A DNA stretch of 64,000 nt, from sequence record OQ873415.1; one strand, given 5' to 3'. The translations under genes were made by a program, and so were the position numbers. This document shows positions 1 to 64,000 of this stretch, one piece after another. Numbering within the stretch: the first letter of the stretch is position 1; the number at the start of each line of letters is the position of its first letter. The notes under the pieces were generated by a model. It saw only the letters and a program-made list of their open reading frames with translations. It made no database searches and was not told the DNA's origin. This DNA comes from Escherichia phage PECP20.

Positions 1-972
1 AATACGGTTTTCATCCACGCCTTTGTTATTTTTCAGAACTAATAGGTTCTCTACTTCTAAGTGCCACATCGGATAATACGCTGTAGCAGCACCACCACGA
101 ATACCACCTTGAGAACAAGATTTTACTGCAGTTTGGAAATGTTTCCAGAATGGAATAACACCCGTATGTCGAACTTCACCCATACCGATCTTAGAACCTT
201 CTGCACGAAGCATACCAACGTTGATACCGATACCAGCTCGTTTAGAAATATATTCAATAATTGATGCTGAAGTTTTGTTAATAGATTTTAACGAATCACC
301 AGCTTCAATAACTACACAACTAGAGAACTGGCGAGTTGGAGTACGAGCACCTGCCATAATTGGAGTAGGCAACGAAACTTGATGAGTAGAAACGGCATCA
401 TAAAAACGAATAATATGTTTCAAACGGCCATGAGTTTCGTCTTGATGTAAGGCCATACCAATGGCCATGATAGCAAACTGTGGAGTTTCATAAATCTTCC
501 CAGTTGTTTTATCTTTAACCAGGTATTTTTCTTTAAGCTGCATAGCACCAGCATAAGTCAGATCAAAATCTCGCTCATGTTTAATCCGAGAATCAAGATA
601 AATGATTTCTTCTGCAGAATATCTAGACAACAACTCAGGATCATATTTGCCTTCATTAACACAATACGAGATATGGTCGATAAAAGCAGGAGGTTCAAAC
701 TGACCATACACATCTTTACGAAGTGCAAACATTAATCCTTTAGCGGCAACATATTGATAATCAGGTTCTTCGACAGAAATCGAGTTAGCTGCAACTTTAA
801 TACAAATCTTCTGGATATCTTTGGTGCTCATCCCATCAACCAGATGAGTCTTAATTTCTTCATACAATTCGTATGGGTCGATTTGTGTTCCTTCACACTG
901 CCAAGTTAAGACTTGAATAATTTTCTGTGCATCAAAATTTTGGGATACCCCACTGCTCTTAGTTACTTGCAT
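1..972 (-). CDS. nrdA: Ribonucleotide reductase large subunit NrdA, N-terminal ~324 codons; 3' end lies beyond window start
   Basis: Minus-strand frame open from window edge to ATG at 972; translation MQVTKSSGVSQNFDAQKIIQVL... matches T4 NrdA N-terminus as recalled; position upstream of td as in T4. Confidence 0.9.
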   Translation of the reverse strand, partial: MQVTKSSGVSQNFDAQKIIQVLTWQCEGTQIDPYELYEEIKTHLVDGMSTKDIQKICIKVAANSISVEEPDYQYVAAKGLMFALRKDVYGQFEPPAFIDHISYCVNEGKYDPELLSRYSAEEIIYLDSRIKHERDFDLTYAGAMQLKEKYLVKDKTTGKIYETPQFAIMAIGMALHQDETHGRLKHIIRFYDAVSTHQVSLPTPIMAGARTPTRQFSSCVVIEAGDSLKSINKTSASIIEYISKRAGIGINVGMLRAEGSKIGMGEVRHTGVIPFWKHFQTAVKSCSQGGIRGGAATAYYPMWHLEVENLLVLKNNKGVDENRI

Positions 973-1059
973 ATATTCCTCAGTATAGGTTGATAGACAT
1001 TACTCCAAACGGGATAGTATTTATCCCGTTAATTTATTATACACTTTTAAACTGAAGCG

Positions 1060-1314
1060 TTAATTATTCTTAGCAATAATTTCTTTGTATTCTTTAGGTG
1101 TCAAGACTGTGATATTGAAATAAACCAACGGTTCTTTTTCCATACCGTAACCACCACAAAATTCACGATATTCATAAATTCGTTCGTGTGAATGACAAAT
1201 GAATCGTTCACCTTTAACTGTGATTTCACTATTCGGTGAAGGGATATCCAGTTCACTTGGATTTTTCATTTCAAAAATTGTGGTGCCATATGAATTAATA
1301 AAACGTAAAATCAT
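1060..1314 (-). CDS. hypothetical small protein (T4 nrdA.1/nrdA.2 position)
   Basis: ORF track 1060..1377; internal ATG at 1314 chosen because it abuts td stop (TAATATG); no recognisable motif. Confidence 0.35.
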   Translation of the reverse strand: MILRFINSYGTTIFEMKNPSELDIPSPNSEITVKGERFICHSHERIYEYREFCGGYGMEKEPLVYFNITVLTPKEYKEIIAKNN

Positions 1315-1315
1315 T

Positions 1316-2176
1316 TTATACCGCCATTTTAGCTTTGATAGCTGGATGTGATTCGTAATTTTTAAGAATGAAATCACTCGGATTCATATGCTCTGTTACC
1401 CAATGAAGCTGTAATGTCGTGCTCCAATCAGAGAATCCTTCAGGCCAATCAATTTTAAGTTCACACAGTTCTTTAGGCTCACGACGAAGAACTTCTTTGC
1501 ATTGCTCAACATGGTTGCTGTAGATATGCGTGTTGCCGCCTGAGAACACTAAATCACCTGGGATAAGATTACACATCTTAGCCACAATATGCGTCAAGGC
1601 AGCGTACGAGGCAATGTTGAACGGCAGGCCCAAGAAAACATCTACACTGCGTTGATACCATTGTAAATCAAGATGTCCATTACGCACATTAAATTGATAG
1701 AACATATGACAAGGAGGAAGAGCCATTTGGTCAATTTCGGCAGGGTTCCAGGCAGAAACAATTTGACGACGATCAGTTGGTAATTTTTTAATACGGTCGA
1801 TTGTTTCAACTAATTGGTCCACACCACCGAAATCACGCCATTGTTTACCATATATAGGACCAAGTTCACCACTATGATAACCAAGGTCTTTTGCCTGATT
1901 TTCGTAATTATCGTCCCAAATAGTTTTACCTTCAATTAGACTACCATGAGTACGAAGACGTAATTCATTAACATTAGTAGAACCGGACATGAACCACAGT
2001 AACTCGGCAATACAAGCTTTCCATGCTAATTTCTTAGTTGTTACTGCAGGGAATCCTTTAGTCAGGTCCCAACGTAATTTAGTTCCGAACAGGGCAATTG
2101 TTCCTGTGCCTGTACGGTCGTCTGTTTCGTAGCCATTTTCTAGGATATCATTAATCAGGTATTGGTATTGTTTCAT
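1316..2176 (-). CDS. td: Thymidylate synthase, uninterrupted reading frame
   Basis: 286 aa; ThyA motifs (LPPCH-type active-site Cys region, QRSVDVFLGLPFN, DRRQIVSAWNP); same size as spliced T4 td product; ATGA overlap with frd. Confidence 0.95.
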   Translation of the reverse strand: MKQYQYLINDILENGYETDDRTGTGTIALFGTKLRWDLTKGFPAVTTKKLAWKACIAELLWFMSGSTNVNELRLRTHGSLIEGKTIWDDNYENQAKDLGYHSGELGPIYGKQWRDFGGVDQLVETIDRIKKLPTDRRQIVSAWNPAEIDQMALPPCHMFYQFNVRNGHLDLQWYQRSVDVFLGLPFNIASYAALTHIVAKMCNLIPGDLVFSGGNTHIYSNHVEQCKEVLRREPKELCELKIDWPEGFSDWSTTLQLHWVTEHMNPSDFILKNYESHPAIKAKMAV

Positions 2177-2760
2177 TTATATACGCTCTCAGTAATTTCG
2201 GTGAGTTCATCGATTCTGTAGTAATGAGATTCTACCATAGAACGTTGAAGCATAATATCTTGGATGAAATCTTTATCAAGTTGAACATCGGAATTAACAC
2301 GACATTTCTTAATGATTTTAGTCATCACAATTTCATCGGCATAAGGCAGTGCTTGTTTTAATAAGGCAGGACCGCCGATAACAGATACATCAACATGTTC
2401 AGTAGAAAGTTTAAACGGTACGTCTGTTGAAGGGCTGAACAAGTTAATTTCACTACCAGTCACCAGGGTAATAAATTCTGCTTGGGTGATATAGAACCGT
2501 GCAAGTTCATCAGTTTTAGTCCTAGGCAGTTTTCTGGCCATATCAGTGACAACCACATGAGTACGATCTGGTAGTAGACGAGGTAATGATGCAAAAGTCT
2601 TAGCACCCATAACCAATACAGTGTTTTTAGTGCGAGCAACAAAGTTACTCATATCTTGTTTGATATGCTTCCATGGAAGTCCATCACCTAATCCAAAAGC
2701 ATATTCCAGTTTATCATCAACTGTTTTAGATGGTGCGCATGCGAATACTAATTTAAGCAT
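2173..2760 (-). CDS. frd: Dihydrofolate reductase
   Basis: 195 aa, T4 frd-sized, located between td and gene 32 as in T4; DHFR-like N-terminus (GLGDGLPW). Confidence 0.85.
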   Translation of the reverse strand: MLKLVFACAPSKTVDDKLEYAFGLGDGLPWKHIKQDMSNFVARTKNTVLVMGAKTFASLPRLLPDRTHVVVTDMARKLPRTKTDELARFYITQAEFITLVTGSEINLFSPSTDVPFKLSTEHVDVSVIGGPALLKQALPYADEIVMTKIIKKCRVNSDVQLDKDFIQDIMLQRSMVESHYYRIDELTEITESVYK

Positions 2761-2762
2761 TT

Positions 2763-3074
2763 TTATTTCCTCAGATTTTTCTTAACAACCTTCCAATCAG
2801 CTTTGAACATTTCAACGTCAGAGTGGCAAATCCAGAATCCTGCACTTTCACCATCTTCATAGAGTGGACATCCATCACATTCTTCGTTCCAACCCATTTC
2901 ACGTAAAGCTTCTTCAGCTTGTTCAAGGAGTTCAGCGTCTTTACCGACGATGTTGAAGTACCATTTACCTCTAACTTCAGAATCTTTGATGCTCTGACGT
3001 TGCAATCTCATTTTATTCTCCTTCACTTTTGATTTGATAGGGCTACTATAACATAACCCTATCTGATTGTACAC
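2763..3074 (-). CDS. hypothetical protein (frd.1/frd.2-like position)
   Basis: 103-aa ORF tightly packed between frd and next ORF; contains CDGC/ICH Cys-His pairs; no assignable function. Confidence 0.5.
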   Translation of the reverse strand: MYNQIGLCYSSPIKSKVKENKMRLQRQSIKDSEVRGKWYFNIVGKDAELLEQAEEALREMGWNEECDGCPLYEDGESAGFWICHSDVEMFKADWKVVKKNLRK

Positions 3075-3466
3075 TACTTTTTAAAAGTTTTTTGCAAAAG
3101 TTCGATGATTTCGTCGACGTTGGTTTCATCTACGATACAATGGATTTTTGTTACACCTAAAGTTATACCTTCGTTAGTAGTTTGAGGCTTTACTAAATCT
3201 ACCTCAGTAAAGTATTTGAACTCGTCAGGATAAATCTCAAAATAAGTTCCAATTTCACCACCGGCAGAACATACAGTACCATCTTCCATAGTTACACTTA
3301 CTACGTTTGGCGTATCGCTATCATAATCAGGTTCCATTCCGTTTACAACAAAACTAGGCCCATGGAGTTCAATCAATTTTAACATCTTAGCGTTATTATG
3401 TGGTGCTTCTTGAACAAAGTCGTCTTTAAATAAAGGGTTAATGATATAAGATTTTCCGATTTCCAT
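3074..3466 (-). CDS. hypothetical protein (frd.3-like position)
   Basis: 130-aa ORF, 1-nt stop/start overlap with downstream ORF; early promoter upstream. Confidence 0.5.
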   Translation of the reverse strand: MEIGKSYIINPLFKDDFVQEAPHNNAKMLKLIELHGPSFVVNGMEPDYDSDTPNVVSVTMEDGTVCSAGGEIGTYFEIYPDEFKYFTEVDLVKPQTTNEGITLGVTKIHCIVDETNVDEIIELLQKTFKK

Positions 3467-3495
3467 TTTGATTTCCTCATGTTGTTGATAGGTCT

Positions 3496-3524
3496 ATACT
3501 AACACATCCATGGAAGAAGTAAAC
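3496..3524 (-). promoter_or_regulatory. Early promoter upstream of ORF 3074-3466
   Basis: Minus strand GTTTAC ...17 nt... TAGTAT; same gataggtctata start-region motif. Confidence 0.45.
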
Positions 3525-3555
3525 AACTTTTTCGGCAATTTACAGATACTCAAAA

Positions 3556-3573
3556 GGGAGACCGAAGTCTCCC
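3556..3573 (-). terminator. Rho-independent terminator after gene 32
   Basis: Minus strand GGGAGAC-UUCG-GUCUCCC followed by UUUUG, immediately after stop. Confidence 0.65.
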
Positions 3574-3579
3574 GATTTA

Positions 3580-4482
3580 TTATAGACCAGCTAACAGGTC
3601 ATCGAGGTCGCCATCATCAGAGGATGAGGTAGAGCTCATGAAGTCATCTTCAGTTTTTGCAGAACTAAAGGCTTCCATGTCTTTATCAAAATCGTCAAGG
3701 TCAGAAGCAACTTTATCTGCAACAGAAGCTGCTGCGGCTGCTGCACCACCAAGAGCGGCAGTACCAAGAACCTTAGCGAAAGATTCATTTAATTTTTCAA
3801 AGGATTTGAACTGGTCTTTAGCCGTCAAAGTAGTAAGGTCTACCATCTGGTCATATAGTTCTTTCTGGAATGCTTCGTCATTAATACGAGGAATTTCAGA
3901 TTGACCCAAGAATTTAGATTCGTCGTAGTTGCTAAAACCAGAAACCTGCTTAGCTTTCAGAACGAAGTTAGCACCTTCAAACGGACAAGTAACATCAACT
4001 GGAGTTTCACCCATTTCGGTATCAACTGCAATCATTGCATTGATTTTGTCCCAAATCTTTTTACCGAAACGATATTTAAATACTTTACCTTCGTTATCTG
4101 GAGCTTGAGGGTCTTTAACAACCAGAATATTAGCCCAATAAGAAGTTTTACGTTTCAGTTGAGAATATTCAGTTTTGTTGGTATTGTACAGGTCATTTTT
4201 ACTAATGTACTGACATACAGGACAAGAGTCGTAATCACCATGTGTAGAAGAGCAATTTTCAATATACCATTTACCATTTTTCTTGAAACCGTGGTTAACA
4301 AGAATTGCAAATGGTAGTGCATCATCAGTTTTTGCTGGCAAGAAACGAATTACCGCTTGACCATTACCTGATGCATCTAGCTTCAGCTTCCATTCGCCTT
4401 TATCTTCTGAAGAGAAACCTTTGTTACCGTTCAGTTTAGCCATTTGAGCAGCGAGGTCAGCAGTAGATTTACGTTTAAACAT
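3580..4482 (-). CDS. 32: Single-stranded DNA-binding protein gp32
   Basis: 300 aa; [23 protein letters not shown]... zinc-binding Cys/His cluster and acidic Ser/Asp-rich C-terminus as in T4 gp32. Confidence 0.95.
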
Positions 4483-4556
4483 TATATTTACCTTTATTTA
4501 AATTATTTAATTTATTTACAGTTGGTTGCTACGACACTTATACCTCGTAGCTGGTA
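4483..4556 (-). promoter_or_regulatory. Gene 32 translational operator: 5' hairpin/pseudoknot region plus A/U-rich (UUAAA/UAAA)n tract
   Basis: Minus-strand leader ...CCAGCUACGAGGUAUAAGUGUCGUAGCAACCAACUGUAAAUAAAUUAAAUAAUUUAAAUAAAGGUAAAUAUAAUG; stem GCUACGA/UCGUAGC (4528-4534 / 4545-4551). Confidence 0.6.
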
Positions 4557-4561
4557 TGATT

Positions 4562-4569
4562 TATTTATA
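4562..4569 (-). promoter_or_regulatory. Late-type promoter (TATAAATA on minus strand) upstream of gene 32
   Basis: Plus-strand tatttata = minus TATAAATA, ~80 nt upstream of gene 32 start. Confidence 0.5.
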
Positions 4570-4598
4570 AAGTAATTTTAACACACAAGAAATAAAGC

Positions 4599-5252
4599 TT
4601 AATACTTACATGATTTGATTGTTTCTATGAACAATTTCTTAGCAGCATTTCCATCGATTTGAAGTATTTTTCGATATGCCTTTAATTTGGTAGAATAATT
4701 TTGCCAGACTAAATTGTCGGTGAGTTCGTCGTGCTTATCTATAATATTCAAGAATGAATCCAACAACAAGAAGGTTTCAAATGAAATTATATTGCTTTGT
4801 AGCAATTTAAATATGTAGCTCGACTGAACTTTATTATTATAATCAAATATCTCTTGAAGCGCACTAACTTCCACTTTCTTACTGAAATAGTAGATGTTAC
4901 GTACATCTTCAGCAAACGTCTCCTTGGCTTGTTTGAGACGTCCAATATATTCCCTATAGAAAACTAATGCATCAGCGTCTGATATCTCACCAATCCACGC
5001 ATCTTGGTTAGCAACTAAGTTACTGATGAATATCAAGGTGAGTTCCTTTAACTTATATTTCTCTGCTAGTTTCTCAAAGAAATATTTATCTCGGCGTTTT
5101 TGATACGCATTATCCGAAACACGCATGCACCAGTTATATTTGATTACGTCATACCGACCATTAAAATGTTGTTTGCACATCAAGTATAGTTTGTATACCG
5201 ATTTTCCGTTAATATAACGTTCTCCGTCAGGAGGCATGCGTATTTTAATCAT
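4599..5252 (-). CDS. 59: Helicase loader gp59
   Basis: 217 aa, identical length to T4 gp59; position between 32 and 33. Confidence 0.85.
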   Translation of the reverse strand: MIKIRMPPDGERYINGKSVYKLYLMCKQHFNGRYDVIKYNWCMRVSDNAYQKRRDKYFFEKLAEKYKLKELTLIFISNLVANQDAWIGEISDADALVFYREYIGRLKQAKETFAEDVRNIYYFSKKVEVSALQEIFDYNNKVQSSYIFKLLQSNIISFETFLLLDSFLNIIDKHDELTDNLVWQNYSTKLKAYRKILQIDGNAAKKLFIETIKSCKY

Positions 5253-5587
5253 AATAAGAAATCTAACGTATTAGTTTTTTCGCCACGAGCAACTGATGGG
5301 CGAAGCATGTTTTCGTCAATTGCTTCGCTTGTAATTTTTTCAACAATTCCTGTAGGAATAAATTTAGCAAATTGTGTTTCTGGAATAGAATTTTCTTCCA
5401 AGAAAGCAGTTGTTGCTTCTAAATAAGACATACCAAATTGTTCAACCATGGATTCGATAATGAATCCGTTTTCTTGGCGGTCAAGCAATTTAGCGATATC
5501 ATCTTTATCGTGTTTTACTGCTAATTCTTGTTCAGATAAACCGGTCTCATCAACCGGTTTAATATCACTTAGTGAAAACTGTGTCAT
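5249..5587 (-). CDS. 33: Late transcription co-activator gp33
   Basis: 112 aa (T4 gp33 is 112 aa); acidic; ATGA overlap with gene 59. Confidence 0.8.
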   Translation of the reverse strand: MTQFSLSDIKPVDETGLSEQELAVKHDKDDIAKLLDRQENGFIIESMVEQFGMSYLEATTAFLEENSIPETQFAKFIPTGIVEKITSEAIDENMLRPSVARGEKTNTLDFLL

Positions 5588-5834
5588 AAAGCTCGACTAC
5601 CTCTTCGTTTTCAGCTTCAAATTGGTCACGAGCATCTTTATGATAAAGAGCTAACAAACGATTAAACATTTTTCCATCGACACCAAGCTCTTCTTTAGCA
5701 CGAGTACGAATGTCTTTAATCAGTTCATTATAACCAGAAATTTTAAGTTTGTTATCGGAAGCTTCCTTGACTAGTTTAGCCAGTTCTTCACCATGCACAT
5801 CTTGATTAAATTCAACTGCTTCTTTCTTAGCCAT
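5565..5834 (-). CDS. dsbA: dsDNA-binding protein DsbA (late transcription enhancer)
   Basis: 89 aa as in T4; position between rnh and 33. Confidence 0.75.
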   Translation of the reverse strand: MAKKEAVEFNQDVHGEELAKLVKEASDNKLKISGYNELIKDIRTRAKEELGVDGKMFNRLLALYHKDARDQFEAENEEVVELYDTVFTK

Positions 5835-5841
5835 GTTTACC

Positions 5842-6759
5842 TCAGAATTCGTTAATTACACTTGTTAATTTAGAAAGACCCGATTTTACAAAGTATGAAT
5901 AAATCTTGCCTTTAGGTTGTTGTTTATACGAGTTATAATACTCTATAATGGTTGAAGCAATATTATCAGGGATATAATCAAAATCAATGAGAACCAAATT
6001 TTCTTGATACCGTTTATATTCTTCTGCACTTAATAATACTTCAGCTTGAGAACGGTCATTGGCAATTGCTTCAATAATCGTTGTTTTCATGCTTGGAGTT
6101 CGTTCGCCTTCAACTCGAGTAAACCAGAAGTCACCACGAACTCGAACAGACGCAACACCATCTTTACGGTCGCCTTTAAGAATTTTAGTCATGCAATCAA
6201 TTTCAGCAGAACCATTCTTAATTTTAACCCATTTTTTCTGCGGTGGCGACCACTGTTTAACGTTAGGGTACTTGTGTAATTGTGTAAAGTCACCATCTGA
6301 TGCAACAATACACACCTTATGACCAGCTAATGACAAATATTTAGTTAATACACCGATATGGTCATCCGCTTCGTATTTGTCAATATCCATTACAACGTAT
6401 GGCATATATTTCTTAATCTCATCAACAACTTGATGAAGTGCAGTAAAATATCCTTCCCAATCCCACTTTGAAGCTTCACGATCGGTTTTACGATTTTTCT
6501 TATAATAGTAAGCAAAGTCACGACGCCAATATCCAGAAGTAGCGTTATCCATGCACAATACAAATTTTGTATAACCTTGCTTACGGAACATCACTACGTT
6601 TTTACGAATTGAATTCAAGACTACATGGCGAACCATCGGAACAGTAATTTTATCACCGTCTTCAAAGTTGTTTAATGCAGCTGCCAATGCAATGTTACTA
6701 AAGTCGGCAAGTGCAATACCTTCTTTGTAATCTTCATTCAACATCATTTCTAAATCCAT
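5842..6759 (-). CDS. rnh: RNase H / 5'-3' flap exonuclease
   Basis: 305 aa as in T4; FEN-family acidic motifs (VLCMDNATSGYWRR, CIVASDGDF). Confidence 0.9.
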   Translation of the reverse strand: MDLEMMLNEDYKEGIALADFSNIALAAALNNFEDGDKITVPMVRHVVLNSIRKNVVMFRKQGYTKFVLCMDNATSGYWRRDFAYYYKKNRKTDREASKWDWEGYFTALHQVVDEIKKYMPYVVMDIDKYEADDHIGVLTKYLSLAGHKVCIVASDGDFTQLHKYPNVKQWSPPQKKWVKIKNGSAEIDCMTKILKGDRKDGVASVRVRGDFWFTRVEGERTPSMKTTIIEAIANDRSQAEVLLSAEEYKRYQENLVLIDFDYIPDNIASTIIEYYNSYKQQPKGKIYSYFVKSGLSKLTSVINEF

Positions 6760-6837
6760 ATGAACCTCTTGTTCAGTTAGTCAACTTGGACTATAGTAAC
6801 ATACTAGTTCGAAAGCGTAAATAGTCTTTTACTCGTT

Positions 6838-6845
6838 TATAAATA
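6838..6845 (+). promoter_or_regulatory. Late promoter TATAAATA for gene 34
   Basis: Exact TATAAATA 35 nt upstream of ATG, followed by SD AAGAGGA. Confidence 0.7.
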
Positions 6846-6879
6846 GTAAAATAGAACACATAATGATAAGAGGACTACC

Positions 6880-9800
6880 ATGGTTGACATCAAACGTAAG
6901 TTCAGGGCCGAAGATGGTCTTGACGCAGGCGGTGATAAGATAGTTAACGTTGCGCTTGCTGACCGCACAGTTGGCACCGATGGCGTGAACGTTGACTTTT
7001 TGGTGCAAGAAAACACCGTACAGAATTATGACGATACGCGCGCGTATACAAAAGATTTTATTGTTCTTTATGATAATCGTTTTTATCAAGCTTTAAGCGA
7101 TATTCCAGCTCCGGCAGGCCCTTTCTCTTTGGCTAAATGGAAGGCAACTCGTACAGATGCAGAATGGATTACAGTTCAAGGCGGAGATTTCCAATTATCA
7201 GTAGGTAACTCTATTGCGGTTGATACTTCAGCTGGCACTGATATTAATTTCACTTTGCCTAAAAATCCTTTAAATGGCGATACAGTTATTTTGTCTGATA
7301 TTGGCGGTAGAGTAGGCTATGTAAAAGTTCAAATTACTGCAGAGGCTCAAAGTATTGTAAACTTTAGAGGACAACAGGTTCGTTCAGTTTTAATGACGCA
7401 CCCAAAATCTAAAATGGTCTTCATTTTTAGCAACCGCCTATGGCAAATGTATGTTTCTGATTACGAACGTAATGCAGTCACAGTAACTCCTGCTAAGCCA
7501 TATCAGGCGCAACCTAACGATTTTATCATTCGACGTTTTACATCAGCCGCTCCTATTAATATTACATTGCCTCGCAATGCTAATAATGGCGATATTATTA
7601 ATTTAGTTGATTTAGACAAATTAAACCCGTTATATCACACAATTGTCAAAACTTACGATGATACAACTTCTATACGAGAAGCCGGTGTTCATGTAGCAGA
7701 AGGACGTAATACTGCGGAAGCATTCTTTGTTTATGATTCTGCTAATAGCTTATGGCGTGTTTGGGAAGGTGACCAGAAATCTCGTTTACGTATAGTTCGT
7801 AATGATACTGATTTACGCCCTAATGAAGAAGTTCTTGTTTTTGGAACTAATAATGATACAATCTCGACGGTAAATCTTACTTTGCCTACAGATATTTTGT
7901 CTGGTGATACTGTTAAAATATCGTTGAATTATATGCGTAAAGGGCAAACTGTAAAAATTAAAGCTGCTGAAGGCGATACAATTGCTAGCAGTATTTCTTT
8001 ATTACAGTTCCCAAAACGTTCAGAGTATCCACCTGATGCACAATGGGTTTCTGTTAGTGAGCTGGAATTTAATGGCGATACTTCGTATGTACCTGTACTT
8101 GAGTTAGCTTATATAGAAGATTATTCATCTGAAACAAAATATTGGGTAGTTCAGCAAAACACTGTAACCGTCGAACGAGTCGATGCATCGAGCAATACAA
8201 CTCGAGCTCGTTTAGGTGTTATTGCTCTTGCTTCTCAAGCGCAAGCAAATGTCGATTTAGAAAATGCTCCTGGTAAAGAACTTGCTATTACTCCGGAAAC
8301 ATTAGCAAATCGTACAGCAACTGAAACTCGTCGTGGTATTGCTCGTATTGCAACAACTGCACAAGTTAACCAGAATACCGATTTTGCATTCCAAGACGAC
8401 TTGATTATTTCTCCTAAGAAATTGAACGAACGTACAGCAACTGAAACCCGTAGAGGTGTTGCTGAAGTTGCAACTCAGGATGAAACTAATGCTGGCATAG
8501 ATGATACCACTATTATTACTCCTAAGAAATTGGATGCCCGTCAAGGTTCTGAAGTTTTATCTGGTATTGTAAAATACACATCTACGACTGGTACTACAGC
8601 GGCTACTGTTCGTGGTAATGCTGGGACTAACGTTTATAACAAAGCCGTAGATAATTTAACTATTTCTCCAAAGGCTCTTGACCAGTATAAAGCTACCCCT
8701 ACTCAACAGGGCGCAGTAATTCTTGCTATTGAAAGTGAAGTTATCGCTGGTGAATCACAAACCGGTTGGGCTAATGCTGTAGTGACCCCTGAAACACTAC
8801 ATAAGAAAACTTCTACTGATGGACGTATTGGTTTAATTGAAATTGCTACGCAAGCAGAAACTAACACTGGAACTGATTATACTAGAGCAGTAACGCCTAA
8901 GACGTTAAATGATAGGAAAGCTACGGAAGGATTATCCGGCATAGCCGAAATTGCTACGCAAGTTGAATTTGATACTGGAACTGACGATACTCGTATCTCG
9001 TCTCCACTGAAAATTAAAACTCATTTTGATTCTTCTGACCGTACCAGTGTTAATTCTGATTCCGGACTTATTGAAGAAGGAACCTTGTGGAACCATTATA
9101 CTCTTGATATTTCTAAAGCAAATGAAACACAACGTGGTACACTTCGCGTAGCGACTCAGGCAGAATCTAATGCCGGAACTTTAGATGATGTTCTTATTAC
9201 TCCTAAAAAACTTTTAGGGACTAAGTCCACTGAAACGTCTGAAGGCGTGATTAAGGTTGCTACTCAGGCTGAAACTGTAACAGGAACTTCTGCTAATACT
9301 GCTGTATCGCCTAAGAATTTAAAATGGATTGTCCAGGATGAACCAACATGGGCTGCTACTACGGCAATTCGTGGATTCGTTAAAACTTCATCTGGTTCTA
9401 TTACATTCGTTGGTGACGATACTCAAGGTAGTACCCAGGACCTGAATCTTTACGAGAAAAATAGTTATGCTATTTCTCCATATGAATTAAACCGTGTACT
9501 TGCTAACTATTTGCCATTGAAAGCTAAAGCCGTAGATAGTAATCTGTTAGATGGTCTAGATTCTCTTCAGTTCATCCGTAGAGACATCGACCAGACGGTT
9601 AATGGTTCTTTAAGTCTTACTAAACAGACCAACCTGAGTGCTCCTTTAGTATCTACAAGCACTGCTTCTTTTGGTTCCGAAGCATCTGTTACTCGTAGAT
9701 TAACTCTTAATGACTCTAGCGGTTCCGAAATAGTTTTCACTAAAGGAACTCAATCTCTTAGTAATAAAGAGAATTTCGTTGTTAGAGCATGGGGTAATAG

Positions 9801-10713
9801 CGCTACAGATGGTGCCCGTGATACAGTATTTGAAGCGGGTGACGAAACTGGATACCATTTCTATTCTCAGCGCGCTTCTGATAATAAAGTATCATTTAAT
9901 ATTAATGGAACACTTTATTCAACAGGCATTGTTTCTACAAATGGATTAAACGTTACAGGTGTTTCTACCTTTACCGGGCCTATTAGTGCTACAGGCGAAA
10001 TTGTTTCTAGTTCTCCTATTGCATTCAGAGCTATTAACGGTAACTATGGTGTTATGCTTTATAATGCTGGTAACAGTTCTTATATTGCATTAACTAACTC
10101 AGGTGACCAGACCGGGACGTTTAATAACTTACGCCCGATCACGATTAACAATGCCACAGGCCTAGTTCGTCTTGACAACGGTGTTCAAATCACAAGTGGT
10201 GCAACAATAACTACCGGTGGGTTAACTGTAAATAACAGGATTATTTCTAACGGCGTTAAAACTGCCACGGTTTATACCGATAAACCAACAGCTTCTACTG
10301 TAGGTTTTTGGTCTATTGACATTAACGATTCTGCTGTATATAGCCAATTCCCTGGATACTGGACGCGTGATAACAAAGGTAACCGTGACCAAGAAATTAA
10401 ATATCCTGGTACTTTGACTCAATTTGGTAATAGCTTAGATTCGCTTTATCAGGATTGGATTTGTTATCCTACAGGTGCAAATGGTGGTAGTATTCGTTAT
10501 ACTCGTACCTGGCAGAAAAATAAAGATGCTTGGACTTCATTTGCAATGGTATTTGATAGTGGCAACCCACCTTCACCTAGCGATGTCGGTGCTATCCCGT
10601 CTGATAATGCTGTTATTGGAAACCTTACTATTCGAGACTTCTTACAATTAGGAAATGTGAGAATTGTTCCAGACCCGGTTAACAAAACAGTTAAATTTAT
10701 ATGGGTTGAATAA
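6880..10713 (+). CDS. 34: Long tail fibre proximal subunit gp34
   Basis: 1277 aa; late promoter TATAAATA at 6838-6845 and SD AAGAGGA upstream; internal ~36-40-aa repeats typical of T-even fibre proteins. Confidence 0.95.
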   Translation: MVDIKRKFRAEDGLDAGGDKIVNVALADRTVGTDGVNVDFLVQENTVQNYDDTRAYTKDFIVLYDNRFYQALSDIPAPAGPFSLAKWKATRTDAEWITVQGGDFQLSVGNSIAVDTSAGTDINFTLPKNPLNGDTVILSDIGGRVGYVKVQITAEAQSIVNFRGQQVRSVLMTHPKSKMVFIFSNRLWQMYVSDYERNAVTVTPAKPYQAQPNDFIIRRFTSAAPINITLPRNANNGDIINLVDLDKLNPLYHTIVKTYDDTTSIREAGVHVAEGRNTAEAFFVYDSANSLWRVWEGDQKSRLRIVRNDTDLRPNEEVLVFGTNNDTISTVNLTLPTDILSGDTVKISLNYMRKGQTVKIKAAEGDTIASSISLLQFPKRSEYPPDAQWVSVSELEFNGDTSYVPVLELAYIEDYSSETKYWVVQQNTVTVERVDASSNTTRARLGVIALASQAQANVDLENAPGKELAITPETLANRTATETRRGIARIATTAQVNQNTDFAFQDDLIISPKKLNERTATETRRGVAEVATQDETNAGIDDTTIITPKKLDARQGSEVLSGIVKYTSTTGTTAATVRGNAGTNVYNKAVDNLTISPKALDQYKATPTQQGAVILAIESEVIAGESQTGWANAVVTPETLHKKTSTDGRIGLIEIATQAETNTGTDYTRAVTPKTLNDRKATEGLSGIAEIATQVEFDTGTDDTRISSPLKIKTHFDSSDRTSVNSDSGLIEEGTLWNHYTLDISKANETQRGTLRVATQAESNAGTLDDVLITPKKLLGTKSTETSEGVIKVATQAETVTGTSANTAVSPKNLKWIVQDEPTWAATTAIRGFVKTSSGSITFVGDDTQGSTQDLNLYEKNSYAISPYELNRVLANYLPLKAKAVDSNLLDGLDSLQFIRRDIDQTVNGSLSLTKQTNLSAPLVSTSTASFGSEASVTRRLTLNDSSGSEIVFTKGTQSLSNKENFVVRAWGNSATDGARDTVFEAGDETGYHFYSQRASDNKVSFNINGTLYSTGIVSTNGLNVTGVSTFTGPISATGEIVSSSPIAFRAINGNYGVMLYNAGNSSYIALTNSGDQTGTFNNLRPITINNATGLVRLDNGVQITSGATITTGGLTVNNRIISNGVKTATVYTDKPTASTVGFWSIDINDSAVYSQFPGYWTRDNKGNRDQEIKYPGTLTQFGNSLDSLYQDWICYPTGANGGSIRYTRTWQKNKDAWTSFAMVFDSGNPPSPSDVGAIPSDNAVIGNLTIRDFLQLGNVRIVPDPVNKTVKFIWVE
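8287..9324 (+). repeat. In-frame tandem repeats (~8 units of 36-40 aa) inside gene 34
   Basis: Recurring units I(T/S)PK.L...(T/S)TE..(R/S)G(I/V)A.(I/V)ATQ.E.N.GTD; DNA-level near-identity e.g. cgtacagcaactgaaac at 8311-8327 and 8431-8447. Confidence 0.8.
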
Positions 10714-10721
10714 GAGGTTAT

Positions 10722-11846
10722 ATGGAAAAATTTATGGCAAGGTTTGGACAGGGATACGTCCAAACGCCGTTTTTATCGGAAAGCAATTCAGTTAGATTTA
10801 AGCTAAGTATAGCGGGTTCATGCCCGCTTTCAACAACTAATCCGTATATTTTGTTCCAAAACGAGCCTTTAGGGTTGCAGTCTTTTGGTATTGGACTAAA
10901 TGTTAGGGTGATAAATCCGGAAAATGGAACTATAGTTGATAGTAAATTATACAATTTTGCGCCTACAAATAATGCAACTTCAGCTGCATTTATTTCGTTT
11001 GTTAATACATACGCGGATAATTTCATTTTCGCATTTATTTCTAATAACAAATTTAATTTGCCACCAGAAATAATTGAATGGTTTAAAGCTGCTGGGAGTT
11101 CAGTTATACCGTCAATTGAAGTTGCTAGTCTTGTTGATATTTCATATTCAGCGTTTTATGTTTCAGGTAAAAATACTATTGCATTAGAACACATAAAATA
11201 CAGTAATAAGAAAACAATTTCTGATTACGCAACCCCATTAGATATTGTATATGACTCTATTGCTGATATAGGTGCTACCGGCTATCCTAGACGTACATAT
11301 GAAGCTTTAGAAACGTTTTTATCTCCTGTTGGAGGAACTAACAATGAAATAAAAAGGATGCCTACGTCATCCCTTGTTACTCCTATCGCAAACTATGGAT
11401 TAAAGCCTGCAGATTTTCTTTATTTGAAATTTCAATTAATGGCTGATGAAGAATTATTAGAGGAAGGAACCACAAGACTTTCAATTCGTTTCTTTAAGTC
11501 TCCATCTAGCTCTCCTATATCATCTAAAGATATAAACTTTGATGGAACTGCCGGGGAGTGGAAGTTATATGAAGAATACGTTGAAATACCAGCTGAAGCT
11601 GATGGCTTTACAGTATATTGTTACCGTACGGCCTCAGTCGGTCAAGGTGGACTAAGAAATGTTATTTTCACTGAAGTATCATGTAACGGAAGTATAGCAA
11701 AACCCGCCGAGTTTGGCCTAAACGGTATTCGTGCTAATTACATCGATGAATCATTAATCGGTAATGATATAATGGACTTGCCTACCCAGTTATCTAACGA
11801 CACAGGTAAGGTATTTGGGCAGGAATTTAAAGAGTACACAGAATAA
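10722..11846 (+). CDS. 35: Long tail fibre hinge connector gp35
   Basis: 374 aa (T4 gp35 372 aa); follows gene 34 with 8-nt spacer. Confidence 0.85.
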   Translation: MEKFMARFGQGYVQTPFLSESNSVRFKLSIAGSCPLSTTNPYILFQNEPLGLQSFGIGLNVRVINPENGTIVDSKLYNFAPTNNATSAAFISFVNTYADNFIFAFISNNKFNLPPEIIEWFKAAGSSVIPSIEVASLVDISYSAFYVSGKNTIALEHIKYSNKKTISDYATPLDIVYDSIADIGATGYPRRTYEALETFLSPVGGTNNEIKRMPTSSLVTPIANYGLKPADFLYLKFQLMADEELLEEGTTRLSIRFFKSPSSSPISSKDINFDGTAGEWKLYEEYVEIPAEADGFTVYCYRTASVGQGGLRNVIFTEVSCNGSIAKPAEFGLNGIRANYIDESLIGNDIMDLPTQLSNDTGKVFGQEFKEYTE

Positions 11847-11865
11847 AGGAGACTTCGGTCTCCTT
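11846..11865 (+). terminator. Stem-loop/terminator after gene 35
   Basis: AAGGAGAC-TTCG-GTCTCCTT followed by TT; directly followed by gene 36 late promoter. Confidence 0.55.
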
Positions 11866-11871
11866 TTCGCG

Positions 11872-11879
11872 TATAAATA
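11872..11879 (+). promoter_or_regulatory. Late promoter TATAAATA for gene 36
   Basis: Exact TATAAATA immediately after terminator hairpin and 27 nt upstream of gene 36 ATG. Confidence 0.7.
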
Positions 11880-11905
11880 CTTTAATATTAATAAGGAGAC
11901 ACGAA

Positions 11906-12562
11906 ATGGCCGATTTAAAAGCCGGAAGTACAGTTGGTGGTTCCGTCATATGGCATCAAGGCAATTTTCCTTTAATGCCAGCTGGCGATGACATCCTATA
12001 TAAAACATTTAAATTATACACCGAATATAACAAGCCAAAAGCGGCTGATAACGATTTCGTATCTAAAGCAAACGGTGGGACATATCTCAAAAAGGTAATC
12101 TTTAACGAAGGTGTTGCAGTCAAAACAGCAGATGACCAAACGAATGGTATTTTTTCTGGTGGTGGTGACGCCGCGACATTCGACCAAACAAACATGGATA
12201 TTGTTTCGTGGTATGGTATTGGGTTTAAATCATCTCAAGGTACAGGTGAAAGAACCGCTGTAATTGATACTCGCACCGGTAATATAAGTTCTAAAGGCGT
12301 TATTGAAGCATCTCAATTCAGAGCCACAACGTTAGCACCTTTAAATAATTACGACCTTACTCGCAAAGATTATGTTGATAGTCAAATAAATACAGTTAAT
12401 GCTAATGCAAACAGTCGTGTACTCCGTTCAGGAGATACGATGACCGGCGCGCTAACCGCCCCAAACTTTTTCTCACAGAATCCTGCATCTCAACCCTCGC
12501 ATGTTCCACGATTTGACCAAATTGTTATTAAGGATTCTGTTCAAGATTTCGGCTATTATTAA
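11906..12562 (+). CDS. 36: Long tail fibre distal connector gp36
   Basis: 218 aa (T4 gp36 221 aa); own late promoter TATAAATA at 11872-11879. Confidence 0.85.
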   Translation: MADLKAGSTVGGSVIWHQGNFPLMPAGDDILYKTFKLYTEYNKPKAADNDFVSKANGGTYLKKVIFNEGVAVKTADDQTNGIFSGGGDAATFDQTNMDIVSWYGIGFKSSQGTGERTAVIDTRTGNISSKGVIEASQFRATTLAPLNNYDLTRKDYVDSQINTVNANANSRVLRSGDTMTGALTAPNFFSQNPASQPSHVPRFDQIVIKDSVQDFGYY

Positions 12563-12570
12563 GAGGACTT

Positions 12571-15500
12571 ATGGCTACTTTAAAACAAATACAATTTAAA
12601 AGAAGCAAAACTGCAGGAGCACGTCCTGCCGCTTCAGTATTAGCCGAAGGTGAATTGGCTATAAACTTAAAAGACCGTGTACTTTTTACTAAAGATGACC
12701 AAGGAAATATTATTGATCTAGGTTTTGCTAAAGGTGGTAGTATTGACGGGAATGTTATTCATACTGGCAATTACAACCAAACTGGTGATTATACTTTAAA
12801 TGGCGTCTTCACACAGACGGGTAATTTTAATTTAACTGGTATTGCTCGAGTAACTCGCGATATTATTGCCGCCGGGCAGATTATGACTGAAGGCGGTGAA
12901 CTTATTACAAAAAGTTCAGGCACAGCACATGTTCGTTTTTTCGATAACAATAGTCGCGAACGCGGAATCATTTATGCCCCGGCTAATGATGGTTTAACTA
13001 CACAAGTACTTAATATCAGGGTTCAAGACTATGCCGCTGGTAGCGAAAGCACTTATGCATTTTCAGGCAGTGGACTATTTACTTCACCTGAAGTATCAGC
13101 ATGGAAATCTATTTCGTCTCCACAAATTCTAACCAACAAAGTCATTACTAATAATAAATCTACGGGTGATTATGACATCTATTCGATGGCAGACAATGTT
13201 CCATTGTCTGAAAGCACTACTGCTATTAATCATCTTCGTGTCATGCGTAATGCCGTTGGTTCTGGTATTTTCCATGAAGTTAAAGATAATGATGGAATAA
13301 CTTGGTATAGTGGAGATGGATTAGATGCTTATCTTTGGTCATTTACCTGGAGCGGCGGAATTAAATCAAGTCACTCAATTTCTATCGGTTTAACACCAGG
13401 TAATAAAGATTATTCAATATTAGGACCATCTAGCATTGCTTTAGGAGATAATGATACTGGATTTAAATGGCATCAAGACGGATATTATTTCAGCGTTAAT
13501 AATGGAACAAAAACGTTTTTATTTAATCCTAGCGAAACAACTAGCCTAAGAAAATTTGTAGCTGGATATTCTACTAATGGAACCGATTTAACTACTCCTC
13601 CAACTGAAAACTATGCTCTTGCTACTGTTGTGACATATCACGATAATAACGCGTTTGGAGATGGTCAGACTCTTTTGGGATATTATCAAGGCGGTAACTA
13701 TCATCATTATTTCCGCGGCAAGGGTACTACAAACATTAATACTCACGGCGGTTTGTTAGTTACTCCTGGTAATATTGACGTTATTGGCGGTTCTGTAAAT
13801 ATAGATGGTAGAAATAATTCTTCTACACTAATGTTTAGAGGCAACACAACAGGATACAGCTCGGTTGATAATATGGATATTAAAGTTTGGGGTAATACGT
13901 TTGTTGATCCAAGCGGAGGTATCCGTAAAAACATTATGGAAATTTCTGATGCAACTAGCTGGATGAGCTATATTCAAAGACTTACTACTGGCGAAGTAGA
14001 AATGAACGTTAATGGTTCATTTGAATCATCTGGTGTTACTGCTGGAGATAGAGGAGTTCACACAACAGGTGAAATTTCATCTGGAGCAATGAATGCACTT
14101 CGCATTTGGAATGCAGATTATGGAGCCATTTTTAGACGTTCAGAAGGTAGTCTTCATATTATTCCAACTGCTTACGGTGAAGGCAAAAATGGTGATATCG
14201 GTCCACTTCGCCCGTTTAGTATGGCTTTAGATACCGGTAAAGTTACTATTCCAGATTTACAATCAAGTTACAATACGTTCGCAGCGAACGGCTATATTAA
14301 ATTTGTTGGTCATGGCGCTGGCGCAGGTGGATATGATATTCAATATGCCCAAGCGGCTCCTATTTTCCAGGAAATTGATGATGATGCTGTAAGCAAATAT
14401 TATCCTATTGTTAAACAGAAGTTTTTAAATGGTAAAGCCGTTTGGTCTTTAGGTACTGAAATTAATTCGGGTACATTCGTTATTCATCATCTGAAAGAAG
14501 ATGGATCACAAGGCCATACGTCTCGTTTTAATCAAGACGGTACTGTTAACTTCCCAGATAACGTTTCTGTTGGCGGCGGTGAAGCTACTATTGCTCGCAA
14601 TGGTAATATCTGGTCTGATATCTGGAAAACGTTTACTTCTGCCGGTGATACTACAAATATTCGCGATGCTATTGCGACTCGTGTTTCGAAAGAAGGCGAC
14701 ACGATGACCGGCACTCTTTGGATTAATAAAGATGCCGCTGGAATAGTTCTTAATCCTCCTTTGACCAGTGATTCATCATTTATTCGTTCTGATACGGCCG
14801 GGGCCAATAATTGGTATATTGGTAAAGGCGGTGCCGACAATGGTCTAGGTTTTTACAGTTATGTTACACAAGGCGGTGTATATATAACAAATAACGGAGA
14901 AATATCACTTTCTCCTCAAGGCCAAGGAACATTTAATTTTAATAGAGACCGCCTCCATATAAACGGTACACAATGGGCCGCACACCAGGGCGGTGGTTGG
15001 GGAAATCAATGGAATCAAGAAGCACCGGTATTTGTAGATTTTGGTAATGTTGGTAATGATAGTTATTATCCTATTATTAAAGGAAAATCCGGTATTACTA
15101 ATGAAGGATACATATCTGGTGTAGATTTTGGTATGCGACGCATTACTAATACATGGGCACAAGGTATTATTCGTGTAGGTAATCAGGAAAACGGTTACGA
15201 CCCACAAGCTGTATATGAATTCCATCATAACGGTACTTTTTATGCTCCAAGCTTACTTAAGAGCAGTAGAGTATCAGCTGGTGGTGGTGACCCTGCATGG
15301 GGCGGGCCGTGTATTGTACTTGGAGATAACGATACCGGTTTGCTTTGGGAAAACGATGGTATTTTCAACGCATATGCAAACGGCCAAGGTGTGTTTAGTT
15401 TTAGACCTGGTTTAGCTCAGACATTCGGTGATGTTAACTTCCACTGTAATGCAGGTATGTATGTTCGTGATAACATTGATGTTAATGACGTTTATATTCG

Positions 15501-15822
15501 TTCTGATATTCGTTGTAAGTCGGAAATTAAGCTTATTAAGAACGCTCAAGAGAAATCTAAACTATTGGGCGGTTATACTTATCTGCTTAAAAACTCTGTT
15601 ACAGACGAAGTTAAACCGTCCGCAGGTTTAATTGCTCAGGAAGTTCAAGAAGTATTACCTGAACTTGTTTCTGAAGATAAAGAGACCGGACTGCTTCGTT
15701 TGAACTATAACGGTATTATTGGTTTAAATACAGCTGCAATAAACGAGCATACAGATGAAATCAAGGAATTGAAATCTGAAATTACCGAATTGAAAGCATT
15801 AATTAAATCATTGATAAAATAA
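12571..15822 (+). CDS. 37: Long tail fibre distal subunit gp37 with C-terminal intramolecular chaperone (peptidase S74-like) domain
   Basis: 1083 aa; N-terminus MATLKQIQFKRSKTAGARPAASVLAEGELAINL typical of gp37/gp12 family; C-terminal SDIRCK motif and coiled-coil tail resembling auto-cleaving chaperone domains. Confidence 0.9.
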   Translation: MATLKQIQFKRSKTAGARPAASVLAEGELAINLKDRVLFTKDDQGNIIDLGFAKGGSIDGNVIHTGNYNQTGDYTLNGVFTQTGNFNLTGIARVTRDIIAAGQIMTEGGELITKSSGTAHVRFFDNNSRERGIIYAPANDGLTTQVLNIRVQDYAAGSESTYAFSGSGLFTSPEVSAWKSISSPQILTNKVITNNKSTGDYDIYSMADNVPLSESTTAINHLRVMRNAVGSGIFHEVKDNDGITWYSGDGLDAYLWSFTWSGGIKSSHSISIGLTPGNKDYSILGPSSIALGDNDTGFKWHQDGYYFSVNNGTKTFLFNPSETTSLRKFVAGYSTNGTDLTTPPTENYALATVVTYHDNNAFGDGQTLLGYYQGGNYHHYFRGKGTTNINTHGGLLVTPGNIDVIGGSVNIDGRNNSSTLMFRGNTTGYSSVDNMDIKVWGNTFVDPSGGIRKNIMEISDATSWMSYIQRLTTGEVEMNVNGSFESSGVTAGDRGVHTTGEISSGAMNALRIWNADYGAIFRRSEGSLHIIPTAYGEGKNGDIGPLRPFSMALDTGKVTIPDLQSSYNTFAANGYIKFVGHGAGAGGYDIQYAQAAPIFQEIDDDAVSKYYPIVKQKFLNGKAVWSLGTEINSGTFVIHHLKEDGSQGHTSRFNQDGTVNFPDNVSVGGGEATIARNGNIWSDIWKTFTSAGDTTNIRDAIATRVSKEGDTMTGTLWINKDAAGIVLNPPLTSDSSFIRSDTAGANNWYIGKGGADNGLGFYSYVTQGGVYITNNGEISLSPQGQGTFNFNRDRLHINGTQWAAHQGGGWGNQWNQEAPVFVDFGNVGNDSYYPIIKGKSGITNEGYISGVDFGMRRITNTWAQGIIRVGNQENGYDPQAVYEFHHNGTFYAPSLLKSSRVSAGGGDPAWGGPCIVLGDNDTGLLWENDGIFNAYANGQGVFSFRPGLAQTFGDVNFHCNAGMYVRDNIDVNDVYIRSDIRCKSEIKLIKNAQEKSKLLGGYTYLLKNSVTDEVKPSAGLIAQEVQEVLPELVSEDKETGLLRLNYNGIIGLNTAAINEHTDEIKELKSEITELKALIKSLIK

Positions 15823-15827
15823 TAAAA

Positions 15828-15841
15828 GGGCCTTCGGGCCC
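15828..15841 (+). terminator. GC stem-loop between genes 37 and 38 (no U-tract; possible RNA stabiliser or weak terminator)
   Basis: GGGCC-TTCG-GGCCC 5 nt after gene 37 stop, followed by SD GGAGG of gene 38. Confidence 0.4.
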
Positions 15842-15852
15842 TGGAGGTTTAT

Positions 15853-16632
15853 ATGGCAGTAGTAGGAATCCCTGGTTGGATTGGGACTTCAGCCGTTGCT
15901 GAAACGGGACAAAGATGGATGACGGCTGCTTCAAGGGAACTTCGTTTAGGAAACCCTTCATGGATGTCCCAATTCGCGGGCCGTTCAAGAGAAATAATTC
16001 ACACACTTGGAGCAGACCATAACTTCAACGGTCAATGGTTCCGAGATAGATGTTTTGAGGCAGGTAGTGCACCTATAGTGTTTAATATCACCGGAAATTT
16101 GGTATCATATAGTAAAGATGTTCCATTATTCTTTATGTATGGCGATACGCCAAATGAATATGTTACTTTGAATATTCATGGTGGAGTTCATATGTGGGGA
16201 CGAGGTGGTAACGGTACTGTAAACGGAAACCCAGGCACTAATGGTGGCGATGTAATCCAAAATGATATCGGCGGAAGACTTCGTATTTGGAACTATGGTG
16301 TTATTGCATCAGGCGGTGGCGGAGGTGGTGCAGTGTCATTACAGAATAGCTGGGCGCCAAATGCTACAGCAGGTGGCGGTGGTGGTAGACCATTTGGCAT
16401 CGGCGGAGGTGGAGTTAATTGGCCGGGTGGTAATGCTAGTTATGACGCCCCGGGCGGGGCCGGTTACACTTCCCAATTCGGCGGAGGCAATGGCGGTGAT
16501 GCTGGAGGTCGTGGCGGAGATGGATGGGGTAATCACTTATCTAGATCTGGCGGTGGTGCTCCTGGCAGAGCAGTATTCGGAAGTTCACCGTCATGGGGTG
16601 CTACAGGCACAATCTACGGCTCCTGGATTTAA
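15853..16632 (+). CDS. 38: Tail fibre adhesin gp38, T2-type with glycine-rich motifs
   Basis: 259 aa; conserved N-terminus [11 protein letters not shown]...[46 protein letters not shown] followed by poly-Gly motifs and C-terminal GSWI, as recalled for T2/T6 gp38. Confidence 0.85.
16192..16560 (+). repeat. Glycine-rich motif region of gp38 adhesin (poly-GGN/GGT codon runs)
   Basis: Protein segments [36 protein letters not shown] separated by short variable segments. Confidence 0.8.
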
Positions 16633-16650
16633 ACGATAATACCTCTCAAT

Positions 16651-16658
16651 TATAAATA
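16651..16658 (+). promoter_or_regulatory. Late promoter TATAAATA for holin gene t
   Basis: Exact TATAAATA 20 nt upstream of ATG 16678, SD GGGAGG. Confidence 0.7.
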
Positions 16659-16677
16659 TTGATAAATGGGAGGTAAT

Positions 16678-17337
16678 ATGGCAGCACCAAAAGTATCATT
16701 TTCGCCTAGTGATATTTTATTTGGGTTGCTAGACCGCATTTTCAAAGATAACGCCTCTGGAAATATTCTTATTTCAAGAGTTGCTGTTGTAGTTCTTTTG
16801 TTCCTAATGGCACTAATATGGTACAAAGGGAATATTTTTATGGATTATTACGTGAGGTCGAAATATGATACTTACACAGAAGTAATTCAAAAAGAAAGAA
16901 ATACACGATTTGAATCTGCGGCTTTAGAACAACTACAAATAGTCCACGTCACATCAAGGGCGGATTTTAGTTCGGTGTATTCTTTCAGACCTAAAAATCT
17001 AAATTATTTCGTCGACCTTATTGCGTATGAAGGTAAGTTACCTAGCACAGTAACTGAAAAATCTATGGGAGGATTTCCTGTTGATAAAACGACAGCAGAA
17101 TATTCGGTCCATTTAAGTGGACTTCACTTTACTTCTAAAACAGATTTTGCTTTCTTACCTACCAAATCAAAAACTCCGGAACTGGCGTATATGTATAGTT
17201 GTCCTTACTTCAATTTGGATAACATATATGCGGGAACTGTTTCTATGTATTGGTATAAGGGATCGGATGTGCTAAATGAAGAACGCTTGGCTGCAATATG
17301 CAACCAAGCAGCAAGGATATTAGGGCGGGCTAAATAA
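16678..17337 (+). CDS. t: Holin T
   Basis: ATG at 16678 gives 219 codons beginning MAAPKVSFSPSDILFGLLDRIFKDN, near-identical to T4 holin N-terminus as recalled; single TMD; late promoter at 16651-16658. Confidence 0.9.
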   Translation: MAAPKVSFSPSDILFGLLDRIFKDNASGNILISRVAVVVLLFLMALIWYKGNIFMDYYVRSKYDTYTEVIQKERNTRFESAALEQLQIVHVTSRADFSSVYSFRPKNLNYFVDLIAYEGKLPSTVTEKSMGGFPVDKTTAEYSVHLSGLHFTSKTDFAFLPTKSKTPELAYMYSCPYFNLDNIYAGTVSMYWYKGSDVLNEERLAAICNQAARILGRAK

Positions 17338-17610
17338 TTAGTTGTTAGAATACATCGTCAAATGGCGATAAATATTTTCAAAACCTTCATTGAATTCACT
17401 AATCAGTGTTTTCTTTTCTTCGGCAGTTAAATTTGTAATTAGTTTTCTGAACGAATTCTGATTTAGCTGCCGACCATCTTTTTTAATTCCAATCTCATTC
17501 AAGAATCCGATGAAATTTGCTCGGTCTTCAACAATATCTTCCCTAGAGAATTTAATCAAAATAGAAGCAATAGTAATAATTTCACGTACGATTTCAATGT
17601 CTTTATTCAT
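17338..17610 (-). CDS. asiA: Anti-sigma70 factor AsiA
   Basis: 90 aa; MNKDIEIVREIITIASILIKFSREDIVEDRANFIGFLNEIG matches T4 AsiA closely. Confidence 0.9.
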   Translation of the reverse strand: MNKDIEIVREIITIASILIKFSREDIVEDRANFIGFLNEIGIKKDGRQLNQNSFRKLITNLTAEEKKTLISEFNEGFENIYRHLTMYSNN

Positions 17611-17656
17611 AACGTTTTATTCATTCCACTTAATTGTTAGGAGTATAGTACCATTA

Positions 17657-17818
17657 TCAGTGTTGATTGTAAACGGCTTTTTCTACACTTTTAACGTAAT
17701 CAGTGTAGTCTTCCTGTTCGTACGAGTGTAAGGCCAAGAACGTGGCTAATAGTTCATTATAGACTAAAGCCTCACGCTCACGTTCTGCCTCTACTACGTT
17801 CTGAAGATTATGGCTCAT
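17657..17818 (-). CDS. hypothetical small acidic protein
   Basis: ORF track 17657..17872 trimmed to internal ATG abutting upstream stop; overlaps asiA early promoter region. Confidence 0.3.
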   Translation of the reverse strand: MSHNLQNVVEAEREREALVYNELLATFLALHSYEQEDYTDYVKSVEKAVYNQH

Positions 17819-17819
17819 A

Positions 17820-18107
17820 TCATTCCTTATAACTATCAATGTAGTCCTGTATGTCAAAGAACGACATTTCATATTCTAGGACATTAAGAGCCCGTTCTTC
17901 AGTATAGTCAGAACCAAAGACGATAGTGATTTCACCAGGCTTCATATGATTGAAATCAACGCTAAAAGGAATACGAGAACATACTTCGTCTGCCATATCT
18001 ACGATAACACTACGACACACTTCTCGGTTAACCTGATAAAGCTCTGCAAGTTCTTCACAACGAATAACAAGTTCAGTGGCAGGATTTTCTTTGATTTTAG
18101 TAAACAT
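17820..18107 (-). CDS. arn: putative anti-restriction protein Arn-like (acidic small protein)
   Basis: ATG at 18107 gives 95 aa (T4 Arn 92 aa); highly acidic C-terminal half; position between asiA and motA as in T4. Confidence 0.4.
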   Translation of the reverse strand: MFTKIKENPATELVIRCEELAELYQVNREVCRSVIVDMADEVCSRIPFSVDFNHMKPGEITIVFGSDYTEERALNVLEYEMSFFDIQDYIDSYKE

Positions 18108-18190
18108 AGTCTTTACCCTTATGTTTTTGTTTACGCTTAGATTGAAGTTCTGATTTCTTCTTGTCCTTATGGACAGAAGCCTTATTGAAA

Positions 18191-18409
18191 TCATGTTTTG
18201 CTACAAGATTGTTCATAATGATTTATAACCTCGTTTAAACATTTGTCTGTGAAAGAAAACTTTTTAGCCACAGAACATTCGATAATGTGCTCTTTCAAAT
18301 CTTTAGAGTCAGTATAACCCATCTCAGTAATAAAGTGGCGAATTAAAGCTTTATTCTTATCATTAACAGAATTAAAATAATCTGCTTTAGAATCAATTAT
18401 TCTCATCAT
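18191..18409 (-). CDS. hypothetical protein (arn.x position)
   Basis: 72-aa ORF in tight overlapping array. Confidence 0.4.
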   Translation of the reverse strand: MMRIIDSKADYFNSVNDKNKALIRHFITEMGYTDSKDLKEHIIECSVAKKFSFTDKCLNEVINHYEQSCSKT

Positions 18410-18674
18410 CTAATTTCCTTAATTGATATTGCAACGAGCTAATAATTTCTTCGTTCATTTTAATATACATGTCACGCAAGAAAGGTTTTAACCCATCACG
18501 AATAATTGCTAACGTATCACCTTTACATAAATTAACCAAATAAGGATGATCTAAAGCGTCCCAACCAGGCTGATTAGCATACATACCATAGTTTTCTTCC
18601 ATCATATGATTAAGACGTTTGATATCTTGGATACGTGATTCAATAGCATCTTTCTGGAGTTGTTTAATATTCAT
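18393..18674 (-). CDS. hypothetical protein (arn.x position)
   Basis: 93-aa ORF; 1-nt overlap with next ORF. Confidence 0.4.
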   Translation of the reverse strand: MNIKQLQKDAIESRIQDIKRLNHMMEENYGMYANQPGWDALDHPYLVNLCKGDTLAIIRDGLKPFLRDMYIKMNEEIISSLQYQLRKLDDENN

Positions 18675-19135
18675 TAATAAAGGTCCTCTGAATAAAGTTC
18701 TTTCTCACTTCCGCCACGTTCAATACGTACCTGTCCAGCATACGTTGCAATAATCATTGCTTCTTCACGTGTCCAGTAATTAGAGTATTGGTCAATAAAG
18801 CCTTGGTCGTCACCACAAACTTGTTGCGAGACTAATTGAGGACCGACTATGTCAAGTACTTCAGCCATATCTTTAGAGTAATGACGAACTCCAGGAATAA
18901 CCAGAGTTCCACCACTCTTCAATTTAAACCTATTAGCTGCACATACTATAACACGTTGAACTTTTTGGTCATTGTTCCAATAGCACGTTTGCCAACAGAT
19001 TTCAGGAACTTCATTCATTATATCATCAGCAGAATAATTATAACCGTAGGACTGGAATTTTTCTGCTAGACTTTCAGGAGTCTCACGAGACAAGGCTAAA
19101 TCTAATAGCTCTAAACGTTCTTTAAATGATTTCAT
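18674..19135 (-). CDS. hypothetical protein (arn.x position)
   Basis: 153-aa ORF; ATGA overlap with upstream ORF. Confidence 0.45.
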
Positions 19136-19461
19136 TTAAACCATTCCTTAATACGTTGCCAAATAGATTTTTGTGCTTGTTTATTTACACCAATCGAACG
19201 AATAACCGGTTGTGACTGCTGATATTCTTTATAATCTTCTTTATAGATTTCGTAAGCTGCATCAACAAATGAACTGATCGCTGCCATGTAGTTTTTACGA
19301 AGGCCAAATGGCGCGTCATTATTTTCACGAATAACCGTATATTGGCCTGCTTTAATCTTTACAATTGTCCCTAAATAAGCCCCGTGGTACCAAATATCCC
19401 ATCCTTCCTGAGTAGGTTCTGCACATTTACGAAGTTCGTTAATAATATTCAGCTTATTCAT
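19132..19461 (-). CDS. hypothetical protein
   Basis: 109-aa ORF immediately downstream of motA. Confidence 0.45.
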
Positions 19462-19471
19462 TATGTATTCC

Positions 19472-20104
19472 TCACAGTACGTTAGTTACAAGGGTAATGA
19501 TTTCTTTGGACACATTAGGGAAGTCAATGTAAGTATATTTACCACCGATTTTAATCTTAACATCATTTTCAAGAGAAGTAAACAGCTTTGATTCAGTTTC
19601 TGACATGTTGTATGCAAAGATTCTAAGAGCGCCATCTCGTCGAATTTCAATTTGGCGAATGCCTAGAACTCGTTTAGCGAATCGAACTTCTAAGTTACTA
19701 CGGTTTTCACCAATTTCTTTAACTTCAACTTTATCTTTAATATTTTCAAAAACAAAGTTCGCTAGTTCATGCATTTCAGGAGTAACTCCACGTGCTTTTC
19801 TGGTGTTACGTTTCTGGAGAAGTTCTGGAGCATTTTCTTGAGCAAATAGGTCTGCAGCTTTTTGGATAATATCCATTGCTTCGCCGGTTGCCACAAGTCC
19901 ATCACCGGATTTTTCGACTAAACCTTTTTTAATCAATACACCAATGTTAGAGTTAACAACCGATGCATTGTATTCCGCTTTCAGAGCTTCACGGACATTG
20001 GCAGCAGTGGTGAAGTTGTTCTTAATGATATAAACCATTATTGCAGCAGTTTTTTCATTCAGAGCGTTTTCAGAAGCTTTGATGATGTAAGTAACTTTAG
20101 ACAT
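19472..20104 (-). CDS. motA: Middle-transcription activator MotA
   Basis: 210 aa (T4 MotA 211 aa); N-terminus MSKVTYIIKAS...; early promoter at 20141-20169. Confidence 0.85.
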   Translation of the reverse strand: MSKVTYIIKASENALNEKTAAIMVYIIKNNFTTAANVREALKAEYNASVVNSNIGVLIKKGLVEKSGDGLVATGEAMDIIQKAADLFAQENAPELLQKRNTRKARGVTPEMHELANFVFENIKDKVEVKEIGENRSNLEVRFAKRVLGIRQIEIRRDGALRIFAYNMSETESKLFTSLENDVKIKIGGKYTYIDFPNVSKEIITLVTNVL

Positions 20105-20140
20105 TTTATTTCTCCAAATTAGTATTTGTTTGATAGGTCT

Positions 20141-20169
20141 ATAATATCATGTTTGAAGCAAAAGTAAAC
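20141..20169 (-). promoter_or_regulatory. Early promoter upstream of motA: -35 GTTTAC, 17-nt spacer, -10 TATTAT
   Basis: Near-duplicate of the 20462-20490 promoter including flanking ttgataggtctataatatcatgtttgaagca. Confidence 0.55.
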
Positions 20170-20206
20170 TTTATTTTGGGCTCTTTTTCAAAAGCCCTGG
20201 TAAAAT

Positions 20207-20422
20207 TTACAAACTCATTTCTTTAATAAGGCTAATAAGTTTTGCCTTTTTAGAACGAAGCTTTTCTAAATGATGTCCATTTGAACCGCGAACCACTAAA
20301 GAATTGATTTCAACTTCTAAGAAATTTAATTCTTCAACAAGTGCTTTACGGAGAGCATTCATACCAGGTTTAACTTTACCGAAACGAGTAGTTGTGTTTT
20401 GGGTTAATTTCATTTTAGACAT
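20207..20422 (-). CDS. hypothetical small basic protein (motA.1 position)
   Basis: 71 aa, Lys/Arg-rich; own early promoter at 20462-20490. Confidence 0.45.
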   Translation of the reverse strand: MSKMKLTQNTTTRFGKVKPGMNALRKALVEELNFLEVEINSLVVRGSNGHHLEKLRSKKAKLISLIKEMSL

Positions 20423-20461
20423 TTTATTTCTCCAATTTGGTTGTTTTGTTTTGATAGGTCT

Positions 20462-20490
20462 ATAATATCATGTTTGAAGCACATGTAAAC
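20462..20490 (-). promoter_or_regulatory. Early (sigma70-type) promoter: -35 GTTTAC, 17-nt spacer, -10 TATTAT
   Basis: Minus strand GTTTACatgtgcttcaaacatgaTATTAT; upstream of ORF 20207-20422. Confidence 0.55.
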
Positions 20491-20517
20491 TGTTTTGTGA
20501 GAAAAAAATGCACAAAA

Positions 20518-20533
20518 GGGAGCTTCGGCTCCC
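20518..20533 (-). terminator. Rho-independent terminator after gene 52
   Basis: Minus strand GGGAGC-CGAA-GCUCCC followed by UUUUGUG. Confidence 0.6.
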
Positions 20534-20609
20534 TAATCATGTTTGTCCAACCAATACAGCCAAATCACTAGTGCAGCTATTGCACCGAGAAATCCTAAGG
20601 CTAGGGCAC

Positions 20610-21935
20610 TCAAAGTGCCTCCAAGTCTTTAGTGTACTCTGACACAACATCAGTAGACTTCCAATACTCATTTTCTTCTTTCTTAGCTTTAGCTTCTTCT
20701 GCTAGTTTACGTGCTTCGTCAGAAGTGATATGGAAGATGTTAAGACCTACCAATTTATCGATATGTTCTTTATACATTTCGATTTGTGCTAGCTCTTCAG
20801 TCAAAGCTTTACGAGTCTTGCCTTGAATCACAATTTCGCCACTGATAACTTTTTTGATGAAGTGTGCCTTAGCAAAAGCCAGTTTAAATGCTTTTTCAGA
20901 TTCAATGATTTTGTTATCAATACGTTTCTGAACGTAAGTCTTACGGACTTCAACAAAATCTTTGATTAAGTCCACTACGTTATCGTAGACCGTTAATTTA
21001 CCCTTTTCATTAATCACTGTGATGTTTTGTGAACGACGTTCGATGAGACTAAAATCTTTCATGATTTTTTCATGACGTAGCTCTTCATCATCAGGAAGCG
21101 AGTACTCTTTACGGAACTTCACCTTAAACCCAAAACCGTGTTCACCACAATCATCTTCCCATGAGATTAGACCTTTGTCTTCCAACGGGTCAAGAACCTT
21201 ACTCACATACGTTTCACGGTCGAATTTATATGGGATTTCAGTTATCTGCATTTGAGTGCGAGATGTGAACTTATATGTTCCGTGAATCTCATAACGCCCA
21301 TCAACTTCATGCACTTCACCGCGGAATTCCGGGAATTCAACTTTTGGTTTAGTGACATTTTTACCTTGAAGAGCTTGTAATACAGCCTTTTTGACCGATT
21401 TAAAACTATGAGGCAGAATATTTGTTGCGTAACCGGTTGCAATACCAGAGACACCGTTCAAAAGAACTGTCGGAATAATAGGAAGATAGAATTTTGGTGG
21501 AACGTGTTCTTTATCTTCATGAGCTGGAGCATATTCGGTATCTTTATAGACATTATAGAAATTTTTGCTTACACGAGCAAAAATATAACGAGATGCTGCA
21601 GCTTTTTGGACTGTTCGAGAACCAAAGTTGCCTTGACCATCTAATAGTGGATAGTTGTTATTCCATGTGTTAGCCATCAATGCACCTGCATCTTGTGCAG
21701 AAGATTCACCATGGTGATAACCTAAATCTGCAACACCGCCTGCAATTGACGCAAGTTTATGAAATTTTTCTTTATTACCACGAGCCAAATCTAATGCACG
21801 ATGAACCACAAAACGTTGAACCGGCTTAAATCCATCAATCATGTTTGGGATTGCACGGTTTTCAACGGTGTACATAGCATATGCTAAGGCTTCGTTATCA
21901 ATAATACTTTTTAGATTACGAGAATTCAATTGCAT
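20610..21935 (-). CDS. 52: DNA topoisomerase II medium subunit gp52
   Basis: 441 aa (T4 gp52 442 aa); GyrA-like N-terminal region with YAMYTVENRAIP... and active-site Tyr context. Confidence 0.9.
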   Translation of the reverse strand: MQLNSRNLKSIIDNEALAYAMYTVENRAIPNMIDGFKPVQRFVVHRALDLARGNKEKFHKLASIAGGVADLGYHHGESSAQDAGALMANTWNNNYPLLDGQGNFGSRTVQKAAASRYIFARVSKNFYNVYKDTEYAPAHEDKEHVPPKFYLPIIPTVLLNGVSGIATGYATNILPHSFKSVKKAVLQALQGKNVTKPKVEFPEFRGEVHEVDGRYEIHGTYKFTSRTQMQITEIPYKFDRETYVSKVLDPLEDKGLISWEDDCGEHGFGFKVKFRKEYSLPDDEELRHEKIMKDFSLIERRSQNITVINEKGKLTVYDNVVDLIKDFVEVRKTYVQKRIDNKIIESEKAFKLAFAKAHFIKKVISGEIVIQGKTRKALTEELAQIEMYKEHIDKLVGLNIFHITSDEARKLAEEAKAKKEENEYWKSTDVVSEYTKDLEAL

Positions 21936-21939
21936 ATTT

Positions 21940-22080
21940 TCACCATATTAATGAACGAATAACCATTATAACATCTGAAATGAAAAGCACTACTTGGATT
22001 AGTCCAAACATCACACCGTAGTACAGAATCGTAAACAACAACAAGAGCCCGAAGGCTCCTGCTAAGATTTTCTTAATCAT
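21940..22080 (-). CDS. small hydrophobic protein (46 aa), T4 ac/stp position
   Basis: Hand-translated: MIKKILAGAFGLLLLFTILYYGVMFGLIQVVLFISDVIMVIRSLIW; ATG overlaps upstream stop (TAATG); below ORF-track size cut-off. Confidence 0.35.
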   Translation of the reverse strand: MIKKILAGAFGLLLLFTILYYGVMFGLIQVVLFISDVIMVIRSLIW

Positions 22081-22226
22081 TACTCGCCTTTTAACACGTT
22101 AAGAAGAGCTAAGACCGCTAAGGTACCTTGTGATACGGCCTGTTGAAATACCGTTGTTTCGCCTGTAACTAAAGTGTTAACGAATAAAAACGACCAACAC
22201 AACAATGCAATAATCCATGATACCAT
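22080..22226 (-). CDS. small hydrophobic protein (48 aa), T4 ac/stp position
   Basis: Hand-translated: MVSWIIALLCWSFLFVNTLVTGETTVFQQAVSQGTLAVLALLNVLKGE; below ORF-track size cut-off. Confidence 0.35.
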   Translation of the reverse strand: MVSWIIALLCWSFLFVNTLVTGETTVFQQAVSQGTLAVLALLNVLKGE

Positions 22227-22278
22227 TTTAATTACCTCACAAATAAATTAAAGGCCTAACTTAATAGGCCTGTATAAA

Positions 22279-22725
22279 TTAGTAACTCTGCAGAATAAAT
22301 TTGAAATTATCTGCCAGAAGACGGTTCATTTCAGTGAGTGTTTGATATTCTGATGTATGGTTGCGAGTGAATGCCAGAGCCAATTGACCTTTACCATAAC
22401 CAGTAGTCAGGGGTTTCATGTTCTTGGCTGAAACAAAGATTACGTCATATTCAATATTATTAGTGCCCATGGTACGGGCTAGTTGCGAACGGCCTTGACG
22501 AATGTGAGAAAGAATTGCATCCAACCCTTGTTTAGAACGTTGACGTCCTACAAAGAATCGTGCTGCTACTTGTCGCCAGTCAGATGAACCTTTAACAAAG
22601 AAGTAAAAACCTTCACGAGAACGAAACTCTTTAGAAACTTCAGAACCGTATTCGCCATTACGAACTACTGCAACAACTTCACCGCCAACTGCCAGAAGGT
22701 CTTTACGAGTTAAATATTTGGACAT
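22279..22725 (-). CDS. ndd: Nucleoid disruption protein Ndd
   Basis: 148 aa; C-terminal half (RQRSKQG...SHIRQ.RSQLART...[38 protein letters not shown]) matches T4 Ndd as recalled. Confidence 0.8.
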
Positions 22726-22801
22726 GCTAATTTCCTCAATTGATTAATGTTTTTGTAATCCATGAGAGCATTATACTCTGCTCTCAAGAGTTTGTACAAT
22801 T

Positions 22802-23017
22802 TTATTCGGCCATATCAGAACGTTCAAAAAGCTCTTCAACAGTTAAACATTCAGTGTCATCCTCGATAAAGAATCGGGTCCAACACGTTGGGGCGATGCA
22901 GTTATGAGTTTGTCCAGCTATAGAAGCTACACGAATAAGCTGCTGTCCATTATTCAGGACAAATTTTTCACCAATTTCAACATCTTTAAAAAGCTTAGCC
23001 ATTTTTGTATTCCTCAT
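22802..23017 (-). CDS. hypothetical protein (ndd.x position)
   Basis: 71-aa ORF with its own early promoter (23032-23061). Confidence 0.45.
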   Translation of the reverse strand: MRNTKMAKLFKDVEIGEKFVLNNGQQLIRVASIAGQTHNCIAPTCWTRFFIEDDTECLTVEELFERSDMAE

Positions 23018-23252
23018 GTTTAAGTAGGACTACTATACCATAATCCTACTGTGTTGTAAACAATTAAATTACATTAAAATATGTTAAAGCCAACCATGTT
23101 CCAGTGAACGAACATGCAATGTAAAAACCGTATCACAAAATGTTCTTAGTACAATAAGAAGTGCATTTTTCATAAGTACCTCAACACAATTGAAAATATT
23201 ATACAAATCATTGGGATACTAAGCAACCATATTCCTATCCACATTTTAGAGC

Positions 23253-23516
23253 TCATATCTCAACTTCCGTGAGTTCCATATATCCTTTGTTGATAACCTC
23301 TTTAAGGTCTTTAGAAAGAATAACACCAAAATGGTCGTTCATATGTCCATTAACTAAACGAGTTATTTCGGCTTCAGATGACATATAAGGCACGTCTGAG
23401 TCCCAATGAGATAGACCTAAATGGGTATAAATCATCCCTTCGTCATCTGCCGTGTTGTACATTGAAACAAATTCGCCTGTTACTTTATGTTTTGCGTAGA
23501 AAAATTTAAATTTCAT
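23253..23516 (-). CDS. hypothetical protein (ndd.x position)
   Basis: 87-aa ORF with its own early promoter (23544-23572). Confidence 0.45.
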   Translation of the reverse strand: MKFKFFYAKHKVTGEFVSMYNTADDEGMIYTHLGLSHWDSDVPYMSSEAEITRLVNGHMNDHFGVILSKDLKEVINKGYMELTEVEI

Positions 23517-23584
23517 GATGTTATCCTCTTTTAGATAGGACTACTGTATCATAGTCCTACTTAGTTGTAAACACTTTTATGAAA

Positions 23585-24142
23585 TTAAAGATGAAGATAC
23601 CACCCGTTGTAGTTGCTCTTGCGGACGATTTTCTTTAGGTCTTCATGGTCTCCCACGAACTTTATAGAATAAGAGAAGACGTCAGGTGAGGTTTCTTTGA
23701 CATTCAATATAATAATACAGTCAGCGACTCGATGATTAAGGAAGGGCCCTATGTTGATTCCGTTGCCACCCGGATAATCACCACTGTATCCTGTGGTAAC
23801 AGAAATCCATTTAGAATCCATCTGATGTGTCTTGACTTCGACACGCAACCCGCAGTATTTAGGATGAGCTAACACGTCCCATGCATACGTATACGGGTCT
23901 TCTACATCTTCAATACCTTTATTAACATATCCGTCTAGCCAATTTGCTACTACATACTCTGCAAAGACTGCAACCTTACAACGTCGAACTACATCTTCTT
24001 TGTTTTGGTCAGGATTTTGGCTCAACGAATATCGAGCAGTGTCAGCAATCTTCACCTTCATTTCACTAGTCAAAAACTCATTCGACAGGATAAATGTCGG
24101 AAGATTCTTCAGCCTCAACAGTCCCAAGTTCGTCTTTACCAT
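23585..24142 (-). CDS. denB: putative endonuclease IV DenB
   Basis: ORF track 23585..24205; internal ATG at 24142 gives 185 aa = T4 DenB length; position between ndd and rIIB; identity by synteny only. Confidence 0.55.
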   Translation of the reverse strand: MVKTNLGLLRLKNLPTFILSNEFLTSEMKVKIADTARYSLSQNPDQNKEDVVRRCKVAVFAEYVVANWLDGYVNKGIEDVEDPYTYAWDVLAHPKYCGLRVEVKTHQMDSKWISVTTGYSGDYPGGNGINIGPFLNHRVADCIIILNVKETSPDVFSYSIKFVGDHEDLKKIVRKSNYNGWYLHL

Positions 24143-24365
24143 AGATACCTCTGATGTGTAGTTCGCCAAAATAAATGCGGTCTCCTTCTTCAAGATATTC
24201 TGCATCTACAGGCGGGATTTCAATAACAACTTCGTCGCATTCTAACCAGCCGTAGTGTGCATCACCAGGATGTTTTACCAATTTAGCACAATAAACTGAT
24301 TTACACTTATGATGACCACGAAGATTAGCAATTTTGGATTCTGATACGTCAAATGGATGAATCAT
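24078..24365 (-). CDS. hypothetical protein (denB.1-like position)
   Basis: 95-aa ORF between rIIB and denB; overlaps denB start. Confidence 0.4.
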   Translation of the reverse strand: MIHPFDVSESKIANLRGHHKCKSVYCAKLVKHPGDAHYGWLECDEVVIEIPPVDAEYLEEGDRIYFGELHIRGIYGKDELGTVEAEESSDIYPVE

Positions 24366-24385
24366 AATTACCCCTAAAGAAAAAA

Positions 24386-24401
24386 GGGGACCGAAGTCCC
24401 C
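24386..24401 (-). terminator. Rho-independent terminator after rIIB
   Basis: Minus strand GGGGAC-UUCG-GUCCCC followed by UUUUUUC. Confidence 0.65.
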
Positions 24402-24406
24402 AATTA

Positions 24407-25342
24407 TTATTCTGCAAATAATTCAGTAACGTCTGAAATTACTTCATAACGACAAGTACGCATCTTAGCATCACCGTAGTCAACCGGGATGGATACAACA
24501 TCACGTGGATGAACTTTAACCTTAACAACTTTATCTGAGCTTGAACCAAAGTGGCGAATATAAGATTTAGCACAAACATGGAGACCGCGAGAACAGGTTT
24601 GAGTATCATCGTCGTTAACTCGAGTACGAGGCATTGAAACAACTTTACCTGGGGAGTTATCAAATGTACCACTATAGCAGTCTAAATAGTCCTTACGAAC
24701 TACTTTCCATGCATAGAAATACCCATCTTCAGTGATTTCAATATCGTTTGCAACCAAGAAGTCGAATAAACGTTGTACAGCTTTTTCGCTTGGGTTTTCT
24801 AACAGGTTTTCAAGGAACGGCAGATAGAATTTAAAGTCTTCGCCTTTTTCCATAGAATCAATAATACGATTAACCAGGCCAGAACGAATCTCTATACCTT
24901 GATAAAATAAACTACCACCTTCAATAACAACATTACCATCAACAAACTTACTAATAGCTTTCTTGATGTTAATAAGTTCGACAGCTTTACTAAGGTTTCC
25001 TGCGACCAGATTAGCTTTAATTTCTTCAAAATTTGCATGACTTGATGGGGTCGCATTGTATGCTACGCGTCCTTCAATAATTGAAATAAATTTAGATGAC
25101 GCGTTCCATACGATTTCTGGACGATGTCCGCCAATAATAGGTTCATCATTTTCTTGGACTTGTTCTTCGTCTTCAAATTCAGCGGCTTTCTCTTCAGCTT
25201 TAAAATTCTTAACAATCTTACGAAGAGTGTCAGTGGAAATATTGAAGTAATCAGCAATTTCCCGACGGGTCCATTTGCCTGATTCAACCAGGCCGTAAGC
25301 TTCTAACTGTTCTTCTTGGGACAAGCATTTGATATTGTACAT
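24407..25342 (-). CDS. rIIB: rIIB protein
   Basis: 311 aa (T4 rIIB 312 aa); immediately downstream of rIIA; terminator hairpin follows at 24386-24401. Confidence 0.85.
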   Translation of the reverse strand: MYNIKCLSQEEQLEAYGLVESGKWTRREIADYFNISTDTLRKIVKNFKAEEKAAEFEDEEQVQENDEPIIGGHRPEIVWNASSKFISIIEGRVAYNATPSSHANFEEIKANLVAGNLSKAVELINIKKAISKFVDGNVVIEGGSLFYQGIEIRSGLVNRIIDSMEKGEDFKFYLPFLENLLENPSEKAVQRLFDFLVANDIEITEDGYFYAWKVVRKDYLDCYSGTFDNSPGKVVSMPRTRVNDDDTQTCSRGLHVCAKSYIRHFGSSSDKVVKVKVHPRDVVSIPVDYGDAKMRTCRYEVISDVTELFAE

Positions 25343-25351
25343 AATGTTTCC

Positions 25352-27565
25352 TTATTTGGCCGCTTCCACGGCCTTCATGAATTTAACGATTTGAGCGACC
25401 TGTTCTTTAGAAAGAGTACCACGTCGTCCCATGTATTCTGACACAATATGATAATTGGTTTCGAATTCAATAACCATTTTATCATCATTATCGTAAGCGT
25501 TATCTTTAAGCTTATCGAAAATTTTAGCACATAGTTCTAACTTTTTATTCAGTTCTCTGTTAGTAGCACCTGAGAATCGATTCCATCCCCAACGATTATT
25601 TACTGTTGAGAGTTTTGCAAAATCTTTACTGATTTCTTTGTTTTTAAAGCTAAAATACTTACTAAGGAAGTTAAGCTCTTCATTACGAGTAATATGATTC
25701 AAATAAGGTTGAGCTCTACGACTTGGTGATACATACTCATCATAATCTACTTTATCGATTAGCATAATATAGTCGTTAATTGATTTTTCAAACAAACACT
25801 CTACTTCACCAAGTTTACGAACTTTCTTAGCAATCTGTTGGCGAACTACAGTGAACTCTTTAATACCTGACAAATCGGCAATACGAGTCAAGAAATTAGA
25901 ATCATAGTTCAACCAACCTTTATCTGCGTCAAGACATTCAGCATTAGAACGATTACGAACTATAGCATAACCTTGGATTTCATCTGCTTCACTTGCCGAA
26001 ATAAAGAGGTCTTCTGATACCCAAACATCGTTTTCATTCTTAAAGAATCGATGAGCACTTGGCGATTTAGGACGAGGCTCATTAGTCCGTTTCCTGACTT
26101 CAATCCATGGCTTAACGATTTGTAAAAGCTCTGAAGTCTTGTACATGTTAATGTTGTCGCCATCAAAGATAACTTTAAGGCGTTCCAGAAGTTTCATTGC
26201 ATCTTCGTCTGTAGGGTCAACGAATAGTACACTTTTACCAAAACCGCGTGGAACTTTACCAGTTAATTTAACCTCGTCTTTAGACATTTCAATTGAATTA
26301 AGAGCTCGCATTAATGGAACGCGTCCCTTAACGTCGTCAATAACAATTTCAACGTTTTTAATGTTAATGCCAATCAAACTGTTAATTGAAATGGTTGTCG
26401 TTGAGCTACCACTTTCACGAATACGACGAAGACGAGGGGATTCAACGATATCGTATACGACGCCAAGATTACACCACTCAGGCCCCATTTTAAAACGTTT
26501 GTACAACTCAGAATAAGTTAGTTGTTCTTTAGAGTATTTCAGTGATTCAATATTGGACCCGGCCTTTTCCATGTATTTACGAGCGGTATAGCCAAGAGAA
26601 TCAATTTCACGGAACACATGGCGTGGGTATTTACAATCAATCCATTTCTTAGAATCTTCAGCGAACAATTTAGCATCGATTTCTGCAACACGTTTATGGA
26701 TATTTGCTACTGTACGTTTATCAAATGACAATGCTTCACGAGACGGGGCTACATCTAGTTCACCCATAGGGAATTTAATATAAGCTGTAGTGCATCGCGT
26801 CATCATCCATGTTTGTTCTTTAATAACACTTCCGATCGGATATACAATACCACCATAAACAGCCATGATATTACCACGTTCACCCCATGGAGCTTCCTTG
26901 GCCAAATATACATCGTCAAATTCCGGGAAGTATTTGATATCTTTAACACCACGAACTTCTGCAATATCACCTAGAGGACGCATAACATATGCAATTTCGG
27001 ATGCAAACTTTTCAAAATCTTCCGGGTTAACCGGTACGACTACTTCTACACCCGTACGGTCATCAGGACCCATCTTATCTACAAAGGTCGGCTTAATTTG
27101 TGGACCCGTGTCATCTTGGTAGATTACGTAACCACGAACTTCACCATTGTGATAAGACGTAAGGTTAAACGTATCGGTATATGCTAGCGGAGCTTTAGAG
27201 CCGAGTCCGAATCCACCGATGAAATCGTTACTCGATGTTTTAGTTGAAGCAAAATATGAGTTATAGATTCCTGGCTCTTCGTCATTACCTCTAATGGTGA
27301 AATCACTCATACCAGGACCAAAGTCTCGAACTACAAAACGTGGGTCTAAACGACCTGGAGCCTGAACAATAAACTTATCAGTGCAACCGTTAAGAATTTG
27401 TCCATCGATACAGTTTGTAATTAATTCACGTACACAAGCCAATTCTTTGTTTGTATAAAGGTCATTAGACAAAATCTTATAAACTTTGCTATTGCCTTGA
27501 ATAGTGAATGCTGTGCTCTTACCGCCTGAACCAATAATCGTTTCTTTAGCCGTTTCAATAATCAT
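25352..27565 (-). CDS. rIIA: rIIA protein
   Basis: 737 aa; N-terminus MIIETAKETIIGSGGKSTAFTIQGN and GHKL-ATPase-like region as in T4 rIIA. Confidence 0.9.
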   Translation of the reverse strand: MIIETAKETIIGSGGKSTAFTIQGNSKVYKILSNDLYTNKELACVRELITNCIDGQILNGCTDKFIVQAPGRLDPRFVVRDFGPGMSDFTIRGNDEEPGIYNSYFASTKTSSNDFIGGFGLGSKAPLAYTDTFNLTSYHNGEVRGYVIYQDDTGPQIKPTFVDKMGPDDRTGVEVVVPVNPEDFEKFASEIAYVMRPLGDIAEVRGVKDIKYFPEFDDVYLAKEAPWGERGNIMAVYGGIVYPIGSVIKEQTWMMTRCTTAYIKFPMGELDVAPSREALSFDKRTVANIHKRVAEIDAKLFAEDSKKWIDCKYPRHVFREIDSLGYTARKYMEKAGSNIESLKYSKEQLTYSELYKRFKMGPEWCNLGVVYDIVESPRLRRIRESGSSTTTISINSLIGINIKNVEIVIDDVKGRVPLMRALNSIEMSKDEVKLTGKVPRGFGKSVLFVDPTDEDAMKLLERLKVIFDGDNINMYKTSELLQIVKPWIEVRKRTNEPRPKSPSAHRFFKNENDVWVSEDLFISASEADEIQGYAIVRNRSNAECLDADKGWLNYDSNFLTRIADLSGIKEFTVVRQQIAKKVRKLGEVECLFEKSINDYIMLIDKVDYDEYVSPSRRAQPYLNHITRNEELNFLSKYFSFKNKEISKDFAKLSTVNNRWGWNRFSGATNRELNKKLELCAKIFDKLKDNAYDNDDKMVIEFETNYHIVSEYMGRRGTLSKEQVAQIVKFMKAVEAAK

Positions 27566-27577
27566 ATTTTTCTCTCA

Positions 27578-27778
27578 TCACAAGTTACGTTTAAAAATTT
27601 CTGCTACTTCAAGAAGTTCTTCTTTAGTAGCTGTATCGGTTTGTATTTTATATCGAATTTCTTTAAAGCGTTCTTTAAAGGACTCTGCTGATTCGATATC
27701 AAAAAATCTTTGGATAAGCCGGAATTCCCGGAGCACTGCTTTATCAAAAAGTTCCAAGTCCACGTTATACGTTCTCAT
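27578..27778 (-). CDS. rIIA.1-like small protein
   Basis: 66 aa, position immediately upstream of rIIA. Confidence 0.55.
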   Translation of the reverse strand: MRTYNVDLELFDKAVLREFRLIQRFFDIESAESFKERFKEIRYKIQTDTATKEELLEVAEIFKRNL

Positions 27779-27870
27779 AATATTCTCTTCAGTAGATTCC
27801 TAGGGCACTATTACTAAAGACCATATAATCTATCATCTTATGTGTAATAGTGCCTCAGGCGATTCAGGAT

Positions 27871-28971
27871 TTACGCTGTGAAGATTTTATCCCACATCGC
27901 AACAACTGCATCTCGGTTATACTTCTTCCATACGGCTTCAGCACGTTTAACTCGAGCTTCGTATGTGTCAGTGAATTCTAATACAGCTTTTGTGTAAAGC
28001 GCAACTACTTCTTTCTTAGGAGTAGAGGAATCAATTTCTACACGCACAGTATCTGGGTCATATTCGAATGTCGCGTGCGGATAATCCTTAAAAACTAACT
28101 GAATCACAGGGACACCTTTAGAGATGGCTTCAATAGAACTATTCTCTACCGTACCCGTGTCAGGACACGTATTGATAAGTGCTTTAGCTGTTTTAAGACG
28201 TTCCATGATTTCACTGTGTGGAGCATCAATAATAACAGGATACTTAGCCGGTGGTGCCCATTTACTAGGACAGTATCCTGCACCATTTTCGCCTAGTGCT
28301 TTAATCGCTTCAAGAGCAACATCAGTACGACGCATTTTAGTGTCATAACGTTGTGCACTAATAATCAGATCAGTCGCCGGAAGAACTTCAGGTTTCTCAT
28401 TCAAACAAATAACCGGATAATCTTCGGCTTCAAACAACGGATTTGCTCGCCAATAATCATAATCAATTTTGTCAGTCAGACCTGAAGTCATATAACAATA
28501 TTTGCGTTCAAATTCACGGAAGGCTTTAGTAGGAGCATAACTCTTACCACCGTTCTTATGAATTTGAATAGTCTGGTCCCAAATTTGAACAATACCACGA
28601 GATACCGGTTCAAATGGTGTTGCCATAAAATTCTTATGAACTTTAGAGAGACCTGCGTCTTTAATTGCCTGAACGGTTAGTTTGGTCGGTTCCATTGTAA
28701 CAACGAAATCGTACTCATTAATGCCGGCTAGTTCAACAATCTTACGAGCCATAGTATAACTCATACCTAGACTGAATTTAGTCAGATGACCAACAGGATG
28801 ATGATTAACCTTCCAATCACCAAATGTGTCATTATCAAAACCGATATAATCAATATCGGCACCGATAGAAACTAAATATTTCAACACATTTAAATGTACT
28901 GCTTCAAGACCACCTTGTACACGTTCAGGATTAAATGGGACTGCACGAGATGGGATAAACATAACTTTCAT
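27871..28971 (-). CDS. putative GT-B fold glycosyltransferase (candidate DNA hmC sugar transferase)
   Basis: 366 aa; C-terminal donor-binding motif PDTGTVENSSIEAISKGVPVI matching the E-x7-E / EAxxxGxPVI signature of GT-B (GT4-like) enzymes; occupies the gene 60/mobA slot of T4. Confidence 0.6.
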   Translation of the reverse strand: MKVMFIPSRAVPFNPERVQGGLEAVHLNVLKYLVSIGADIDYIGFDNDTFGDWKVNHHPVGHLTKFSLGMSYTMARKIVELAGINEYDFVVTMEPTKLTVQAIKDAGLSKVHKNFMATPFEPVSRGIVQIWDQTIQIHKNGGKSYAPTKAFREFERKYCYMTSGLTDKIDYDYWRANPLFEAEDYPVICLNEKPEVLPATDLIISAQRYDTKMRRTDVALEAIKALGENGAGYCPSKWAPPAKYPVIIDAPHSEIMERLKTAKALINTCPDTGTVENSSIEAISKGVPVIQLVFKDYPHATFEYDPDTVRVEIDSSTPKKEVVALYTKAVLEFTDTYEARVKRAEAVWKKYNRDAVVAMWDKIFTA

Positions 28972-28997
28972 AATTAAGCCTTATTAAAATTAAAATG

Positions 28998-29015
28998 AAG
29001 CTCCTAAAGGAGCTT
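28998..29015 (-). terminator. Stem-loop overlapping gene 39 stop, followed by U-rich tract
   Basis: Plus text aagctcc-taaa-ggagctt; separates gene 39 from the glycosyltransferase gene. Confidence 0.4.
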
Positions 29016-30831
29016 AGGACATCCATTCTTTACGAAGTTCTGAATCATCACCCAACAACATTTCAAAGAGTTCTTTCCAATTTTCAGGAAGTTTAACTAC
29101 GTCGTACACAGGGTTCTGAATCATTTCACGATACTCTGACTTTTCAAGGGAGCCTAATCCCTTGATGTATCGAATACTATGCTTAGGCAGTGTATCTTTA
29201 ACTTCTTCATACTCAGCTACAGTATAAAACCATTTTTGAGTTTTGCCAATTTGTGCAATAATTACAGGTGTTTTAACAAAGCGAATACGTCCTTGTTCAA
29301 ACAATTCAGGCCAATTACTAAAGAAAGCAAGCAAAGCCGGATAGATACTTCCAAGACCGTCATGATCGGCATCGGTCATAATTGCAATATTACGATAGTT
29401 CGTATTCTCTGCCTTTTCACCAAGAATAAGACCTGTGATAGCACAGATATCGAATAACTCTTTGTTCTTCATCATATCAGCATATGACATACCCCAGCTA
29501 TTCATCACCTTACCACGTAATGGGAATCCACCGTGTAGTTCACGGTCACGAACATCAATGAGATATCCAATTGCCGAATCACCTTCTGTTAAGAACAATG
29601 TCGTATCTGCATCTTTACCACATTGGTTAGCTTTAATATGCTTATGAACCTTAGCTTTAGTTGCCTTTTTAGCTGCTTTAGTTTCTGCAGCCTTTTCTGC
29701 TGCCAATTTACGAGCTAATGCTGCTTCAACAATAGGCATAATCAAGGCTTCGTTTTTAAGAAGTGCCTGGGCAATTTTCTTAGCATCTAATTGGATATGA
29801 TTACGAATATCACCATACGTTGACGTTAAACGTTCTTTAGTCTGAGAATCAAAACGCATGTTGCTCATGTCTCGAATAAACATCAACATTGTGAGGCATT
29901 CTTTAACACGAGCTTTAGTGACTTCAATACCCTTATATTTCTTTTTAATACCTGGCAAAAGATGTTCGCAGATATCATCCATTACACATTCAACATGATG
30001 ACCACCATTTTTAGTATGGATGTTATTCACATAAGTTAAATGACGGAAGCCATCTGGTGATGTTGTGAATGCTATAGAGACTTTATCATTTTCTTGAATG
30101 ATGTTATCTTCACCAAATTGTTTAGCAAATCGTTTAAAATTACCATCGACCTTTTTACCATTAAATGTGAACTTGATATCAGGATAAACGACTGCCAATG
30201 TTTGAAGTCGATCTAAAGTAATATCTAAATAAATTTGAGATAAATTATGCTCTTCAAATGAAGTGAAATCAGGAGTGAAGATTACTTTAGTGCCTTTACC
30301 TTTAGATTTCTTAGAAGACCATGATTTGTTTTCCATTCCGTTTGAACAGTTAACAGTGATTTCATTTTCGCCATCTGACGTGATGCCTGTAAACAACGTA
30401 GAGAAGATATTAGTTAAACTACTCCCGACGCCGTTCATACCACCAGTCTTGCGTTCAGAGTCATCACCAAAGTTACCACCGGCCTTTGGAATAGTCCAGG
30501 CTGCTACAGGCCCAGGAATTTGTTCACCTGTTTGGTCGGTAACTAAACCTTGAGGAATACCACGTCCGTTATCTTCCACCGAAACTTGATTATTTTTAAT
30601 TTGCACATCAATTTTATTTGCAAACTTAAATGATGTACGAATAGCTTCATCAACCGAGTTGTCAATAATCTCATCGATTAATTTAACCAGGCCAGGAACA
30701 TATTCAACTTGTTGATATTTACCAAACAAAAAACGCTCGTGGGCTTCTTTAGCAGAAGAACCAATATACATACCACTACGTTTCTTAATATGTTCTACAT
30801 CTGACAATACCTTAATTTCATTTTTAATCAT
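29014..30831 (-). CDS. 39: DNA topoisomerase II large subunit, unsplit 39+60 fusion
   Basis: 605 aa single ORF; GyrB-like ATPase N-terminus plus TOPRIM/C-terminal region that in T4 is encoded by separate gene 60. Confidence 0.9.
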   Translation of the reverse strand: MIKNEIKVLSDVEHIKKRSGMYIGSSAKEAHERFLFGKYQQVEYVPGLVKLIDEIIDNSVDEAIRTSFKFANKIDVQIKNNQVSVEDNGRGIPQGLVTDQTGEQIPGPVAAWTIPKAGGNFGDDSERKTGGMNGVGSSLTNIFSTLFTGITSDGENEITVNCSNGMENKSWSSKKSKGKGTKVIFTPDFTSFEEHNLSQIYLDITLDRLQTLAVVYPDIKFTFNGKKVDGNFKRFAKQFGEDNIIQENDKVSIAFTTSPDGFRHLTYVNNIHTKNGGHHVECVMDDICEHLLPGIKKKYKGIEVTKARVKECLTMLMFIRDMSNMRFDSQTKERLTSTYGDIRNHIQLDAKKIAQALLKNEALIMPIVEAALARKLAAEKAAETKAAKKATKAKVHKHIKANQCGKDADTTLFLTEGDSAIGYLIDVRDRELHGGFPLRGKVMNSWGMSYADMMKNKELFDICAITGLILGEKAENTNYRNIAIMTDADHDGLGSIYPALLAFFSNWPELFEQGRIRFVKTPVIIAQIGKTQKWFYTVAEYEEVKDTLPKHSIRYIKGLGSLEKSEYREMIQNPVYDVVKLPENWKELFEMLLGDDSELRKEWMS

Positions 30832-30853
30832 GTTGTCTCCTCGTTATGAAGGT

Positions 30854-30880
30854 ATTCTATCATCCGAAATCTAAAGCAAA
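30854..30880 (-). promoter_or_regulatory. Middle (MotA-dependent) promoter for gene 39: MotA box TTTGCTTTA, 12-nt spacer, -10 TAGAAT
   Basis: Minus strand TTTGCTTTAgatttcggatgaTAGAAT; matches (a/t)(a/t)(a/t)TGCTT(t/c)A consensus; ~20 nt upstream of gene 39 ATG. Confidence 0.45.
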
Positions 30881-30882
30881 AA

Positions 30883-30894
30883 GGGCCGAAGCCC
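30883..30894 (-). terminator. Terminator hairpin whose U-tract overlaps the MotA box of the gene 39 middle promoter
   Basis: Minus strand GGGC-UUCG-GCCC followed by UUUUUGCUUUA. Confidence 0.5.
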
Positions 30895-31317
30895 TTATTT
30901 AAATTTAATTTTCTGAAGTGCATCAATTGCAGCCAAACGCCCTTGTTCACTTTTAACCGTAATGACCACATCACCTGATACGATCACTGAACCATCAACA
31001 AATTCTATAGAGCCTTTTTTGAAATCGACAGCTGTATCTGATTCCGGAACTTCTTCAAAGAATTTAAATTCTGCACCATAAATCAGAATATCACCTTGCA
31101 TACTAATGATTGTACGTCCAGGTCCATCGGTTTCAGCGGCAATCATTGAAACACCGTAGCCAATCATCTCTTCTACAATAAAATCTCTTGATAATAAAAC
31201 TGTATGCAGAGTAGTGTTAAGACGTTTACCAGTTGTATTAAGAATTCTCAAGAAATTATCTTCTTGACCTTTGATAATACGATATTTCTTACCAACTTCA
31301 AAACCTTTAAAAGCCAT
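30895..31317 (-). CDS. hypothetical protein (39.1/goF region)
   Basis: 140-aa ORF; terminator hairpin directly after stop. Confidence 0.5.
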   Translation of the reverse strand: MAFKGFEVGKKYRIIKGQEDNFLRILNTTGKRLNTTLHTVLLSRDFIVEEMIGYGVSMIAAETDGPGRTIISMQGDILIYGAEFKFFEEVPESDTAVDFKKGSIEFVDGSVIVSGDVVITVKSEQGRLAAIDALQKIKFK

Positions 31318-31319
31318 AA

Positions 31320-31499
31320 TTATCCCTTCTTAAGTAAGTCGTAAAAACCACCATTCACATGTTTAGGAGCAGAAACCCGACGAGTAGACAGACGATGACA
31401 TTCAGGGCAAACATCGTTTTCTCGTTCAGAAATCCTTTTAATTTTTTCATATTCATGGCCACAATCTTCAGATTGACATTTATAGTCGTATAACGGCAT
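31320..31499 (-). CDS. small zinc-ribbon protein (59 aa)
   Basis: Hand-translated: MPLYDYKCQSEDCGHEYEKIKRISERENDVCPECHRLSTRRVSAPKHVNGGFYDLLKKG; CxxC...CxxC; not in ORF track (below size cut-off). Confidence 0.45.
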   Translation of the reverse strand: MPLYDYKCQSEDCGHEYEKIKRISERENDVCPECHRLSTRRVSAPKHVNGGFYDLLKKG

Positions 31500-31501
31500 T
31501 A

Positions 31502-31924
31502 TTATTCCTTAAAATGTGCTTTCAACATTTGATACAAAGACCATGCCTGGTCGTTATTTTCGATAGTAACTTTCATTACTGGGAATTCTGTGAAATCTTC
31601 TATCTGTTCTTGCTCTTCAGATGCTTGATATGGATTTCCAACTTCATCAAAAAACTCTGCTTCACTAGTAGAGAGCCAGATAAAGTTTTCATCAAGAATA
31701 TCACCACCAGTTGCGTATCCAACCATGCCAGTAGATGTCACAATTTTAGTAGGTCGTCCAAGATGGTCAACATCTAATACTTTAAATGGTTCCATGCCAA
31801 GACGTCGTGCATAAATCCCATTATCAGTGTGGTTTTTAATAAACTCTTCTTGGGCACGTTTATCTTTAAATTGGTACCATGAGTTAACGCGGAATTTATT
31901 AGCCATTAGTAAGTTTCCTTCCAA
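31502..31924 (-). CDS. hypothetical protein
   Basis: 140-aa ORF, coupled to flanking ORFs. Confidence 0.5.
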
Positions 31925-32178
31925 TAAGTTGTACCGTTTTCAGTGATTTCACGGAAGATACCATAGATAGGCATTTCATCACCGAGTTTTTCGTAAACGT
32001 AAACCACTTCAGTGTAGCATAAAAATTCAGTCCAGTTTTTCTGTACAACAACTAAATCAGGATTAAACAGAACATCTTCAAACTCATCGATGTTTGAATC
32101 AGTAGTTACGTTTTTAATGATTTGACGTTTCATAATATTCTCCTCTTGTTTTGATAGGTCTATAGTATCATAGACCAT
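31906..32178 (-). CDS. hypothetical protein
   Basis: 90-aa ORF with early promoter at 32161-32190. Confidence 0.45.
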
Positions 32179-32190
32179 AGTTGTTGTACA

Positions 32191-32715
32191 TCATTTTAGC
32201 AAAATAAAATCAACTTGTTCTGCCAATGAACGTCTAAACATTAATTGACAACTTCCGAGGATGAAATCAGGTGCTTCATAGACCGCGATGTAGTATCCTT
32301 TAGCTTTCAAGAGTTCAACATCCACCTGGTCATCAAACCATGCATAAACCGCGTCAACGCTTTCAAATCCAAAATAGAACCCTTGAGCCCAATCTTCACT
32401 CAATTCAAATGTGTACTCAATTCTATGGTATCTTAAGATATTTTGTTCAAGAAGTTTGTCTTCATTTACTGTAGGACGATTAGGGACATTATAGTTGTCG
32501 CCGTGATGGTAGAAGTTACCTGAGATTATTCCATGTTTATCAAGGAACTCCCATGTTTCTTCAGAGTTGTCAGTGCCAGACCAACCGTAAGGTGAGCGTG
32601 GTTCTTTATTCCAAGAGGTTTCCCAAATTCTGACGGCTTTACCGTCTTCGATAGCAATTCCTGGTAATGATTCACGTTGAGTACAAAAACTACGTTCTAC
32701 GCGGTAAACTAACAT
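32191..32715 (-). CDS. hypothetical protein
   Basis: 174-aa ORF, Trp-rich. Confidence 0.5.
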   Translation of the reverse strand: MLVYRVERSFCTQRESLPGIAIEDGKAVRIWETSWNKEPRSPYGWSGTDNSEETWEFLDKHGIISGNFYHHGDNYNVPNRPTVNEDKLLEQNILRYHRIEYTFELSEDWAQGFYFGFESVDAVYAWFDDQVDVELLKAKGYYIAVYEAPDFILGSCQLMFRRSLAEQVDFILLK

Positions 32716-32774
32716 ATTATTCTCCTCTGGTTAATATGGTTATAATATCAAAACCAGAGGAGAAGTAAACAACT

Positions 32775-33194
32775 TTATGCGAAAGCAGCTGGGCTATATT
32801 TTTTAATTTGGAATTCAGGAACTACCATGAACTGTCCAGCGAAAACGATGTTATAAAGCTTAACACCATCTTCTACCCAACGGTCGCTAATAAAACCAGC
32901 AATTTGCTTAGTTTTCCATGGCGTTCCATCAGTTGCCGCAGCAATAGTGAATTCATGGTCTTTTTCAACAGAAACTGATCTGCATAGTCCCCATTTGAAC
33001 GCTTTTTCTTCCGGTTCAATGAATTGGCCTGAGACATAGCCAATGTTACCATCGGCGTCACGAACTTTAACTTCATTACGTCCAAAAACCGGATCGCTCA
33101 CAGAAAGAACTTCAACCAACTTCCCGGCAACTTTAGAGCGAGAAGCAACAGATACATATACGTAATCACCTGTAGAGAGATTTACAATATTCAT
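32775..33194 (-). CDS. hypothetical protein, member 1 of tandem paralogue triplet
   Basis: 139 aa; shares SRSK.AGKLVEV, FKW.LC and GFISD.WVEDG.KLYNIVF.G.F.VV motifs with next ORF. Confidence 0.5.
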   Translation of the reverse strand: MNIVNLSTGDYVYVSVASRSKVAGKLVEVLSVSDPVFGRNEVKVRDADGNIGYVSGQFIEPEEKAFKWGLCRSVSVEKDHEFTIAAATDGTPWKTKQIAGFISDRWVEDGVKLYNIVFAGQFMVVPEFQIKKYSPAAFA

Positions 33195-33203
33195 AATAAT
33201 TCC

Positions 33204-33689
33204 TTAAGCTTTACGAGGAGACACATAGCGAGTGATTTCAGATTCTTTAACAACTCGGAAGTCACCTAAGAATACGATATTGTATAACTTTTCACCATCT
33301 TCTACCCATTGGTCACTAATGAAGCCACACATAGTATCAGTTTTGCTTGGATAACCGTATTCATCGATGAAGTCAAATTCTTTATCAGTCTGGAATTCAA
33401 CACCTTTACACAAGGCCCATTTGAACTGTGCATTAGGCTCTGTGGATTCAACTTTTTCTCTTGAAGCAAAAGCACCACTCACAGGAGTTTCCAAGAACTT
33501 TGCACGAACATAAGCAAATTGGGTTTCCATTGACCCAAGACTAGGAATAATACGAACTTTTACCTCAGAATCTTCATCTTTAACACCTTCTTTAAGTTGA
33601 ATACTTACAACTTCGACCAATTTTCCTGCTGCTTTAGAACGAGATTTGTTAGATACGCGAACGATTTCACCAATAATACCAAGATTCAT
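33204..33689 (-). CDS. hypothetical protein, member 2 of tandem paralogue triplet
   Basis: 161 aa; same motifs as 32775-33194. Confidence 0.5.
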   Translation of the reverse strand: MNLGIIGEIVRVSNKSRSKAAGKLVEVVSIQLKEGVKDEDSEVKVRIIPSLGSMETQFAYVRAKFLETPVSGAFASREKVESTEPNAQFKWALCKGVEFQTDKEFDFIDEYGYPSKTDTMCGFISDQWVEDGEKLYNIVFLGDFRVVKESEITRYVSPRKA

Positions 33690-33750
33690 AATTTTCTCTC
33701 TTTGTTTAAGTTGAATTCATTATACTCCATCCGTCCTTGGATGTACAACA

Positions 33751-34245
33751 TTAATTAAGGATATTAACCACAGCACTACGTGGAACTACACTAAAATCAC
33801 CTGCATGAACAACGTTCAGAAGTTCAACACCGTCTTCAATCCACTGATCAGTCACCCATCCATTTACTGGACCAGCGAATGGGCGTCGAATTGAAACATA
33901 TTTACACAACAAATCGGTAGGCTCAATAGGCTTAATCAGAGTACCGTACATACAAGCGATATCCATATCAATACAGATATCTTTAACGGGTTCTACTTCT
34001 TCAATCAACAGTTCAAAGTCGGTGCTTGGAAGGGCGGTGGTAGAAATTGTACCATATGAATTTTTAATTTCTAAGAATAACCAAGGGCCTTCAACTTGTT
34101 TGATGAAGTTAACAATAGTGAAACTATTACCTTGAGTGGCACCTAAAATTTCGCAAAACTTTTCATAAGCTCGCACTGAAGCACTGTACCAGTTGATTTG
34201 TTTTTCGTCTTTCAGGATATAAGTAGCCGTAGTATTGATATTCAT
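33751..34245 (-). CDS. hypothetical protein, member 3 (divergent) of tandem paralogue triplet
   Basis: 164 aa; shares C-terminal GWVTDQWIEDGVELLNVVHAGDFSVV with the other two. Confidence 0.5.
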   Translation of the reverse strand: MNINTTATYILKDEKQINWYSASVRAYEKFCEILGATQGNSFTIVNFIKQVEGPWLFLEIKNSYGTISTTALPSTDFELLIEEVEPVKDICIDMDIACMYGTLIKPIEPTDLLCKYVSIRRPFAGPVNGWVTDQWIEDGVELLNVVHAGDFSVVPRSAVVNILN

Positions 34246-34276
34246 AATGTTTTTCCTGTTTGGTTAAGATAGAAAG

Positions 34277-34306
34277 ATTATACTCCAACCATCCTTGGTT
34301 GTAAAC
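34277..34306 (-). promoter_or_regulatory. Early promoter upstream of ORF 33751-34245
   Basis: Minus strand GTTTAC ... GTATAAT (plus text attatact ... gtaaac). Confidence 0.45.
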
Positions 34307-34311
34307 TGATT

Positions 34312-34989
34312 TTATCGCTGTTTTACACTTAACGGGTCAGGATTCTCAGGGACATCTTCAAGGCCAAGCGCATAACGCTGAGCATATTTTAACATCAAAA
34401 TATCTTTAGCACAATCATGAACACTATCATGGGCAACGAATCCTTTTAGCGTACCCATTGGTAACGGACACATACTTAATCCTCGCGTCAACGAGTAAGC
34501 TTCGATTGCCGTACGAATATCGCGTTGAGCCCAGAATTTAACCGGTTCTAATTTATCAGTATCAATATCTGGTTCAAGAACACCTTCATCACGATAGAGG
34601 TCACGAATCAAATCGACCAAGATTGGGAAGTCAAAACTCATACCACGGCACCACATTTGTGATTTCCATTGGTCAACTTTATTAGCTCGACAATAATCTA
34701 AAAAGATTTTAATGCCATCAAGCGTAGTGACATCGTCTTCAGATGGGGCCAAGTTTTTACGTGCTTCAGCCGATTGTTCTTTCCACCATTTCATGGTGGA
34801 TTTAGCGAAAACTCGCTTCCCTTTTTGAGAAGCTAAATTAAATTTAATTCGCTTACCTCGTTGAACAAGTTCTTCGAATGATTCAACAACTTCAGGGTCT
34901 GAATTATATGCAATAACCGCAAGGTCAATAACAGCCGCTTTTGATGTATTGCCGAATGTTTCAAAGTCTATAATAACATCAGTGCTCAT
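34312..34989 (-). CDS. dexA: Exonuclease A (DEDDh 3'-5' exonuclease)
   Basis: 225 aa (T4 DexA 227 aa); N-terminal IIDFETFG motif and C-terminal H-x4-D motif. Confidence 0.8.
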   Translation of the reverse strand: MSTDVIIDFETFGNTSKAAVIDLAVIAYNSDPEVVESFEELVQRGKRIKFNLASQKGKRVFAKSTMKWWKEQSAEARKNLAPSEDDVTTLDGIKIFLDYCRANKVDQWKSQMWCRGMSFDFPILVDLIRDLYRDEGVLEPDIDTDKLEPVKFWAQRDIRTAIEAYSLTRGLSMCPLPMGTLKGFVAHDSVHDCAKDILMLKYAQRYALGLEDVPENPDPLSVKQR

Positions 34990-34998
34990 AATTTTCTC

Positions 34999-36312
34999 TC
35001 AAATAAAATGGACGTCAAAACGACCACGAGTTGTGCCGACATACAATAGCTGTTTAGCTAATTCTGAATCGGCATAATGGATACACGGTGTATAAACAAA
35101 GGCCGTGTCAACAGACATACCCTGAGCCTTATGGAAGGTTGATACAGGTAGCGCCTTCACCTTAGTGAACATGCGTTTAGCATCCCAGAATTTACTCCAT
35201 GGAGCTTTACCACCTTTATTCCAGAATTTGTATGTTTCTGCGGTCTTAGCCAAAAACAAATTGAATTTATAAAGCTCTTCTTCGGAAGAAATAACCTTTA
35301 TATCCTCGCGGACGTATTCTTCATCATCCCCATATGTTTCTACTGTAAGATTCCAGTATCGTATCATATATTCGCCTGAAACACCACGTGCTTTAACGAA
35401 TGTAGACGTTTCTACAGCATCTCGAATACGAACGAATTGCCCGTTATTGAAAAGCATTTCGGTCATATTTTTGCCATCTAGCTTATACGTCTTGGTAAAC
35501 GGCTCTTGTAGAACAATGACTTCGTCTTTAATAAATGGCTTTTCTGTTTCAAGAAGTTTTCGGCGAATAATTGAATTTAACTTGTCCACCGACTTATTTG
35601 TGAATGCCATCATTCGATTTTCGAAAAGGTCTTCAGGAGTTTTAACGACATTAAAATAGTTCATCATATACGATTTAAGGTCTGTATATCCATGAACACC
35701 GTGCCCATCAACTACTTTATCATAAATCCATTTGCCATTACGAATATCAGTCGCAACATCAATAATTGGTGCATTGCTACGTTTAACTTCTGTAAGGTTG
35801 CATTGCACGAAGTCTTTGTGAGTGAAGAAAGGACTTAGATACGCAGTGGATTCGCCTGGGTCTACCGGACGAATCTGGCATCGGTCACCAATTCCAATTA
35901 CTGTGCACCATTTAGGGATACTAGCTAACATTATTTTAAACAGAGAACGGTCACACATTGATGCTTCATCAAATAACAGTACACGACACAAGGCTAAGTC
36001 GGGAACCTTTTTCTGTTCAAATAATACGTTTTCTTCGTATGTAGTTGGGTTGATTTTAAGAATGCTATGAATAGTCGATGCTTCTTGACCCGCAAGTTTG
36101 CTTAGAACCTTTTTAGCAGCATGTGTAGGGGCTGCTAAAATAATACCTGATTCTCCGGCAGAAATAAGGGCTTCAACGATGAATCTAGTAAGGGTTGTTT
36201 TACCTGTACCAGCAGGCCCGTTAATAGTTACGTGATGTTTCTTTTCTTTAATAGCTTTCATAACAACGTTGAAGGCGTTTTTCTGGCCTTCGGTCAAATC
36301 ATCAAATGTCAT
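34999..36312 (-). CDS. dda: DNA helicase Dda (SF1B)
   Basis: 437 aa (T4 Dda 439 aa); Walker A GPAGTGKTT, N-terminus MTFDDLTEGQKNAFN. Confidence 0.9.
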   Translation of the reverse strand: MTFDDLTEGQKNAFNVVMKAIKEKKHHVTINGPAGTGKTTLTRFIVEALISAGESGIILAAPTHAAKKVLSKLAGQEASTIHSILKINPTTYEENVLFEQKKVPDLALCRVLLFDEASMCDRSLFKIMLASIPKWCTVIGIGDRCQIRPVDPGESTAYLSPFFTHKDFVQCNLTEVKRSNAPIIDVATDIRNGKWIYDKVVDGHGVHGYTDLKSYMMNYFNVVKTPEDLFENRMMAFTNKSVDKLNSIIRRKLLETEKPFIKDEVIVLQEPFTKTYKLDGKNMTEMLFNNGQFVRIRDAVETSTFVKARGVSGEYMIRYWNLTVETYGDDEEYVREDIKVISSEEELYKFNLFLAKTAETYKFWNKGGKAPWSKFWDAKRMFTKVKALPVSTFHKAQGMSVDTAFVYTPCIHYADSELAKQLLYVGTTRGRFDVHFI

Positions 36313-36620
36313 CGTAAAGTCCCTGCAATTGGAATACTAACAATACGGCCAGTATCTAGAATTCGTTGATACAATCTTTGCGTCTCCGCATCTAGTTTAA
36401 TGTGTTTCATTTCAAGCTTATTAAACCAGAACTTACGCGGAGTTTCGACCATTCTTAGAACTCCCATTTTTAAATCTGTTTTATACTGTGTTTTCAAAGT
36501 ATCGAAAACTTTATCTGCAATATCCTTTCTAAAAAATACTGCAGGACGATGTTCATCAAGTGGAACTGGGACAGTAAATCCTTCCATATCTCGATAAACT
36601 ATTGCATATACATAAACCAT
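36309..36620 (-). CDS. hypothetical protein (dda.1 position)
   Basis: 103-aa ORF, ATGA overlap with dda. Confidence 0.45.
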   Translation of the reverse strand: MVYVYAIVYRDMEGFTVPVPLDEHRPAVFFRKDIADKVFDTLKTQYKTDLKMGVLRMVETPRKFWFNKLEMKHIKLDAETQRLYQRILDTGRIVSIPIAGTLR

Positions 36621-36622
36621 AA

Positions 36623-37369
36623 TTAACCTTTAATCAGTTGGAATAATGATGCGCTAAGTGGTAGGCCACGTTTCAATTTTAATTTACCAATGAAACCAAT
36701 CTTTTCAAAACGTTGCAGACCTTGGATAACTTTATCATATGTATCGAAAAGCGATTCAGCGTCAGTTAATTTAGTTTTAGTTTTCCAGTCAGAGCCTTTA
36801 AGAAGAACGTTGAGTTTAGTAAGTTCATGGCCTTCTGCTTGATGCGAGCCATTAATGCGTGCTTTCAAAGCAACAATTCTAAGTTTAGATTCGTTAGATA
36901 AAGGTTGATTTTTCATCATGTTCGTCATATGCTTAACACGATTTTCACGTTTTGCTCGGATTTTTAAAATAGTATCATAAACCTTTTTGATTTGGGCCCA
37001 TTTCTTCTCGTCGAGATTAAGTTTCTCTACTTTACGGGCAGAAGGATTAGCGATACGCCTTGCAATGGCATCACGTTTCTCGATAAGTTCTTCTAATGTT
37101 AAATCGGAACGAGCCGTGTTATATTTTTTCTTAACTGGGATAACATTACCTTTAATGTAGCCGATATCGTTATCAAAACGTTCTAAGGATAATTTCTCAC
37201 CTTCAACAGAGTTATTGAAAGATTCACCTGAGTAAGCGCAGACCTTTTGATCAAGAATGTTTTTAAGGTAATTAAAGTCTAAGTTAAAATCCTTAGAGCG
37301 TCTCTTCGCAGAAGCTCTGGTGTGGTCAAGACGACGATTGATTTTGTTAATTTTATTATTTGATAACAT
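36623..37369 (-). CDS. srd: Srd-like protein (by position)
   Basis: 248 aa (T4 Srd 250 aa), between dda.1 and modB as in T4; basic, Lys/Arg-rich. Confidence 0.45.
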   Translation of the reverse strand: MLSNNKINKINRRLDHTRASAKRRSKDFNLDFNYLKNILDQKVCAYSGESFNNSVEGEKLSLERFDNDIGYIKGNVIPVKKKYNTARSDLTLEELIEKRDAIARRIANPSARKVEKLNLDEKKWAQIKKVYDTILKIRAKRENRVKHMTNMMKNQPLSNESKLRIVALKARINGSHQAEGHELTKLNVLLKGSDWKTKTKLTDAESLFDTYDKVIQGLQRFEKIGFIGKLKLKRGLPLSASLFQLIKG

Positions 37370-37426
37370 AATATTTTCCTCTGTCTTACGGACGTTAAGG
37401 TCATTTAGCTGATAAGCTTATAATAT

Positions 37427-37448
37427 CATGCCCTCAGGTAGTGTACAC
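37427..37448 (-). promoter_or_regulatory. Early promoter-like element upstream of srd-like gene
   Basis: Plus text cttataatatcatg...gtgtacac; same family as other early promoters. Confidence 0.4.
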
Positions 37449-37522
37449 TCTTTTTTCGTAAAATGCTTTAATTTTTTATGTGTTATAATGGTTCTGAGTT
37501 CCATCCGGTTATTCCAATCCAG

Positions 37523-38131
37523 TCAGTAACCGACAATAGACAGATTCCAGATTGTATAATTTCCATCTTGAATAATAGAATCTACACGCAGTGTAGTCCC
37601 TATAGGGAGCATAAATTCACATTCGTCAGATATAAGTCTAGCATTAGACCGTCTTGTCGCTTCAGGGAAAGCTCCATTGAACTCACAAGATGGCGCAGCC
37701 AGAATCATGTTAAGCATATGTTCACGGAAGTTGAAAGCAAATGGTGCATCTTTGATGCAGAACATATTAAATGTTCCGTAAAAATTATACGAAGCAAAGT
37801 TACGTGCTACACCGAACACTGGACTAAAGCTCATTACTCTGTCAAATTTAATAATACTACCAATGCCTTTATCATCGAGTGTGGCCATAGTTTTCTTAGA
37901 GATTCCACGATACATTGTCTCAGGAACAGAAGACGTCCAATTTCTACGAACAATTGCACTTAAATCTTGTTGGATGCTATCAGGCTTGTTTTCCATACAC
38001 TGCCATAGTACACTTTGTTCAATGTCGCTGAATTGACTATCAATTTCGTACTGCAATTCATCTTGATATTCAGGGCATTGAGCACGACGAACCATTTCTT
38101 CAATTTCACACTCGTTATACGGCATAAACAT
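37523..38131 (-). CDS. modB: ADP-ribosyltransferase ModB
   Basis: 202 aa; R-S-E triad context (MYRGI ... SFS ... ECEF) typical of Alt/Mod ARTs; position as in T4. Confidence 0.6.
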   Translation of the reverse strand: MFMPYNECEIEEMVRRAQCPEYQDELQYEIDSQFSDIEQSVLWQCMENKPDSIQQDLSAIVRRNWTSSVPETMYRGISKKTMATLDDKGIGSIIKFDRVMSFSPVFGVARNFASYNFYGTFNMFCIKDAPFAFNFREHMLNMILAAPSCEFNGAFPEATRRSNARLISDECEFMLPIGTTLRVDSIIQDGNYTIWNLSIVGY

Positions 38132-38188
38132 TTAGGTTTCTCCTGTGGTTGATAAAGGTATAGTATCATCATCGGAAGAGTTTGTACA

Positions 38189-38770
38189 CTAAAAATTCAA
38201 CATTTTCAAATGAATGATTTTGTATAACCGAGATAAAGGGTCATATTCTAAGTCTTCAATTTCTACAATCTCAAATCTAGAGATACCTGAGACCATGTAT
38301 TCTTGTTCAGATTCAATCATATCTAGGACGTCAACACGTTTTTCTTCCATAACATGCTTAGGGTTCTTTCCGGCGAGTACAATGTTAACCATGTTTTGGT
38401 AGTAATCGAAAATGAACGGAGCATTCCTGAGACTAAGAATAGTGTACGTTTGATATTCCCAACTCCCAGAGAACTGTCTGGCCGTACCAAAGTCTGTTGT
38501 AAACGATGTTACTCGTCCAGGAGACCAATGGCATCCTACAGATAACAATGAAAGATGTTCTACTTCTTCTGGAGTTACACCACGGTAGAGTTCTACTGGT
38601 ACTGTAGAAGTCATATGCTTACGAACAAGACGGTCTAATTCATAGTGGAAATCTGGGTCTTCCTTATAATCAGTGCAAGCCCAGAGAATGTTTTGTTCTT
38701 GTTTAGTGAATTTATCATCAATTAGTGCTGCGAGATATTCGCGTTCTTGAAGTTCAGATTGACATGTCAT
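38189..38770 (-). CDS. modA: ADP-ribosyltransferase ModA
   Basis: 193 aa; LYRGV ... TSFTT ... EQEYMV motifs; paralogous to modB. Confidence 0.6.
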   Translation of the reverse strand: MTCQSELQEREYLAALIDDKFTKQEQNILWACTDYKEDPDFHYELDRLVRKHMTSTVPVELYRGVTPEEVEHLSLLSVGCHWSPGRVTSFTTDFGTARQFSGSWEYQTYTILSLRNAPFIFDYYQNMVNIVLAGKNPKHVMEEKRVDVLDMIESEQEYMVSGISRFEIVEIEDLEYDPLSRLYKIIHLKMLNF

Positions 38771-38986
38771 GATAGACCTCCATTTAAAGATAAGCCTATC
38801 ATAACACGAGAGGAGGGAATGTAAACTACTTTTTAAGCTTTCCTACTAAAGGTCCATCAGGGCCAGGTTGTTCTAACATGAATAACGATGCTTTAAAAAG
38901 CAATGTTAACCCTTTCACCATTCGATACCATGTCTCAAAGTCTTTTTCCTTGATTTCTAGTAAGAATTTCTCTTTAAATTTCTCTT

Positions 38987-39175
38987 TCATTTCCAAGGAC
39001 TCCATGGTGGAGGGTCGTCATAATAAGAGGCAAGGTCTTTCAGGGCTTCAACAGGTAAACTAAAGCCGTGTCGTTGTATAATACTATCTAGTTCATCAAC
39101 AAGTTCACTACGATGCACTTTAGGAGCCTTGACTTCAGGCTCATCAAACATACTCATAAGGTCCATCTTATTCAC
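38987..39175 (-). CDS. hypothetical small protein
   Basis: 62-aa ORF, modA.x region. Confidence 0.35.
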   Translation of the reverse strand: MNKMDLMSMFDEPEVKAPKVHRSELVDELDSIIQRHGFSLPVEALKDLASYYDDPPPWSPWK

Positions 39176-39632
39176 CTAAATAAAAACTAGCAGGTTCAGA
39201 GAATGTTTCTAGTGCTACACCTTTTGTCTTAAAAAATTTCCAAATAGCTCGTTGCAAATGGATTAAATCTGCTAATGATGTAATAAAGTATTTTTTGGCA
39301 AAATACGTATGGTCTCGCTTTTCAAACAGGTCTAAACGCTTTTCAGGATTCACATAAACAGCATTTTCTGTAGATTCATAACCTAAGTCCTTTATGCCTT
39401 CTTCAAGACTAAACGGAGAATTTTTAGAATGAGTAATAGCTCCAACTCGCTCTACACGAATTTTGTAACCTTTAGGAATCTGCAATTTGCAGAATTCTTC
39501 TACGATATATTGCGGATTATTTAGACTTTTGTTAATGAGAATAGCTATTTCTAGTGGAGTCTTATCTTCTACTGGTATATGTTTAAATGACTTGGCTTCA
39601 AGCAAATACATTTTAAATAACATAGCATCCAT
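39168..39632 (-). CDS. hypothetical protein
   Basis: 154-aa ORF; upstream small ORF stop overlaps its ATG. Confidence 0.45.
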   Translation of the reverse strand: MDAMLFKMYLLEAKSFKHIPVEDKTPLEIAILINKSLNNPQYIVEEFCKLQIPKGYKIRVERVGAITHSKNSPFSLEEGIKDLGYESTENAVYVNPEKRLDLFEKRDHTYFAKKYFITSLADLIHLQRAIWKFFKTKGVALETFSEPASFYLGE

Positions 39633-39810
39633 TATAATTTCCTCGATGGTTCACCCATATAAAGTTTTACAATACGTTCGCCTTCATCTTCGACGAGCTT
39701 TTCTTCATGTTTCTGGAATTCTTTAGCCATATTCTCTTCAAGAACATCTAACCAATCTTCTGGTCCGACTCCATCATTCCAGCTTTTAAACCATTTTACT
39801 ATTCTGTTCA

Positions 39811-40122
39811 CTAATCACAACTCCCAGAGTCCGAACTACAATCGGAATAACTTGAACCAGAATCTCCAGACCAGGATGATACGTAAGAATGATTATAACT
39901 TGAAGAGTTTGAAGCAGACTTAGGACGAATAACTTCTTCCATCACGCCGTCACCAATATATTCCCAACTTTTTTCATGTGTATCAGGAATAGGCATCATA
40001 CCTTCGCCTGGTTTAACAACAAATAACTTCTTCAGCATCGTAAGCATTAATTGTTCCTCGAACAAAACGAACACCACCATCATCCCAACGGATTTCGGCA
40101 TTAAATTTGACGTCTTCACCAT
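39811..40122 (-). CDS. hypothetical protein with Ser-rich low-complexity C-terminus; true start uncertain
   Basis: ORF track 103 aa; C-terminus KSASNSSSYNHSYVSSWSGDSGSSYSDCSSDSGSCD; overlaps upstream ORF in another frame. Confidence 0.3.
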   Translation of the reverse strand: MVKTSNLMPKSVGMMVVFVLFEEQLMLTMLKKLFVVKPGEGMMPIPDTHEKSWEYIGDGVMEEVIRPKSASNSSSYNHSYVSSWSGDSGSSYSDCSSDSGSCD

Positions 40123-40240
40123 CCATCATGAATGAGTGTACGACTACGTCATCATAATATCCAAGACCGTATTTCAGCGAAACTTCTTGTGCAATCAAAG
40201 CGCCTAATGTGTTATTAGGTTTAATCCAACGATTTAACAT
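40013..40240 (-). CDS. hypothetical small protein
   Basis: 75-aa ORF ending in CC; overlaps 39811-40122 ORF. Confidence 0.3.
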   Translation of the reverse strand: MLNRWIKPNNTLGALIAQEVSLKYGLGYYDDVVVHSFMMDGEDVKFNAEIRWDDGGVRFVRGTINAYDAEEVICC

Positions 40241-40314
40241 ATTGTTCTCCTCTTGAGTAAGTAAGAATATCTTAACATAGTTTTTAGTGGATGTAAACTC
40301 TAGAAACGAAAAAA

Positions 40315-40332
40315 GGAATCCCGAAGGATTCC
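40315..40332 (-). terminator. Rho-independent terminator after soc
   Basis: Minus strand GGAAUCC-UUCG-GGAUUCC followed by UUUUU. Confidence 0.6.
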
Positions 40333-40341
40333 TTAAATTAT

Positions 40342-40578
40342 TTAACCACTTACTGGTGTAGGGGTAAACATTGCAGCGTTCTTAGTACGCCAATCTGCTG
40401 CGTCAGTCACCACAGTAGTGTAAGCAGCTTTTTCAGACGGGAAAGTCTGATAATGAGAATCTGCAATCCGATGTTCGTTTGAATAAATCTCAAACGGAAC
40501 AGAAACTTCCATACCTTTAACTTCTTTGCCTTCACCAGCAGGATGCGTAAAGGTTTTGATGTTTACATAACCACCCAT
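40342..40578 (-). CDS. soc: Small outer capsid protein Soc
   Basis: 78 aa; GYVNIKTF ... HYQTFPSEKAAYTTV matches T4 Soc as recalled. Confidence 0.8.
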   Translation of the reverse strand: MGGYVNIKTFTHPAGEGKEVKGMEVSVPFEIYSNEHRIADSHYQTFPSEKAAYTTVVTDAADWRTKNAAMFTPTPVSG

Positions 40579-40623
40579 AATTAACTCCTTTGTTGTTTAA
40601 TTACAGGTGTATTTATAACTTAA

Positions 40624-41145
40624 TTAGTAACCATTATCCTGACGTTCAAAGTTGTGTTGGTTTTTCAAGTAGTAAAGTTTAAAGATTTCTTCAGCAGAAA
40701 GACCAAGACCTTGGAACATATTTAGAACGAAATGCAGAATATCAATCATTTCAAATTTAATTTCAAGCTGGTCTTCAGGAGACAGTTCATCGATACGACG
40801 ATTTCGATATTCAGCATGTTGTGCTTTCCATGGCTTCCATACACTGCTAGCGGCTTTTTCACCATTGCTCATACCACCAAGTGAAGTCAGCAGTTCACGG
40901 AATTCATCATCAATATAATCTTTCTGATTACGCAGCCAATCAACAACATCACCAGCAGTAGCCAATTCATCAGGATGTTTGTTATGTTCAGGCTTGTCAT
41001 TTGCCAGACGAACCTGTAAAGATTTCTGCATATCAAGCATTACCTGCAGTGGGTCTTTATCTTCGTGAATCAGAGCATTAAAATAAGCTTCTTCTGCTTT
41101 ATCAACACCAGAAATAAGTTGTGAACATTCATTAAAGTGCGCCAT
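40624..41145 (-). CDS. 56: dCTP/dUTP pyrophosphatase gp56 (MazG-like)
   Basis: ATG at 41145 with SD AAAGGAAAAATA upstream gives 173 aa (T4 gp56 171 aa); MazG-type E-rich motifs. Confidence 0.8.
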   Translation of the reverse strand: MAHFNECSQLISGVDKAEEAYFNALIHEDKDPLQVMLDMQKSLQVRLANDKPEHNKHPDELATAGDVVDWLRNQKDYIDDEFRELLTSLGGMSNGEKAASSVWKPWKAQHAEYRNRRIDELSPEDQLEIKFEMIDILHFVLNMFQGLGLSAEEIFKLYYLKNQHNFERQDNGY

Positions 41146-41233
41146 TATTTTTCCTTTCAATTCAGTATAAGAGAGTTAATTCTAACATTAATTTTATAAA
41201 GCGTAATAAATAATAGGTAACTAAGGAGATATT

Positions 41234-41431
41234 ATGTTTAAACTTCCATCGTTAATCAACGCTATTAAAGGCAATAAAAAGAAAACTGCTATCGCCGCAA
41301 TAGTTGTAGGTGGCATTATTTCATGGAACTTCGGGATTGCACCATTGTTAGTTGCCCATGGTATTATAGTTCCTTCTGTTCCATTGGATACTGTAGTTGA
41401 TTTGGCCTTTGCTATTATAGGGCTTGTTTAA
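41234..41431 (+). CDS. small membrane protein (65 aa) on opposite strand between genes 56 and 61
   Basis: Strong SD TAAGGAG 7 nt upstream of ATG; two hydrophobic segments; no minus-strand ORF of comparable size in this gap. Confidence 0.4.
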   Translation: MFKLPSLINAIKGNKKKTAIAAIVVGGIISWNFGIAPLLVAHGIIVPSVPLDTVVDLAFAIIGLV

Positions 41432-42450
41432 ATCTTCGAATAACGAGATAATCTCATTTTAGCATGCAACCCACTTGAAATATTCTGTTTCATATATTCT
41501 AAAATTTCTTGTGGTGTTGCATTTTCTTTCATTACCATATCATTCACATCCTTTGAACTCCATGGAGCTCGGTCCCAGAACATAACACGTTCGCCTGCAT
41601 CTACTAATCGCTTCATACGAGCTATAGTATCCGGATGCCTAGGTTCATTATCCATCACCCATACCCGACGTTCTTTAAATGGTACCACATCTAAATCTAT
41701 TGAACCGCCTGTAATAGCGATTGCATTGGGTATGAATAAACTATCAATAGGGCCTTCCATTACCCAGACGTCTCCTTCCTTAACACGTTCAACACCATAA
41801 ATTTTTGTTGCAGACTCAAACGCTTTAATAGTTATATATTTCTGAGGAGCATCTTTGCGAAGTGCACGTCCTTGAAATGACTCAGCCTTCCCGTCTTTAT
41901 TAAAAATAGGAATCACTAAACGCGGTTCTGGAATCTCTTTCTTATACGTGCCTGGTTGAATCTTGTTGACCAATTTAGGCCATTCTAATGTGAACCATAA
42001 TCTGTTCCACGATTCTTTAGGAATACACCGAGACTTAACATATTTCACAATAGGATGCTCTTCAGGCAACTTGTCCAGACGAGAACAAGACGGCAAAGAA
42101 TTTATAGTCTTTTTCTCCGGTTCTGGTTTATGTTCAGGAACCTTTTCAATCTTTGGTTCCATTCTAGCTTTTTCTTTACGAACTTCCATTAGATATTCAC
42201 GATAAAGCTCTTCGTCATACTCTTTTAAGTATCCGGAAATCGTATTATGATATTGACAGTTATAGCAATGCACATTACCTGGAGTACCGCCATAATACCA
42301 TCCGCGGGCTTTCATTGCATCTGTCTGAGAGTCGCCACAAACTGGACAACGAAACGTTAATTTAAATGTGCTTGAATTATTGATTTGTCTAAAACGAGGT
42401 AGGTGAGAAAACGCACGATAAGCAAATTCATTATCTATCCATTCAGCCAT
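41428..42450 (-). CDS. 61: DNA primase gp61
   Basis: 340 aa (T4 gp61 342 aa); N-terminal zinc ribbon CPVCGDS...CYNC and TOPRIM region. Confidence 0.9.
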   Translation of the reverse strand: MAEWIDNEFAYRAFSHLPRFRQINNSSTFKLTFRCPVCGDSQTDAMKARGWYYGGTPGNVHCYNCQYHNTISGYLKEYDEELYREYLMEVRKEKARMEPKIEKVPEHKPEPEKKTINSLPSCSRLDKLPEEHPIVKYVKSRCIPKESWNRLWFTLEWPKLVNKIQPGTYKKEIPEPRLVIPIFNKDGKAESFQGRALRKDAPQKYITIKAFESATKIYGVERVKEGDVWVMEGPIDSLFIPNAIAITGGSIDLDVVPFKERRVWVMDNEPRHPDTIARMKRLVDAGERVMFWDRAPWSSKDVNDMVMKENATPQEILEYMKQNISSGLHAKMRLSRYSKI

Positions 42451-42489
42451 AGTATTCTCCAGAGGCCTTAAATTAATAAGGCCATCATA

Positions 42490-42984
42490 TCACAACTTAT
42501 TGATATTTACTTTAATTCGCTTTCTTTTCTTGGAAGGAATTTGTTCTGGACCTTTATTTACGACTGCACCTGTAGTTGTTCCTGATGCAATAGCTTGAGG
42601 GCTGCCACCTGAATCACCGGCCACCATATCCTCAAATAAAGGGAGTTCTTTAAATATTTCTTTCTGCTGTTCTTCCGTAATGTTATAGCGTGAAGCTACA
42701 GCACTCCAGGCAGACATCATTGAGGCCATTCCATTAAGACCTGGAACAGTACTCATCATTCGCTTCATTGAACGAACTGAAGCGTGAAAAGGTGTATAAG
42801 CCGCTTTCTCTTCGGGAGTAGAAGGACGTTTAAGAACACTTCCACGTTCGTCGATTATTTTGGCTTCGTACGCTTTCCATTCGGTAAAAGGTTTTTGCAT
42901 TAGTCGAATAAACTTATATGCGTAAACAGAATCTATTGCAGTGTTAATAATACCCATAGGTACCTCCTGAGTATATTTAATCAA
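42490..42984 (-). CDS. hypothetical protein (61.1 position)
   Basis: 164-aa ORF. Confidence 0.45.
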   Translation of the reverse strand: MIKYTQEVPMGIINTAIDSVYAYKFIRLMQKPFTEWKAYEAKIIDERGSVLKRPSTPEEKAAYTPFHASVRSMKRMMSTVPGLNGMASMMSAWSAVASRYNITEEQQKEIFKELPLFEDMVAGDSGGSPQAIASGTTTGAVVNKGPEQIPSKKRKRIKVNINKL

Positions 42985-43174
42985 TCACAAAGATCGCTTT
43001 ATCACCGTTCGCATCTGTGACTTCATATGTAGTGTCTTCATAGTGTGGAATATTCCAAATTACACCATCATTAGCTTTTACGCTAATATGGTATTGGTGT
43101 TTTGAAACAACTTCATAATCTTCAAAACTTGTAAAAACACTAATTTTAGAACCAGTGCAAATTGCAGTAGTCAT
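42977..43174 (-). CDS. hypothetical small protein
   Basis: 65-aa ORF in overlapping array. Confidence 0.35.
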   Translation of the reverse strand: MTTAICTGSKISVFTSFEDYEVVSKHQYHISVKANDGVIWNIPHYEDTTYEVTDANGDKAIFVID

Positions 43175-43175
43175 T

Positions 43176-43835
43176 TTAACCTCGATTCATAAATGCATTA
43201 AATATTTGGTCATCAACAGAAATTTCTAATTCGGCTTCAATTGCTTCAGCCTTTTCTTCAGGTGGTAATTCGTATCCACACACTACAATTTTTTCATCGA
43301 TATCAAAATATACAGAAGCAATACGATTAATGTTACTTTCAGTTAAGTCTAAATCAACATCAACATCTTTTTGACCTACACTTAAAGGATAACTAATACG
43401 GGTTATTTTATTATCTTTAACAAAGAGTCCACCAACATACTCTGTACTACGTTTGAAGTTTACACGTTTCCGAATTGAAAGATATGATACATCTTTACCG
43501 TGAGCTCGGCTCATAGGACATAATGAATAGCTAGAATAAGAGATGTCAAATCCTACACCTTCAATATGAGCCAACGTGTCATGAGTAAACCAATTATAAT
43601 CATATGCCAAATCCATTAAATTATAATATGTGAAAGGCACTGGATTAACATCATATGTTGTACCTTTAAAATCAGCCCAGGCAACGATTTCGTTATCTTT
43701 AACAATTACAAAAATTACACCAATATGGTATCCGTTATTATTTTCATTCGGCGTTATATTATAACATTGTGCATTAGGAAATTTACCATATTTAAATGGT
43801 GCGTTTTTGTGCATGTAATAAATCATATTATTCAC
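43176..43835 (-). CDS. hypothetical protein (61.2 position)
   Basis: 219-aa ORF. Confidence 0.45.
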   Translation of the reverse strand: MNNMIYYMHKNAPFKYGKFPNAQCYNITPNENNNGYHIGVIFVIVKDNEIVAWADFKGTTYDVNPVPFTYYNLMDLAYDYNWFTHDTLAHIEGVGFDISYSSYSLCPMSRAHGKDVSYLSIRKRVNFKRSTEYVGGLFVKDNKITRISYPLSVGQKDVDVDLDLTESNINRIASVYFDIDEKIVVCGYELPPEEKAEAIEAELEISVDDQIFNAFMNRG

Positions 43836-44121
43836 CTGTGATTTCGGTTACGATATCTTTGTTATCGAAATTAGGGTCACAATACAAAACATAGTTGTAC
43901 TGCATGATACCGCCAGACTTAAGTTGTTCAACAACTTTATTAACCATATTAGGACGGTCTCGTTTAGTGATGTTCATGATATCAGAGAAGATTTGTTGTT
44001 CAACATCTTCTTGATTTGCAGTCATTGACCACTCACAGAGGTCTTTATCATAACCTGCTGTAACTGGAGCTGGTGCACATGATACTGCGAGTAAGATTGC
44101 TGCCAATGATAACTTTTTCAT
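43828..44121 (-). CDS. sp: Spackle periplasmic protein (superinfection exclusion; lysozyme inhibitor)
   Basis: 97 aa with signal peptide; AGYDKDLCEWSMTA ... KRDRP ... QLKSGG.MQYNYVLYCD.NF.NK.I matches T4 Sp as recalled. Confidence 0.75.
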   Translation of the reverse strand: MKKLSLAAILLAVSCAPAPVTAGYDKDLCEWSMTANQEDVEQQIFSDIMNITKRDRPNMVNKVVEQLKSGGIMQYNYVLYCDPNFDNKDIVTEITGE

Positions 44122-44150
44122 TTTAACTCCTTAGTTGATTTGATAGGACT

Positions 44151-44180
44151 ACTATACTATAGACCATCTATAATGTAAAC
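44151..44180 (-). promoter_or_regulatory. Early promoter upstream of sp
   Basis: Minus strand GTTTAC ... TATAGT with gataggactactata motif. Confidence 0.45.
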
Positions 44181-44184
44181 AAAT

Positions 44185-44433
44185 TTATTCTTTTTCGCGA
44201 ATAATAATTACTTGTTGAGGCTGCTGAGCAGATTTCTTTTCGGCAACGATAGACCAAATTAAAGTTCCAATCCAACCAATCATCGTCCAGTTAAAGAGTA
44301 AAGATACAAAGAAGATTGCTGTTGTGCTTTTTGTGCCACGAATAAGTGCGATTACCCAAGGCAACATGTAAATGATGATTGAACCAATACCTGCGATTAA
44401 AACTGCCACTGAACTAGCTACGAATAATTCCAT
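44185..44433 (-). CDS. small integral membrane protein (61.4 position)
   Basis: 82 aa, two predicted TM helices, Trp-rich. Confidence 0.45.
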   Translation of the reverse strand: MELFVASSVAVLIAGIGSIIIYMLPWVIALIRGTKSTTAIFFVSLLFNWTMIGWIGTLIWSIVAEKKSAQQPQQVIIIREKE

Positions 44434-44494
44434 GTTAATTTCCTCTTGATTTGTTATGTTTATAATATCTCGTTTTAACTTTGGCGTAAACCAA

Positions 44495-44863
44495 TTAATT
44501 AAATTTGTTTAAACGTTCAATACACTGGACGTAGTTATTCGCGATTTGTTTCTGGGAAGGCTCTTTGCCAGTTGTTTCAACATAGCGAATGAATGCGATT
44601 TCAGTAGCCTGTAAGCAATGTTCTTTAACGCGTTGTTCTTTTGACAATGCTACAGTATCAGAGTCACGATAACGTTGAGCATGGGCATCAGCTTGAATCA
44701 TTCGATTACCTACAGTAACCGGGTCTTCCACTTCGACTTTAGGTTGGTTGTACTGTTTAACATTCGGGTTATAAATCAATTGGCCAACATTATTAGGGAT
44801 AAAGCCATGAGCACCACATCCAGTTAATCCGAATACCATTGCTAAAGCTATTAATTTTTTCAT
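44495..44863 (-). CDS. putative lipoprotein
   Basis: 122 aa; signal peptide with lipobox LTGC. Confidence 0.5.
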   Translation of the reverse strand: MKKLIALAMVFGLTGCGAHGFIPNNVGQLIYNPNVKQYNQPKVEVEDPVTVGNRMIQADAHAQRYRDSDTVALSKEQRVKEHCLQATEIAFIRYVETTGKEPSQKQIANNYVQCIERLNKFN

Positions 44864-44923
44864 TTCAATTTCCTCTGTAGTTGATAGAAAGATAGTAACA
44901 CAGTATGTGGTGCTTGTAAACAG

Positions 44924-45136
44924 CTATTTTAAACTTTTGCGAAATTTGCGTTTTTCTTGACGAATCTGTCGTTTAGTCGGACGTACAGCAAATTTAACGA
45001 AGTCCACTTTGCCGTGTGGAAACTTTTCAGATGCTTCACAGTCCATCATTAGTTCCCATCCTTCTAGAATAAGAGCTTTCCATTGTGTAGTTGATGCAAA
45101 TTCGTATGTTGATGGTTTAAACACAGTTGAATACAT
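44924..45136 (-). CDS. hypothetical small protein
   Basis: ORF track 44924..45175 trimmed to internal ATG abutting dmd stop. Confidence 0.35.
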   Translation of the reverse strand: MYSTVFKPSTYEFASTTQWKALILEGWELMMDCEASEKFPHGKVDFVKFAVRPTKRQIRQEKRKFRKSLK

Positions 45137-45137
45137 A

Positions 45138-45329
45138 TTATCCTCTGAAATCAGCTTCAAAAACTTTCTCGTCATTAATAAATGCTTTAACTAATGCATT
45201 GTTCACTTCAGCAAGTTGTACCGTAACCCACTCGATTTCTTCGCGATCACCTGATAATATGATATCTTTAGTGAACATCTCGCCGCTTTTAAACCAGCCA
45301 ATAAAAGTAACTTTAGTTAATTTGCTCAT
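45138..45329 (-). CDS. dmd: putative Dmd-like antitoxin (inhibitor of RnlA/LsoA-type host toxins)
   Basis: 63 aa from ATG at 45329 (ATGA overlap); GWFK...MFTK...AEVN.ALVKAFI.D.KV.EAD.RG resembles T4 Dmd as recalled; correct map position upstream of gene 41. Confidence 0.45.
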   Translation of the reverse strand: MSKLTKVTFIGWFKSGEMFTKDIILSGDREEIEWVTVQLAEVNNALVKAFINDEKVFEADFRG

Positions 45330-45643
45330 ATTTCCTCGCAAAATGCCCATTCAGCATGATAAACTGTAGCACCTTTAGTATCATTCATTTGAACTACATC
45401 TACCGGAGAAATTACTCGATAGAGACGTGGTTCACCTCCATAAGAGCGTGCTGCTCGTCCTGCGTAAATCTTTGCTAAACCGATATCTTCAGTAAAGAAT
45501 ACACGATTCAAGTTTTTCTTACGTCCGGTTTCAGACAGAACTCCTGTTTCTTCAGGAGGACAAAGCATGTTTTCGATTTTAGCTGAACTACTTGAACCGT
45601 GATAAAAAATCTTAAATTCTGCTTTACAATCGATGGTTTTCAT
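45326..45643 (-). CDS. hypothetical protein
   Basis: 105-aa ORF with early promoter at 45668-45698. Confidence 0.4.
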   Translation of the reverse strand: MKTIDCKAEFKIFYHGSSSSAKIENMLCPPEETGVLSETGRKKNLNRVFFTEDIGLAKIYAGRAARSYGGEPRLYRVISPVDVVQMNDTKGATVYHAEWAFCEEI

Positions 45644-45698
45644 TTTGTTCTCCAGTAGTTGATAGGTCTATAATAACACAACTACTGGAGAAGTAAAC

Positions 45699-46073
45699 TT
45701 AAAAACGTAATTTAGATATATCTGCGTTGATTTCGTTTTGGTTTGCGTCGTATGCAATTAAACGAACCGCTTTAGATGGGTCATTCAATGCATAGAAATG
45801 ATGGAACATTGCTCGAACGATATCACCATTTACGAGTTCTACCTGGATAGGAGAACCTTTTTCGAGTTGGAAATGTTCATAAGCTTTGATGGTTCGCAGA
45901 TAATCAAGTTTTTGATTTCCAGCTCCAACTATTTGTACGATACGTTTGCCCATGTTTTCCATACGAGATACAATAGTTTTAGGAGCAAGAATAACGTAGG
46001 TTGCCAGTGGAGAAACTACTTCAACAGTTGTGTTTTCGGTGATTGCAGTAAAAATTGCTTGAGACATATTCAT
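45699..46073 (-). CDS. hypothetical protein
   Basis: 124-aa ORF with early promoter at 46104-46132. Confidence 0.45.
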   Translation of the reverse strand: MNMSQAIFTAITENTTVEVVSPLATYVILAPKTIVSRMENMGKRIVQIVGAGNQKLDYLRTIKAYEHFQLEKGSPIQVELVNGDIVRAMFHHFYALNDPSKAVRLIAYDANQNEINADISKLRF

Positions 46074-46136
46074 AATGTTTTCCTCTTGGTTGGTGTAAGT
46101 TCATCATATCATGCCTAGAGGAAGATGTAAACCCCG

Positions 46137-46158
46137 AAAGGAGACCGAAGTCTCCTTT
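46137..46158 (-). terminator. Terminator after gene 41 (bidirectional-looking: A-run/stem-loop/T-run)
   Basis: Plus text aaaggagac-cgaa-gtctccttttt. Confidence 0.6.
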
Positions 46159-46161
46159 TTA

Positions 46162-47604
46162 TTAAAATTTTAACTCATTGGCTAAGCTATCTAGGTCAGC
46201 ACGTGTTGCTTTGGCTTTACCTACGCGTTCCGTACGATTCACCTCTGCCTGACGCATCTGAGCACCTGCGTTTTCATTTACCGTGTTAGGTGTGTTCATG
46301 CCTTCTTGCTCAATCTCAACCCATTTCTGATTGCCTTTACGTACACCCATCAAGAACTTGTTCCACTTATTCTTATCACCGTATCGTGATTTGATTTGTT
46401 TGATAAGTTGTTGTTCAGCTTGTGCAAGTTCTTCGGTTTCAATTACAGCCAACATGAAATCTGCCGTTGCTGGTAAACCTGCTGATTCTGCGATATCACT
46501 CATGTTCATGTCTGAAGCATCCCATGCTGCACGTCCTACTTGAGCTGCAGTCCATAGAACTGTTTCAGATTCTACTGCTAATGCACGAAGTTCTTCTGCG
46601 ATAGCTTTAACTAATGTGTAGCTATTTTCAGTGTAAACTCTGATACGACAAGACCCACAAATACCTAAGTAATCGACTATGATTACAGACGGCACAAAGT
46701 TCTTCTTGAGTTTCAATTCATTAAGCAATGCACGGAATGTATTAGCATTAGCTCCACCAGTAGGATACTGTTTGACTACTAAACGTCCTAATGTTGATTT
46801 TGAACGCCATTTTTCCATCTTGGCTTTATATTCAGCATAAGATACATTACCATCATCGATATCATCGAGTGATACGTCAAGCATGTTTGCATCTATACGC
46901 TTAGCACAAACTTCTTCAGCCATTTCCATGGAAATATAAAGAACATTATGTCCTGTTTGAAGATAATCTGCAGCAAGTGAACAAAGGCCTAAAGATTTAC
47001 CAACGTTAACACCAGCCATTAAAACGTTCAGTGTACCTGTTTCTGCACCGCCTTTGGTGATTTTATTCAAAATGTTTAATTTGAACGGGACCTTACGTGC
47101 TTTATTTAGATAAGAAAGCCAGCGTGCTTCATAGTCTTCCATCCAGTCATGACCAACATAACTATCAAACGAAATTGAAAGTGCTTGACGCATAATATCA
47201 GGAATAGCTCCTACGTCAGGCATTTTCTTGTTACGTTGTTCTGGAGGTAGTTCAGCATTAGACTGAATCTCAATGATTTTGGATGTAGCATTATACATCG
47301 CTTTTTGCTGGACATATTTCTCAGTTTCTTTAACCAACCATTCGTGGTCTTCAGGAGTATCAGCCAATTTTTCAATTAGGTCCGAAGTTCCTTTATATTC
47401 GGCTTCAGTTAAAGAACTGTTATCTAAAGCCACCTTTAATGCATTGATAGATGGCATTGCATTATATTCGTTAACGTGGCTCTTTATAATTTTAAAGACA
47501 TTTTTTGCCGGTCCACGCTCAAAATACTCAGAATCCATATAAGGCCAGACCTTAGAAAAATAAGCCTGGTCATATACTAGATGAGACAAAATAATTTCTA
47601 CCAC
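46162..47604 (-). CDS. 41: Replicative DNA helicase gp41 (DnaB family)
   Basis: 480 aa (T4 gp41 475 aa); Walker A GVNVGKS, RecA-like core. Confidence 0.9.
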   Translation of the reverse strand: MVEIILSHLVYDQAYFSKVWPYMDSEYFERGPAKNVFKIIKSHVNEYNAMPSINALKVALDNSSLTEAEYKGTSDLIEKLADTPEDHEWLVKETEKYVQQKAMYNATSKIIEIQSNAELPPEQRNKKMPDVGAIPDIMRQALSISFDSYVGHDWMEDYEARWLSYLNKARKVPFKLNILNKITKGGAETGTLNVLMAGVNVGKSLGLCSLAADYLQTGHNVLYISMEMAEEVCAKRIDANMLDVSLDDIDDGNVSYAEYKAKMEKWRSKSTLGRLVVKQYPTGGANANTFRALLNELKLKKNFVPSVIIVDYLGICGSCRIRVYTENSYTLVKAIAEELRALAVESETVLWTAAQVGRAAWDASDMNMSDIAESAGLPATADFMLAVIETEELAQAEQQLIKQIKSRYGDKNKWNKFLMGVRKGNQKWVEIEQEGMNTPNTVNENAGAQMRQAEVNRTERVGKAKATRADLDSLANELKF

Positions 47605-47613
47605 GATAACTCC

Positions 47614-47955
47614 TTAAAAGAATTTAAATTTTTTCTTGGTCCGTTCATTAAAAGCTTGTTGTACTTGCATTGTAACACATTTTTCAACATGTGGTGCAAG
47701 TTCTGCTTTTCTGTCCTGGTCAAGAACTGCAAAGTCCATTACGATTTTACCATCAACCCAGTCTAGTTTTGTAATATAGACTATATGATGAGAACCATCT
47801 TCAAGTGTAATCAGAATCTCTTGAATGACATTTTCCATTGCTGAACGGATAATTTTAAGAGATTCATTAAACACTCGTTCTTTGCGAATGTCTTCCCCTT
47901 CCGAAGAAGGGGATTCATCAACGATTTCTAGATTTAAATCATCGAGATTATTCAT
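47614..47955 (-). CDS. 40: gp40-like head assembly protein (by position)
   Basis: Internal ATG at 47955 gives 113 aa (T4 gp40 ~114 aa); lies between uvsX and 41. Confidence 0.5.
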   Translation of the reverse strand: MNNLDDLNLEIVDESPSSEGEDIRKERVFNESLKIIRSAMENVIQEILITLEDGSHHIVYITKLDWVDGKIVMDFAVLDQDRKAELAPHVEKCVTMQVQQAFNERTKKKFKFF

Positions 47956-49120
47956 CGAAATCTTCCATTTCGTCAAGGTCGTTTTCAATATCTGCTGCAG
48001 ACGGAGCATCAGAAGCTTTAACCGGAACTTTAGTTGTTGCTTTGCAATTAATAAGGTCGTTAACAGCGTCATCAACTTCTTTAATAGAAGAGATAGCGCC
48101 TAGTTTATATTTAGTTTCAATTGCATCTCGGAAAGGTTTGTGTTTAAACAACGGTCCCCAGAATTCTACACAATCAGTAGCTTTAGCACGCCACGATTTC
48201 TCTTCACGAATCATTTCACCTGTTTCTTCGTCAAGGAATTCACGAGCATACCAACCAGCTTTAGGCTTAACAACAAATCCAATTTCAGTTGCCATTTCTA
48301 ACAAGCCACTGAATGGATCGATACCGCCGTCAAAATTAACCGTGATTGGGAAAGTAGATTTCTCTTTAACTGTACGAGATTTTTCTGCTTTCAACGTGAA
48401 GTCATAACCGGTCAATTCTGTACCTTCTTTAACCTGACGTTTAGAGATAAAGAATACAGTGTTAGCAGAGTAAAGAATACCTGTACCACCACCCATAATC
48501 TCTTTAGGATATAGTCCGCCGATTTCCATTGCTGTATGGTTGATTGCAACACACGGAATATCTTTAATAGTCAGATAAGGAGTCACAATACGGAACAGAG
48601 ATTTAAGTGCCTTAGCACGAGACATATCACCTACGACTTTCTCGTTCAATGCATCTTCGGTTTCTTTCTTAGATGCAGTATTACCGATTGAATCGATAAA
48701 GATAATAACTTTATCACCGCGTTCAATAGCGTCAAGCTGATTAGTCATATCAACTTTAAGTTGTTCTACAGATTGAATCGGAGTATGAACTACACGGTCT
48801 AAATCAACACCCATTGAACGAAAATAAGATTCTGAAGCACCGAATTCCGAGTCATAAAACAAACAGATTGCATCTTTATATTTCTTCATATACGCTGCAA
48901 CCATAGTCAGCCCAAACAATGTTTTAAAGTGTTTAGAAGGAGCAGCAAAAATAGTTAAGCCTGATTGCAATCCTGCATTCAGAGCACCACCTAGTGCGAT
49001 ATTCAACATCGGAATACGAGTAGGGACTTCATCACGATTATTAAACAGCTTAGACTTAGTCAAGTCTGCAGTCATTTTAGAAGTAGAAGCTTTAATCAGA
49101 CGAGATTTTAAATCAGACAT
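47948..49120 (-). CDS. uvsX: Recombinase UvsX (RecA/Rad51 family)
   Basis: 390 aa (T4 UvsX 391 aa); Walker A and acidic C-terminal tail. Confidence 0.9.
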   Translation of the reverse strand: MSDLKSRLIKASTSKMTADLTKSKLFNNRDEVPTRIPMLNIALGGALNAGLQSGLTIFAAPSKHFKTLFGLTMVAAYMKKYKDAICLFYDSEFGASESYFRSMGVDLDRVVHTPIQSVEQLKVDMTNQLDAIERGDKVIIFIDSIGNTASKKETEDALNEKVVGDMSRAKALKSLFRIVTPYLTIKDIPCVAINHTAMEIGGLYPKEIMGGGTGILYSANTVFFISKRQVKEGTELTGYDFTLKAEKSRTVKEKSTFPITVNFDGGIDPFSGLLEMATEIGFVVKPKAGWYAREFLDEETGEMIREEKSWRAKATDCVEFWGPLFKHKPFRDAIETKYKLGAISSIKEVDDAVNDLINCKATTKVPVKASDAPSAADIENDLDEMEDFDE

Positions 49121-49218
49121 TGTATTTTTCCATAGGCATCATTATATTTTACTCATGTTTAAAAGATAAGACGATTATATACTAAGGGTTATACAGCATT
49201 TAAAACTTTAAATGGCTC

Positions 49219-49767
49219 TTAACGAGCCCATTTGATGATTTCTGTAATCAAACCATTACGTTCGCTTGCATTAAATCCTATAATTTTGTTAGCACCATCA
49301 TGATTAAGTAATTGATACGTTTGGATTTTGTTATGAATTGCAAACTCTTCAAAATGTGAAATGACTGTATTAAAACCGAATGAAGACAAAGTAATAAGGT
49401 CGTCTTCAAAACTTTCAGTCATTTCATTACGTGTTAAAATAATTGTGAACACATCATGGTTTTGGCAAAGACGAACATAGTCCTGTTCATAAACATCAAG
49501 AACAGAGTCCGCATCTTGCCGAATACGTCCATAAACCCAGTTACTAATATATCCACGGTCTAACAGATAAATCTTAGTAGGGTCTAAATAATTCAACATC
49601 GTTTCGAAACAGCCAACTTCATTTCGAGACTTAACATCGAAACGTCCATCAACTGTTCGTTTAGGAAAATCAATCTTTACATATCTTTCACTAATTTCCA
49701 TTATGTCATTAATGAAAGTTGTTTTACCAGCATTATCTGGGCCGTCTACTAAAATAATTTTAGCCAT
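49219..49767 (-). CDS. P-loop kinase-like protein (unknown substrate)
   Basis: 182 aa; Walker A GPDNAGKTT at residues 9-17; size and layout of small nucleoside/nucleotide or sugar kinases; not a T4 gene at this locus. Confidence 0.5.
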   Translation of the reverse strand: MAKIILVDGPDNAGKTTFINDIMEISERYVKIDFPKRTVDGRFDVKSRNEVGCFETMLNYLDPTKIYLLDRGYISNWVYGRIRQDADSVLDVYEQDYVRLCQNHDVFTIILTRNEMTESFEDDLITLSSFGFNTVISHFEEFAIHNKIQTYQLLNHDGANKIIGFNASERNGLITEIIKWAR

Positions 49768-49768
49768 T

Positions 49769-50668
49769 TTATTCCTCGATTACGACATCTTCGTATTTAG
49801 GTATATTATATGGTGAAGAAATTAAAGCATTAAAGTAGATGAACTCACCAAGACCTGGATGGAATACTTCTTCAGGATTTTCGAAATATTGAATCTTCGG
49901 GCGTCCTTTAAGAATTTGATAGTACTCAGTTTTAGTTGGTTTAAAAATTCGAATCAGCGCTTCTTCAGGATACTTATTTCTGTCGAAGCTATTATTTGGA
50001 TCGGTTATATAAAGCGGTTGACCTAATTGAATTGCACATTCAACCACTTGTTCAAAACGATAACATGGGTCACTAATTCGAAATGGATGAAAAATACCAT
50101 CTAGATGAATAGGAGCCAAATCACCTACAAGACGCTGCATGATGGAAGGACGTATAACTTTCTGAGTTACGATAATCTTATTACCATCTGCACCTGCGTT
50201 AACCAGCACTTCTTTTTGACGTTCATTCAACACGGTAGTTTGAAGTGAACGATTAACTGACAACATATCGGTTTTTAAGAATTCGTCAATATAAAAACGT
50301 TGTTTATTAGGGTCTGCAGTGATATTGAAATTGAATTCTACATCAAAAGCGCCGCCATAACCAGTGATATCTGTGATTAGAAAATCACAATCATAATAAT
50401 CAATTAATGAATCAACCACAAATTCATTTTCAGTCCAGAAATATTTACGAGTGTTATACGCGTTATCTTTATACCATAATGGAACAAACTTAAATTCTGG
50501 GAAAAGACGTTCGCATTCTTTAATATCAGATGCATTACGTGGATATGTAATCACATCACCCGGATTAGCACGGTGCAAATGAAGTTGGAAGTTGCCATCC
50601 TTAAGGATAGCATACTGTCCAGTTTCATAAGACCGCATACTCAAGATTGGTACGCGGAAAATAGCCAT
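49769..50668 (-). CDS. hypothetical protein occupying T4 beta-gt locus (possible transferase)
   Basis: 299 aa; no confident motif (a DCD tripeptide after a hydrophobic stretch could be a DxD); translationally coupled to flanking genes. Confidence 0.45.
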   Translation of the reverse strand: MAIFRVPILSMRSYETGQYAILKDGNFQLHLHRANPGDVITYPRNASDIKECERLFPEFKFVPLWYKDNAYNTRKYFWTENEFVVDSLIDYYDCDFLITDITGYGGAFDVEFNFNITADPNKQRFYIDEFLKTDMLSVNRSLQTTVLNERQKEVLVNAGADGNKIIVTQKVIRPSIMQRLVGDLAPIHLDGIFHPFRISDPCYRFEQVVECAIQLGQPLYITDPNNSFDRNKYPEEALIRIFKPTKTEYYQILKGRPKIQYFENPEEVFHPGLGEFIYFNALISSPYNIPKYEDVVIEE

Positions 50669-51384
50669 TAGTCAAGGAATCCTTTAACATAATCAAAATC
50701 ACGTTCAAACACATGGGCGCTTACCATGGTATGAGTATAATCACCAACTTCTACACCGCATTCGTTAGCGATATAATGAAGTAATTTTCCTTGGAGATAA
50801 AAATCCAACTGCATAACAACAGCACAGTTCTGAGAACGCATATGACAGTGGGTATAAAGCTTACCATCACGAATATAATAAGTTACTGAGTCAGTACATG
50901 GATATTCAAGTGTTTCGTCCGAATCAAGCAAAGCCTGATCAGAACTTTCTAGAATTTGGAACACAACTCTTCGAGAGTTAGGTTTTTCTTTAAGTTCTTT
51001 TAGAAGAGTTGGTAATTGGGCCGCAATGCGAGGGCCATAGAAAGTGTTGAAGTTCGCCGGCAAAACATCTGATTTTGGTTTAGAAATAAATTTAGCGACA
51101 TTAGGATATGCCTTAAACGCTTCTTCTGCGTTGGTACCACCAGAAATCATAAACTTCCAGAAGTCTTCGGCATATTCATAAGAGATGCGGTTAATACGTG
51201 GGTCGGTCATTTTGAATGATGATGGAGTGTCAACAACTACTGTCATAGACCCAATTTCATTACAACGTCCAATACGAGAATCAGTTACGAATTCGGGGTT
51301 TTCTAAAATTTCACGATTGACTGCTTTAAATGCGGTTTGAAAATCTGCGGCTTTGATATATTTCATTGTGTTATGTTTTCCCAT
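50668..51384 (-). CDS. 42: Thymidylate-synthase-fold pyrimidine hydroxymethylase, gp42-like (dCMP hydroxymethylase)
   Basis: 238 aa; motifs NSRR, PCTDS (catalytic Cys), MRSQN and C-terminal SAHVFERDF parallel T4 gp42 NPDSRRG / MCTNT / MRSND / SLHVYSRHF as recalled. Confidence 0.6.
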   Translation of the reverse strand: MGKHNTMKYIKAADFQTAFKAVNREILENPEFVTDSRIGRCNEIGSMTVVVDTPSSFKMTDPRINRISYEYAEDFWKFMISGGTNAEEAFKAYPNVAKFISKPKSDVLPANFNTFYGPRIAAQLPTLLKELKEKPNSRRVVFQILESSDQALLDSDETLEYPCTDSVTYYIRDGKLYTHCHMRSQNCAVVMQLDFYLQGKLLHYIANECGVEVGDYTHTMVSAHVFERDFDYVKGFLD

Positions 51385-51426
51385 GTTTACCTCAATACAA
51401 TTTATTATATACTCAATTCATAAAGC

Positions 51427-51666
51427 TTATTTGAATTTCTTGACAATGTTGATATAACGTAAAGCTTCAGAATCTATACTTCCAAGAACACTATGAAGGA
51501 ATGCATCAGTGTAGTATTCCAATTGAACAGGTTCTTTAATCACTTTAGCCGCTTTGGTTTCAAACAGGCCCATAAGGGCCTTTTTAAGAATTTGTTCGTT
51601 AGTGTTCAGTTTCATAGTCAAAATCTCTTCGTTAAGTTTATAATTAAAACTTTTTCTAGAAATCAT
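51427..51666 (-). CDS. hypothetical small protein
   Basis: 79-aa ORF, coupled to upstream gene (ATGA-type overlap). Confidence 0.35.
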   Translation of the reverse strand: MISRKSFNYKLNEEILTMKLNTNEQILKKALMGLFETKAAKVIKEPVQLEYYTDAFLHSVLGSIDSEALRYINIVKKFK

Positions 51667-52823
51667 TCCGGGTACCTCAAAGCGTCATCAGAGTTAGTTA
51701 TATCAATAATAGATATGGAGTTTTCTGCTAACCCGTTTTTAGATAATTGACGTTTATAATACCTTTCACAATATGTACACGTTGACCCACAGATTTCATT
51801 AGCACAATCAAAATCTGGATGTCTGAACCACCTTTTTTCTAAAAAGCCATCTAACAAAGAGGTTTCAATATTTACTGTATGTGAAAACTCAGTCTCATTT
51901 TCAAGAGTGAAAATAGTCTCTAAAGGCTTCCACAGTTCTAACAAATTACCTTCAAACTTTTCAGAAGCGTATGCTTCAAGAACTTTCAAAATGTAGTCTG
52001 TGCTACCTGTACGTCCTGAAACTTTGAATTGAGTGATACCAATATCATTATAAAGTTTCAAATCTTGAGGACGAACAAAACGAGTTCTCAACCAGTTAAA
52101 TGGGTCTGTATCACGAGCTTTAATACAGTGCTGCATAGGATATCCATTTAAGGATTTAGCATCATCAGCGGTAACATCAGTACTATGGAAAATATAGCAA
52201 GAGTCACGATAACTACAATGTGTTGTATACCCTTTACCAGCATTAGAACAGAACTCATTTACAAGAACTTCAAATATTATATTGTTCTTATTGCAAAACT
52301 CTGCTGCACGCTTCAGGAAAGAAACTGAACGGTTCTTATGAATTCCGCAACAGACCTTTTTGATGTTATATTGGTCATGTAAGTATTTGATTTGAGTTAC
52401 CGCATCGACATGTAGAATTGTTGAAACTTCAATCTCAATATCTTTATTGACTTCACGAACAATTTCCATAACAACAGGGTTAGCGATAGTAATACGCCAT
52501 ACGCCTATTGACCAAAGATACTGAACATAATCCTGAATAGCTTTCTTCTTCCACTCAACTAGTTCTCTTTTTGAACCAGGATTTATCGTGTTGAGTGTAT
52601 AGTTAAAGCAAATACCTAATTCGTTACAACGTTTAACGTAGTCTTCTAACATCTTTTTGTCAACGTCAGGAAGCCTAAAATCAGGTCTGGCTGCTACAAA
52701 AGCCATTTCTCTTGTAGAGCCATATACTTCGTTTATCAAGCTATTAGGATAGGTTTTATTGAGCTCTACGATTTTATCAAGAAGAGCTAAATCAAAATTC
52801 GTTCCGATTTTAAAAGTATTCAT
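51663..52823 (-). CDS. Cys-rich putative metalloenzyme (possible Fe-S enzyme, U32-like?)
   Basis: 386 aa; many Cys including C-terminal CANEICGSTCTYC (C-x4-C-x3-C-x2-C) and HCSYRDSC resembling the U32 signature CxSYxxxC; assignment speculative. Confidence 0.45.
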   Translation of the reverse strand: MNTFKIGTNFDLALLDKIVELNKTYPNSLINEVYGSTREMAFVAARPDFRLPDVDKKMLEDYVKRCNELGICFNYTLNTINPGSKRELVEWKKKAIQDYVQYLWSIGVWRITIANPVVMEIVREVNKDIEIEVSTILHVDAVTQIKYLHDQYNIKKVCCGIHKNRSVSFLKRAAEFCNKNNIIFEVLVNEFCSNAGKGYTTHCSYRDSCYIFHSTDVTADDAKSLNGYPMQHCIKARDTDPFNWLRTRFVRPQDLKLYNDIGITQFKVSGRTGSTDYILKVLEAYASEKFEGNLLELWKPLETIFTLENETEFSHTVNIETSLLDGFLEKRWFRHPDFDCANEICGSTCTYCERYYKRQLSKNGLAENSISIIDITNSDDALRYPE

Positions 52824-52879
52824 TTTTTTGCATCTCGCGTTAATTGATGCGATGGTTTTTGCAGGTCTTACTTAAATTA

Positions 52880-53281
52880 TTATAGATTTGGTTTATATGA
52901 TTTAAATGTTTCGAATTCGCCTTTATTCATAAGAGCTTTGAATTCGTCAGGACGCATAGCTTTGTCGTCGATAATCCAATCATATACTGGTTTATGTGTT
53001 AGCAAATTATGGTACTTCAAACCAATGTTTTCCAAGTTCTGAATCAGACTTGGGAGAATGTCAATTGCTATACGACCAGGACCTACCGACTTCATACCAC
53101 GGGCAGTGTAAAGCGTTATGGTATGCCCTGCATCATACAGGGCATTAATGGCAGACACCATTTCGACGTCTGGTTTGAAGTTCACGTAATCACGATTGTT
53201 ATTCCACTCTGTTATACAATCATCGACATCAAAACAAAGATTAAGCATGTTTTCTACACGGTGCATTAGATTCGTTCCCAT
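52880..53281 (-). CDS. putative HAD-superfamily phosphatase-like protein
   Basis: 133 aa; N-terminal FDVDDC (DxDx motif I-like) followed by TLYTARG; weak. Confidence 0.4.
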   Translation of the reverse strand: MGTNLMHRVENMLNLCFDVDDCITEWNNNRDYVNFKPDVEMVSAINALYDAGHTITLYTARGMKSVGPGRIAIDILPSLIQNLENIGLKYHNLLTHKPVYDWIIDDKAMRPDEFKALMNKGEFETFKSYKPNL

Positions 53282-54951
53282 TGATGAGTGATATCGCCGC
53301 CGATTGGACGATAGGAAACACCAGTTTCTTTATCAGTTAGTACCCATTTACCAGGATTTTTTGTAATCAGAGTAGCCGTTACAGGTTCTGCTACGTCATA
53401 ACTAATAGAGCCGTCTTGAAGTACACGGCCCATGTTACGTAATTGCTTAGTCAGAAGTTCCATACCTTTATAATATGCGGCAACCGCTTTAAGTGGATTA
53501 TTCTTGAAATAACCACCTAATGCAATCCAGATAATTGCTACTGCCAAATGATGATACTCGTTAAACGAACTCATCTTTCCATATTTGTAAACTAATGGAT
53601 TGATGTTAATAGTCAAATTACAAGTTGTTTCATCAATAGTAAACTGACCCCAGGTCGGATTAGCATTGAATTCATCATAACCTGAAACAGCATAAAGCAC
53701 TTTAGCTTCATCATACAATTTTGGCCCGTAAATCTTGGTTTCACCAAAATATCCACGAGGGTCGATAAACTTGACTTCGCCGTTATCGGTAATCATAGTA
53801 TTACTGAAGTTCGGGTCACCATGAATAACAGAGTACTGTCCCTGAGAACGGTTATGATAACGAATAAGATGTTCTAAAGCTTGTTTCAACATTGGCTTCA
53901 GACGTCCAATCTTAGTGTAGTTCACATGTGTGATTTTACCAAATGAATCAATCAATGGCTGAATGCTTTCACAACGATCAATAACTTTCGTATAGAACTC
54001 TTTAGTGAAATCACGGCGAACAGTTTCAGGACTTACAAAATAAGTGTCCGTGCTGAATTTCAGTGCATCTAAAATTGCATCAACAATTTGTGGACGAGCA
54101 AGACTTGATTTGGATTTAATATATTCAAATGCCGGCTTACCTTTAATACGTTCCATTTCAAAATTATTTTCATTTACCGAAACTAACTGAGGAACTGAAT
54201 CTGATTTCACTTTCAAATACCATGAAATCTCATCTTTTTGAAGAGCTCGACCTTGTTCGGTTAACGCGAATTTAGTTACAGTTTCTTCGCCAATTTCAAC
54301 TGCATTAAAACTACGATTCAGTTCACGAACTTCATGAGCCTTTTCAAGTTTAGGCATATCACCTAAATCAATTAGATTCATAAGCTCTGATTTATTGAAT
54401 GCACTGCCGTAAAGGAATTCTACGAAATCACGACCTTTGCAGTATTCGTGAATTTCCTCATCAGTAGAACCCATGTAGAATTCCCAGTCTTTGAACTGAT
54501 AAATTCCTACAACATTACCACCTGTTGAACCTACGTTAGTGATATTTTCACCATCGAAATTATATCGACATTCATCACCCTTAACATAGATTGCGTTAAC
54601 ATTCCAAGACCATGAACCAAAGTCAGGAATAATATCACACCAGTTAACAATTACGTTATGGCCATCTAAATCTTTGTATAATTTAGCAAGAGCATAAGCA
54701 GAACCATACGCTTCATCAACTGTACGAATAGTCACATTGAACCCTTCTTGCTCGCAATAAGCTCGAACAGTTTCAGCAAATTTTGAATGAACTACTACAA
54801 TAATTTCATCTGCGCCAAGGTCAGAATAAATTGTATACAAATTGCTCAGAATAGTGTCTTGTTTATAGTTAACAAGCACCTTAGGAATATGGTGAGTAAT
54901 TGGATATAAACGAGTTGCTAATCCAGCACCAAGAATAACAGCTTTTTTCAT
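53266..54951 (-). CDS. Bifunctional sugar-1-phosphate nucleotidyltransferase (N-term) / APH-like anomeric sugar kinase (C-term)
   Basis: 561 aa; N-terminal MKKAVILGAGLATRLYPIT (G-x-G-T-R-L nucleotidyltransferase motif); C-terminal VIHGDPNFSNTMITDNGEVKFIDPRGYFG (HxDxxxxN catalytic loop plus IDxR of choline-kinase/APH fold). Confidence 0.6.
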   Translation of the reverse strand: MKKAVILGAGLATRLYPITHHIPKVLVNYKQDTILSNLYTIYSDLGADEIIVVVHSKFAETVRAYCEQEGFNVTIRTVDEAYGSAYALAKLYKDLDGHNVIVNWCDIIPDFGSWSWNVNAIYVKGDECRYNFDGENITNVGSTGGNVVGIYQFKDWEFYMGSTDEEIHEYCKGRDFVEFLYGSAFNKSELMNLIDLGDMPKLEKAHEVRELNRSFNAVEIGEETVTKFALTEQGRALQKDEISWYLKVKSDSVPQLVSVNENNFEMERIKGKPAFEYIKSKSSLARPQIVDAILDALKFSTDTYFVSPETVRRDFTKEFYTKVIDRCESIQPLIDSFGKITHVNYTKIGRLKPMLKQALEHLIRYHNRSQGQYSVIHGDPNFSNTMITDNGEVKFIDPRGYFGETKIYGPKLYDEAKVLYAVSGYDEFNANPTWGQFTIDETTCNLTININPLVYKYGKMSSFNEYHHLAVAIIWIALGGYFKNNPLKAVAAYYKGMELLTKQLRNMGRVLQDGSISYDVAEPVTATLITKNPGKWVLTDKETGVSYRPIGGDITHQWERI

Positions 54952-54992
54952 GTTGAAGTCCTCATTGGTAAGTAGGTGTATTGTACACTATT

Positions 54993-55136
54993 CTAGTTAA
55001 AGCATTCATACTTTGCCTGTAGACCAATCATAATCCATCCAATTACAAGTGTTGGAATCATTACTGGAGCCGTTAAGCCCCAGTAGATAGTCATGGCAAG
55101 CATCAATAGTAAAAGTCCTATTGTTATTGCTTTCAT
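54993..55136 (-). CDS. small hydrophobic protein (47 aa)
   Basis: Hand-translated: MKAITIGLLLLMLAMTIYWGLTAPVMIPTLVIGWIMIGLQAKYECFN; ATG overlaps stop of SIS gene; possible Imm-like membrane peptide. Confidence 0.3.
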   Translation of the reverse strand: MKAITIGLLLLMLAMTIYWGLTAPVMIPTLVIGWIMIGLQAKYECFN

Positions 55137-55768
55137 TGTTCGCCTCGTAACATGGCACCTAGTGCACCACCAGGGTGGAACTTAAGGAAGTCATTAGAGG
55201 TAAATCCACGTTCAGACGAAAGGTTGATAGCAAACGTATCGATAAGCGCTAACAACAATGTAGTGGACATGGTCGGAGCCAGAGAATTCTCATCAACCTC
55301 TACCGCGATGCCTGTACAGAACGTATAATCAAAAAGAGCTTCGTATTCTTGCGGAATGTCAGGGTTACAATGTAACAGAATCTGTTTAACCTGAGGACGA
55401 ATCATACGAAGATGTTTAGCAACACCTATCATTTCTTCAGTCTTACCAGAACGACTGATGTGAACTAATACATCATTAGGTGCAATAAATCCTGCGTCGC
55501 CATGAGAATAATGCCCGGTGTTCAAATACATGCTAGGAATACCTAGTGAAGCAAAAGTCTCGGAAGCTTTAGTTGCGATATTAGCGTTCTTACCAACACC
55601 TGTAATAATTACTCGGCTTTCATAATTACTCAGTCCAGGGCGACGAAGAGTTTCAAGAATAGCATTATATCGGGCAGAGTTTTGACTAATTACTTTAGCC
55701 ATAGTGGCAAGAGATGAAGCTTGTTTTACGATTGCGTCAATAGCGATAGTGATTGGTGTAGTTTTCAT
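55133..55768 (-). CDS. SIS-domain sugar-phosphate isomerase (arabinose-5-phosphate isomerase KdsD/GutQ-like, no CBS domains)
   Basis: 211 aa; ITGVGKNANIA...HGDAGFIAPNDVLVHISRSGKTEE...APTMSTTLLLALIDTF...FLKFHPGGALG parallels the KdsD SIS domain motifs as recalled. Confidence 0.65.
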   Translation of the reverse strand: MKTTPITIAIDAIVKQASSLATMAKVISQNSARYNAILETLRRPGLSNYESRVIITGVGKNANIATKASETFASLGIPSMYLNTGHYSHGDAGFIAPNDVLVHISRSGKTEEMIGVAKHLRMIRPQVKQILLHCNPDIPQEYEALFDYTFCTGIAVEVDENSLAPTMSTTLLLALIDTFAINLSSERGFTSNDFLKFHPGGALGAMLRGEQ

Positions 55769-55808
55769 ATTTCTCTCATTTAATTAGTTTACCGTCCATG
55801 GCATTATA

Positions 55809-58520
55809 TCAAAAATCGAACATATCGAACAGAGATGCTTTCTTCTCGTAATCGAGTTTCGCTGCTGATGTGAATCCTTCAAGTGGTTTAATAAATGTCT
55901 TCTCAAGGAGAACAGTGTAGTCCATCCAATGAAGTACGTCGTCTTTAATTAAATCTGTGATTTCAGTACCAGAAGGCCATGCGATACATTTATCACCGAA
56001 CGGGTTTCCATCACGTAAAGGCAGAACGTATACCTTTTCGCCTTCTACAACTTGTGGAGCATCAATATTACCTTTGATAGCTCTGTTATATGTCAGAATT
56101 CCACGAATATGGAACGGGCATTTAGGACCAGGGAATCCACCAACGTCATATTTAGCAATGTTATTCGCAGAAGATACTGACGCGATGCTAATATAATTCA
56201 ATTGACGGAATTCTTTTTCAAACTCTTTAAAATATTCTTGTAATGATTCTTCACCTTCTTGAAGCATACGACGAATACATTCTTTAAGAGCTTTCTGTAC
56301 TGCTTTAGGGGTCGAAGATTTCTGTGTTTCGAGACCCATGATTTTGAGTTTAGGCTCAGCGTATCTGGTTCCTTCCATATCCCACACGTTTAATGCATAA
56401 CGTTTCTTACCAGTCCAGAATCCACCAATACCTTTAGAACCGAGTGGAGGACCAGCAATAGCTTCTCGGTCCATGAACATCAAATGTTGCTTATTATTCA
56501 TGTATTCACACATTTCACGGAAACCTCTATCAATAGCCGGTTCCATACGTTCACGAGCGAACTTATCTAAGAAGTCTACCCAATGGTTGGTATCACGGAA
56601 TTTAGATTCACCAACCTTATCAATAATTTTATCTGCAGATACGTAAATAGAGTCTGTATCACCATAAAGAACGAAAGCTTCACCTTCTGTACCACAAACT
56701 TCGTTCAGATATTCATTAACTTTACGTTCAATCCACTGTAAAGCCATTTGACCAAATGTTGTGATTGCAGTTGCATTACGCAAATCGTAATAACGGAACC
56801 AAACGTTACCAAGTGCACCATAAAGCGAGTTGATGAGCAATTTACGGTTAATTTGTGCAGTCATACCTGCAACTTCAGTACGTTGAGCTCTAAACAACAT
56901 TTCATTAAGAGATTTAGCAGACAACTTTTTAATCTTTTCTTTAATCTCATCGCTGAAGTCGAAACGATAATCAACATCTAATGGTTCGTCAACAGAAAGA
57001 TTAGGATTATGCAACGCCTCTTTAATTATTTCACCATTACGTTGAGCCGCAAGCATGTAACCTTTATGTTCTTTACGTTGATTAAAGACCTTAGTGATTT
57101 CAGTTGGAACTACACCATCACGGTCTTTATAATACATCATGCCATTAGGAGAACAACTGTACACATCTGAAGGACGTTCAGCGATTGCGTTAATATAATC
57201 ATGCAGTGGAGCTACTTTAAACGTTCCTGCTATTGTTTCCGGGCTAATATTCACTTGGCGAATAATACTTGGATACAGGGATGTAAGGTCGAAACTCATT
57301 ACATATTTGTATCGATTTGGAATAGGTTCCTTAACAAAAGCGCCAGGATAAGGTTGAACCGGGTGAGAACGACCTTGTGGAATCACCTTGTTCTGCTCTT
57401 TAAGGCTATTAAAAATAATAGCATCCCATGTTTTAATTGGGCTAAACACAGATTGAATCTGTATCTTAGCATAATAACCCATGTCCAAACTCAAGTTGAT
57501 GAACTGACGCTTAGCATCAATTTGCAATACACGATACACGTCGATAATGTTATAAGAAATATATCGTTGGTGATTGCTTTCACGAAGCTTAGAAATAGGG
57601 CCGTCATATTTCAGTTTACCAACGTTCAATTCAAATTCTGAAATGTAATCCAGAGAATACGACGGTTGATTGGTAAAAGAGAATTTTTTGTAAAGGTCAA
57701 TGTAATCAAGAACAGAGATACCGAACAATGTAATGATTTCACGAGAACCATACATGTTTTCGATAACTTTAACACGAGTTTTACGATGTGGTGATAAACG
57801 TTTTGCTGTGGATTCACCAAAAATATTCTTGATTCTGTTATACACATATGGAATATCAAATGACTCAACGTTCCATCCAGTCAAAATGACAGGAGTTTTC
57901 TGTTGCCAGAAGTTGAGATATTCCATCAACAATTCTTTTTCGTTATCGAACGGCATATAAATGATTTTATCGATAATTTCGGATGGAACTTCATCACCAC
58001 CTTGTTCTTGAAGCTTAGCAGCGATTTCAATAGACCATTCTTCTACATTACCATATGGAGAATTCAATAGATCAAATACGTAGAACCTGTCGTCAATTGA
58101 GTCATAATGAGTGATAGCATCAATCGGATGTTTTGCTTGTGACGGCTCAGGGAACCCATCCGGAGATGTTACTTCGATGTCGAAGTTAGCCACACGAATT
58201 TTTGTATGGTCGTATTTGATTTCATAGTTATAAGTGTCAGACAAATACGCCAATTTGAAATCGTCCATGCCAAGTGCTTCAAGTCCGATATCTTCCATGC
58301 GTTTAATCCATTGGGAGGCATCACGCATATTAGCGAACAACTTACGAGTACACGGCTTACCGTAGATATCGAAATATTTCGTAGCCTGACTTTCTGGACA
58401 ATGTGCAAACAACGATGGCTTATACTCTACTTCACGAGTACGTTCACGGCCATTAGAATCGATGTAACGTTCAAAAATTGAATCACCAATCTGTTCAACC
58501 GTTAAGTAAAATTCTTTCAT
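55809..58520 (-). CDS. 43: DNA polymerase gp43 (family B, with 3'-5' exonuclease)
   Basis: 903 aa; N-terminus MKEFYLTVEQIGDSIFERYIDSNGRERTREVEYKPSLFAHCPESQATKYFDIYGKPCTRKLF and exo motif NFDIEV match RB69 gp43 as recalled; pol motifs SLYPSII, YGDTDS. Confidence 0.95.
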   Translation of the reverse strand: MKEFYLTVEQIGDSIFERYIDSNGRERTREVEYKPSLFAHCPESQATKYFDIYGKPCTRKLFANMRDASQWIKRMEDIGLEALGMDDFKLAYLSDTYNYEIKYDHTKIRVANFDIEVTSPDGFPEPSQAKHPIDAITHYDSIDDRFYVFDLLNSPYGNVEEWSIEIAAKLQEQGGDEVPSEIIDKIIYMPFDNEKELLMEYLNFWQQKTPVILTGWNVESFDIPYVYNRIKNIFGESTAKRLSPHRKTRVKVIENMYGSREIITLFGISVLDYIDLYKKFSFTNQPSYSLDYISEFELNVGKLKYDGPISKLRESNHQRYISYNIIDVYRVLQIDAKRQFINLSLDMGYYAKIQIQSVFSPIKTWDAIIFNSLKEQNKVIPQGRSHPVQPYPGAFVKEPIPNRYKYVMSFDLTSLYPSIIRQVNISPETIAGTFKVAPLHDYINAIAERPSDVYSCSPNGMMYYKDRDGVVPTEITKVFNQRKEHKGYMLAAQRNGEIIKEALHNPNLSVDEPLDVDYRFDFSDEIKEKIKKLSAKSLNEMLFRAQRTEVAGMTAQINRKLLINSLYGALGNVWFRYYDLRNATAITTFGQMALQWIERKVNEYLNEVCGTEGEAFVLYGDTDSIYVSADKIIDKVGESKFRDTNHWVDFLDKFARERMEPAIDRGFREMCEYMNNKQHLMFMDREAIAGPPLGSKGIGGFWTGKKRYALNVWDMEGTRYAEPKLKIMGLETQKSSTPKAVQKALKECIRRMLQEGEESLQEYFKEFEKEFRQLNYISIASVSSANNIAKYDVGGFPGPKCPFHIRGILTYNRAIKGNIDAPQVVEGEKVYVLPLRDGNPFGDKCIAWPSGTEITDLIKDDVLHWMDYTVLLEKTFIKPLEGFTSAAKLDYEKKASLFDMFDF

Positions 58521-58568
58521 TTAATTTCCTTTAGACGAGTTATTGTCTTTTGTTTGTTGATGAACTTA

Positions 58569-58588
58569 TTATACTCCAAATGGGACCG
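58569..58588 (-). terminator. Stem-loop after regA, upstream of gene 43
   Basis: Minus strand AAUGGGAC-UUCG-GUCCCAUU followed by UGGAGUAUAAU. Confidence 0.5.
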
Positions 58589-58601
58589 AAGTCCCATTGC
58601 T

Positions 58602-58970
58602 TTAATTACCAATTGTATATTTTGCTTTCAAAGTCCAGTCATCTTTCTGTTTAAAAGAGATAACACGGAAGTTATTAGTCAGGCTAAATAGATCTTCACG
58701 AGCAGAGTCTTCAATAACAATTAACCCCCAGTCTTCAAGCAACTGGGCAATCGAATCACGTCGCTGATAGTCTTCACCGTCGATATCAACTTGTCGTCCG
58801 TCCATACGCAGCATTTCTTTAAAGTGGACGATGTAGTATTTACCTTGCTTTTGGAGGATATGACAGGACTGATAAAGAACTTTATCCTTGTTATTAGCGA
58901 TGCCCATACGGGTCAGAGTCTCTTTGACTTTCAGAAAATCTTCGGGGTTCTTCAATTTAATTTCGATCAT
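58602..58970 (-). CDS. regA: Translational repressor RegA
   Basis: ATG at 58970 gives 122 aa beginning MIEIKLKNPEDFLKVKETLTRMGIANNKDKVLYQSCHIL, matching T4 RegA. Confidence 0.85.
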   Translation of the reverse strand: MIEIKLKNPEDFLKVKETLTRMGIANNKDKVLYQSCHILQKQGKYYIVHFKEMLRMDGRQVDIDGEDYQRRDSIAQLLEDWGLIVIEDSAREDLFSLTNNFRVISFKQKDDWTLKAKYTIGN

Positions 58971-58972
58971 TT

Positions 58973-59536
58973 TTACCATTCCAATGCTAATTTTTTAAAT
59001 TGTTTTTGTTCTTTCACATTTTTTGTAACTTCTTTGAGAAACTCATCAGTGACCATGGCCTTCAGTTCTTTAAGGACTATTGGCAGCTTGTTATTTTTTT
59101 CAAGGAGCCGTTTATACTCGGTGGCATCATTCATGTTGATTGTGTAATGTTTCATCAACAATTTGATAACTAGTAACTCTGAAGTGTCTTCGACTAGTTT
59201 AGCCCATTTAGAGAATCGACGACCACGCGGAATTGCCGCCATCATATAGTTGAAGTGCGCTTCATCACTTAATTCAGAACCGACTAAGTTCATCATGTAA
59301 ACAGCTGGCATACATTCCGGGAACTGGGATAATGAGTTCTCAACCATAAATTTTGAGTAGTCGACCTGAGCAATTGACATAGATTTCTTTTCATTAATAG
59401 CATTAACGATTTTAAAGAATTCATTCTCAGGTTTTTCTTTAAACATATCAGCACATTTTTGAATCGCATCAGCGTCATTAGACTTCCATGCAATTTGGTG
59501 CTCGTTAAGCTGGACGTCATCATCGAATAAGTTCAT
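58973..59536 (-). CDS. 62: Clamp loader small subunit gp62
   Basis: 187 aa, identical length to T4 gp62; between 44 and regA. Confidence 0.8.
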
Positions 59537-59537
59537 A

Positions 59538-60500
59538 TTATTTCCAAGTCAGTTCGCAGGTCAGTTGAAGAAGCATATACATAACATGTAATTCAATATT
59601 ACTTGCTAGTCCATGAAACTTATTATTTTCGCCTGCAATTTCGTAAAGCGAAATAATACTTTTACCAGGTGCAACTTGGTCATAACATTCTGAAACTAAT
59701 TTATCGATGAACCATGAATAATCTGCAGCATATTTTGGAGCTAATGCACGAAGTTGTTTGATATCTTTGTTCTTCATTGCTTCGATAACATCAGAGACTG
59801 TGCCACGATCATTGGTTACAATCGACAAAATACCCGCATCAAGAACACCTTTAGACGAGTACTGGTCTAATTGACCAATTGTACGACGAAAGTCTGGGAA
59901 GTTCTTTTTAACCAGAGCTGCAACAACTTTCATATCAGCGATTTCGATATTTTCGTTCTTACAGATTTCAACCATGCGATGAATCATTTTCTTCATCATT
60001 GAGATTTTATCTTCTTCAGTCGGACGACCGAATTCGATAACTCGACAACGGCTACGTAATGGTTCAATAATTCCATCAATATTGTTAGCAGTGATAATAA
60101 TAGAGCAGTTACTAGAGAATTCTTCCATAAACGTACGAAGGTGACGTTGTGATTCGGCAAGGCCACTACGGTCAAATTCATCAATAACAATAACTTTCGG
60201 CTTGCCTTCCATTGAGACTGAACGAGCGAATGCAGTTAACGGACCACGCACAAAATCAATTTTACAATCAGAACCGTTGACGAACATCATTTCAGCGTTG
60301 ATATCGTTACATAATGCTTTTGCTACGGTTGTTTTACCGGTACCAGGAGATGGAGAGTGTAAAATAATATGAGGAAGTTTTCCTTTAGTAACCAAAGACT
60401 TGAATGTTTCATGGTCGTAGGCAGGCAGAATACATTCGTCAATGGATGAAGGACGATATTTCTGTTCTAGAATGTGTTCTTTGGAATTGATAGTAATCAT
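59538..60500 (-). CDS. 44: Clamp loader large subunit gp44 (AAA+)
   Basis: 320 aa; Walker [14 protein letters not shown]-type motif (SRCRVIEF). Confidence 0.9.
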
Positions 60501-60575
60501 GTAATTTTCCTCATTATCATTAATCTGGAGGATTTCTCCTCCATAATCGTACTACATTAAACGTAAAGCTTTGTC

Positions 60576-61262
60576 TTAGAAGTCGTGAGTAGAATCGGCT
60601 TCCATTGCAATAACATAACTTACTTGAGAGCTTTCAAACTTGGCTGCAACTTTATCACCAGCTCCCCACAACATTACTTTATAGTTACCTGGCTGGATTT
60701 TCATATTAGCCATATTGATTACGAAGTTAAAGTTGTTAGAACCGTCATAATCGGTAAGAGTCAAAGAATACTTAGGACGAGTTAGTCCAGAATCTTCAAC
60801 TTTATTGTAACCATTGATAACAATTTTACCATCTTTATTTGTAATAGCAATTGTATCAATCTGGAGACCACGTGAAACTCGAAGCAATTGTTGAAGGTCT
60901 TCAGCTTTAATTTCAGTAATCACAGAAGCCACCGGGAATTGAATTGGCTTATTAGGAAAAACAATAGTGCTCTTGTCGGCAGCAGGCCAATAAACTGTGG
61001 AACGTGTATCTGCAATTTTAATATTGCCATCGGTGTGCATTGAAATTTCAGCATCATCAGACACTAGACTCAAAATGCTTAAGAAGCTATTCAAATCATA
61101 AAGTGCTACGTCAAAATCAATTTCATCAGAGATATTTGCTTCCGCATAAGTGGTGCCATTAACTGCACGGGTCATAATAAATTTACCTTGACTCAGCAGA
61201 ATACCGGAGTTAATAGAGGCAAAGTTTTTCAGAATAGCGATAGTATCTTTAGACAGTTTCAT
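60576..61262 (-). CDS. 45: Sliding clamp gp45
   Basis: ATG at 61262 (SD GAAAGGAAAT) gives 228 aa beginning MKLSKDTIAILKNFASINSGILL and ending ALEADSTHDF, as T4 gp45. Confidence 0.9.
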   Translation of the reverse strand: MKLSKDTIAILKNFASINSGILLSQGKFIMTRAVNGTTYAEANISDEIDFDVALYDLNSFLSILSLVSDDAEISMHTDGNIKIADTRSTVYWPAADKSTIVFPNKPIQFPVASVITEIKAEDLQQLLRVSRGLQIDTIAITNKDGKIVINGYNKVEDSGLTRPKYSLTLTDYDGSNNFNFVINMANMKIQPGNYKVMLWGAGDKVAAKFESSQVSYVIAMEADSTHDF

Positions 61263-61304
61263 TTTATTTCCTTTCAAGACAATTCAAAGTTTATAACAAA
61301 TTTA

Positions 61305-61721
61305 TTATGCAGCAACCATCTGCTTTTTAATAGCTTCAGGCAGTGATTCAATATATTCTGGAATTTTAGAAGCAACAATTTCGCCGGCTGCAATTAATTG
61401 TTCGTCGGCATCAACACAGTAGAAATCTTCCAGACGCTCAGAACCGTCTTTATCAAGAACGATTTTTCCACCTGCTTCAATAGAATCTTTATAGTGCTTA
61501 CGCATCAGATGAATCCACATATCAGATACATCGTTATCAATAAAACCATAAATCATAAAACGAGTTTCTTGTGGCAAAGATTGAAGCTTTTTAGCACTTG
61601 CGTCATCACAATGCAGGACCCATGCTTTACGAACACGATTATGGTTATGCGGGTTAGCGTCAGTACGGATAGAAGTAACTTTCAGATCAGCAGCAGTGAA
61701 ACCTTTAGCAGTAGTAAACAT
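61305..61721 (-). CDS. rpbA: RNA polymerase-binding protein RpbA-like (by position)
   Basis: 138 aa (T4 RpbA 129 aa) immediately upstream of gene 45. Confidence 0.55.
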   Translation of the reverse strand: MFTTAKGFTAADLKVTSIRTDANPHNHNRVRKAWVLHCDDASAKKLQSLPQETRFMIYGFIDNDVSDMWIHLMRKHYKDSIEAGGKIVLDKDGSERLEDFYCVDADEQLIAAGEIVASKIPEYIESLPEAIKKQMVAA

Positions 61722-61733
61722 ATTATTTCTCTC

Positions 61734-61934
61734 TTATTCGTAGAAGTCAGTAACTGTCCATGCGGAATTGCGATTAGACATTATTTTATTATACTCATCT
61801 TTAAAAGCAGATTTGAGCATTTGTTCAGTAACAATATGTTCTTCACCTGAAAACGTATTGGTCAAAACATATTTTTTAATTTCAGGGACAACGAGAAGAT
61901 GTTGTCCGGTTGAATACTCCATGTTGTTCTCCAT
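61734..61934 (-). CDS. hypothetical small protein (45.2 position)
   Basis: 66-aa ORF. Confidence 0.4.
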   Translation of the reverse strand: MENNMEYSTGQHLLVVPEIKKYVLTNTFSGEEHIVTEQMLKSAFKDEYNKIMSNRNSAWTVTDFYE

Positions 61935-61976
61935 TTAATTTGATGTGGTCATTATAACCACATCGTGTTAAAGCGT

Positions 61977-63665
61977 TTATGAAACAGTCATCACAGTAAA
62001 TCGTCCAACTTTGCTCATTTGAAGATGTTGTCCATAAGCTTGTGGGTCATGGTCTCTGTGACTAATTATAAACACGTTTGCATCGGTTAGAGAGTTAAGA
62101 ATTGTTGAAATAGCTTTAATACCTTCAGAATCAGTCGCGGAATCCATGACTTCGTCCATAATTAATGTATTGATTCTAACACCAGAGACTTTTTCAGCAA
62201 TATCTCGCCATGTAAACAACAATGCGATATCGATACGTGCCTTTTCACCTTGACTAAATGAAGCATAACTGAACTCTTCACGGCCACGTGATTTTATAGA
62301 TTCATTGAATTCTTCATCAATAGAAAACACGTAATCGGCTTCCATGATTTTAAGATAATGGTTAATCTGCTTGTTGAACAGAGGCACATATTTTTTAATG
62401 ATAGCACCTTTAATACCAGAATCTTTTAACATATCTGTGATAATACCACGATGGTATTTTTCAAGAACGATATCTGATTTTGTTTTAATGATTTTATCAA
62501 GTTCTTTTTGAAGCAAAGCTATCTCATCGGCATGGTCGATAAATTCTGCCGAGGCTTGCTCTATTGCAGCTTTAACTTTCTTAGCTTTATCAATAGTGGC
62601 AATCATTGCTTGTTTCTTGGTACGAATATCAGATGCAAGGTCCTGCTTAGTCTTAACATTAGCTCTATATTCGTCCACTAGGACACTCAGATTATCTCTG
62701 TGACAGGTAAGTTGCTCGAATGAGTGATTACATTCATGAAGCTTATCGGTAATCTTAGAGACAATAGGATCACCCTGGTGCAACTGTGATGCACAAGTAG
62801 GACATGTACCGCCATCATGATACATCTTAATAACTTTGTTATATGAGTCAATTTTAGATTTAATCAAGAATGCTTCTTGTCCTATCTTGTTGAATGCCTC
62901 AGTAGGGTCTTCGTCAAGAACGATATTAAGTAGACGCTCATTGGCTTCTTCAATTTCTGCTTTTAATGAACGAGCTTCTTTGGCTAGGTCGTCATACATA
63001 TTCTGTAGACGTGCTACATTATCGCCAGATAATTTCTTTTGGCGTTCGATATTCTCGTTATAAATCTTAATTTGTTGGATAACACCATCTTTCTTGGCAT
63101 CGAGAACTTGTCCCTGGGAATTAAGTTCTCGAACTTGAGACTTATTGATTTTATCCATTTCAGCGAGTGTTCCAACTTCTAATAAGTCTTCAACAAGCTT
63201 TCTGCGAGCAGGGGTGCTAAGAGCCATGAAAGGGGTATACCCTGCCGTCCCAAGCACAACGATCTGTTTAAAAGACGCGTATGACATTCCGATGCTACGT
63301 TCAAATTCTTCTTGGAAGTCACGACTGCTGGCAGATTCATCAAGACGAACACCGCCAACGGAGATTTCGAAAATATTGGGCTTTTGGCCACGTTTAATGA
63401 AGTATTTTTTATCATCAAATTCCATCCAAAGCTCAACTAAGAGCTCTTTCTTGTTCGTGCTATTAATGATTTGTCCTTTCTTAACATCACGAAATGGTTT
63501 ACCGAAAAGTCCGAAAGTAATGGCTTCTAACATCGTAGATTTACCACCGCCATTTTTACCAGTGATTAATGTCTTTTGGACTTTATCTAATTGGATATCA
63601 ATAGGATTCCCACCTACCGACATGATGTTTTGATAACGAACACGATTTAATTTAAATGATTTCAT
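61977..63665 (-). CDS. 46: Recombination endonuclease subunit gp46 (Rad50/SbcC-like ATPase)
   Basis: 562 aa (T4 gp46 560 aa); Walker A GKNGGGKST, zinc hook CPTC, signature/Walker B region near C-terminus. Confidence 0.9.
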   Translation of the reverse strand: MKSFKLNRVRYQNIMSVGGNPIDIQLDKVQKTLITGKNGGGKSTMLEAITFGLFGKPFRDVKKGQIINSTNKKELLVELWMEFDDKKYFIKRGQKPNIFEISVGGVRLDESASSRDFQEEFERSIGMSYASFKQIVVLGTAGYTPFMALSTPARRKLVEDLLEVGTLAEMDKINKSQVRELNSQGQVLDAKKDGVIQQIKIYNENIERQKKLSGDNVARLQNMYDDLAKEARSLKAEIEEANERLLNIVLDEDPTEAFNKIGQEAFLIKSKIDSYNKVIKMYHDGGTCPTCASQLHQGDPIVSKITDKLHECNHSFEQLTCHRDNLSVLVDEYRANVKTKQDLASDIRTKKQAMIATIDKAKKVKAAIEQASAEFIDHADEIALLQKELDKIIKTKSDIVLEKYHRGIITDMLKDSGIKGAIIKKYVPLFNKQINHYLKIMEADYVFSIDEEFNESIKSRGREEFSYASFSQGEKARIDIALLFTWRDIAEKVSGVRINTLIMDEVMDSATDSEGIKAISTILNSLTDANVFIISHRDHDPQAYGQHLQMSKVGRFTVMTVS

Positions 63666-63910
63666 ATGTATTCTCTTCGAATGAAGTCCTCTACATATTT
63701 TAACATGTCATTTCTATCAGCAAAATATTCATCTAGTTCTGCATACATAACAACACCTGGTGCGTACTCACAGGTAACATACATTGTTCCAAAGAAACGA
63801 GGAGTTGATTCCTCGTAATTCTCAGTCCATTCAACGATACCAATATAACCGTCGCCAATACTAAATTCGTGACGATGGATTTCATAGTCAGTCTTCGTCA
63901 TTATACGCAT
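63662..63910 (-). CDS. hypothetical small protein (46.1 position)
   Basis: ORF track start at 63916 is a TTG; first ATG at 63910; ATGA overlap with gene 46. Confidence 0.4.
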   Translation of the reverse strand: MRIMTKTDYEIHRHEFSIGDGYIGIVEWTENYEESTPRFFGTMYVTCEYAPGVVMYAELDEYFADRNDMLKYVEDFIRREYI

Positions 63911-64000
63911 CCTCAATACACGCTTCAGCCATTTTAAGAATAGAGCCAGGAGTATCGTTGTCCATTATATTAAAGCTAAATTCAATAGCCCAGTCGGTGC
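63888..64000 (-). CDS. 3'-terminal fragment of upstream ORF, possibly gene 47 (Mre11-like) or 46.2
   Basis: Open minus-strand frame from window edge to TGA at 63888-63890 (...ILKMAEACIEDAYNDED*); too short to identify. Confidence 0.3.
   Translation of the reverse strand, partial: TDWAIEFSFNIMDNDTPGSILKMAEACIEDAYNDED

Follow-up and report, generated by a model that had tools for sequence, protein, structure and literature searches.

A predicted 5-hydroxycytosine glycosylation core in the beta-glucosyltransferase slot of the RB69-like Escherichia phage PECP20

In phage T4, the beta-glucosyltransferase gene (beta-gt) lies between gene 42 and uvsX. What do the two genes found in this position in Escherichia phage PECP20 encode, and which modified base do they serve? 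The stretch of this genome that we analysed (the window; 64,000 nucleotides, record OQ873415.1) belongs to a Mosigvirus, that is, an RB69-like phage, and across 49100-51400 it matches Escherichia phage CAU_ECP01 with 100% identity. The genes relevant to the question are as follows.

47948..49120, minus strand: uvsX, one flank of the slot; labelled a RecA-like recombination protein in the record of the identical phage
49219..49767, minus strand: 182-aa thymidylate-kinase-like P-loop kinase, RB69 gp45 equivalent; predicted kinase for 5-substituted dCMP
49769..50668, minus strand: 299-aa compact GT-B-fold glycosyltransferase, RB69 gp46:47 equivalent; predicted base-proximal arabinofuranosyltransferase on 5-hydroxycytosine
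50668..51384, minus strand: 238-aa thymidylate-synthase homologue; flavin-dependent 5-hydroxy-dCMP synthase, RB69 gp48 equivalent (PDB and RB69 matches)
51427..51666, minus strand: 79-aa protein, RB69 gp49 equivalent; PHROG 8601 (function not assigned)
51663..52823, minus strand: 386-aa Peptidase_U32-family protein, RB69 gp50 equivalent; Pfam PF01136, E 7.3e-11
52880..53281, minus strand: 133-aa HAD-type phosphatase, RB69 gp51 / HY126 AfhF equivalent; PHROG 1238
53266..54951, minus strand: 561-aa sugar kinase and nucleotidyltransferase, RB69 gp52:53 / HY126 AfhE equivalent (Pfam)
55133..55768, minus strand: 211-aa SIS-domain arabinose-5-phosphate isomerase, RB69 gp55 equivalent; Pfam SIS, E 9.6e-10; PHROG 5670, E 2.1e-116
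55809..58520, minus strand: gene 43 DNA polymerase in the identical phage record, the flank beyond the cluster
27871..28971, minus strand: 366-aa second DNA arabinosyltransferase, equivalent to RB69 gp3 / Aat and separated from the cluster by about 21 kb of the window

Comparison of the T4 gene order (43-imm.1-imm-42-beta-gt-segA-uvsX-40-41) with that of the window (43-[sugar genes]-thymidylate-synthase homologue-299 aa-182 aa-uvsX-40-41) places the pair in the beta-gt/segA position. The original prediction of two ORFs in this slot, coupled to the neighbouring gene, is borne out: the three reading frames run end to end, with the stop codon of the thymidylate-synthase homologue overlapping the ATG of the 299-aa ORF by 1 base (gacTAATGgct), and a 1-base gap separating the 299-aa stop from the ATG of the 182-aa ORF, just 5' of which stands GAGGAA. 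The pair had been described as downstream of uvsX; by direction of transcription it is upstream. Both ORFs (the shorter of which begins MAKIILVDGPDNAGKTT) are genuine genes, with tblastn homologues in 350 (299-aa) and 343 (182-aa) phage records. Across 47500-56000, promoter-like sites were fewer than in shuffled sequence, and terminators were no more numerous than expected by chance.

The identity of the base follows from the gene immediately upstream of the pair, which had been taken for a hydroxymethylase. Its 238-aa product is instead a 5-hydroxy-dCMP synthase. It shares about 97% identity (E 2.9e-160) with PDB entries 9IQC, 9IR2 and 9IQU and 98.7% with RB69p048, and at the positions equivalent to 169 and 177 of E. 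coli ThyA it carries N and D, respectively (MRSQN...QLD), whereas T4 gp42 has D at 169. The same N at position 169 is found in 54 of the 55 thymidylate-synthase homologues located just upstream of relatives of the 299-aa gene, the exception having S. Synthesis of 5-hydroxy-dCMP has been demonstrated for RB69 gp48 (PMC13326640). Arabinosyl-5-hydroxycytosine has been identified by LC-MS and NMR in the virion DNA of RB69 and of the Mosigvirus phage NP. Since the neighbouring enzyme makes 5-hydroxy-dCMP and not hmdCMP, the DNA base of this phage is predicted to be arabinosyl-5-hydroxycytosine rather than glucosyl-hmC. The hmC chemistry in which the pair was originally framed must therefore be abandoned, and hmC DNA would be the wrong assay substrate for these two proteins.

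The remaining genes agree with this assignment. The locus is a member of the RB69-type arabinosyl-5-hydroxycytosine cluster (RB69 gp45-gp55; the Afh genes of HY126), containing orthologues of gp45 and gp46:47, a synthase of the 5-hydroxy-dCMP type, the UDP-arabinofuranose genes and a second transferase. Roles in making UDP-arabinofuranose have been described for the HAD-type phosphatase (PMC13326640) and for the 561-aa protein (PMC13326640, PMC6024577), in which we find a Pfam NTP_transferase domain at residues 3-99 and weak matches to kinase families at residues 308-409. The C-terminal half of this protein is the sugar kinase of the pathway (PMC13326640). The distant 366-aa protein matches PDB 9IQZ/9IR0, 'phage HY126 glycosyltransferase', over its full length (E 2.6e-248), and transferases of this type add the second arabinose, on DNA (PMC13326640). 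The 79-aa protein is found in some related loci only.

The 299-aa protein had been described as having no clear motif, and searches of Pfam (including Glycos_transf_1 and Glyco_trans_4), NCBIfam and PDB sequences returned no match with either the single sequence or a 46-sequence profile. The family profile likewise retrieved no solved glycosyltransferase. Fold comparison nevertheless reveals a GT-B glycosyltransferase fold, with two Rossmann-like domains and a cleft between them. GT4-like enzymes bind the donor in the C-terminal domain through Arg/Lys (diphosphate) and Glu (ribose); the C-terminal half of the 299-aa family has invariant R197, K246 and H270-P271-G272. The protein resembles retaining GT-B enzymes of the GT4 type (sucrose-phosphate synthase 6KIH, BshA 6N1X, PimA 2GEJ) and is thus presumably retaining itself, although it is only 7-11% identical to these enzymes and about 60-100 residues shorter. 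T4 beta-gt, which shares the slot, also belongs broadly to the GT-B class. We considered whether the 299-aa protein might be a beta-gt relative kept in place, and rejected this as no homology was detected (BLASTP E 3.8; hhalign probability 0.09%). A profile comparison of the family with the second transferase of the window showed no relationship either (hhalign probability 0.8%). The assignment of the 299-aa protein as a transferase is a prediction from its fold. The fragments of RB69 gp46:47, which is split by one extra base in the RB69 record and corresponds to one intact ORF here, are 96.7% and 100% identical to the 299-aa protein; RB69 gp46:47, DLP3 gp79 and, by synteny, Thanatos TH1_063 have been labelled 'arabinosyltransferase 1' (PMC13326640). 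Thanatos, whose DNA is mono-arabinosylated, encodes this transferase type only (PMC13326640).

A different activity has been reported for the Thanatos protein. The 300-aa TH1_063, encoded beside the Thanatos thymidylate-synthase homologue, is described as a UDP-xylose pyrophosphorylase, the purified protein having yielded UDP-xylose from UTP and xylose-1-phosphate as judged by LC-MS (PMC12838424). By extension, the 299-aa protein might be a UDP-pentose pyrophosphorylase that activates the sugar rather than transferring it. We consider this improbable: the result comes from a single assay with a surrogate sugar, the fold is GT-B and not that of a nucleotidyltransferase, and the cluster already has an NTP_transferase domain whose HY126 counterpart is assigned as a UDP-arabinose pyrophosphorylase (PMC13326640). 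Moreover, the family also occurs with non-arabinose systems and is located beside the hydroxylase.

For the 182-aa protein, fold comparison gives a P-loop NMP-kinase fold with thymidylate kinases (TMKs) as the best structural matches. The TMK-type P-loop GxDxxGKT (here GPDNAGKT) and an FPKR motif are both conserved, and a DR pair occurs as D70-R71, with G72 at the next position instead of the Y, H or F of TMKs. Vaccinia TMK aligns with the N-terminal motifs, whereas the P-loop is the sole part aligned with E. coli Tmk by hhalign. Compared with thymidylate kinases (vaccinia 2V54, S. aureus 4DWJ) the protein is about 20-30 residues shorter and falls below the family cut-offs, with no match to Pfam PF02223 and 16.4 bits against TIGR00041 (cut-off 83.25). 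It is also akin to the T4 gp1-type kinase (RB69 gp159), another phage P-loop dNMP kinase. The P-loop, FPKR and DR motifs indicate a deoxynucleotide rather than a sugar as substrate. The original prediction, which allowed for a missing transferase and for a kinase acting on a modified nucleotide or sugar, therefore agrees with our results as regards the transferase (GT-B fold) and the nucleotide (TMK motifs); we reject a sugar kinase on the grounds of motifs and fold, that kinase being supplied by the 561-aa protein.

Small P-loop kinases inside DNA-modification clusters raise another scenario, since the 5-hydroxymethyluracil DNA kinases of thymidine-hypermodifying phages offer an analogue: the 182-aa protein might phosphorylate the modified base within DNA, activating it for substitution. 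This appears very improbable. O-glycosylation requires an activated donor and not an activated acceptor, and mononucleotide kinases typically have the P-loop aspartate, FPKR and DR seen here and also provide the best structural matches. RB69p045 is 98.4% identical to the 182-aa protein. RB69 gp45, DLP3 gp78 and RL38J1 gp214 are annotated as 'nucleotide kinase' (PMC13326640), and in Straboviridae the kinase lies beside the transferase, as here.

How general is this arrangement? We examined 53 loci in which the transferase gene is complete and flanked by no less than 1.5 kb in both directions. A thymidylate-synthase homologue lies immediately upstream of the transferase in 44 of these (gaps of -13 to +10 nt), and the kinase is immediately downstream in 34. 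In some genera the gp45-type kinase gene is found on the other side of the hydroxylase gene, while in Pootjesviridae the ORF after the transferase has a TMK-type P-loop, EGLDRTGKD. Overall, the kinase is within the same cluster in 51/53 loci, with none in the available sequence of the other two. Transferase and kinase are sometimes fused, with seven cluster representatives in the order transferase-kinase and one kinase-transferase; two fusions re-read from contigs are single ORFs, and several of the fusions are metagenomic proteins. Twenty loci, Pootjesviridae loci among them, have no arabinose-type activation gene nearby, and one of the loci without arabinose genes contains a galactofuranose-mutase-like gene. 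The core thus follows the 5-hydroxy base and not the sugar.

These patterns bear on the simplest reading of the smaller gene, which public records label 'thymidylate kinase' and whose nearest folds are dTMP kinases: that it encodes a standard dTMP kinase, or plays an auxiliary part in general nucleotide metabolism with no link to base modification. We regard this as unlikely. The two families occur in the same genera with near-equal record numbers (350 versus 343), the kinase shares a cluster with the transferase in nearly every locus, sometimes in one polypeptide, the TIGR00041 score is far below cut-off, and a search of T4 bases 1-50000 gave no homologue. Homologues in ordinary glucosyl-hmC phages, unlinked to sugar genes, would speak against the original prediction; for both members of the pair, none was found in these 50 kb of T4, which include the syntenic region, and we infer that the 350 and 343 records retrieved from the phage collection are too few to cover the T4 genus as well. 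In addition, all thymidylate-synthase homologues adjoining a relative of the 299-aa protein have the 5-hydroxy-type residue, unlike T4 gp42 with its D.

We therefore propose, with a probability of roughly 0.78, that the thymidylate-synthase homologue, the 299-aa protein and the 182-aa protein form a conserved core that replaces cytosine with glycosylated 5-hydroxycytosine. In this pathway the thymidylate-synthase homologue would first hydroxylate dCMP to 5-hydroxy-dCMP using flavin and O2, as shown for near-identical proteins. The 299-aa enzyme would then move the first, alpha-linked arabinofuranose to the 5-hydroxyl from UDP-arabinofuranose, supplied by the upstream SIS, 561-aa and HAD genes, and the 182-aa dNMP kinase would drive the modified dC mononucleotide toward the triphosphate. 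Finally, as described in the literature, the transferase encoded at 27871-28971 would add a second arabinose, on DNA. These putative roles have already been assigned to RB69 gp45 and gp46:47 in print; in the accessible literature, which may be incomplete, we found no demonstrated activity for either protein.

The stage at which the first sugar is added admits two orders of events. We tentatively lean towards addition to the free nucleotide rather than to DNA, with hydroxylase, transferase and kinase all working on the mononucleotide. In its full form, which we put forward as a possibility only, the 299-aa enzyme uses free 5-hydroxy-dCMP as the acceptor for arabinose, no kinase but the 182-aa one can phosphorylate the bulky arabinosyl-dCMP, and the polymerase inserts glycosylated dCTP. 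The overlapping hydroxylase, transferase and kinase genes and the fusions in both orders point in this direction, although fusions prove a common pathway and not consecutive steps. RB69 gp159 already phosphorylates 5-hydroxy-dCMP in vitro (PMC13326640), so the presence of another kinase calls for an explanation. The transferases of DLP3, assayed singly, were inactive towards 5hoC DNA, in a study whose authors could not distinguish nucleotide from DNA as the substrate (PMC13326640). The 299-aa family is strongly acidic (median pI 5.2), a further but weak pointer, because T4 alpha-gt is likewise acidic and isoelectric point is thus a weak test for DNA binding.

The classical order, a comparably plausible option, keeps the same enzyme identities. 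Here the kinase acts on 5-hydroxy-dCMP, the polymerase inserts 5-hydroxy-dCTP, and the transferase then arabinosylates duplex DNA through base flipping, the mechanism with which T4 alpha-gt and beta-gt act on hmC. The inactivity of the single DLP3 transferases, the existing gp1-type kinase, the fusions and the acidity of the family all count against it. To our knowledge, however, all characterised phage DNA glycosylation is post-replicative, and the slot is the one used by T4 beta-gt. In addition, 5-hydroxy-dC enters the DNA of E. coli expressing RB69 gp48 and gp159, and later arabinoses go onto DNA (PMC13326640).

The distinction matters for the biology of the phage. Naked 5-hydroxycytosine is a mutagenic lesion and a substrate for base-excision repair, and pre-replicative addition of the sugar would keep it out of phage DNA; we know of no earlier pre-replicative DNA glycosylation pathway, and this would be the first. 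More broadly, a large set of T4-like phages, many of which serve in phage therapy or have been suggested for it, owes its protection against restriction enzymes as well as DNA-targeting CRISPR systems to arabinosylated 5-hydroxycytosine. The 299-aa and 182-aa genes represent the least characterised core steps of this pathway, and the site of the first sugar, together with the acceptor of the kinase, would determine the way to reconstitute the pathway in vitro. The same knowledge would show whether glycosylated dNTPs can be made enzymatically and polymerised, and which pathway steps host defences might sense. Our analysis also corrects the public labels 'RNA polymerase binding protein', 'thymidylate kinase' and 'dCMP hydroxymethylase'.

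Finally, the 386-aa Peptidase_U32-family protein (99.2% identical to RB69p050) contains ten invariant cysteines and may be a candidate for a second, oxygen-independent hydroxylase. In loci that lack a thymidylate-synthase homologue, the U32 gene adjoins the kinase and transferase genes.

Every gene in 44-58.5 kb of the window lies on the minus strand. In transcription order, this region reads:

55809-58520, minus: gene 43, DNA polymerase
55133-55768, minus: SIS-domain isomerase
between the isomerase and 561-aa genes, minus: 47-aa ORF
53266-54951, minus: 561-aa nucleotidyltransferase/kinase
52880-53281, minus: 133-aa HAD protein
51663-52823, minus: 386-aa Peptidase_U32 protein
between the U32 and thymidylate-synthase homologue genes, minus: 79-aa ORF
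50668-51384, minus: 238-aa thymidylate-synthase homologue
49769-50668, minus: 299-aa ORF
49219-49767, minus: 182-aa ORF
47948-49120, minus: uvsX, with genes 40 and 41 after it

Since the T4 order is 43-imm.1-imm-42-beta-gt-segA-uvsX-40-41, the 299-aa/182-aa pair occupies the position of beta-gt and segA exactly, which confirms the slot assigned to it in the original prediction; that account had set the pair downstream of uvsX, and the direction of transcription puts it upstream. The pair is also joined end to end to the neighbouring gene. The thymidylate-synthase homologue ends in a stop codon that overlaps the ATG of the 299-aa ORF by one base (TAATG); the 299-aa stop and the 182-aa ATG stand one base apart, with GAGGAA ahead of the ATG. 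The neighbour itself is not the hydroxymethylase it had been taken for. The intergenic stretches 49121-49218 (before uvsX) and 51385-51426 (before the hydroxylase gene) each contain one TATATAAT-like element, and the element before uvsX, with aaaTGCTgta some 12 bases ahead of it, looks like a T4 middle promoter. A generic promoter scan of the region around the cluster was uninformative.

The 238-aa thymidylate-synthase homologue is approximately 97% identical to PDB entries 9IQC, 9IR2 and 9IQU. In alignment with E. coli ThyA its residues at positions 169 and 177 are N and D respectively, where T4 gp42 has D at both, and among the 55 thymidylate-synthase homologues just upstream of relatives of the 299-aa protein, position 169 is N in 54 and S in one. 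Lee et al. use this position-169 signature to recognise 5-hydroxy-dCMP synthases (PMC13326640). The neighbour is thus of the 5-hydroxy-dCMP synthase type, and the hmC chemistry behind the earlier view was wrong. Its RB69 counterpart, gp48, is a flavin-binding 5-hydroxy-dCMP synthase, and the DNA of RB69 and Acinetobacter phage DLP3 contains mono- and poly-arabinosylated 5-hydroxycytosine, with the arabinose joined by an ether at C5 and no hydroxymethyl group between (Lee et al. 2026, PMC13326640). Mono- and di-arabinosyl-dC have been reported for another Mosigvirus in the Durham-collection study (PMC13390438). Thomas et al. (2018) described an eight-gene module in the polymerase-uvsX interval that lacks T4 homologues, and suggested UDP-arabinose synthesis as the role of some of its genes (PMC6024577). 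The transferase and kinase finding is already in the literature, and its novelty is low.

Over 49100-51400 the window matches Escherichia phage CAU_ECP01 at 100% identity and approximately 150 further E. coli and Shigella phages at 98-99%. Identity to RB69 is 98.4% for the 182-aa protein (RB69p045, direct comparison), 98.7% for the thymidylate-synthase homologue (RB69p048) and 99.2% for the U32 protein (RB69p050). Residues 1-181 of the 299-aa protein correspond to RB69p047 (96.7%) and residues 184-299 to RB69p046 (100%); the gene measures 901 bases in the RB69 record and 900 in the window, with a single gap, which fits the published account of RB69 genes 46 and 47 as one ORF broken by a sequencing error (PMC13326640). 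Public annotations of records matching 49219-51384 are inconsistent and partly wrong. Several label the 299-aa protein 'RNA polymerase binding protein', and the hydroxylase is entered either as thymidylate synthase or as dCMP hydroxymethylase; 'P-loop containing nucleoside triphosphate hydrolase' is the public label of the 79-aa ORF.

Pfam, NCBIfam and PDB returned no sequence match for the 299-aa protein, either as a single sequence or as a 46-sequence profile, and neither T4 beta-gt nor the second transferase of the window resembled it. Family members are few and mostly from viruses: among 1.84 billion cluster representatives, 227 reach E 0.001 or better, and those with a name are all 'hypothetical' phage proteins. 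The best fold matches of the 299-aa protein are GT4-type retaining enzymes, with a GT-B fold, and T4 beta-gt is absent from the 60 fold matches; this result independently reproduces a published table. The retaining matches would agree with the proposal that the base-proximal arabinose is alpha-linked (PMC13326640). TH1_063, a 300-aa Thanatos protein encoded beside the Thanatos thymidylate-synthase homologue, has been reported to convert UTP and xylose-1-phosphate to UDP-xylose (PMC12838424). UDP-pentose synthesis is nonetheless unlikely to be the primary function, given the GT-B fold and the dedicated nucleotidyltransferase already present in the cluster. The window's second transferase, a 366-aa protein (27871-28971, minus) without a Pfam match, aligns over its full length with PDB 9IQZ/9IR0, 'phage HY126 glycosyltransferase' (E 2.6e-248), and is the RB69 gp3/Aat-type second arabinosyltransferase.

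PHROGs places the 182-aa protein in a 'thymidylate kinase' family (E 5.6e-45); the curated thymidylate kinase models do not accept it (no match to PF02223, and a TIGR00041 score of 16 bits where the cut-off is 83). The residues invariant in its family include G9, D11, N12, G14, K15 and T16 of the GPDNAGKT P-loop, together with F34-P35-K36 and D70-R71. In a profile alignment the P-loop and FPKR motif of the family match vaccinia thymidylate kinase, and comparison with E. coli Tmk aligns the P-loop alone. Such features belong to deoxynucleoside-monophosphate kinases, which makes a sugar an unlikely substrate. The original prediction had offered one of the pair as a possible missing transferase, or a kinase for a modified nucleotide or sugar; the transferase (by fold) and the nucleotide kinase (by motifs) survive, outside the hmC frame.

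By tblastn, 350 phage records contain the 299-aa protein and 343 contain the kinase, with nearly equal genus spread.

Records by first word of phage name
Escherichia phages: 299-aa protein 176, kinase 176
Acinetobacter phages: 299-aa protein 57, kinase 57
Klebsiella phages: 299-aa protein 26, kinase 25
Shigella phages: 299-aa protein 15, kinase 15

T4 bases 1-50000 gave no match to the pair even at E 10. We surveyed 53 loci in which the transferase gene is complete and flanked by 1.5 kb or more on both sides. The thymidylate-synthase homologue lies directly upstream of the transferase in 44 (gaps -13 to +10 nt) and within 1.2 kb upstream in four more. The kinase is directly downstream in 34, mostly with a 4-13 nt overlap, and elsewhere in the cluster in most others, as in the Dhakavirus order kinase-hydroxylase-transferase; it is missing from the available sequence in only two. 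No arabinose-type activation gene lies nearby in 20 of the 53, Pootjesviridae among them. In Pootjesviridae the ORF after the transferase has a TMK-type P-loop (EGLDRTGKD), and in relatives of these phages 5-hydroxycytosine bears galactose and glucose (PMC13326640). A UDP-galactopyranose-mutase-like ORF adjoins the transferase in one locus. Taken together, these loci make hydroxylase, transferase and kinase the conserved unit, a core that tracks the 5-hydroxy base, not the sugar. Just upstream of the trio in two distant metagenomic T4-like loci, L038 (4790-5293) and L046 (4792-5286), is a Flavodoxin_2-type, flavin-reductase-like ORF (Pfam E 1.7e-16 for L038, with the L046 ORF placed by similar position), which would suit a flavin-dependent hydroxylase.

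In seven distant cluster representatives (P0241, P0256, P0263, P0265, P0272, P0283, P0287) the transferase domain precedes a TMK-like domain whose P-loop is of the EGFDRIGKD type, and in P0260 the order is reversed; two of these fusions were re-read from contigs as single ORFs. Loci L064-L068 also belong to this single-chain group. In seven other representatives (P0165, P0176, P0177, P0180, P0197, P0206, P0246) a HAD-like domain (DFDGIF ... GDDxYD) lies N-terminal to the transferase domain. At locus L052 such a fusion (5452-7107) lies between the hydroxylase and arabinose isomerase genes, where neither a kinase nor a separate HAD gene turned up. Some phages thus carry the transferase in one chain with a nucleotide-branch enzyme, and others carry it with a HAD-type domain that may belong to the sugar branch; both arrangements are expected of an enzyme linking sugar to base.

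For near-identical proteins, synthesis of UDP-arabinofuranose by the isomerase, bifunctional enzyme and phosphatase, hydroxylation of dCMP to 5-hydroxy-dCMP, and addition of later arabinoses on DNA have all been shown (PMC13326640). We propose that the 299-aa predicted GT-B enzyme would put on the first arabinose, and that the 182-aa kinase would phosphorylate the modified dC mononucleotide. Both the fusions and the three-gene core, which is independent of the sugar, have a bearing on when the first sugar is attached. We give addition to the free nucleotide a probability of roughly 0.45: RB69 gp159, a T4-gp1-type kinase, already converts 5-hydroxy-dCMP to the diphosphate, and DLP3 transferases tried individually on 5-hydroxycytosine DNA gave no product (PMC13326640). 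The transferase-kinase fusions and the close coupling of the hydroxylase, transferase and kinase genes point the same way, as does the family's acidic character (median pI 5.2 versus 9.05 for T4 beta-gt). T4 alpha-gt is acidic too, which favours addition to DNA after replication, and to our knowledge all characterised phage DNA glycosylations set a post-replicative precedent. 5-Hydroxy-dC also gets incorporated into E. coli DNA (PMC13326640). Post-replicative addition is a realistic possibility, if short of even odds, and the rest of the probability falls to other outcomes.

The 386-aa cluster protein belongs to the Peptidase_U32 family, whose members include RlhA, needed for 5-hydroxycytidine in 23S rRNA, TrhP, for 5-hydroxyuridine in tRNA, and the O2-independent hydroxylases UbiU and UbiV (PMC5727448, PMC6599085, PMC6747719). 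Ten cysteines of the 386-aa protein are invariant, among them a C-terminal CX4CX3CX2C group. In seven metagenomic loci (L053, L055, L057, L065-L068) the kinase and transferase, separate or fused, lie next to or near a U32 gene, with no thymidylate-synthase homologue in the available sequence. Given this kinship and these loci, the U32 protein may be an alternative, oxygen-independent C5 hydroxylase; a 2026 NAR paper labels it 'sugar or heterocycle reductase' and does not mention U32. The gene is present in most enteric-host phages, missing in Dhakavirus-type E. coli phages and absent from all Acinetobacter- and Pseudomonas-phage loci surveyed (L003, L026, L027, L030, L031, L047 and L049 compared with L006-L013, L019-L024, L028 and L029). 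Acinetobacter and Pseudomonas hosts are strict aerobes, and the distribution fits an anaerobic role without proving it. At two of the fusion loci with U32 and without the thymidylate-synthase homologue, L065 (5555-7662) and L066 (57-2164), a dCMP deaminase gene directly precedes the kinase-transferase fusion; it is pure speculation that the modified base there might come from dUMP, giving glycosylated 5-hydroxyuracil.

Follow-up and report, generated by a model that had tools for sequence, protein, structure and literature searches.

The locus and its genes

The DNA that was analysed, a stretch of 64,000 nucleotides from Escherichia phage PECP20 (OQ873415.1, in the following called the window), contains on its minus strand an ATG-initiated open reading frame for a protein of 238 aa, which is surrounded by genes for sugar metabolism and sugar transfer (Table 1). 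An earlier sequence-only reading had described it as a divergent dCMP hydroxymethylase, and the reading frame as well as all motifs quoted there were found exactly as claimed in the ORF listing of the window (NSRR at residues 136-139, PCTDS at 162-166, MRSQN at 182-186, and SAHVFERDF at 222-230). The ATG is preceded at a distance of 5 nt by a GAGG ribosome-binding site, and the leader also includes a TATAAT sequence and an upstream element, AAGCTTTA, which may resemble a middle promoter of the T4 MotA-box type. A scan for generic sigma-70 promoters and terminators from 48900 to 56000 yielded fewer promoter-like sites than shuffled sequences and no enrichment. At the other end of the gene, the stop codon overlaps with the start of the next gene in the sequence TAATG.

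Table 1. Features of the window that are relevant for the 238-aa protein and its pathway
Feature	Coordinates	Strand	Remarks
Bona fide thymidylate synthase, td	1316..2176	-	Pfam 3.9e-97, full length; 45% identity to E. coli ThyA
Dihydrofolate reductase, frd	2173..2760	-	Pfam DHFR_1 7.6e-21
Second DNA arabinosyltransferase (RB69 gp3 orthologue)	27871..28971	-	Between rIIA and gene 39; 99.2% to RB69p003
Gene-56-type dCTPase/dUTPase	40624..41160	-	Pfam dUTPase_2 1.2e-6
Thymidylate-kinase-like P-loop nucleotide kinase (RB69 gp45 orthologue), putative	49219..49767	-	98.4% to RB69 gp45
Base-proximal DNA arabinosyltransferase 1 (RB69 gp46:47 orthologue)	49769..50668	-	Role from PMC13326640
Predicted dCMP 5-hydroxylase (5hodCMP synthase), thymidylate synthase (TS) fold	50668..51384	-	Orthologue of RB69 gp48 and HY126 AfhB
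Upstream leader	51385..51432	-	GAGG, TATAAT, AAGCTTTA 11 nt upstream of TATAAT; sequence read directly
79-aa ORF (RB69 gp49 orthologue)	51427..51666	-	4-nt overlap with the U32 gene at its stop codon
U32-family ("peptidase U32") Fe-S-type protein (RB69 gp50 orthologue), candidate O2-independent hydroxylase	51663..52823	-	Pfam Peptidase_U32 7.3e-11
HAD-type sugar phosphatase (RB69 gp51 / HY126 AfhF orthologue)	52880..53281	-	98.5-100% identity; role from PMC13326640
Bifunctional sugar-1-phosphate nucleotidyltransferase (N-terminal) and kinase (C-terminal) (RB69 gp52:53 / HY126 AfhE orthologue)	53266..54951	-	
D-arabinose-5-phosphate isomerase (RB69 gp55 orthologue)	55133..55768	-	SIS domain; 96-100% identity

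Over 6 kb around the gene, the window has 99.3% identity to Escherichia phage p000v, a Mosigvirus of the RB69 group, and about 150 coliphage records cover it with at least 95% identity. The GenBank labels of the gene vary and include "deoxycytidylate 5-hydroxymethyltransferase", "thymidylate synthase", "thyA", and "hypothetical". The encoded protein is identical to that of p000v (100%), and tblastn or direct comparison revealed identities of 98.7% to RB69 gp48, 97.5% to the HY126 protein, and 68.8% to gp80 of Acinetobacter phage DLP3, while the orthologue of another Mosigvirus, NicPhage, is 99.6% identical. Only three substitutions separate it from RB69 gp48 (N85D, V107A, and T126A) and six from HY126, and none of them affects a signature position (see below).

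The complete arabinosylation cluster of RB69 and HY126 is present in the window, collinear and with 96-100% identity (49219-55768, plus 27871-28971 and 40624-41160). The neighbouring genes, which had been noted as a "sugar cluster" from the sequence, represent the known pathway of UDP-arabinose synthesis and arabinosyl transfer. Arabinosyltransferase 1 had no match in Pfam or NCBIfam, and tblastn identities were 98.3% to HY126, 96.7% and 100% to the two pieces of the RB69 orthologue, and 46% to DLP3 gp79. The role of the second arabinosyltransferase is taken from the work on RB69 gp3 (PMC13326640; PMC13390438). The small kinase had weak matches only, to dTMP-kinase and AAA profiles, and genes of the RB69 gp45 type are listed as "nucleotide kinase" in Table 1 of PMC13326640. 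The phosphatase matched TIGR01689 (capsule biosynthesis phosphatase, 1.9e-13), and its GenBank relatives have a start that lies 15 nt further in. The bifunctional protein has Pfam matches to NTP_transferase and kinase-like families and is 96.6% identical to HY126 and 99-100% identical to the two pieces of the RB69 orthologue; the AfhE-type nucleotidyltransferase/kinase makes UDP-arabinofuranose (PMC13326640). The isomerase matched KpsF/GutQ (8.5e-32) and KdsD (3.4e-30).

The td, frd, and gene 56 that had been recognized from the sequence are all present. The td product retains Leu143, Asp169, Gly173, and Asn177 (E. coli ThyA numbering). The gene-56-type dCTPase is identical to the "nucleoside triphosphate pyrophosphohydrolase" of p000v, and following that annotation its start codon is probably at 41145. 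A tblastn search of the 64 kb revealed neither a second gp42-like gene nor a homologue of the T4 beta-glucosyltransferase.

Signature residues and the predicted reaction of the 238-aa protein

The Pfam family Thymidylat_synt matched the protein with an E value of 1.9e-15, but the match was restricted to residues 122-235, and all NCBIfam matches were to thymidylate synthase models, each far below its own cutoff. Identity to T4 gp42 was 25% over 218 aa (BLASTP E 3e-13), and the suspected divergence of the N-terminal half from gp42 was thus confirmed. In tblastn comparisons, gp42-type phage proteins reached 23-27%, compared to 69-100% within the hydroxylase clade. A sequence search of the PDB retrieved the near-identical entries 9iqc and 9ir2 (238 aa) as well as 9iqu with an E value of 3e-160. 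The title of 9iqc is "Monooxygenase dependent on riboflavin with dCMP and FAD", and that of 9iqu is "phage HY126 dCMP hydroxylase-AfhB with substrate dCMP". Crystal structures of near-identical orthologues contain dCMP and a flavin. An AlphaFold2 model (pLDDT 86.4) was aligned by Foldseek to 9iqc with an E value of 3e-44, TM scores of 0.94/0.96, and an rmsd of 1.7, and together with the Pfam match this verified the proposed thymidylate synthase fold. The next-best structure after the hydroxylases was the CMP hydroxymethylase MilA.

The residues that bear on nucleotide and cofactor specificity were compared with T4 gp42 and E. coli ThyA (Table 2); the ThyA sequence used for the numbering was verified against PDB 1aob. 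Residue equivalences to ThyA in the N-terminal half are uncertain, and statements about a loss of Trp80 and Trp83 are weak. Conserved in the window protein are the phosphate-binding set R37, R138, R139, R183, and S184 as well as Y116 and H224. The proposed nucleophilic cysteine is indeed present as C163. E160, C163, N186, V190, L193, and D194 are invariant in all 120 of the closest database homologues (53-99% identity).

Table 2. Equivalent residues of the window protein, T4 gp42, and E. coli ThyA
Window protein	T4 gp42	E. coli ThyA
E160	D145	L143
C163	C148	C146
N186	D171	D169
V190	G175	G173
L193	N178	F176
D194	D179	N177
F226	Y218	Y209

Structures of thymidylate synthases place Asp169 and Gly173 in contact with the pterin of the folate. 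Both are kept by T4 gp42 and by the td product of the window, whereas the window protein has Asn186 and Val190 instead, which is consistent with a loss of folate use. C163 and D194 are common to the hydroxylases and T4 gp42 and thus do not discriminate between them. A signature has been described in ThyA numbering, which consists of N177D for cytosine specificity, of L143E, and of D169N, the residue that is diagnostic for hydroxylases; nine further homologues with D169N were analysed, and every one of them produced 5hodC (PMC13326640). The Asn at the position of ThyA Asp169 therefore groups the window protein with the hydroxylases, apart from the hydroxymethylases. The sequence-only reading had proposed to inspect the equivalent of T4 gp42 Asp179 and had regarded the choice between dCMP and dUMP as undecidable from sequence. 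This was too pessimistic, as the equivalent residue is Asp194, and not the Asn of thymidylate synthases, and it argues for a cytosine-specific enzyme. Specificity residues of the TS or dUMP type, which would have counted against the sequence-only reading, did not turn up.

The orthologues have been characterized experimentally. When RB69 gp48 and DLP3 gp80 were produced in E. coli together with their own dNMP kinases, 5-hydroxy-dC appeared in the DNA (Lee et al., NAR 2026, PMC13326640), while T4 gp42 yielded 5hmdC in the same assay. The product of RB69 gp48 and DLP3 gp80 was labelled by 18O2, and the 5hodCMP synthases were yellow on purification, with an FMN-like flavin (PMC13326640). For HY126, a flavin-bound crystal structure and an in vitro reconstitution are attributed to He et al. 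(Nat Chem Biol 2026) by PMC13326640. The reports disagree about the cofactor, which is FMN-like in PMC13326640 and FAD or riboflavin in the PDB titles. For orthologues it has thus been shown that dCMP is converted to 5hodCMP with an oxygen from O2 and a loosely bound flavin, that 5hodCMP is phosphorylated by a dNMP kinase, and that arabinosylation takes place on the DNA. An independent study reported 5-ara-dC and 5-ara-ara-dC in NicPhage DNA, described only cytidines as modified in Mosigvirus DNA, and called the older assignment of "arabinosyl-hmC" for RB69 erroneous (PMC13390438).

Taken together, the gene almost certainly encodes a dCMP 5-hydroxylase of the HY126 AfhB / RB69 gp48 family, in which flavin and O2 would replace methylene-tetrahydrofolate, while the TS fold and the nucleotide-binding machinery are kept. 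The enzyme is already known and was published with structures in 2025-2026, so that the window adds one more orthologue. Since the orthologues make 5hodCMP and the arabinosylation pathway adjoins the gene, the phage DNA is predicted to carry arabinosylated 5-hydroxycytosine and not hmC. The earlier idea of a cytosine replacement involving gene 56, td, and frd can be retained, but hmC as the replacing base cannot, as the orthologues yield 5-hydroxy-dCMP. Likewise, the hydroxymethylase reaction had to be given up in view of the Asn186 signature and of the hydroxylation with flavin and O2 by RB69 gp48 (98.7%) and HY126 AfhB (97.5%).

By analogy with thymidylate synthase, Cys163 would add to C6 of dCMP, the activated C5 would attack a flavin-derived hydroperoxide, and beta-elimination of Cys163 would free 5hodCMP; the reduced flavin may be supplied by host reductases. 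Asp194 would read the N3/N4 face of cytosine, Arg37, Arg138, Arg139, Arg183, and Ser184 would hold the phosphate, and Asn186 and Val190 would stand in for the pterin-binding Asp169 and Gly173 of ThyA. The gene-56 dCTPase presumably supplies dCMP and excludes dCTP from the pool. 5hodCMP would then be phosphorylated and incorporated by the phage polymerase; the phosphorylation was shown for the dNMP kinase encoded by RB69 gene 1 (PMC13326640), and gene 1 is outside of the 64-kb window. The two arabinosyltransferases would add arabinofuranose on the DNA, with UDP-Araf from the adjoining isomerase, kinase/uridylyltransferase, and phosphatase genes as the donor. The predicted end product is DNA with mono- and di-arabinosyl-5-hydroxycytosine, which would be resistant to restriction enzymes and CRISPR.

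The usual GenBank label implies a divergent T4 gp42-type dCMP hydroxymethylase, which uses methylene-THF and water and leads to hmC in the DNA. The TS fold, Cys163, Asp194, and the acidic residue at the position of ThyA Leu143 are indeed shared with gp42, the gene sits at the map position of gp42 between uvsX and gene 43, and many records say "deoxycytidylate 5-hydroxymethyltransferase". Nevertheless, such an enzyme is very improbable, and it was rejected on the basis of orthology, Asn186/Val190, and the published assays: the identity to gp42 is low, the folate-contacting Asp and Gly of gp42 are replaced, the nearly identical RB69 gp48 and T4 gp42 gave different products in the same assay, the report of arabinosyl-hmC in RB69 has been called erroneous, and the window is devoid of a beta-glucosyltransferase homologue.

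It also seems hardly credible that the 238-aa protein is catalytically redundant and that the neighbouring U32 Fe-S protein performs most of the cytosine hydroxylation. Across genera the U32 gene is conserved more than the TS-like gene, and metagenomic phage U32 genes are found beside homologues of the base-proximal glycosyltransferase and lack a TS-like gene within 8 kb. However, RB69 gp48 alone was enough for 5hodC formation in E. coli (PMC13326640), phages of Acinetobacter and Pseudomonas and a Dhakavirus carry the TS-like gene in a cluster that is devoid of a U32 gene, and the catalytic residues of the TS-like protein are all invariant. Least probable of all, with next to no likelihood, is a dUMP substrate, i.e., a second thymidylate synthase or an enzyme that hydroxymethylates or hydroxylates dUMP for a thymine-type modification: it could draw on the labels "thymidylate synthase" and "thyA" and on the NCBIfam matches, which are far below the cutoffs, but it was rejected because of Asp194 and the dCMP bound in PDB 9iqu and 9iqc, and it is also opposed by the canonical full-length td in the window and by the restriction of the reported Mosigvirus modifications to cytidines (PMC13390438).

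Assignment as a dCMP 5-hydroxylase has several implications. With respect to chemistry, a TS scaffold would have been switched from folate-dependent one-carbon transfer to hydroxylation with flavin and O2. The enzyme would open the way to DNA with arabinosylated 5-hydroxycytosine, by which many coliphages that are candidates for therapy blunt restriction enzymes and CRISPR. The assignment also has a corrective value, as the gene is still widely labelled as hydroxymethylase or thymidylate synthase. A reading based on T4 leads to the wrong base, hmC, and thus to mispredictions of the sensitivity to type IV restriction, of sequencing behaviour, and of enzymatic DNA handling.

A U32-family gene next to the hydroxylase gene

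The U32 gene is located two genes upstream of the hydroxylase gene, and its product is 99.2% identical to RB69 gp50. The only mention of the RB69-type protein in PMC13326640 is a table entry, "sugar or heterocycle reductase". [quoted passage not shown] NCBIfam did not assign the phage protein to a subfamily, and a match to UbiU was below the threshold (E 9e-4).

The phage U32 protein was found in 221 phage records, all with at least 80% identity, and it is conserved more than the hydroxylase across the same genera. Thirteen cysteines are invariant in T4-like phages, and ten of these are invariant in about 100 metagenomic homologues as well; across 120 homologues, ten cysteines are invariant. 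The invariant cysteines include a C-terminal CX4CX3CX2C motif. In 54 records, the U32 gene and the hydroxylase gene are separated by a chorismate mutase gene, which was confirmed by Pfam. These are phages of Klebsiella, Serratia, Yersinia, Enterobacter, Proteus, Erwinia, Edwardsiella, Shewanella, and others. Chorismate mutase is the enzyme that makes prephenate. In the window this slot is occupied by the 79-aa ORF, which bears no resemblance to the chorismate mutases of these phages. Its size, its position, and its 4-nt overlap with the U32 gene, identical to Enterobacter phage CIP9, had led to the idea of a diverged chorismate mutase, which was rejected after there was no Pfam match, no BLASTP alignment, and an hhalign probability of only 0.2%.

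The clusters of those Acinetobacter and Pseudomonas phages that were examined lack the U32 gene, but so does the cluster of the one Dhakavirus coliphage examined. Acinetobacter and Pseudomonas hosts are aerobes, and an association of aerobic hosts with absence of the U32 gene is therefore suggestive, albeit imperfect. In metagenomic large phages, U32 homologues with 48-58% identity are found beside genes for dCMP deaminase, thymidylate kinase, dNK, NT5C, and UDG. On two metagenomic contigs the U32 homologue is directly beside a homologue of the base-proximal arabinosyltransferase, and on one of them genes for a TAGT-type glycosyltransferase and for a UDP-galactopyranose mutase are neighbours as well. 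A TS-like gene was not present within 8 kb of the metagenomic U32 homologues in any contig examined.

These contexts would fit a candidate second, O2-independent pyrimidine hydroxylase that feeds DNA glycosylation. It is tempting to speculate, although the chances are rather against it, that the cluster encodes two routes to 5-hydroxycytosine, one via the TS-like enzyme with O2 and flavin and the other via an O2-independent, prephenate-dependent U32 protein. Such an arrangement would mirror the host pairs UbiI/H/F versus UbiU/V and TrhO versus TrhP. A second route via a phage U32 protein is not addressed in the literature examined; He et al. 2026 and Mahler et al. 2025 may cover it. If true, enteric phages could fully modify their DNA in the anoxic gut, and phage U32 proteins would be a second hydroxylase family for pyrimidine deoxynucleotides or DNA.

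Comparison with known systems

The closest known systems are RB69 gp48 and HY126 AfhB (PDB 9iqc, 9ir2, and 9iqu), which share with the window protein the full length of 238 aa, the signature, the gene neighbourhood and gene order, and the genus; a functional difference is not expected. DLP3 gp80 has the same E/C/N/V/D signature at 68.8% identity. It is a 5hodCMP synthase (PMC13326640), and DLP3 DNA contains tri-arabinosyl-5hoC. Its gene also adjoins genes for an arabinosyltransferase, a kinase, a phosphatase, and a nucleotidyltransferase, but the DLP3 cluster has three arabinosyltransferases and lacks the U32 gene and the 79-aa ORF.

T4 gp42 resembles the window protein in the TS fold, the Cys nucleophile, the cytosine-specifying Asp, the acidic residue at ThyA position 143, and the map position, and both are devoid of the C-terminal tail that closes over the folate. 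In contrast, gp42 has Asp171 and Gly175 and adds CH2OH from CH2-THF, whereas the window protein has Asn186 and Val190 and is predicted to add OH from O2 via flavin. MilA, a CMP 5-hydroxymethylase (PDB 5b6d and 5jnh), is the best non-orthologous structure (Foldseek E about 1e-18, TM 0.81) and also a TS homologue specific for a cytosine nucleotide, but it has only 24% identity, depends on folate, uses a ribonucleotide as substrate, and belongs to antibiotic biosynthesis. E. coli ThyA and the phage td product share the fold, the phosphate-binding arginines, the Cys, and the equivalents of Tyr94 and His207. From ThyA to the window protein, which has 22% identity and lacks the C-terminal segment, Leu143 is changed to Glu, Asp169 to Asn, Gly173 to Val, Phe176 to Leu, Asn177 to Asp, and Tyr209 to Phe.

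A candidate anaerobic counterpart of the hydroxylase

The U32-family protein of the cytosine-modification cluster had 221 phage matches, and all 221 showed at least 80% identity. Thirteen cysteines were invariant among T4-like phages. About 100 metagenomic homologues shared 10 of the 13 without exception, including the C-terminal motif C340-X4-C345-X3-C349-X2-C352. [quoted passage not shown] The phage U32 protein is a candidate for the anaerobic counterpart of the O2-dependent, thymidylate synthase (TS)-like hydroxylase.

U32 homologues with 48-58% identity were present in the large phage-like metagenomic contigs L013, L016, L014/L015, L017 and L018, and a TS-like gene was not found within 8 kb of the U32 homologue in any of them. 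The adjoining genes encoded dCMP deaminase, thymidylate kinase, UDG, dNK and NT5C, and radical SAM/SPASM and DAHP-synthase-family genes were further neighbours. In L017 and L018 the U32 homologue adjoined a homologue of arabinosyltransferase 1 (26% identity, E-values of 9e-15 and 1e-10, respectively), and L018 further encoded a kinase homologue, a TAGT-type glycosyltransferase and a UDP-galactopyranose mutase.

The chorismate mutase slot

The U32 and hydroxylase genes were separated by a gene for a chorismate mutase (CM_2) in 54 records of phages; the LC53 protein matched Pfam CM_2 at 1.7e-11. The chorismate mutase of Enterobacter phage CIP9 comprises 79 aa, and its gene has a 4-nt overlap with the U32 stop codon. 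The ORF at this site in the window and its RB69 orthologue matched it in length, position and overlap. A comparison of this ORF with phage chorismate mutase yielded no BLASTP alignment and an hhalign probability of 0.2%. The occupant of the slot may be a replacement or an extremely diverged version.

Coordinates of features in the window and of chorismate mutase genes in loci of related phages (L007-L010)
Feature	Location	Strand	Remarks
Thymidylate-kinase-like P-loop protein	window 49219-49767	(-)	RB69 gp45 orthologue
Arabinosyltransferase 1	window 49769-50668		one intact ORF, 299 aa
Hydroxylase 5' region	window 51385-51432	(-)	
79-aa ORF	window 51427-51666		
U32-family protein	window 51663-52823	(-)	RB69 gp50 orthologue
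HAD phosphatase	window 52880-53281	(-)	longest ORF, 133 aa
Nucleotidyltransferase/kinase	window 53266-54951		one intact ORF, 561 aa
Chorismate mutase	L007 6158-6502		
Chorismate mutase	L008 3492-3731		
Chorismate mutase	L009 3486-3731		
Chorismate mutase	L010 3447-3740		

Gene annotations and reading frames

Among the matched GenBank records the naming of the hydroxylase was inconsistent, with the labels deoxycytidylate 5-hydroxymethyltransferase, dCMP hydroxymethylase, thymidylate synthase, thyA and hypothetical. Records gave "phosphoheptose isomerase" for the HAD phosphatase, and LC53 gave "RNA polymerase binding protein" for the arabinosyltransferase. These labels are systematic misannotations in hundreds of phage genomes. 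The longest ORF of the HAD phosphatase begins within the end of the nucleotidyltransferase/kinase gene that lies upstream of it. In p000v and RB69 the annotated start (128 aa) lies 15 nt further downstream, and either codon may be the true start.

Arabinosyltransferase 1 and the nucleotidyltransferase/kinase are each divided into two pieces in the RB69 reference record (gp46/47 and gp52/53). According to a published statement these splits are sequencing errors, which is supported by the unbroken genes in the window.

Kinase neighbour and hydroxylase upstream region

The thymidylate-kinase-like gene was kept beside a glycosyltransferase gene in Mosigvirus, DLP3, PspYZU05, Dhakavirus and the metagenomic locus L018. 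Phosphorylation of 5hodCMP has been shown for the gene-1 dNMP kinase, which is separate from this protein (PMC13326640).

The sequence leading into the hydroxylase start codon is AAGCTTTA-N11-TATAAT-N14-GAGG-N5-ATG, and a second AAGCTTTA, about 40 nt upstream of the first, falls within the 79-aa ORF. Judged by its motifs, the AAGCTTTA/TATAAT arrangement resembles a T4 MotA-dependent middle promoter and is a putative promoter of this type.

Follow-up and report, generated by a model that had tools for sequence, protein, structure and literature searches.

A divergent U32-family protein in the arabinosyl-5-hydroxycytosine cluster of an RB69-like phage: a candidate oxygen-independent cytosine hydroxylase

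The U32-family protein encoded within the DNA-modification cluster of this RB69-like phage is, we propose, an O2-independent, prephenate-dependent cytosine C5 hydroxylase that serves as an anaerobic backup of the O2/FMN-dependent synthase of the same cluster. The proposal is inferred, without any biochemical or genetic test, and we regard it as probable, if only just; the assignment of a hydroxylase role to this gene is, as far as we know, one that nobody had made before. In outline, an Fe–S U32 enzyme would hydroxylate cytosine at C5 without O2, most likely on dCMP, with the oxygen atom taken from prephenate. The resulting 5-hydroxy-dCMP would enter the same pathway of kinase, polymerase and arabinosyltransferase as the product of the neighbouring FMN/O2-dependent ThyA-type synthase, which would supply the pathway in air, the U32 protein being its anaerobic isozyme. 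An enteric phage could thus build fully modified DNA inside an anoxic host. The Fe–S cofactor, the use of prephenate, the choice of dCMP over DNA as substrate, the identity of the product and a role under anoxia are all inferences.

The window, that is, the whole 64-kb stretch of DNA analysed, comes from a Mosigvirus (RB69-like) and is 99.6% identical to phage p000v. An earlier note on this DNA had placed the gene in a nucleotide-modification cluster, which can now be identified as the published arabinosyl-5-hydroxycytosine cluster of RB69-like phages (PMC13326640), with the following genes:

49219–49767, minus strand: thymidylate-kinase-like nucleotide kinase (RB69 gp45), by homology and PMC13326640
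49769–50668, minus strand: glycosyltransferase of 299 aa (RB69 gp46:47, arabinosyltransferase 1; PHROG 3891 relatives), assigned in PMC13326640
50668–51384, minus strand: ThyA homologue, FMN/O2-dependent 5-hydroxy-dCMP synthase (RB69 gp48 orthologue) with the E143/N169/D177 signature, function from PMC13326640
51427–51666, minus strand: open reading frame of 79 aa in the position of RB69 gp49, its start overlapping the U32 stop (ATGA)
51663–52823, minus strand: U32-family protein of 386 aa, orthologue of RB69 gp50 (RB69p050), by open reading frame, Pfam, PHROG 5757 and fold
52880–53281, minus strand: HAD phosphatase (RB69 gp51/AfhF-like), by homology and PMC13326640
53266–54951, minus strand: bifunctional sugar-1-P nucleotidyltransferase and kinase (RB69 gp52:53/AfhE-like), by profile match and PMC13326640
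55133–55768, minus strand: SIS-domain arabinose-5-phosphate isomerase (RB69 gp55), by homology and PMC13326640

The ThyA-type synthase of the cluster is FMN-dependent and, as 18O2 labelling has demonstrated, takes its oxygen from O2 (PMC13326640). That the cluster product is a C5-hydroxylated cytosine, that an O2-dependent ThyA-type hydroxylase is already assigned, and that relatives of the U32 gene are linked to chorismate mutase were all beyond the reach of the earlier note.

The phage protein truly belongs to the U32 family, though as a divergent member; this membership, its fold, the conservation of its cysteines, the purifying selection on its gene, the place of the gene in the cluster and the comparative-genomic associations are established by computation. 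In the list of open reading frames of the window the coding frame starts with an ATG codon, and its coordinates, strand, length and both cysteine motifs are as first described. Three parts of the protein matter for what follows:

51966–52544, minus strand: residues 94–286, aligned to the Pfam Peptidase_U32 model (Pfam profile search)
52125–52250, minus strand: central cysteine set C192-x10-C203-x5-C209-x23-C233, by conservation and alignment to RlhA
51768–51806, minus strand: C-terminal knuckle CANEICGSTCTYC, C340-x4-C345-x3-C349-x2-C352, by conservation in 122 family representatives

The U32 assignment, tentative when it was made from the letters alone, has become firm. Pfam PF01136 is matched well above threshold (42.2 bits where the gathering score is 22.4; E 7.3e-11; residues 94–286) and is precomputed on nearly all homologues. 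The AF2 model (pLDDT 87.6, pTM 0.88) has the U32 structure 5D88 as its top Foldseek match in the PDB (E 1.4e-7, TM(target) 0.68), the remaining matches being generic TIM barrels; a PDB sequence search gave no match, and the kinship to 5D88 is seen by fold alone. This structure, Mk0906, is the only solved U32 structure in the set searched; it shares 11% identity with the phage protein, has no assigned function, and is without the C-terminal extension and cysteine knuckle of the phage clade. Among the E. coli U32 paralogues RlhA is the best profile match (hhalign E 7e-5) and the only informative one, those to UbiU, UbiV and TrhP being weak or meaningless. A K267-x2-G-R271 motif is common to the phage protein, RlhA, TrhP and UbiU, and the dN/dS of the gene against other genera is 0.05–0.07. 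A zinc-binding transferase, which had been offered as the alternative, found no support.

Thirteen residues of the protein are cysteines (3.4%, against a mean of 1.06% for the 64 open reading frames of at least 100 aa in the window), ten of which do not vary among 20 homologues with identities as low as 46%. In the wider family, represented by 122 full-length sequences, C192, C203 and C233 are kept without exception and the four C-terminal cysteines in about 94%, while C209 is a cysteine in 60% and otherwise often a histidine. Since the cysteines are conserved at both levels and the gene has so low a dN/dS, their abundance is not due to chance; lack of conservation among homologues, which would have refuted the earlier reading, was thus not encountered. 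The segment HCSYRDSC (residues 202–209, encoded at 52197–52220 on the minus strand), which lies within the central set, had been likened to the U32 signature. The likeness survives for the cysteine pair, C203/C209 aligning with that of the signature (C169/C176 in RlhA), but not for the spacing, which is CX5C instead of CX6C, nor for the full PROSITE-type pattern. The latter, which we take to be E-x-F-x2-G-[SA]-[LIVM]-C-x4-G-x-C-x-[LIVM]-S, matched RlhA, TrhP and UbiU, on which it was validated, and in regex searches gave no match in UbiV or in the phage protein; its remnants in the phage protein are E190-F191, C203, C209 and Y-I-x-H-S, with a 10-residue insertion besides the altered spacing. 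The canonical motif CX6CX15CX3-4C, which in most U32 Fe–S hydroxylases provides the four conserved cysteines for a [4Fe-4S] cluster, was also absent in a pattern search, just two of its four cysteines being in register, and UbiU and UbiV likewise deviate from it. The clade-invariant C192 and C233 could complete a four-cysteine site beside the in-register C203 and C209, and we presume that the central set holds a [4Fe-4S] cluster, an inferred cofactor for which there are no metal data. As judged by comparing sequences, the C-terminal Cys4 knuckle, spaced C-x3/4-C-x2/3-C-x2-C across the family, is a hallmark of the clade that canonical U32 proteins do not have; in the absence of metal data, it may be either another cluster, for electron relay, or a Zn site with a structural role.

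A Radical SAM reading of C345-x3-C349-x-Y-C352, which mimics CX3CXphiC, was considered and rejected: no Radical_SAM Pfam match was obtained at E<0.1, the motif lies C-terminal to the barrel and not in the first barrel loop, a fourth cysteine (C340) is present, and the spacing is not constant within the family (CX3-4CX2-3CX2C).

Going by the family name and by automatic annotation, and as most GenBank records label it, the protein would be a collagenase-like peptidase, processing for example a phage or host protein, and some U32 proteins have historically been reported as collagenases (PMC5727448). We give this reading next to no credit, the genomic context consisting exclusively of nucleotide and DNA-modification genes and the conserved residues being the cysteines of the metal-binding array together with the K-x2-G-R motif common to hydroxylation-linked U32 proteins. 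Nor do we know of any catalytic mechanism for U32 proteolysis.

For a hydroxylase working as one half of an O2-dependent and O2-free pair, E. coli offers precedents in UbiU/V versus UbiI/H/F and TrhP versus TrhO, and T-even phages carry both NrdAB and NrdDG. RlhA (YdcP), the E. coli 23S rRNA 5-hydroxycytidine-2501 synthase, is of the same Pfam family as the phage protein, and E190, C203 and C209 of the latter are in register with the essential RlhA residues E161, C169 and C176. RlhA requires prephenate and Fe–S biogenesis (PMC5727448), and the same chemistry, cytosine C5 hydroxylation dependent on prephenate and Fe–S, is what we propose for the phage protein. The two nevertheless differ. RlhA, at 653 aa, includes a DUF3656 and a C-terminal cysteine region and acts on pre-50S particles. 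In the phage protein of 386 aa the third and fourth canonical cysteines (CX3C) are missing, and C192/C233 and the C-terminal CX4CX3CX2C knuckle are its own; it is set among deoxynucleotide genes and shares only about 19% identity with RlhA. TrhP (YegQ) is a U32 member linked to pyrimidine C5 hydroxylation (prephenate-dependent ho5U34 of tRNA) and redundant with the O2-dependent TrhO; it differs in its tRNA uridine substrate, its 453 aa and its canonical CX6CX15CX3C, and the profile match to it is weak (hhalign E 0.005). In the UbiU/V pathway prephenate is the oxygen donor, the aerobic counterparts being flavin/O2 hydroxylases (PMC10990095). The parallel that we draw with it is one of flavin/O2 enzymes in air and a U32 Fe–S prephenate system without O2, both leading to the same product. 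UbiU and UbiV, however, work as a heterodimer that depends on UbiT and has a lipid quinone as its substrate, whereas the phage protein is the product of a single gene without a partner paralogue, and the resemblance is weak (18.5 bits with NCBIfam UbiU, for which the cut-off is 440; probabilities under 5% with hhalign). For no U32 protein has hydroxylation in vitro been shown as yet (PMC10990095). The product proposed here is already made by the ThyA-fold FMN/O2 5-hydroxy-dCMP synthase (RB69 gp48/DLP3 gp80/HY126 enzyme), whose gene lies two genes downstream of U32 in the same operon-like cluster; its fold and cofactor are unrelated, and it needs O2. The role of this synthase has been proven by experiment (PMC13326640), that of U32 being an inference.

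U32 is directly upstream of the ThyA-type synthase in each of 15 sampled Straboviridae loci, a position which, together with two conserved cysteine clusters that fit electron transfer, could indicate an accessory redox partner of this 5hodCMP synthase, either an Fe–S reductase regenerating reduced FMN or a 'sugar or heterocycle reductase' with either the base or the precursor of the arabinose as its substrate. The latter is the sole published annotation of the gene, untested (PMC13326640 Table 1), and the gene is also present in Shewanella phage Thanatos, for which a deoxypentose has been reported (PMC12838424). Beyond this annotation no function for the gene was found in the literature, nor any connection between DNA hydroxylation and either U32 or chorismate mutase of phages, recent papers not having been fully covered. 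A redox role is nonetheless improbable in our judgment. U32 occurs without a ThyA-type synthase nearby in 39 distant loci, the ThyA pathway runs without U32 in Acinetobacter, Rhizobium and Dhakavirus phages, RB69 carries the gene and yet its sugar is ordinary arabinose, and a reductase of flavin or sugar would offer no reason for the repeated association with chorismate mutase and DAHP synthase. To our knowledge, no U32 protein is a reductase.

Outside Straboviridae, a ThyA homologue of the 5hodCMP-synthase type was present in none of the 39 U32 loci, the search covering 8–10 kb and not whole contigs, and the sole ThyA found among them bears canonical ThyA residues. An arabinosyltransferase 1 homologue is retained in 18 of 25 IMG/VR loci, about half of which have A5P isomerase and AfhE-like genes, and Tmk-like kinases and dUTPase_2/MazG-type genes recur in the distant loci. 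From such gene content we infer that U32 may fill the hydroxylase slot there. Its neighbours across phyla are dNMP kinases, dCTPase/dUTPase-like enzymes, dCMP deaminases and DNA base glycosyltransferases, and not RNA-modification genes; in bacterial genomes with the clade a nucleoside-monophosphate-kinase::methyltransferase fusion is adjacent, which points to a mononucleotide substrate.

The substrate could still be another one. A U32 hydroxylase might act on cytosine in replicated phage DNA or, like TrhP and RlhA on tRNA U34 and rRNA C2501, on host or phage RNA, tuning translation during infection. T-even phages encode tRNAs, RlhA is the best E. coli match, and polymers (pre-50S particles and tRNA) are the substrates of all nucleic-acid U32 enzymes characterised so far (PMC5727448). 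The phage protein, however, is shorter (386 aa, RlhA and TrhP having 653 and 453) and without the C-terminal domains of these two, and the neighbours just listed speak for deoxynucleotide and DNA modification. The host, moreover, already has TrhP, TrhO and RlhA. We consider a polymer substrate unlikely while keeping it in view, and a reaction at the DNA level, being compatible with all of this counter-evidence, is not excluded.

Returning to dCMP hydroxylation with prephenate as donor, the linkage of U32 to chorismate mutase is a genomic proxy, and no more than that, for prephenate use. In most sister genera the U32 stop is overlapped by a true AroQ chorismate mutase, as seen in Kanagawa-, Winkler-, Teguna-, Marfa- and Gualtarvirus, and the same holds for Thanatos; the positional counterparts in these other genera pass both the CM_2 profile and a test for the catalytic Arg/Lys/Glu/Gln residues; in Thanatos the ThyA gene has moved, and the U32–mutase pair is still together. 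This mutase is present in 51 phage records, and the 40 listed all have it in the cluster, beside or under the U32 or ThyA-homologue genes. DAHP synthase–chorismate mutase fusions adjoin U32 in four distant viral loci, which represent three arrangements (L042 and L043 being near-duplicates), a stand-alone mutase directly follows U32 in one further distant viral locus, a mutase is near U32 in an Erysipelotrichales MAG, and DAHP_synth_1 lies at most three genes from U32 in 5 of 28 distant loci. On the evidence of gene order, the linkage would appear to occur in several independent arrangements. No chorismate mutase is recognisable in Mosigvirus, the genus of the window, and none was found elsewhere in the 64 kb or in the first metagenomic loci examined.

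Phage records with U32 number 221 and come without exception from Enterobacterales or Shewanella. The ThyA-type synthase is present in 373, of which 57 are from phages of Acinetobacter and about 20 from phages of Rhizobium, which make the same base and have no U32. Of 100,044 species genomes, eight contain the U32 clade, all from lineages that we take to be anaerobes. The apparent restriction to phages of facultative anaerobes and to genomes of anaerobe lineages is indirect, inferred evidence for an O2-independent role, and the correlation with host ecology is confounded by phylogeny. Because Dhakaviruses and some Enterobacter and Kosakonia phages, with facultative-anaerobe hosts, have the synthase and no U32, U32 is not required for the pathway.

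Enteric host bacteria live largely without oxygen, and RB69-like phages destroy the dCTP pool. The arabinosyl-5-hydroxycytosine pathway as published in 2025–2026 uses a hydroxylase that requires molecular oxygen (PMC13326640), a gap that an O2-independent enzyme would close in anoxic hosts; if so, gp50 and the host pheA/tyrA would be needed for phage growth only under anoxia. Prephenate-dependent hydroxylation by the U32 family has never been reconstituted in vitro (PMC10990095), and soluble dCMP, if it is the substrate here, would be the most tractable one for U32 so far and could allow this for the first time. Hundreds of U32 homologues of uncultured phages adjoin DNA glycosyltransferases or methyltransferases. 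In the wider form of the proposal, to which we accord slightly less than an even chance, the phage clade would be the first prephenate-dependent, O2-independent DNA-precursor hydroxylase (dCMP to 5-hydroxy-dCMP), an anaerobic twin in RB69-like phages and the sole hydroxyl source in many uncultured phages of strict anaerobes, the hydroxyl serving as a handle for subsequent glycosylation or, in certain bacterial cassettes, methylation, and some phages having their own chorismate mutase/DAHP synthase for the oxygen donor. The latter enzymes would then be auxiliary metabolic genes supplying the oxygen-atom donor, and the uncultured-phage homologues would indicate that phages of anaerobes contain C5-oxygenated DNA bases not yet described, with a bearing on restriction evasion and gut phage therapy.

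The slot that holds the chorismate mutase in other genera is filled in the window by the 79-aa open reading frame. As a degenerate chorismate mutase it was rejected, with no Pfam or NCBIfam match at E up to 10, an hhalign probability of 0.2% against the phage mutase family, and no match by sequence or fold in the PDB; its homologues are confined to Mosigvirus.

The ORF at 51663-52823 (minus strand, ATG start, 386 aa) proved to be as the earlier note had described it, and the cysteine features that had suggested a U32-like Fe-S enzyme were all recovered, namely the C-terminal motif CANEICGSTCTYC (coding positions 51768-51806), the segment HCSYRDSC (coding positions 52197-52220) and a general richness in cysteine, with 13 residues (3.4%) compared with a mean of 1.06% over the 64 ORFs in the window that are 100 aa or longer. 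When 20 homologues with identities down to 46% are aligned, ten of the 13 cysteines do not vary. In a profile search of the full library, 423 cluster representatives passed E<=1e-30, and 1628 passed E<=1e-3. Among 122 full-length representatives of the clade, C192, C203 and C233 are present in all, position 209 is a cysteine in 60% and often a histidine in the others, and the four C-terminal cysteines are kept in about 94%, with the spacing C-x3/4-C-x2/3-C-x2-C. The dN/dS of the gene against orthologues in other genera is 0.05-0.07. The cysteine pattern is real and no chance feature. In the C-terminal knuckle, the last three cysteines together with an invariant tyrosine (C-G-S-T-C-T-Y-C, within 51768-51806, minus strand) look like a radical-SAM CX3CXphiC motif; this likeness is taken to be coincidental, given the variable spacing in relatives and the presence of a fourth cysteine.

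The protein matches Pfam Peptidase_U32 (PF01136) at 42.2 bits, against a gathering score of 22.4, and falls in PHROG family 5757, 'peptidase'. AlphaFold2, run on the alignment, gives a confident model (pLDDT 87.6, pTM 0.88), and the closest solved structure is the U32 protein Mk0906 (5D88; E 1.4e-7, TM 0.68 on the target), below which only generic TIM barrels are matched. Of the four E. coli U32 paralogues, RlhA fits the family profile best (hhalign E 7e-5), the matches to UbiU, UbiV and TrhP being weak. The resemblance of HCSYRDSC to part of the U32 signature holds in the alignment, where E190, C203 and C209 fall on E161, C169 and C176 of RlhA, and K267-x2-G270-R271 is shared with RlhA, TrhP and UbiU in a joint alignment. 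Thus the U32 assignment is upheld by the PF01136 and 5D88 matches, but not in the sense of strict signature membership: neither the PROSITE-type signature nor the canonical CX6CX15CX3-4C motif, both of which are present in RlhA and TrhP, is found in the phage protein, which lacks the canonical third and fourth cysteines and has features of its own clade, the invariant C192 and C233 and the C-terminal Cys4 knuckle. These data support a divergent member of the U32 family, whose cofactor content is untested. Since the U32-peptidase annotation is long-standing, neither the existence nor the family of the gene is new; only the family name speaks for the protein actually being a peptidase.

The window shares 99.6% identity with Escherichia phage p000v, which belongs to Mosigvirus in the RB69 group, and the gene lies in a cluster transcribed entirely from the minus strand.

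Genes of the cluster, in order from DNA polymerase to UvsX
55809-58520, minus: DNA polymerase
55133-55768, minus: arabinose-5-phosphate isomerase
53266-54951, minus: nucleotidyltransferase/kinase
52880-53281, minus: HAD phosphatase
51663-52823, minus: U32 gene
51427-51666, minus: 79-aa ORF, its ATG overlapping the U32 stop
50668-51384, minus: ThyA homologue with the diagnostic residues E143/N169/D177
49769-50668, minus: 299-aa glycosyltransferase
49219-49767, minus: Tmk-like kinase
after the Tmk-like kinase, minus: UvsX

In RB69 the same cluster makes arabinosylated 5-hydroxycytosine, and the ThyA homologue gp48, which binds FMN, makes 5-hydroxy-dCMP with oxygen from O2, as found by 18O2 labelling (PMC13326640). 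That work lists the U32 orthologue RB69p050 as a 'sugar or heterocycle reductase' in a table of structure matches and nowhere else, without experiment or discussion (PMC13326640), and neither the 2018 paper on RB69 nor the one on Thanatos gives the gene a function. A second ThyA gene, canonical and td-like, is located at 1319-2176 (minus strand), about 50 kb from the 5-hydroxy-dCMP synthase (phmmer E 1e-72 to E. coli ThyA; L143/D169/N177 kept), so that the phage has two ThyA-fold enzymes with different chemistry.

RlhA is the 23S rRNA 5-hydroxycytidine synthase and genetically requires prephenate (PMC5727448), and prephenate was identified by 18O labelling as the oxygen donor in the UbiU/V pathway (PMC10990095). 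We consider it somewhat more likely than not that the U32 gene product is a cytosine hydroxylase, and are less confident about its specific substrate. By analogy to the UbiU/V pathway (PMC10990095), a [4Fe-4S] cluster would sit on the central cysteines, dCMP would lose two electrons from its pyrimidine ring to the enzyme, and prephenate, by decarboxylative aromatisation, would give hydroxide to C5, the products being 5-hydroxy-dCMP, phenylpyruvate and CO2. Electrons would exit via the Fe-S cluster(s), for which the Cys4 knuckle may be a built-in relay, and 5-hydroxy-dCMP would then enter the known route through dNMP kinase, polymerase and arabinosyltransferases. In the literature searchable, the reading of the U32 protein as a DNA-base hydroxylase that works without O2 and depends on prephenate is apparently new. 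Judging from genome size and GC content, we estimate that a full burst needs of the order of 10^7 hydroxylations, which would explain the monofunctional chorismate mutase (CM) or DAHP synthase in many of these phages.

Chorismate mutase produces prephenate. A genuine AroQ chorismate mutase is encoded by the small ORF that overlaps the stop codon of U32 in Serratia phage LC53 and Enterobacter phage Entb_45 (Pfam CM_2, 44.6 and 40.9 bits, respectively; gathering score 27). A profile of six such phage mutases hits the mutase of Pyrococcus, 1YBZ, at E 7.5e-16, and the catalytic residues are conserved. The phage mutase was found by tblastn in 51 phage records; the best 40 are all from Straboviridae of Enterobacterales or Shewanella, with the match in the cluster, where it adjoins the U32/ThyA-homologue genes or lies under them. 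U32 and mutase are still an overlapping pair in Shewanella phage Thanatos-1, but the ThyA homologue is displaced upstream. The order there (ThyA homologue, glycosyltransferase, kinase, U32, chorismate mutase; L010 3673-7240) is rearranged relative to the enterobacterial phages, and the published description, of a deoxypentose O-linked to cytosine, left TH1_065 (U32) and TH1_066 (mutase) unassigned (PMC12838424). The linkage is met again outside Straboviridae. In four IMG/VR loci, with U32 at only about 49% identity, there is a DAHP-synthase-chorismate-mutase fusion, which, where the junction can be seen, stands one small ORF upstream of U32; these loci represent three arrangements, L042 and L043 being near-duplicates.

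DAHP synthase with C-terminal CM domain in the retrieved comparison loci
L041, 8399-9430
L042, 3-968
L043, 7290-8354
L045, 8323-9384

Such fusions are known in Bacteroidota such as Prevotella and Porphyromonas. In a fifth locus a stand-alone mutase begins at the U32 stop, in an Erysipelotrichales MAG a mutase lies 2 kb from U32, and DAHP_synth_1 occurs no more than three genes from U32 in 5 of 28 distant loci. One phage DAHP_synth_1 protein (L014 9145-9891) is without a mutase domain and could alternatively be a KDO8P-synthase-like enzyme, given the adjoining arabinose-5-phosphate isomerase. We could find no discussion of phage-encoded shikimate-prephenate entry and exit enzymes as auxiliary metabolic genes, and phage CM and DAHP synthase as a supply line of U32 likewise appear to be new in that searchable literature.

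Mosigvirus is the exception to this linkage, its slot being held by the 79-aa ORF. No chorismate mutase is present in the 64-kb window, and host PheA and TyrA would have to supply prephenate. The 79-aa ORF occupies the RB69 gp49 position (PHROG 8601), is coupled translationally to the U32 gene through an ATGA overlap, and shares slot and length with the mutase of Entb_45; no relationship to chorismate mutase was found by sequence, profile or fold. It is predicted to form three helices and has homologues only in Mosigvirus (73-96% identity), being less conserved than U32. Either the mutase has been replaced by this ORF, or the ORF is itself a mutase that has diverged past recognition.

More distant U32 homologues (34-58% identity) come from uncultured phages and a few bacterial MAGs and genomes, the phage contigs including one of 466 kb and others of 40-200 kb that carry genes for terminase, holin and Pol III alpha. 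With a broad ThyA profile and no filters, only one of 39 distant loci showed a ThyA-fold gene within 8-10 kb of U32, and the residues of this gene are those of a canonical thymidylate synthase. A homologue of the RB69 gp46:47 glycosyltransferase (PHROG 3891), thought to add the first arabinose to 5-hydroxycytosine (PMC13326640), is present in 18 of 25 IMG/VR loci, often overlapping the U32 start; about half have the arabinose-5-phosphate isomerase and the AfhE-like nucleotidyltransferase/kinase, and others TAGT-like or DXD glycosyltransferases and UDP-galactopyranose mutase. The commonest other neighbours are Tmk-like kinases, dUTPase_2/MazG-type pyrophosphatases, dCMP deaminases and UDG-family genes. 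These clusters possess nucleotide-pool enzymes and sugar transferases of a 5-hydroxycytosine-type pathway but lack a hydroxylase of any known type, which makes U32 the obvious candidate for the hydroxylation; a large clade of uncultured phages where it takes the place of the ThyA-type enzyme is apparently also undescribed in the literature searchable. In a 61-kb uncultured phage (L017 5777-14179) U32 is flanked by a gp46:47-like glycosyltransferase and a TAGT-like glycosyltransferase with a paralogue, and also by a DXD glycosyltransferase, dUTPase/DCD and UDP-galactopyranose mutase; the cluster is reminiscent of the galactofuranosyl-5-hydroxycytosine of Rhizobium phage RL38J1, but no ThyA homologue occurs in the 17 kb seen.

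The ThyA-type synthase is found in 373 phage records and U32 in 221, the latter all from Enterobacterales or Shewanella. The synthase occurs without U32 in all 57 Acinetobacter and about 20 Rhizobium phages, as well as in Dhakaviruses and some Enterobacter and Kosakonia phages. Acinetobacter and Rhizobium hosts are obligate aerobes, and no phage of an obligate aerobe was seen to have U32. The clade was found in only 8 of 100,044 genomes (one per species): two Lachnospiraceae, Erysipelotrichales, Bacillota, Angelakisella, Tannerella, Phocaeicola faecalis and BRC1, all anaerobic lineages. These correlations were not corrected for phylogeny. Whether or not the mutase accompanies it, U32 behaves as an optional cassette between phosphatase and synthase. 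In the Dhakavirus WG01, an Escherichia phage (L060 2878-7589), HAD phosphatase and kinase are followed directly by the ThyA-type synthase, with no U32, no mutase and no recognisable arabinose-5-phosphate isomerase annotation in the cluster, from which the U32(+CM) pair would seem insertable. A role of the U32 protein as redox helper of the ThyA-type synthase, or as the sugar or heterocycle reductase of the structure match, is contradicted by clusters with U32 only, by phages with the ThyA-type enzyme only, and by the mutase linkage.

A U32 hydroxylase acting on polymers remains possible, especially on DNA, RNA being a poor fit to the gene context. dCMP is preferred over DNA only because of the neighbouring nucleotide-pool genes and the NMP-kinase::methyltransferase fusion by U32 in bacterial cassettes. 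The latter were seen in gut-anaerobe genomes (Phocaeicola faecalis, Tannerella, Lachnospiraceae, Bacillota) as four genes in the order GP88-family protein, guanylate-kinase-like::SAM methyltransferase fusion, a protein of ~265 aa without Pfam match, and U32 (L005 7135-11098; in L062, L065, L066 and L067 upstream of U32, which is at ~8001). This arrangement suggests hydroxylation and then O-methylation of a mononucleotide, giving a 5-methoxy-pyrimidine. L005 also contains NT5C, dNK, a nucleoside 2-deoxyribosyltransferase and a radical SAM/SPASM protein, and, at 15227-16360, a second, very divergent U32 paralogue.
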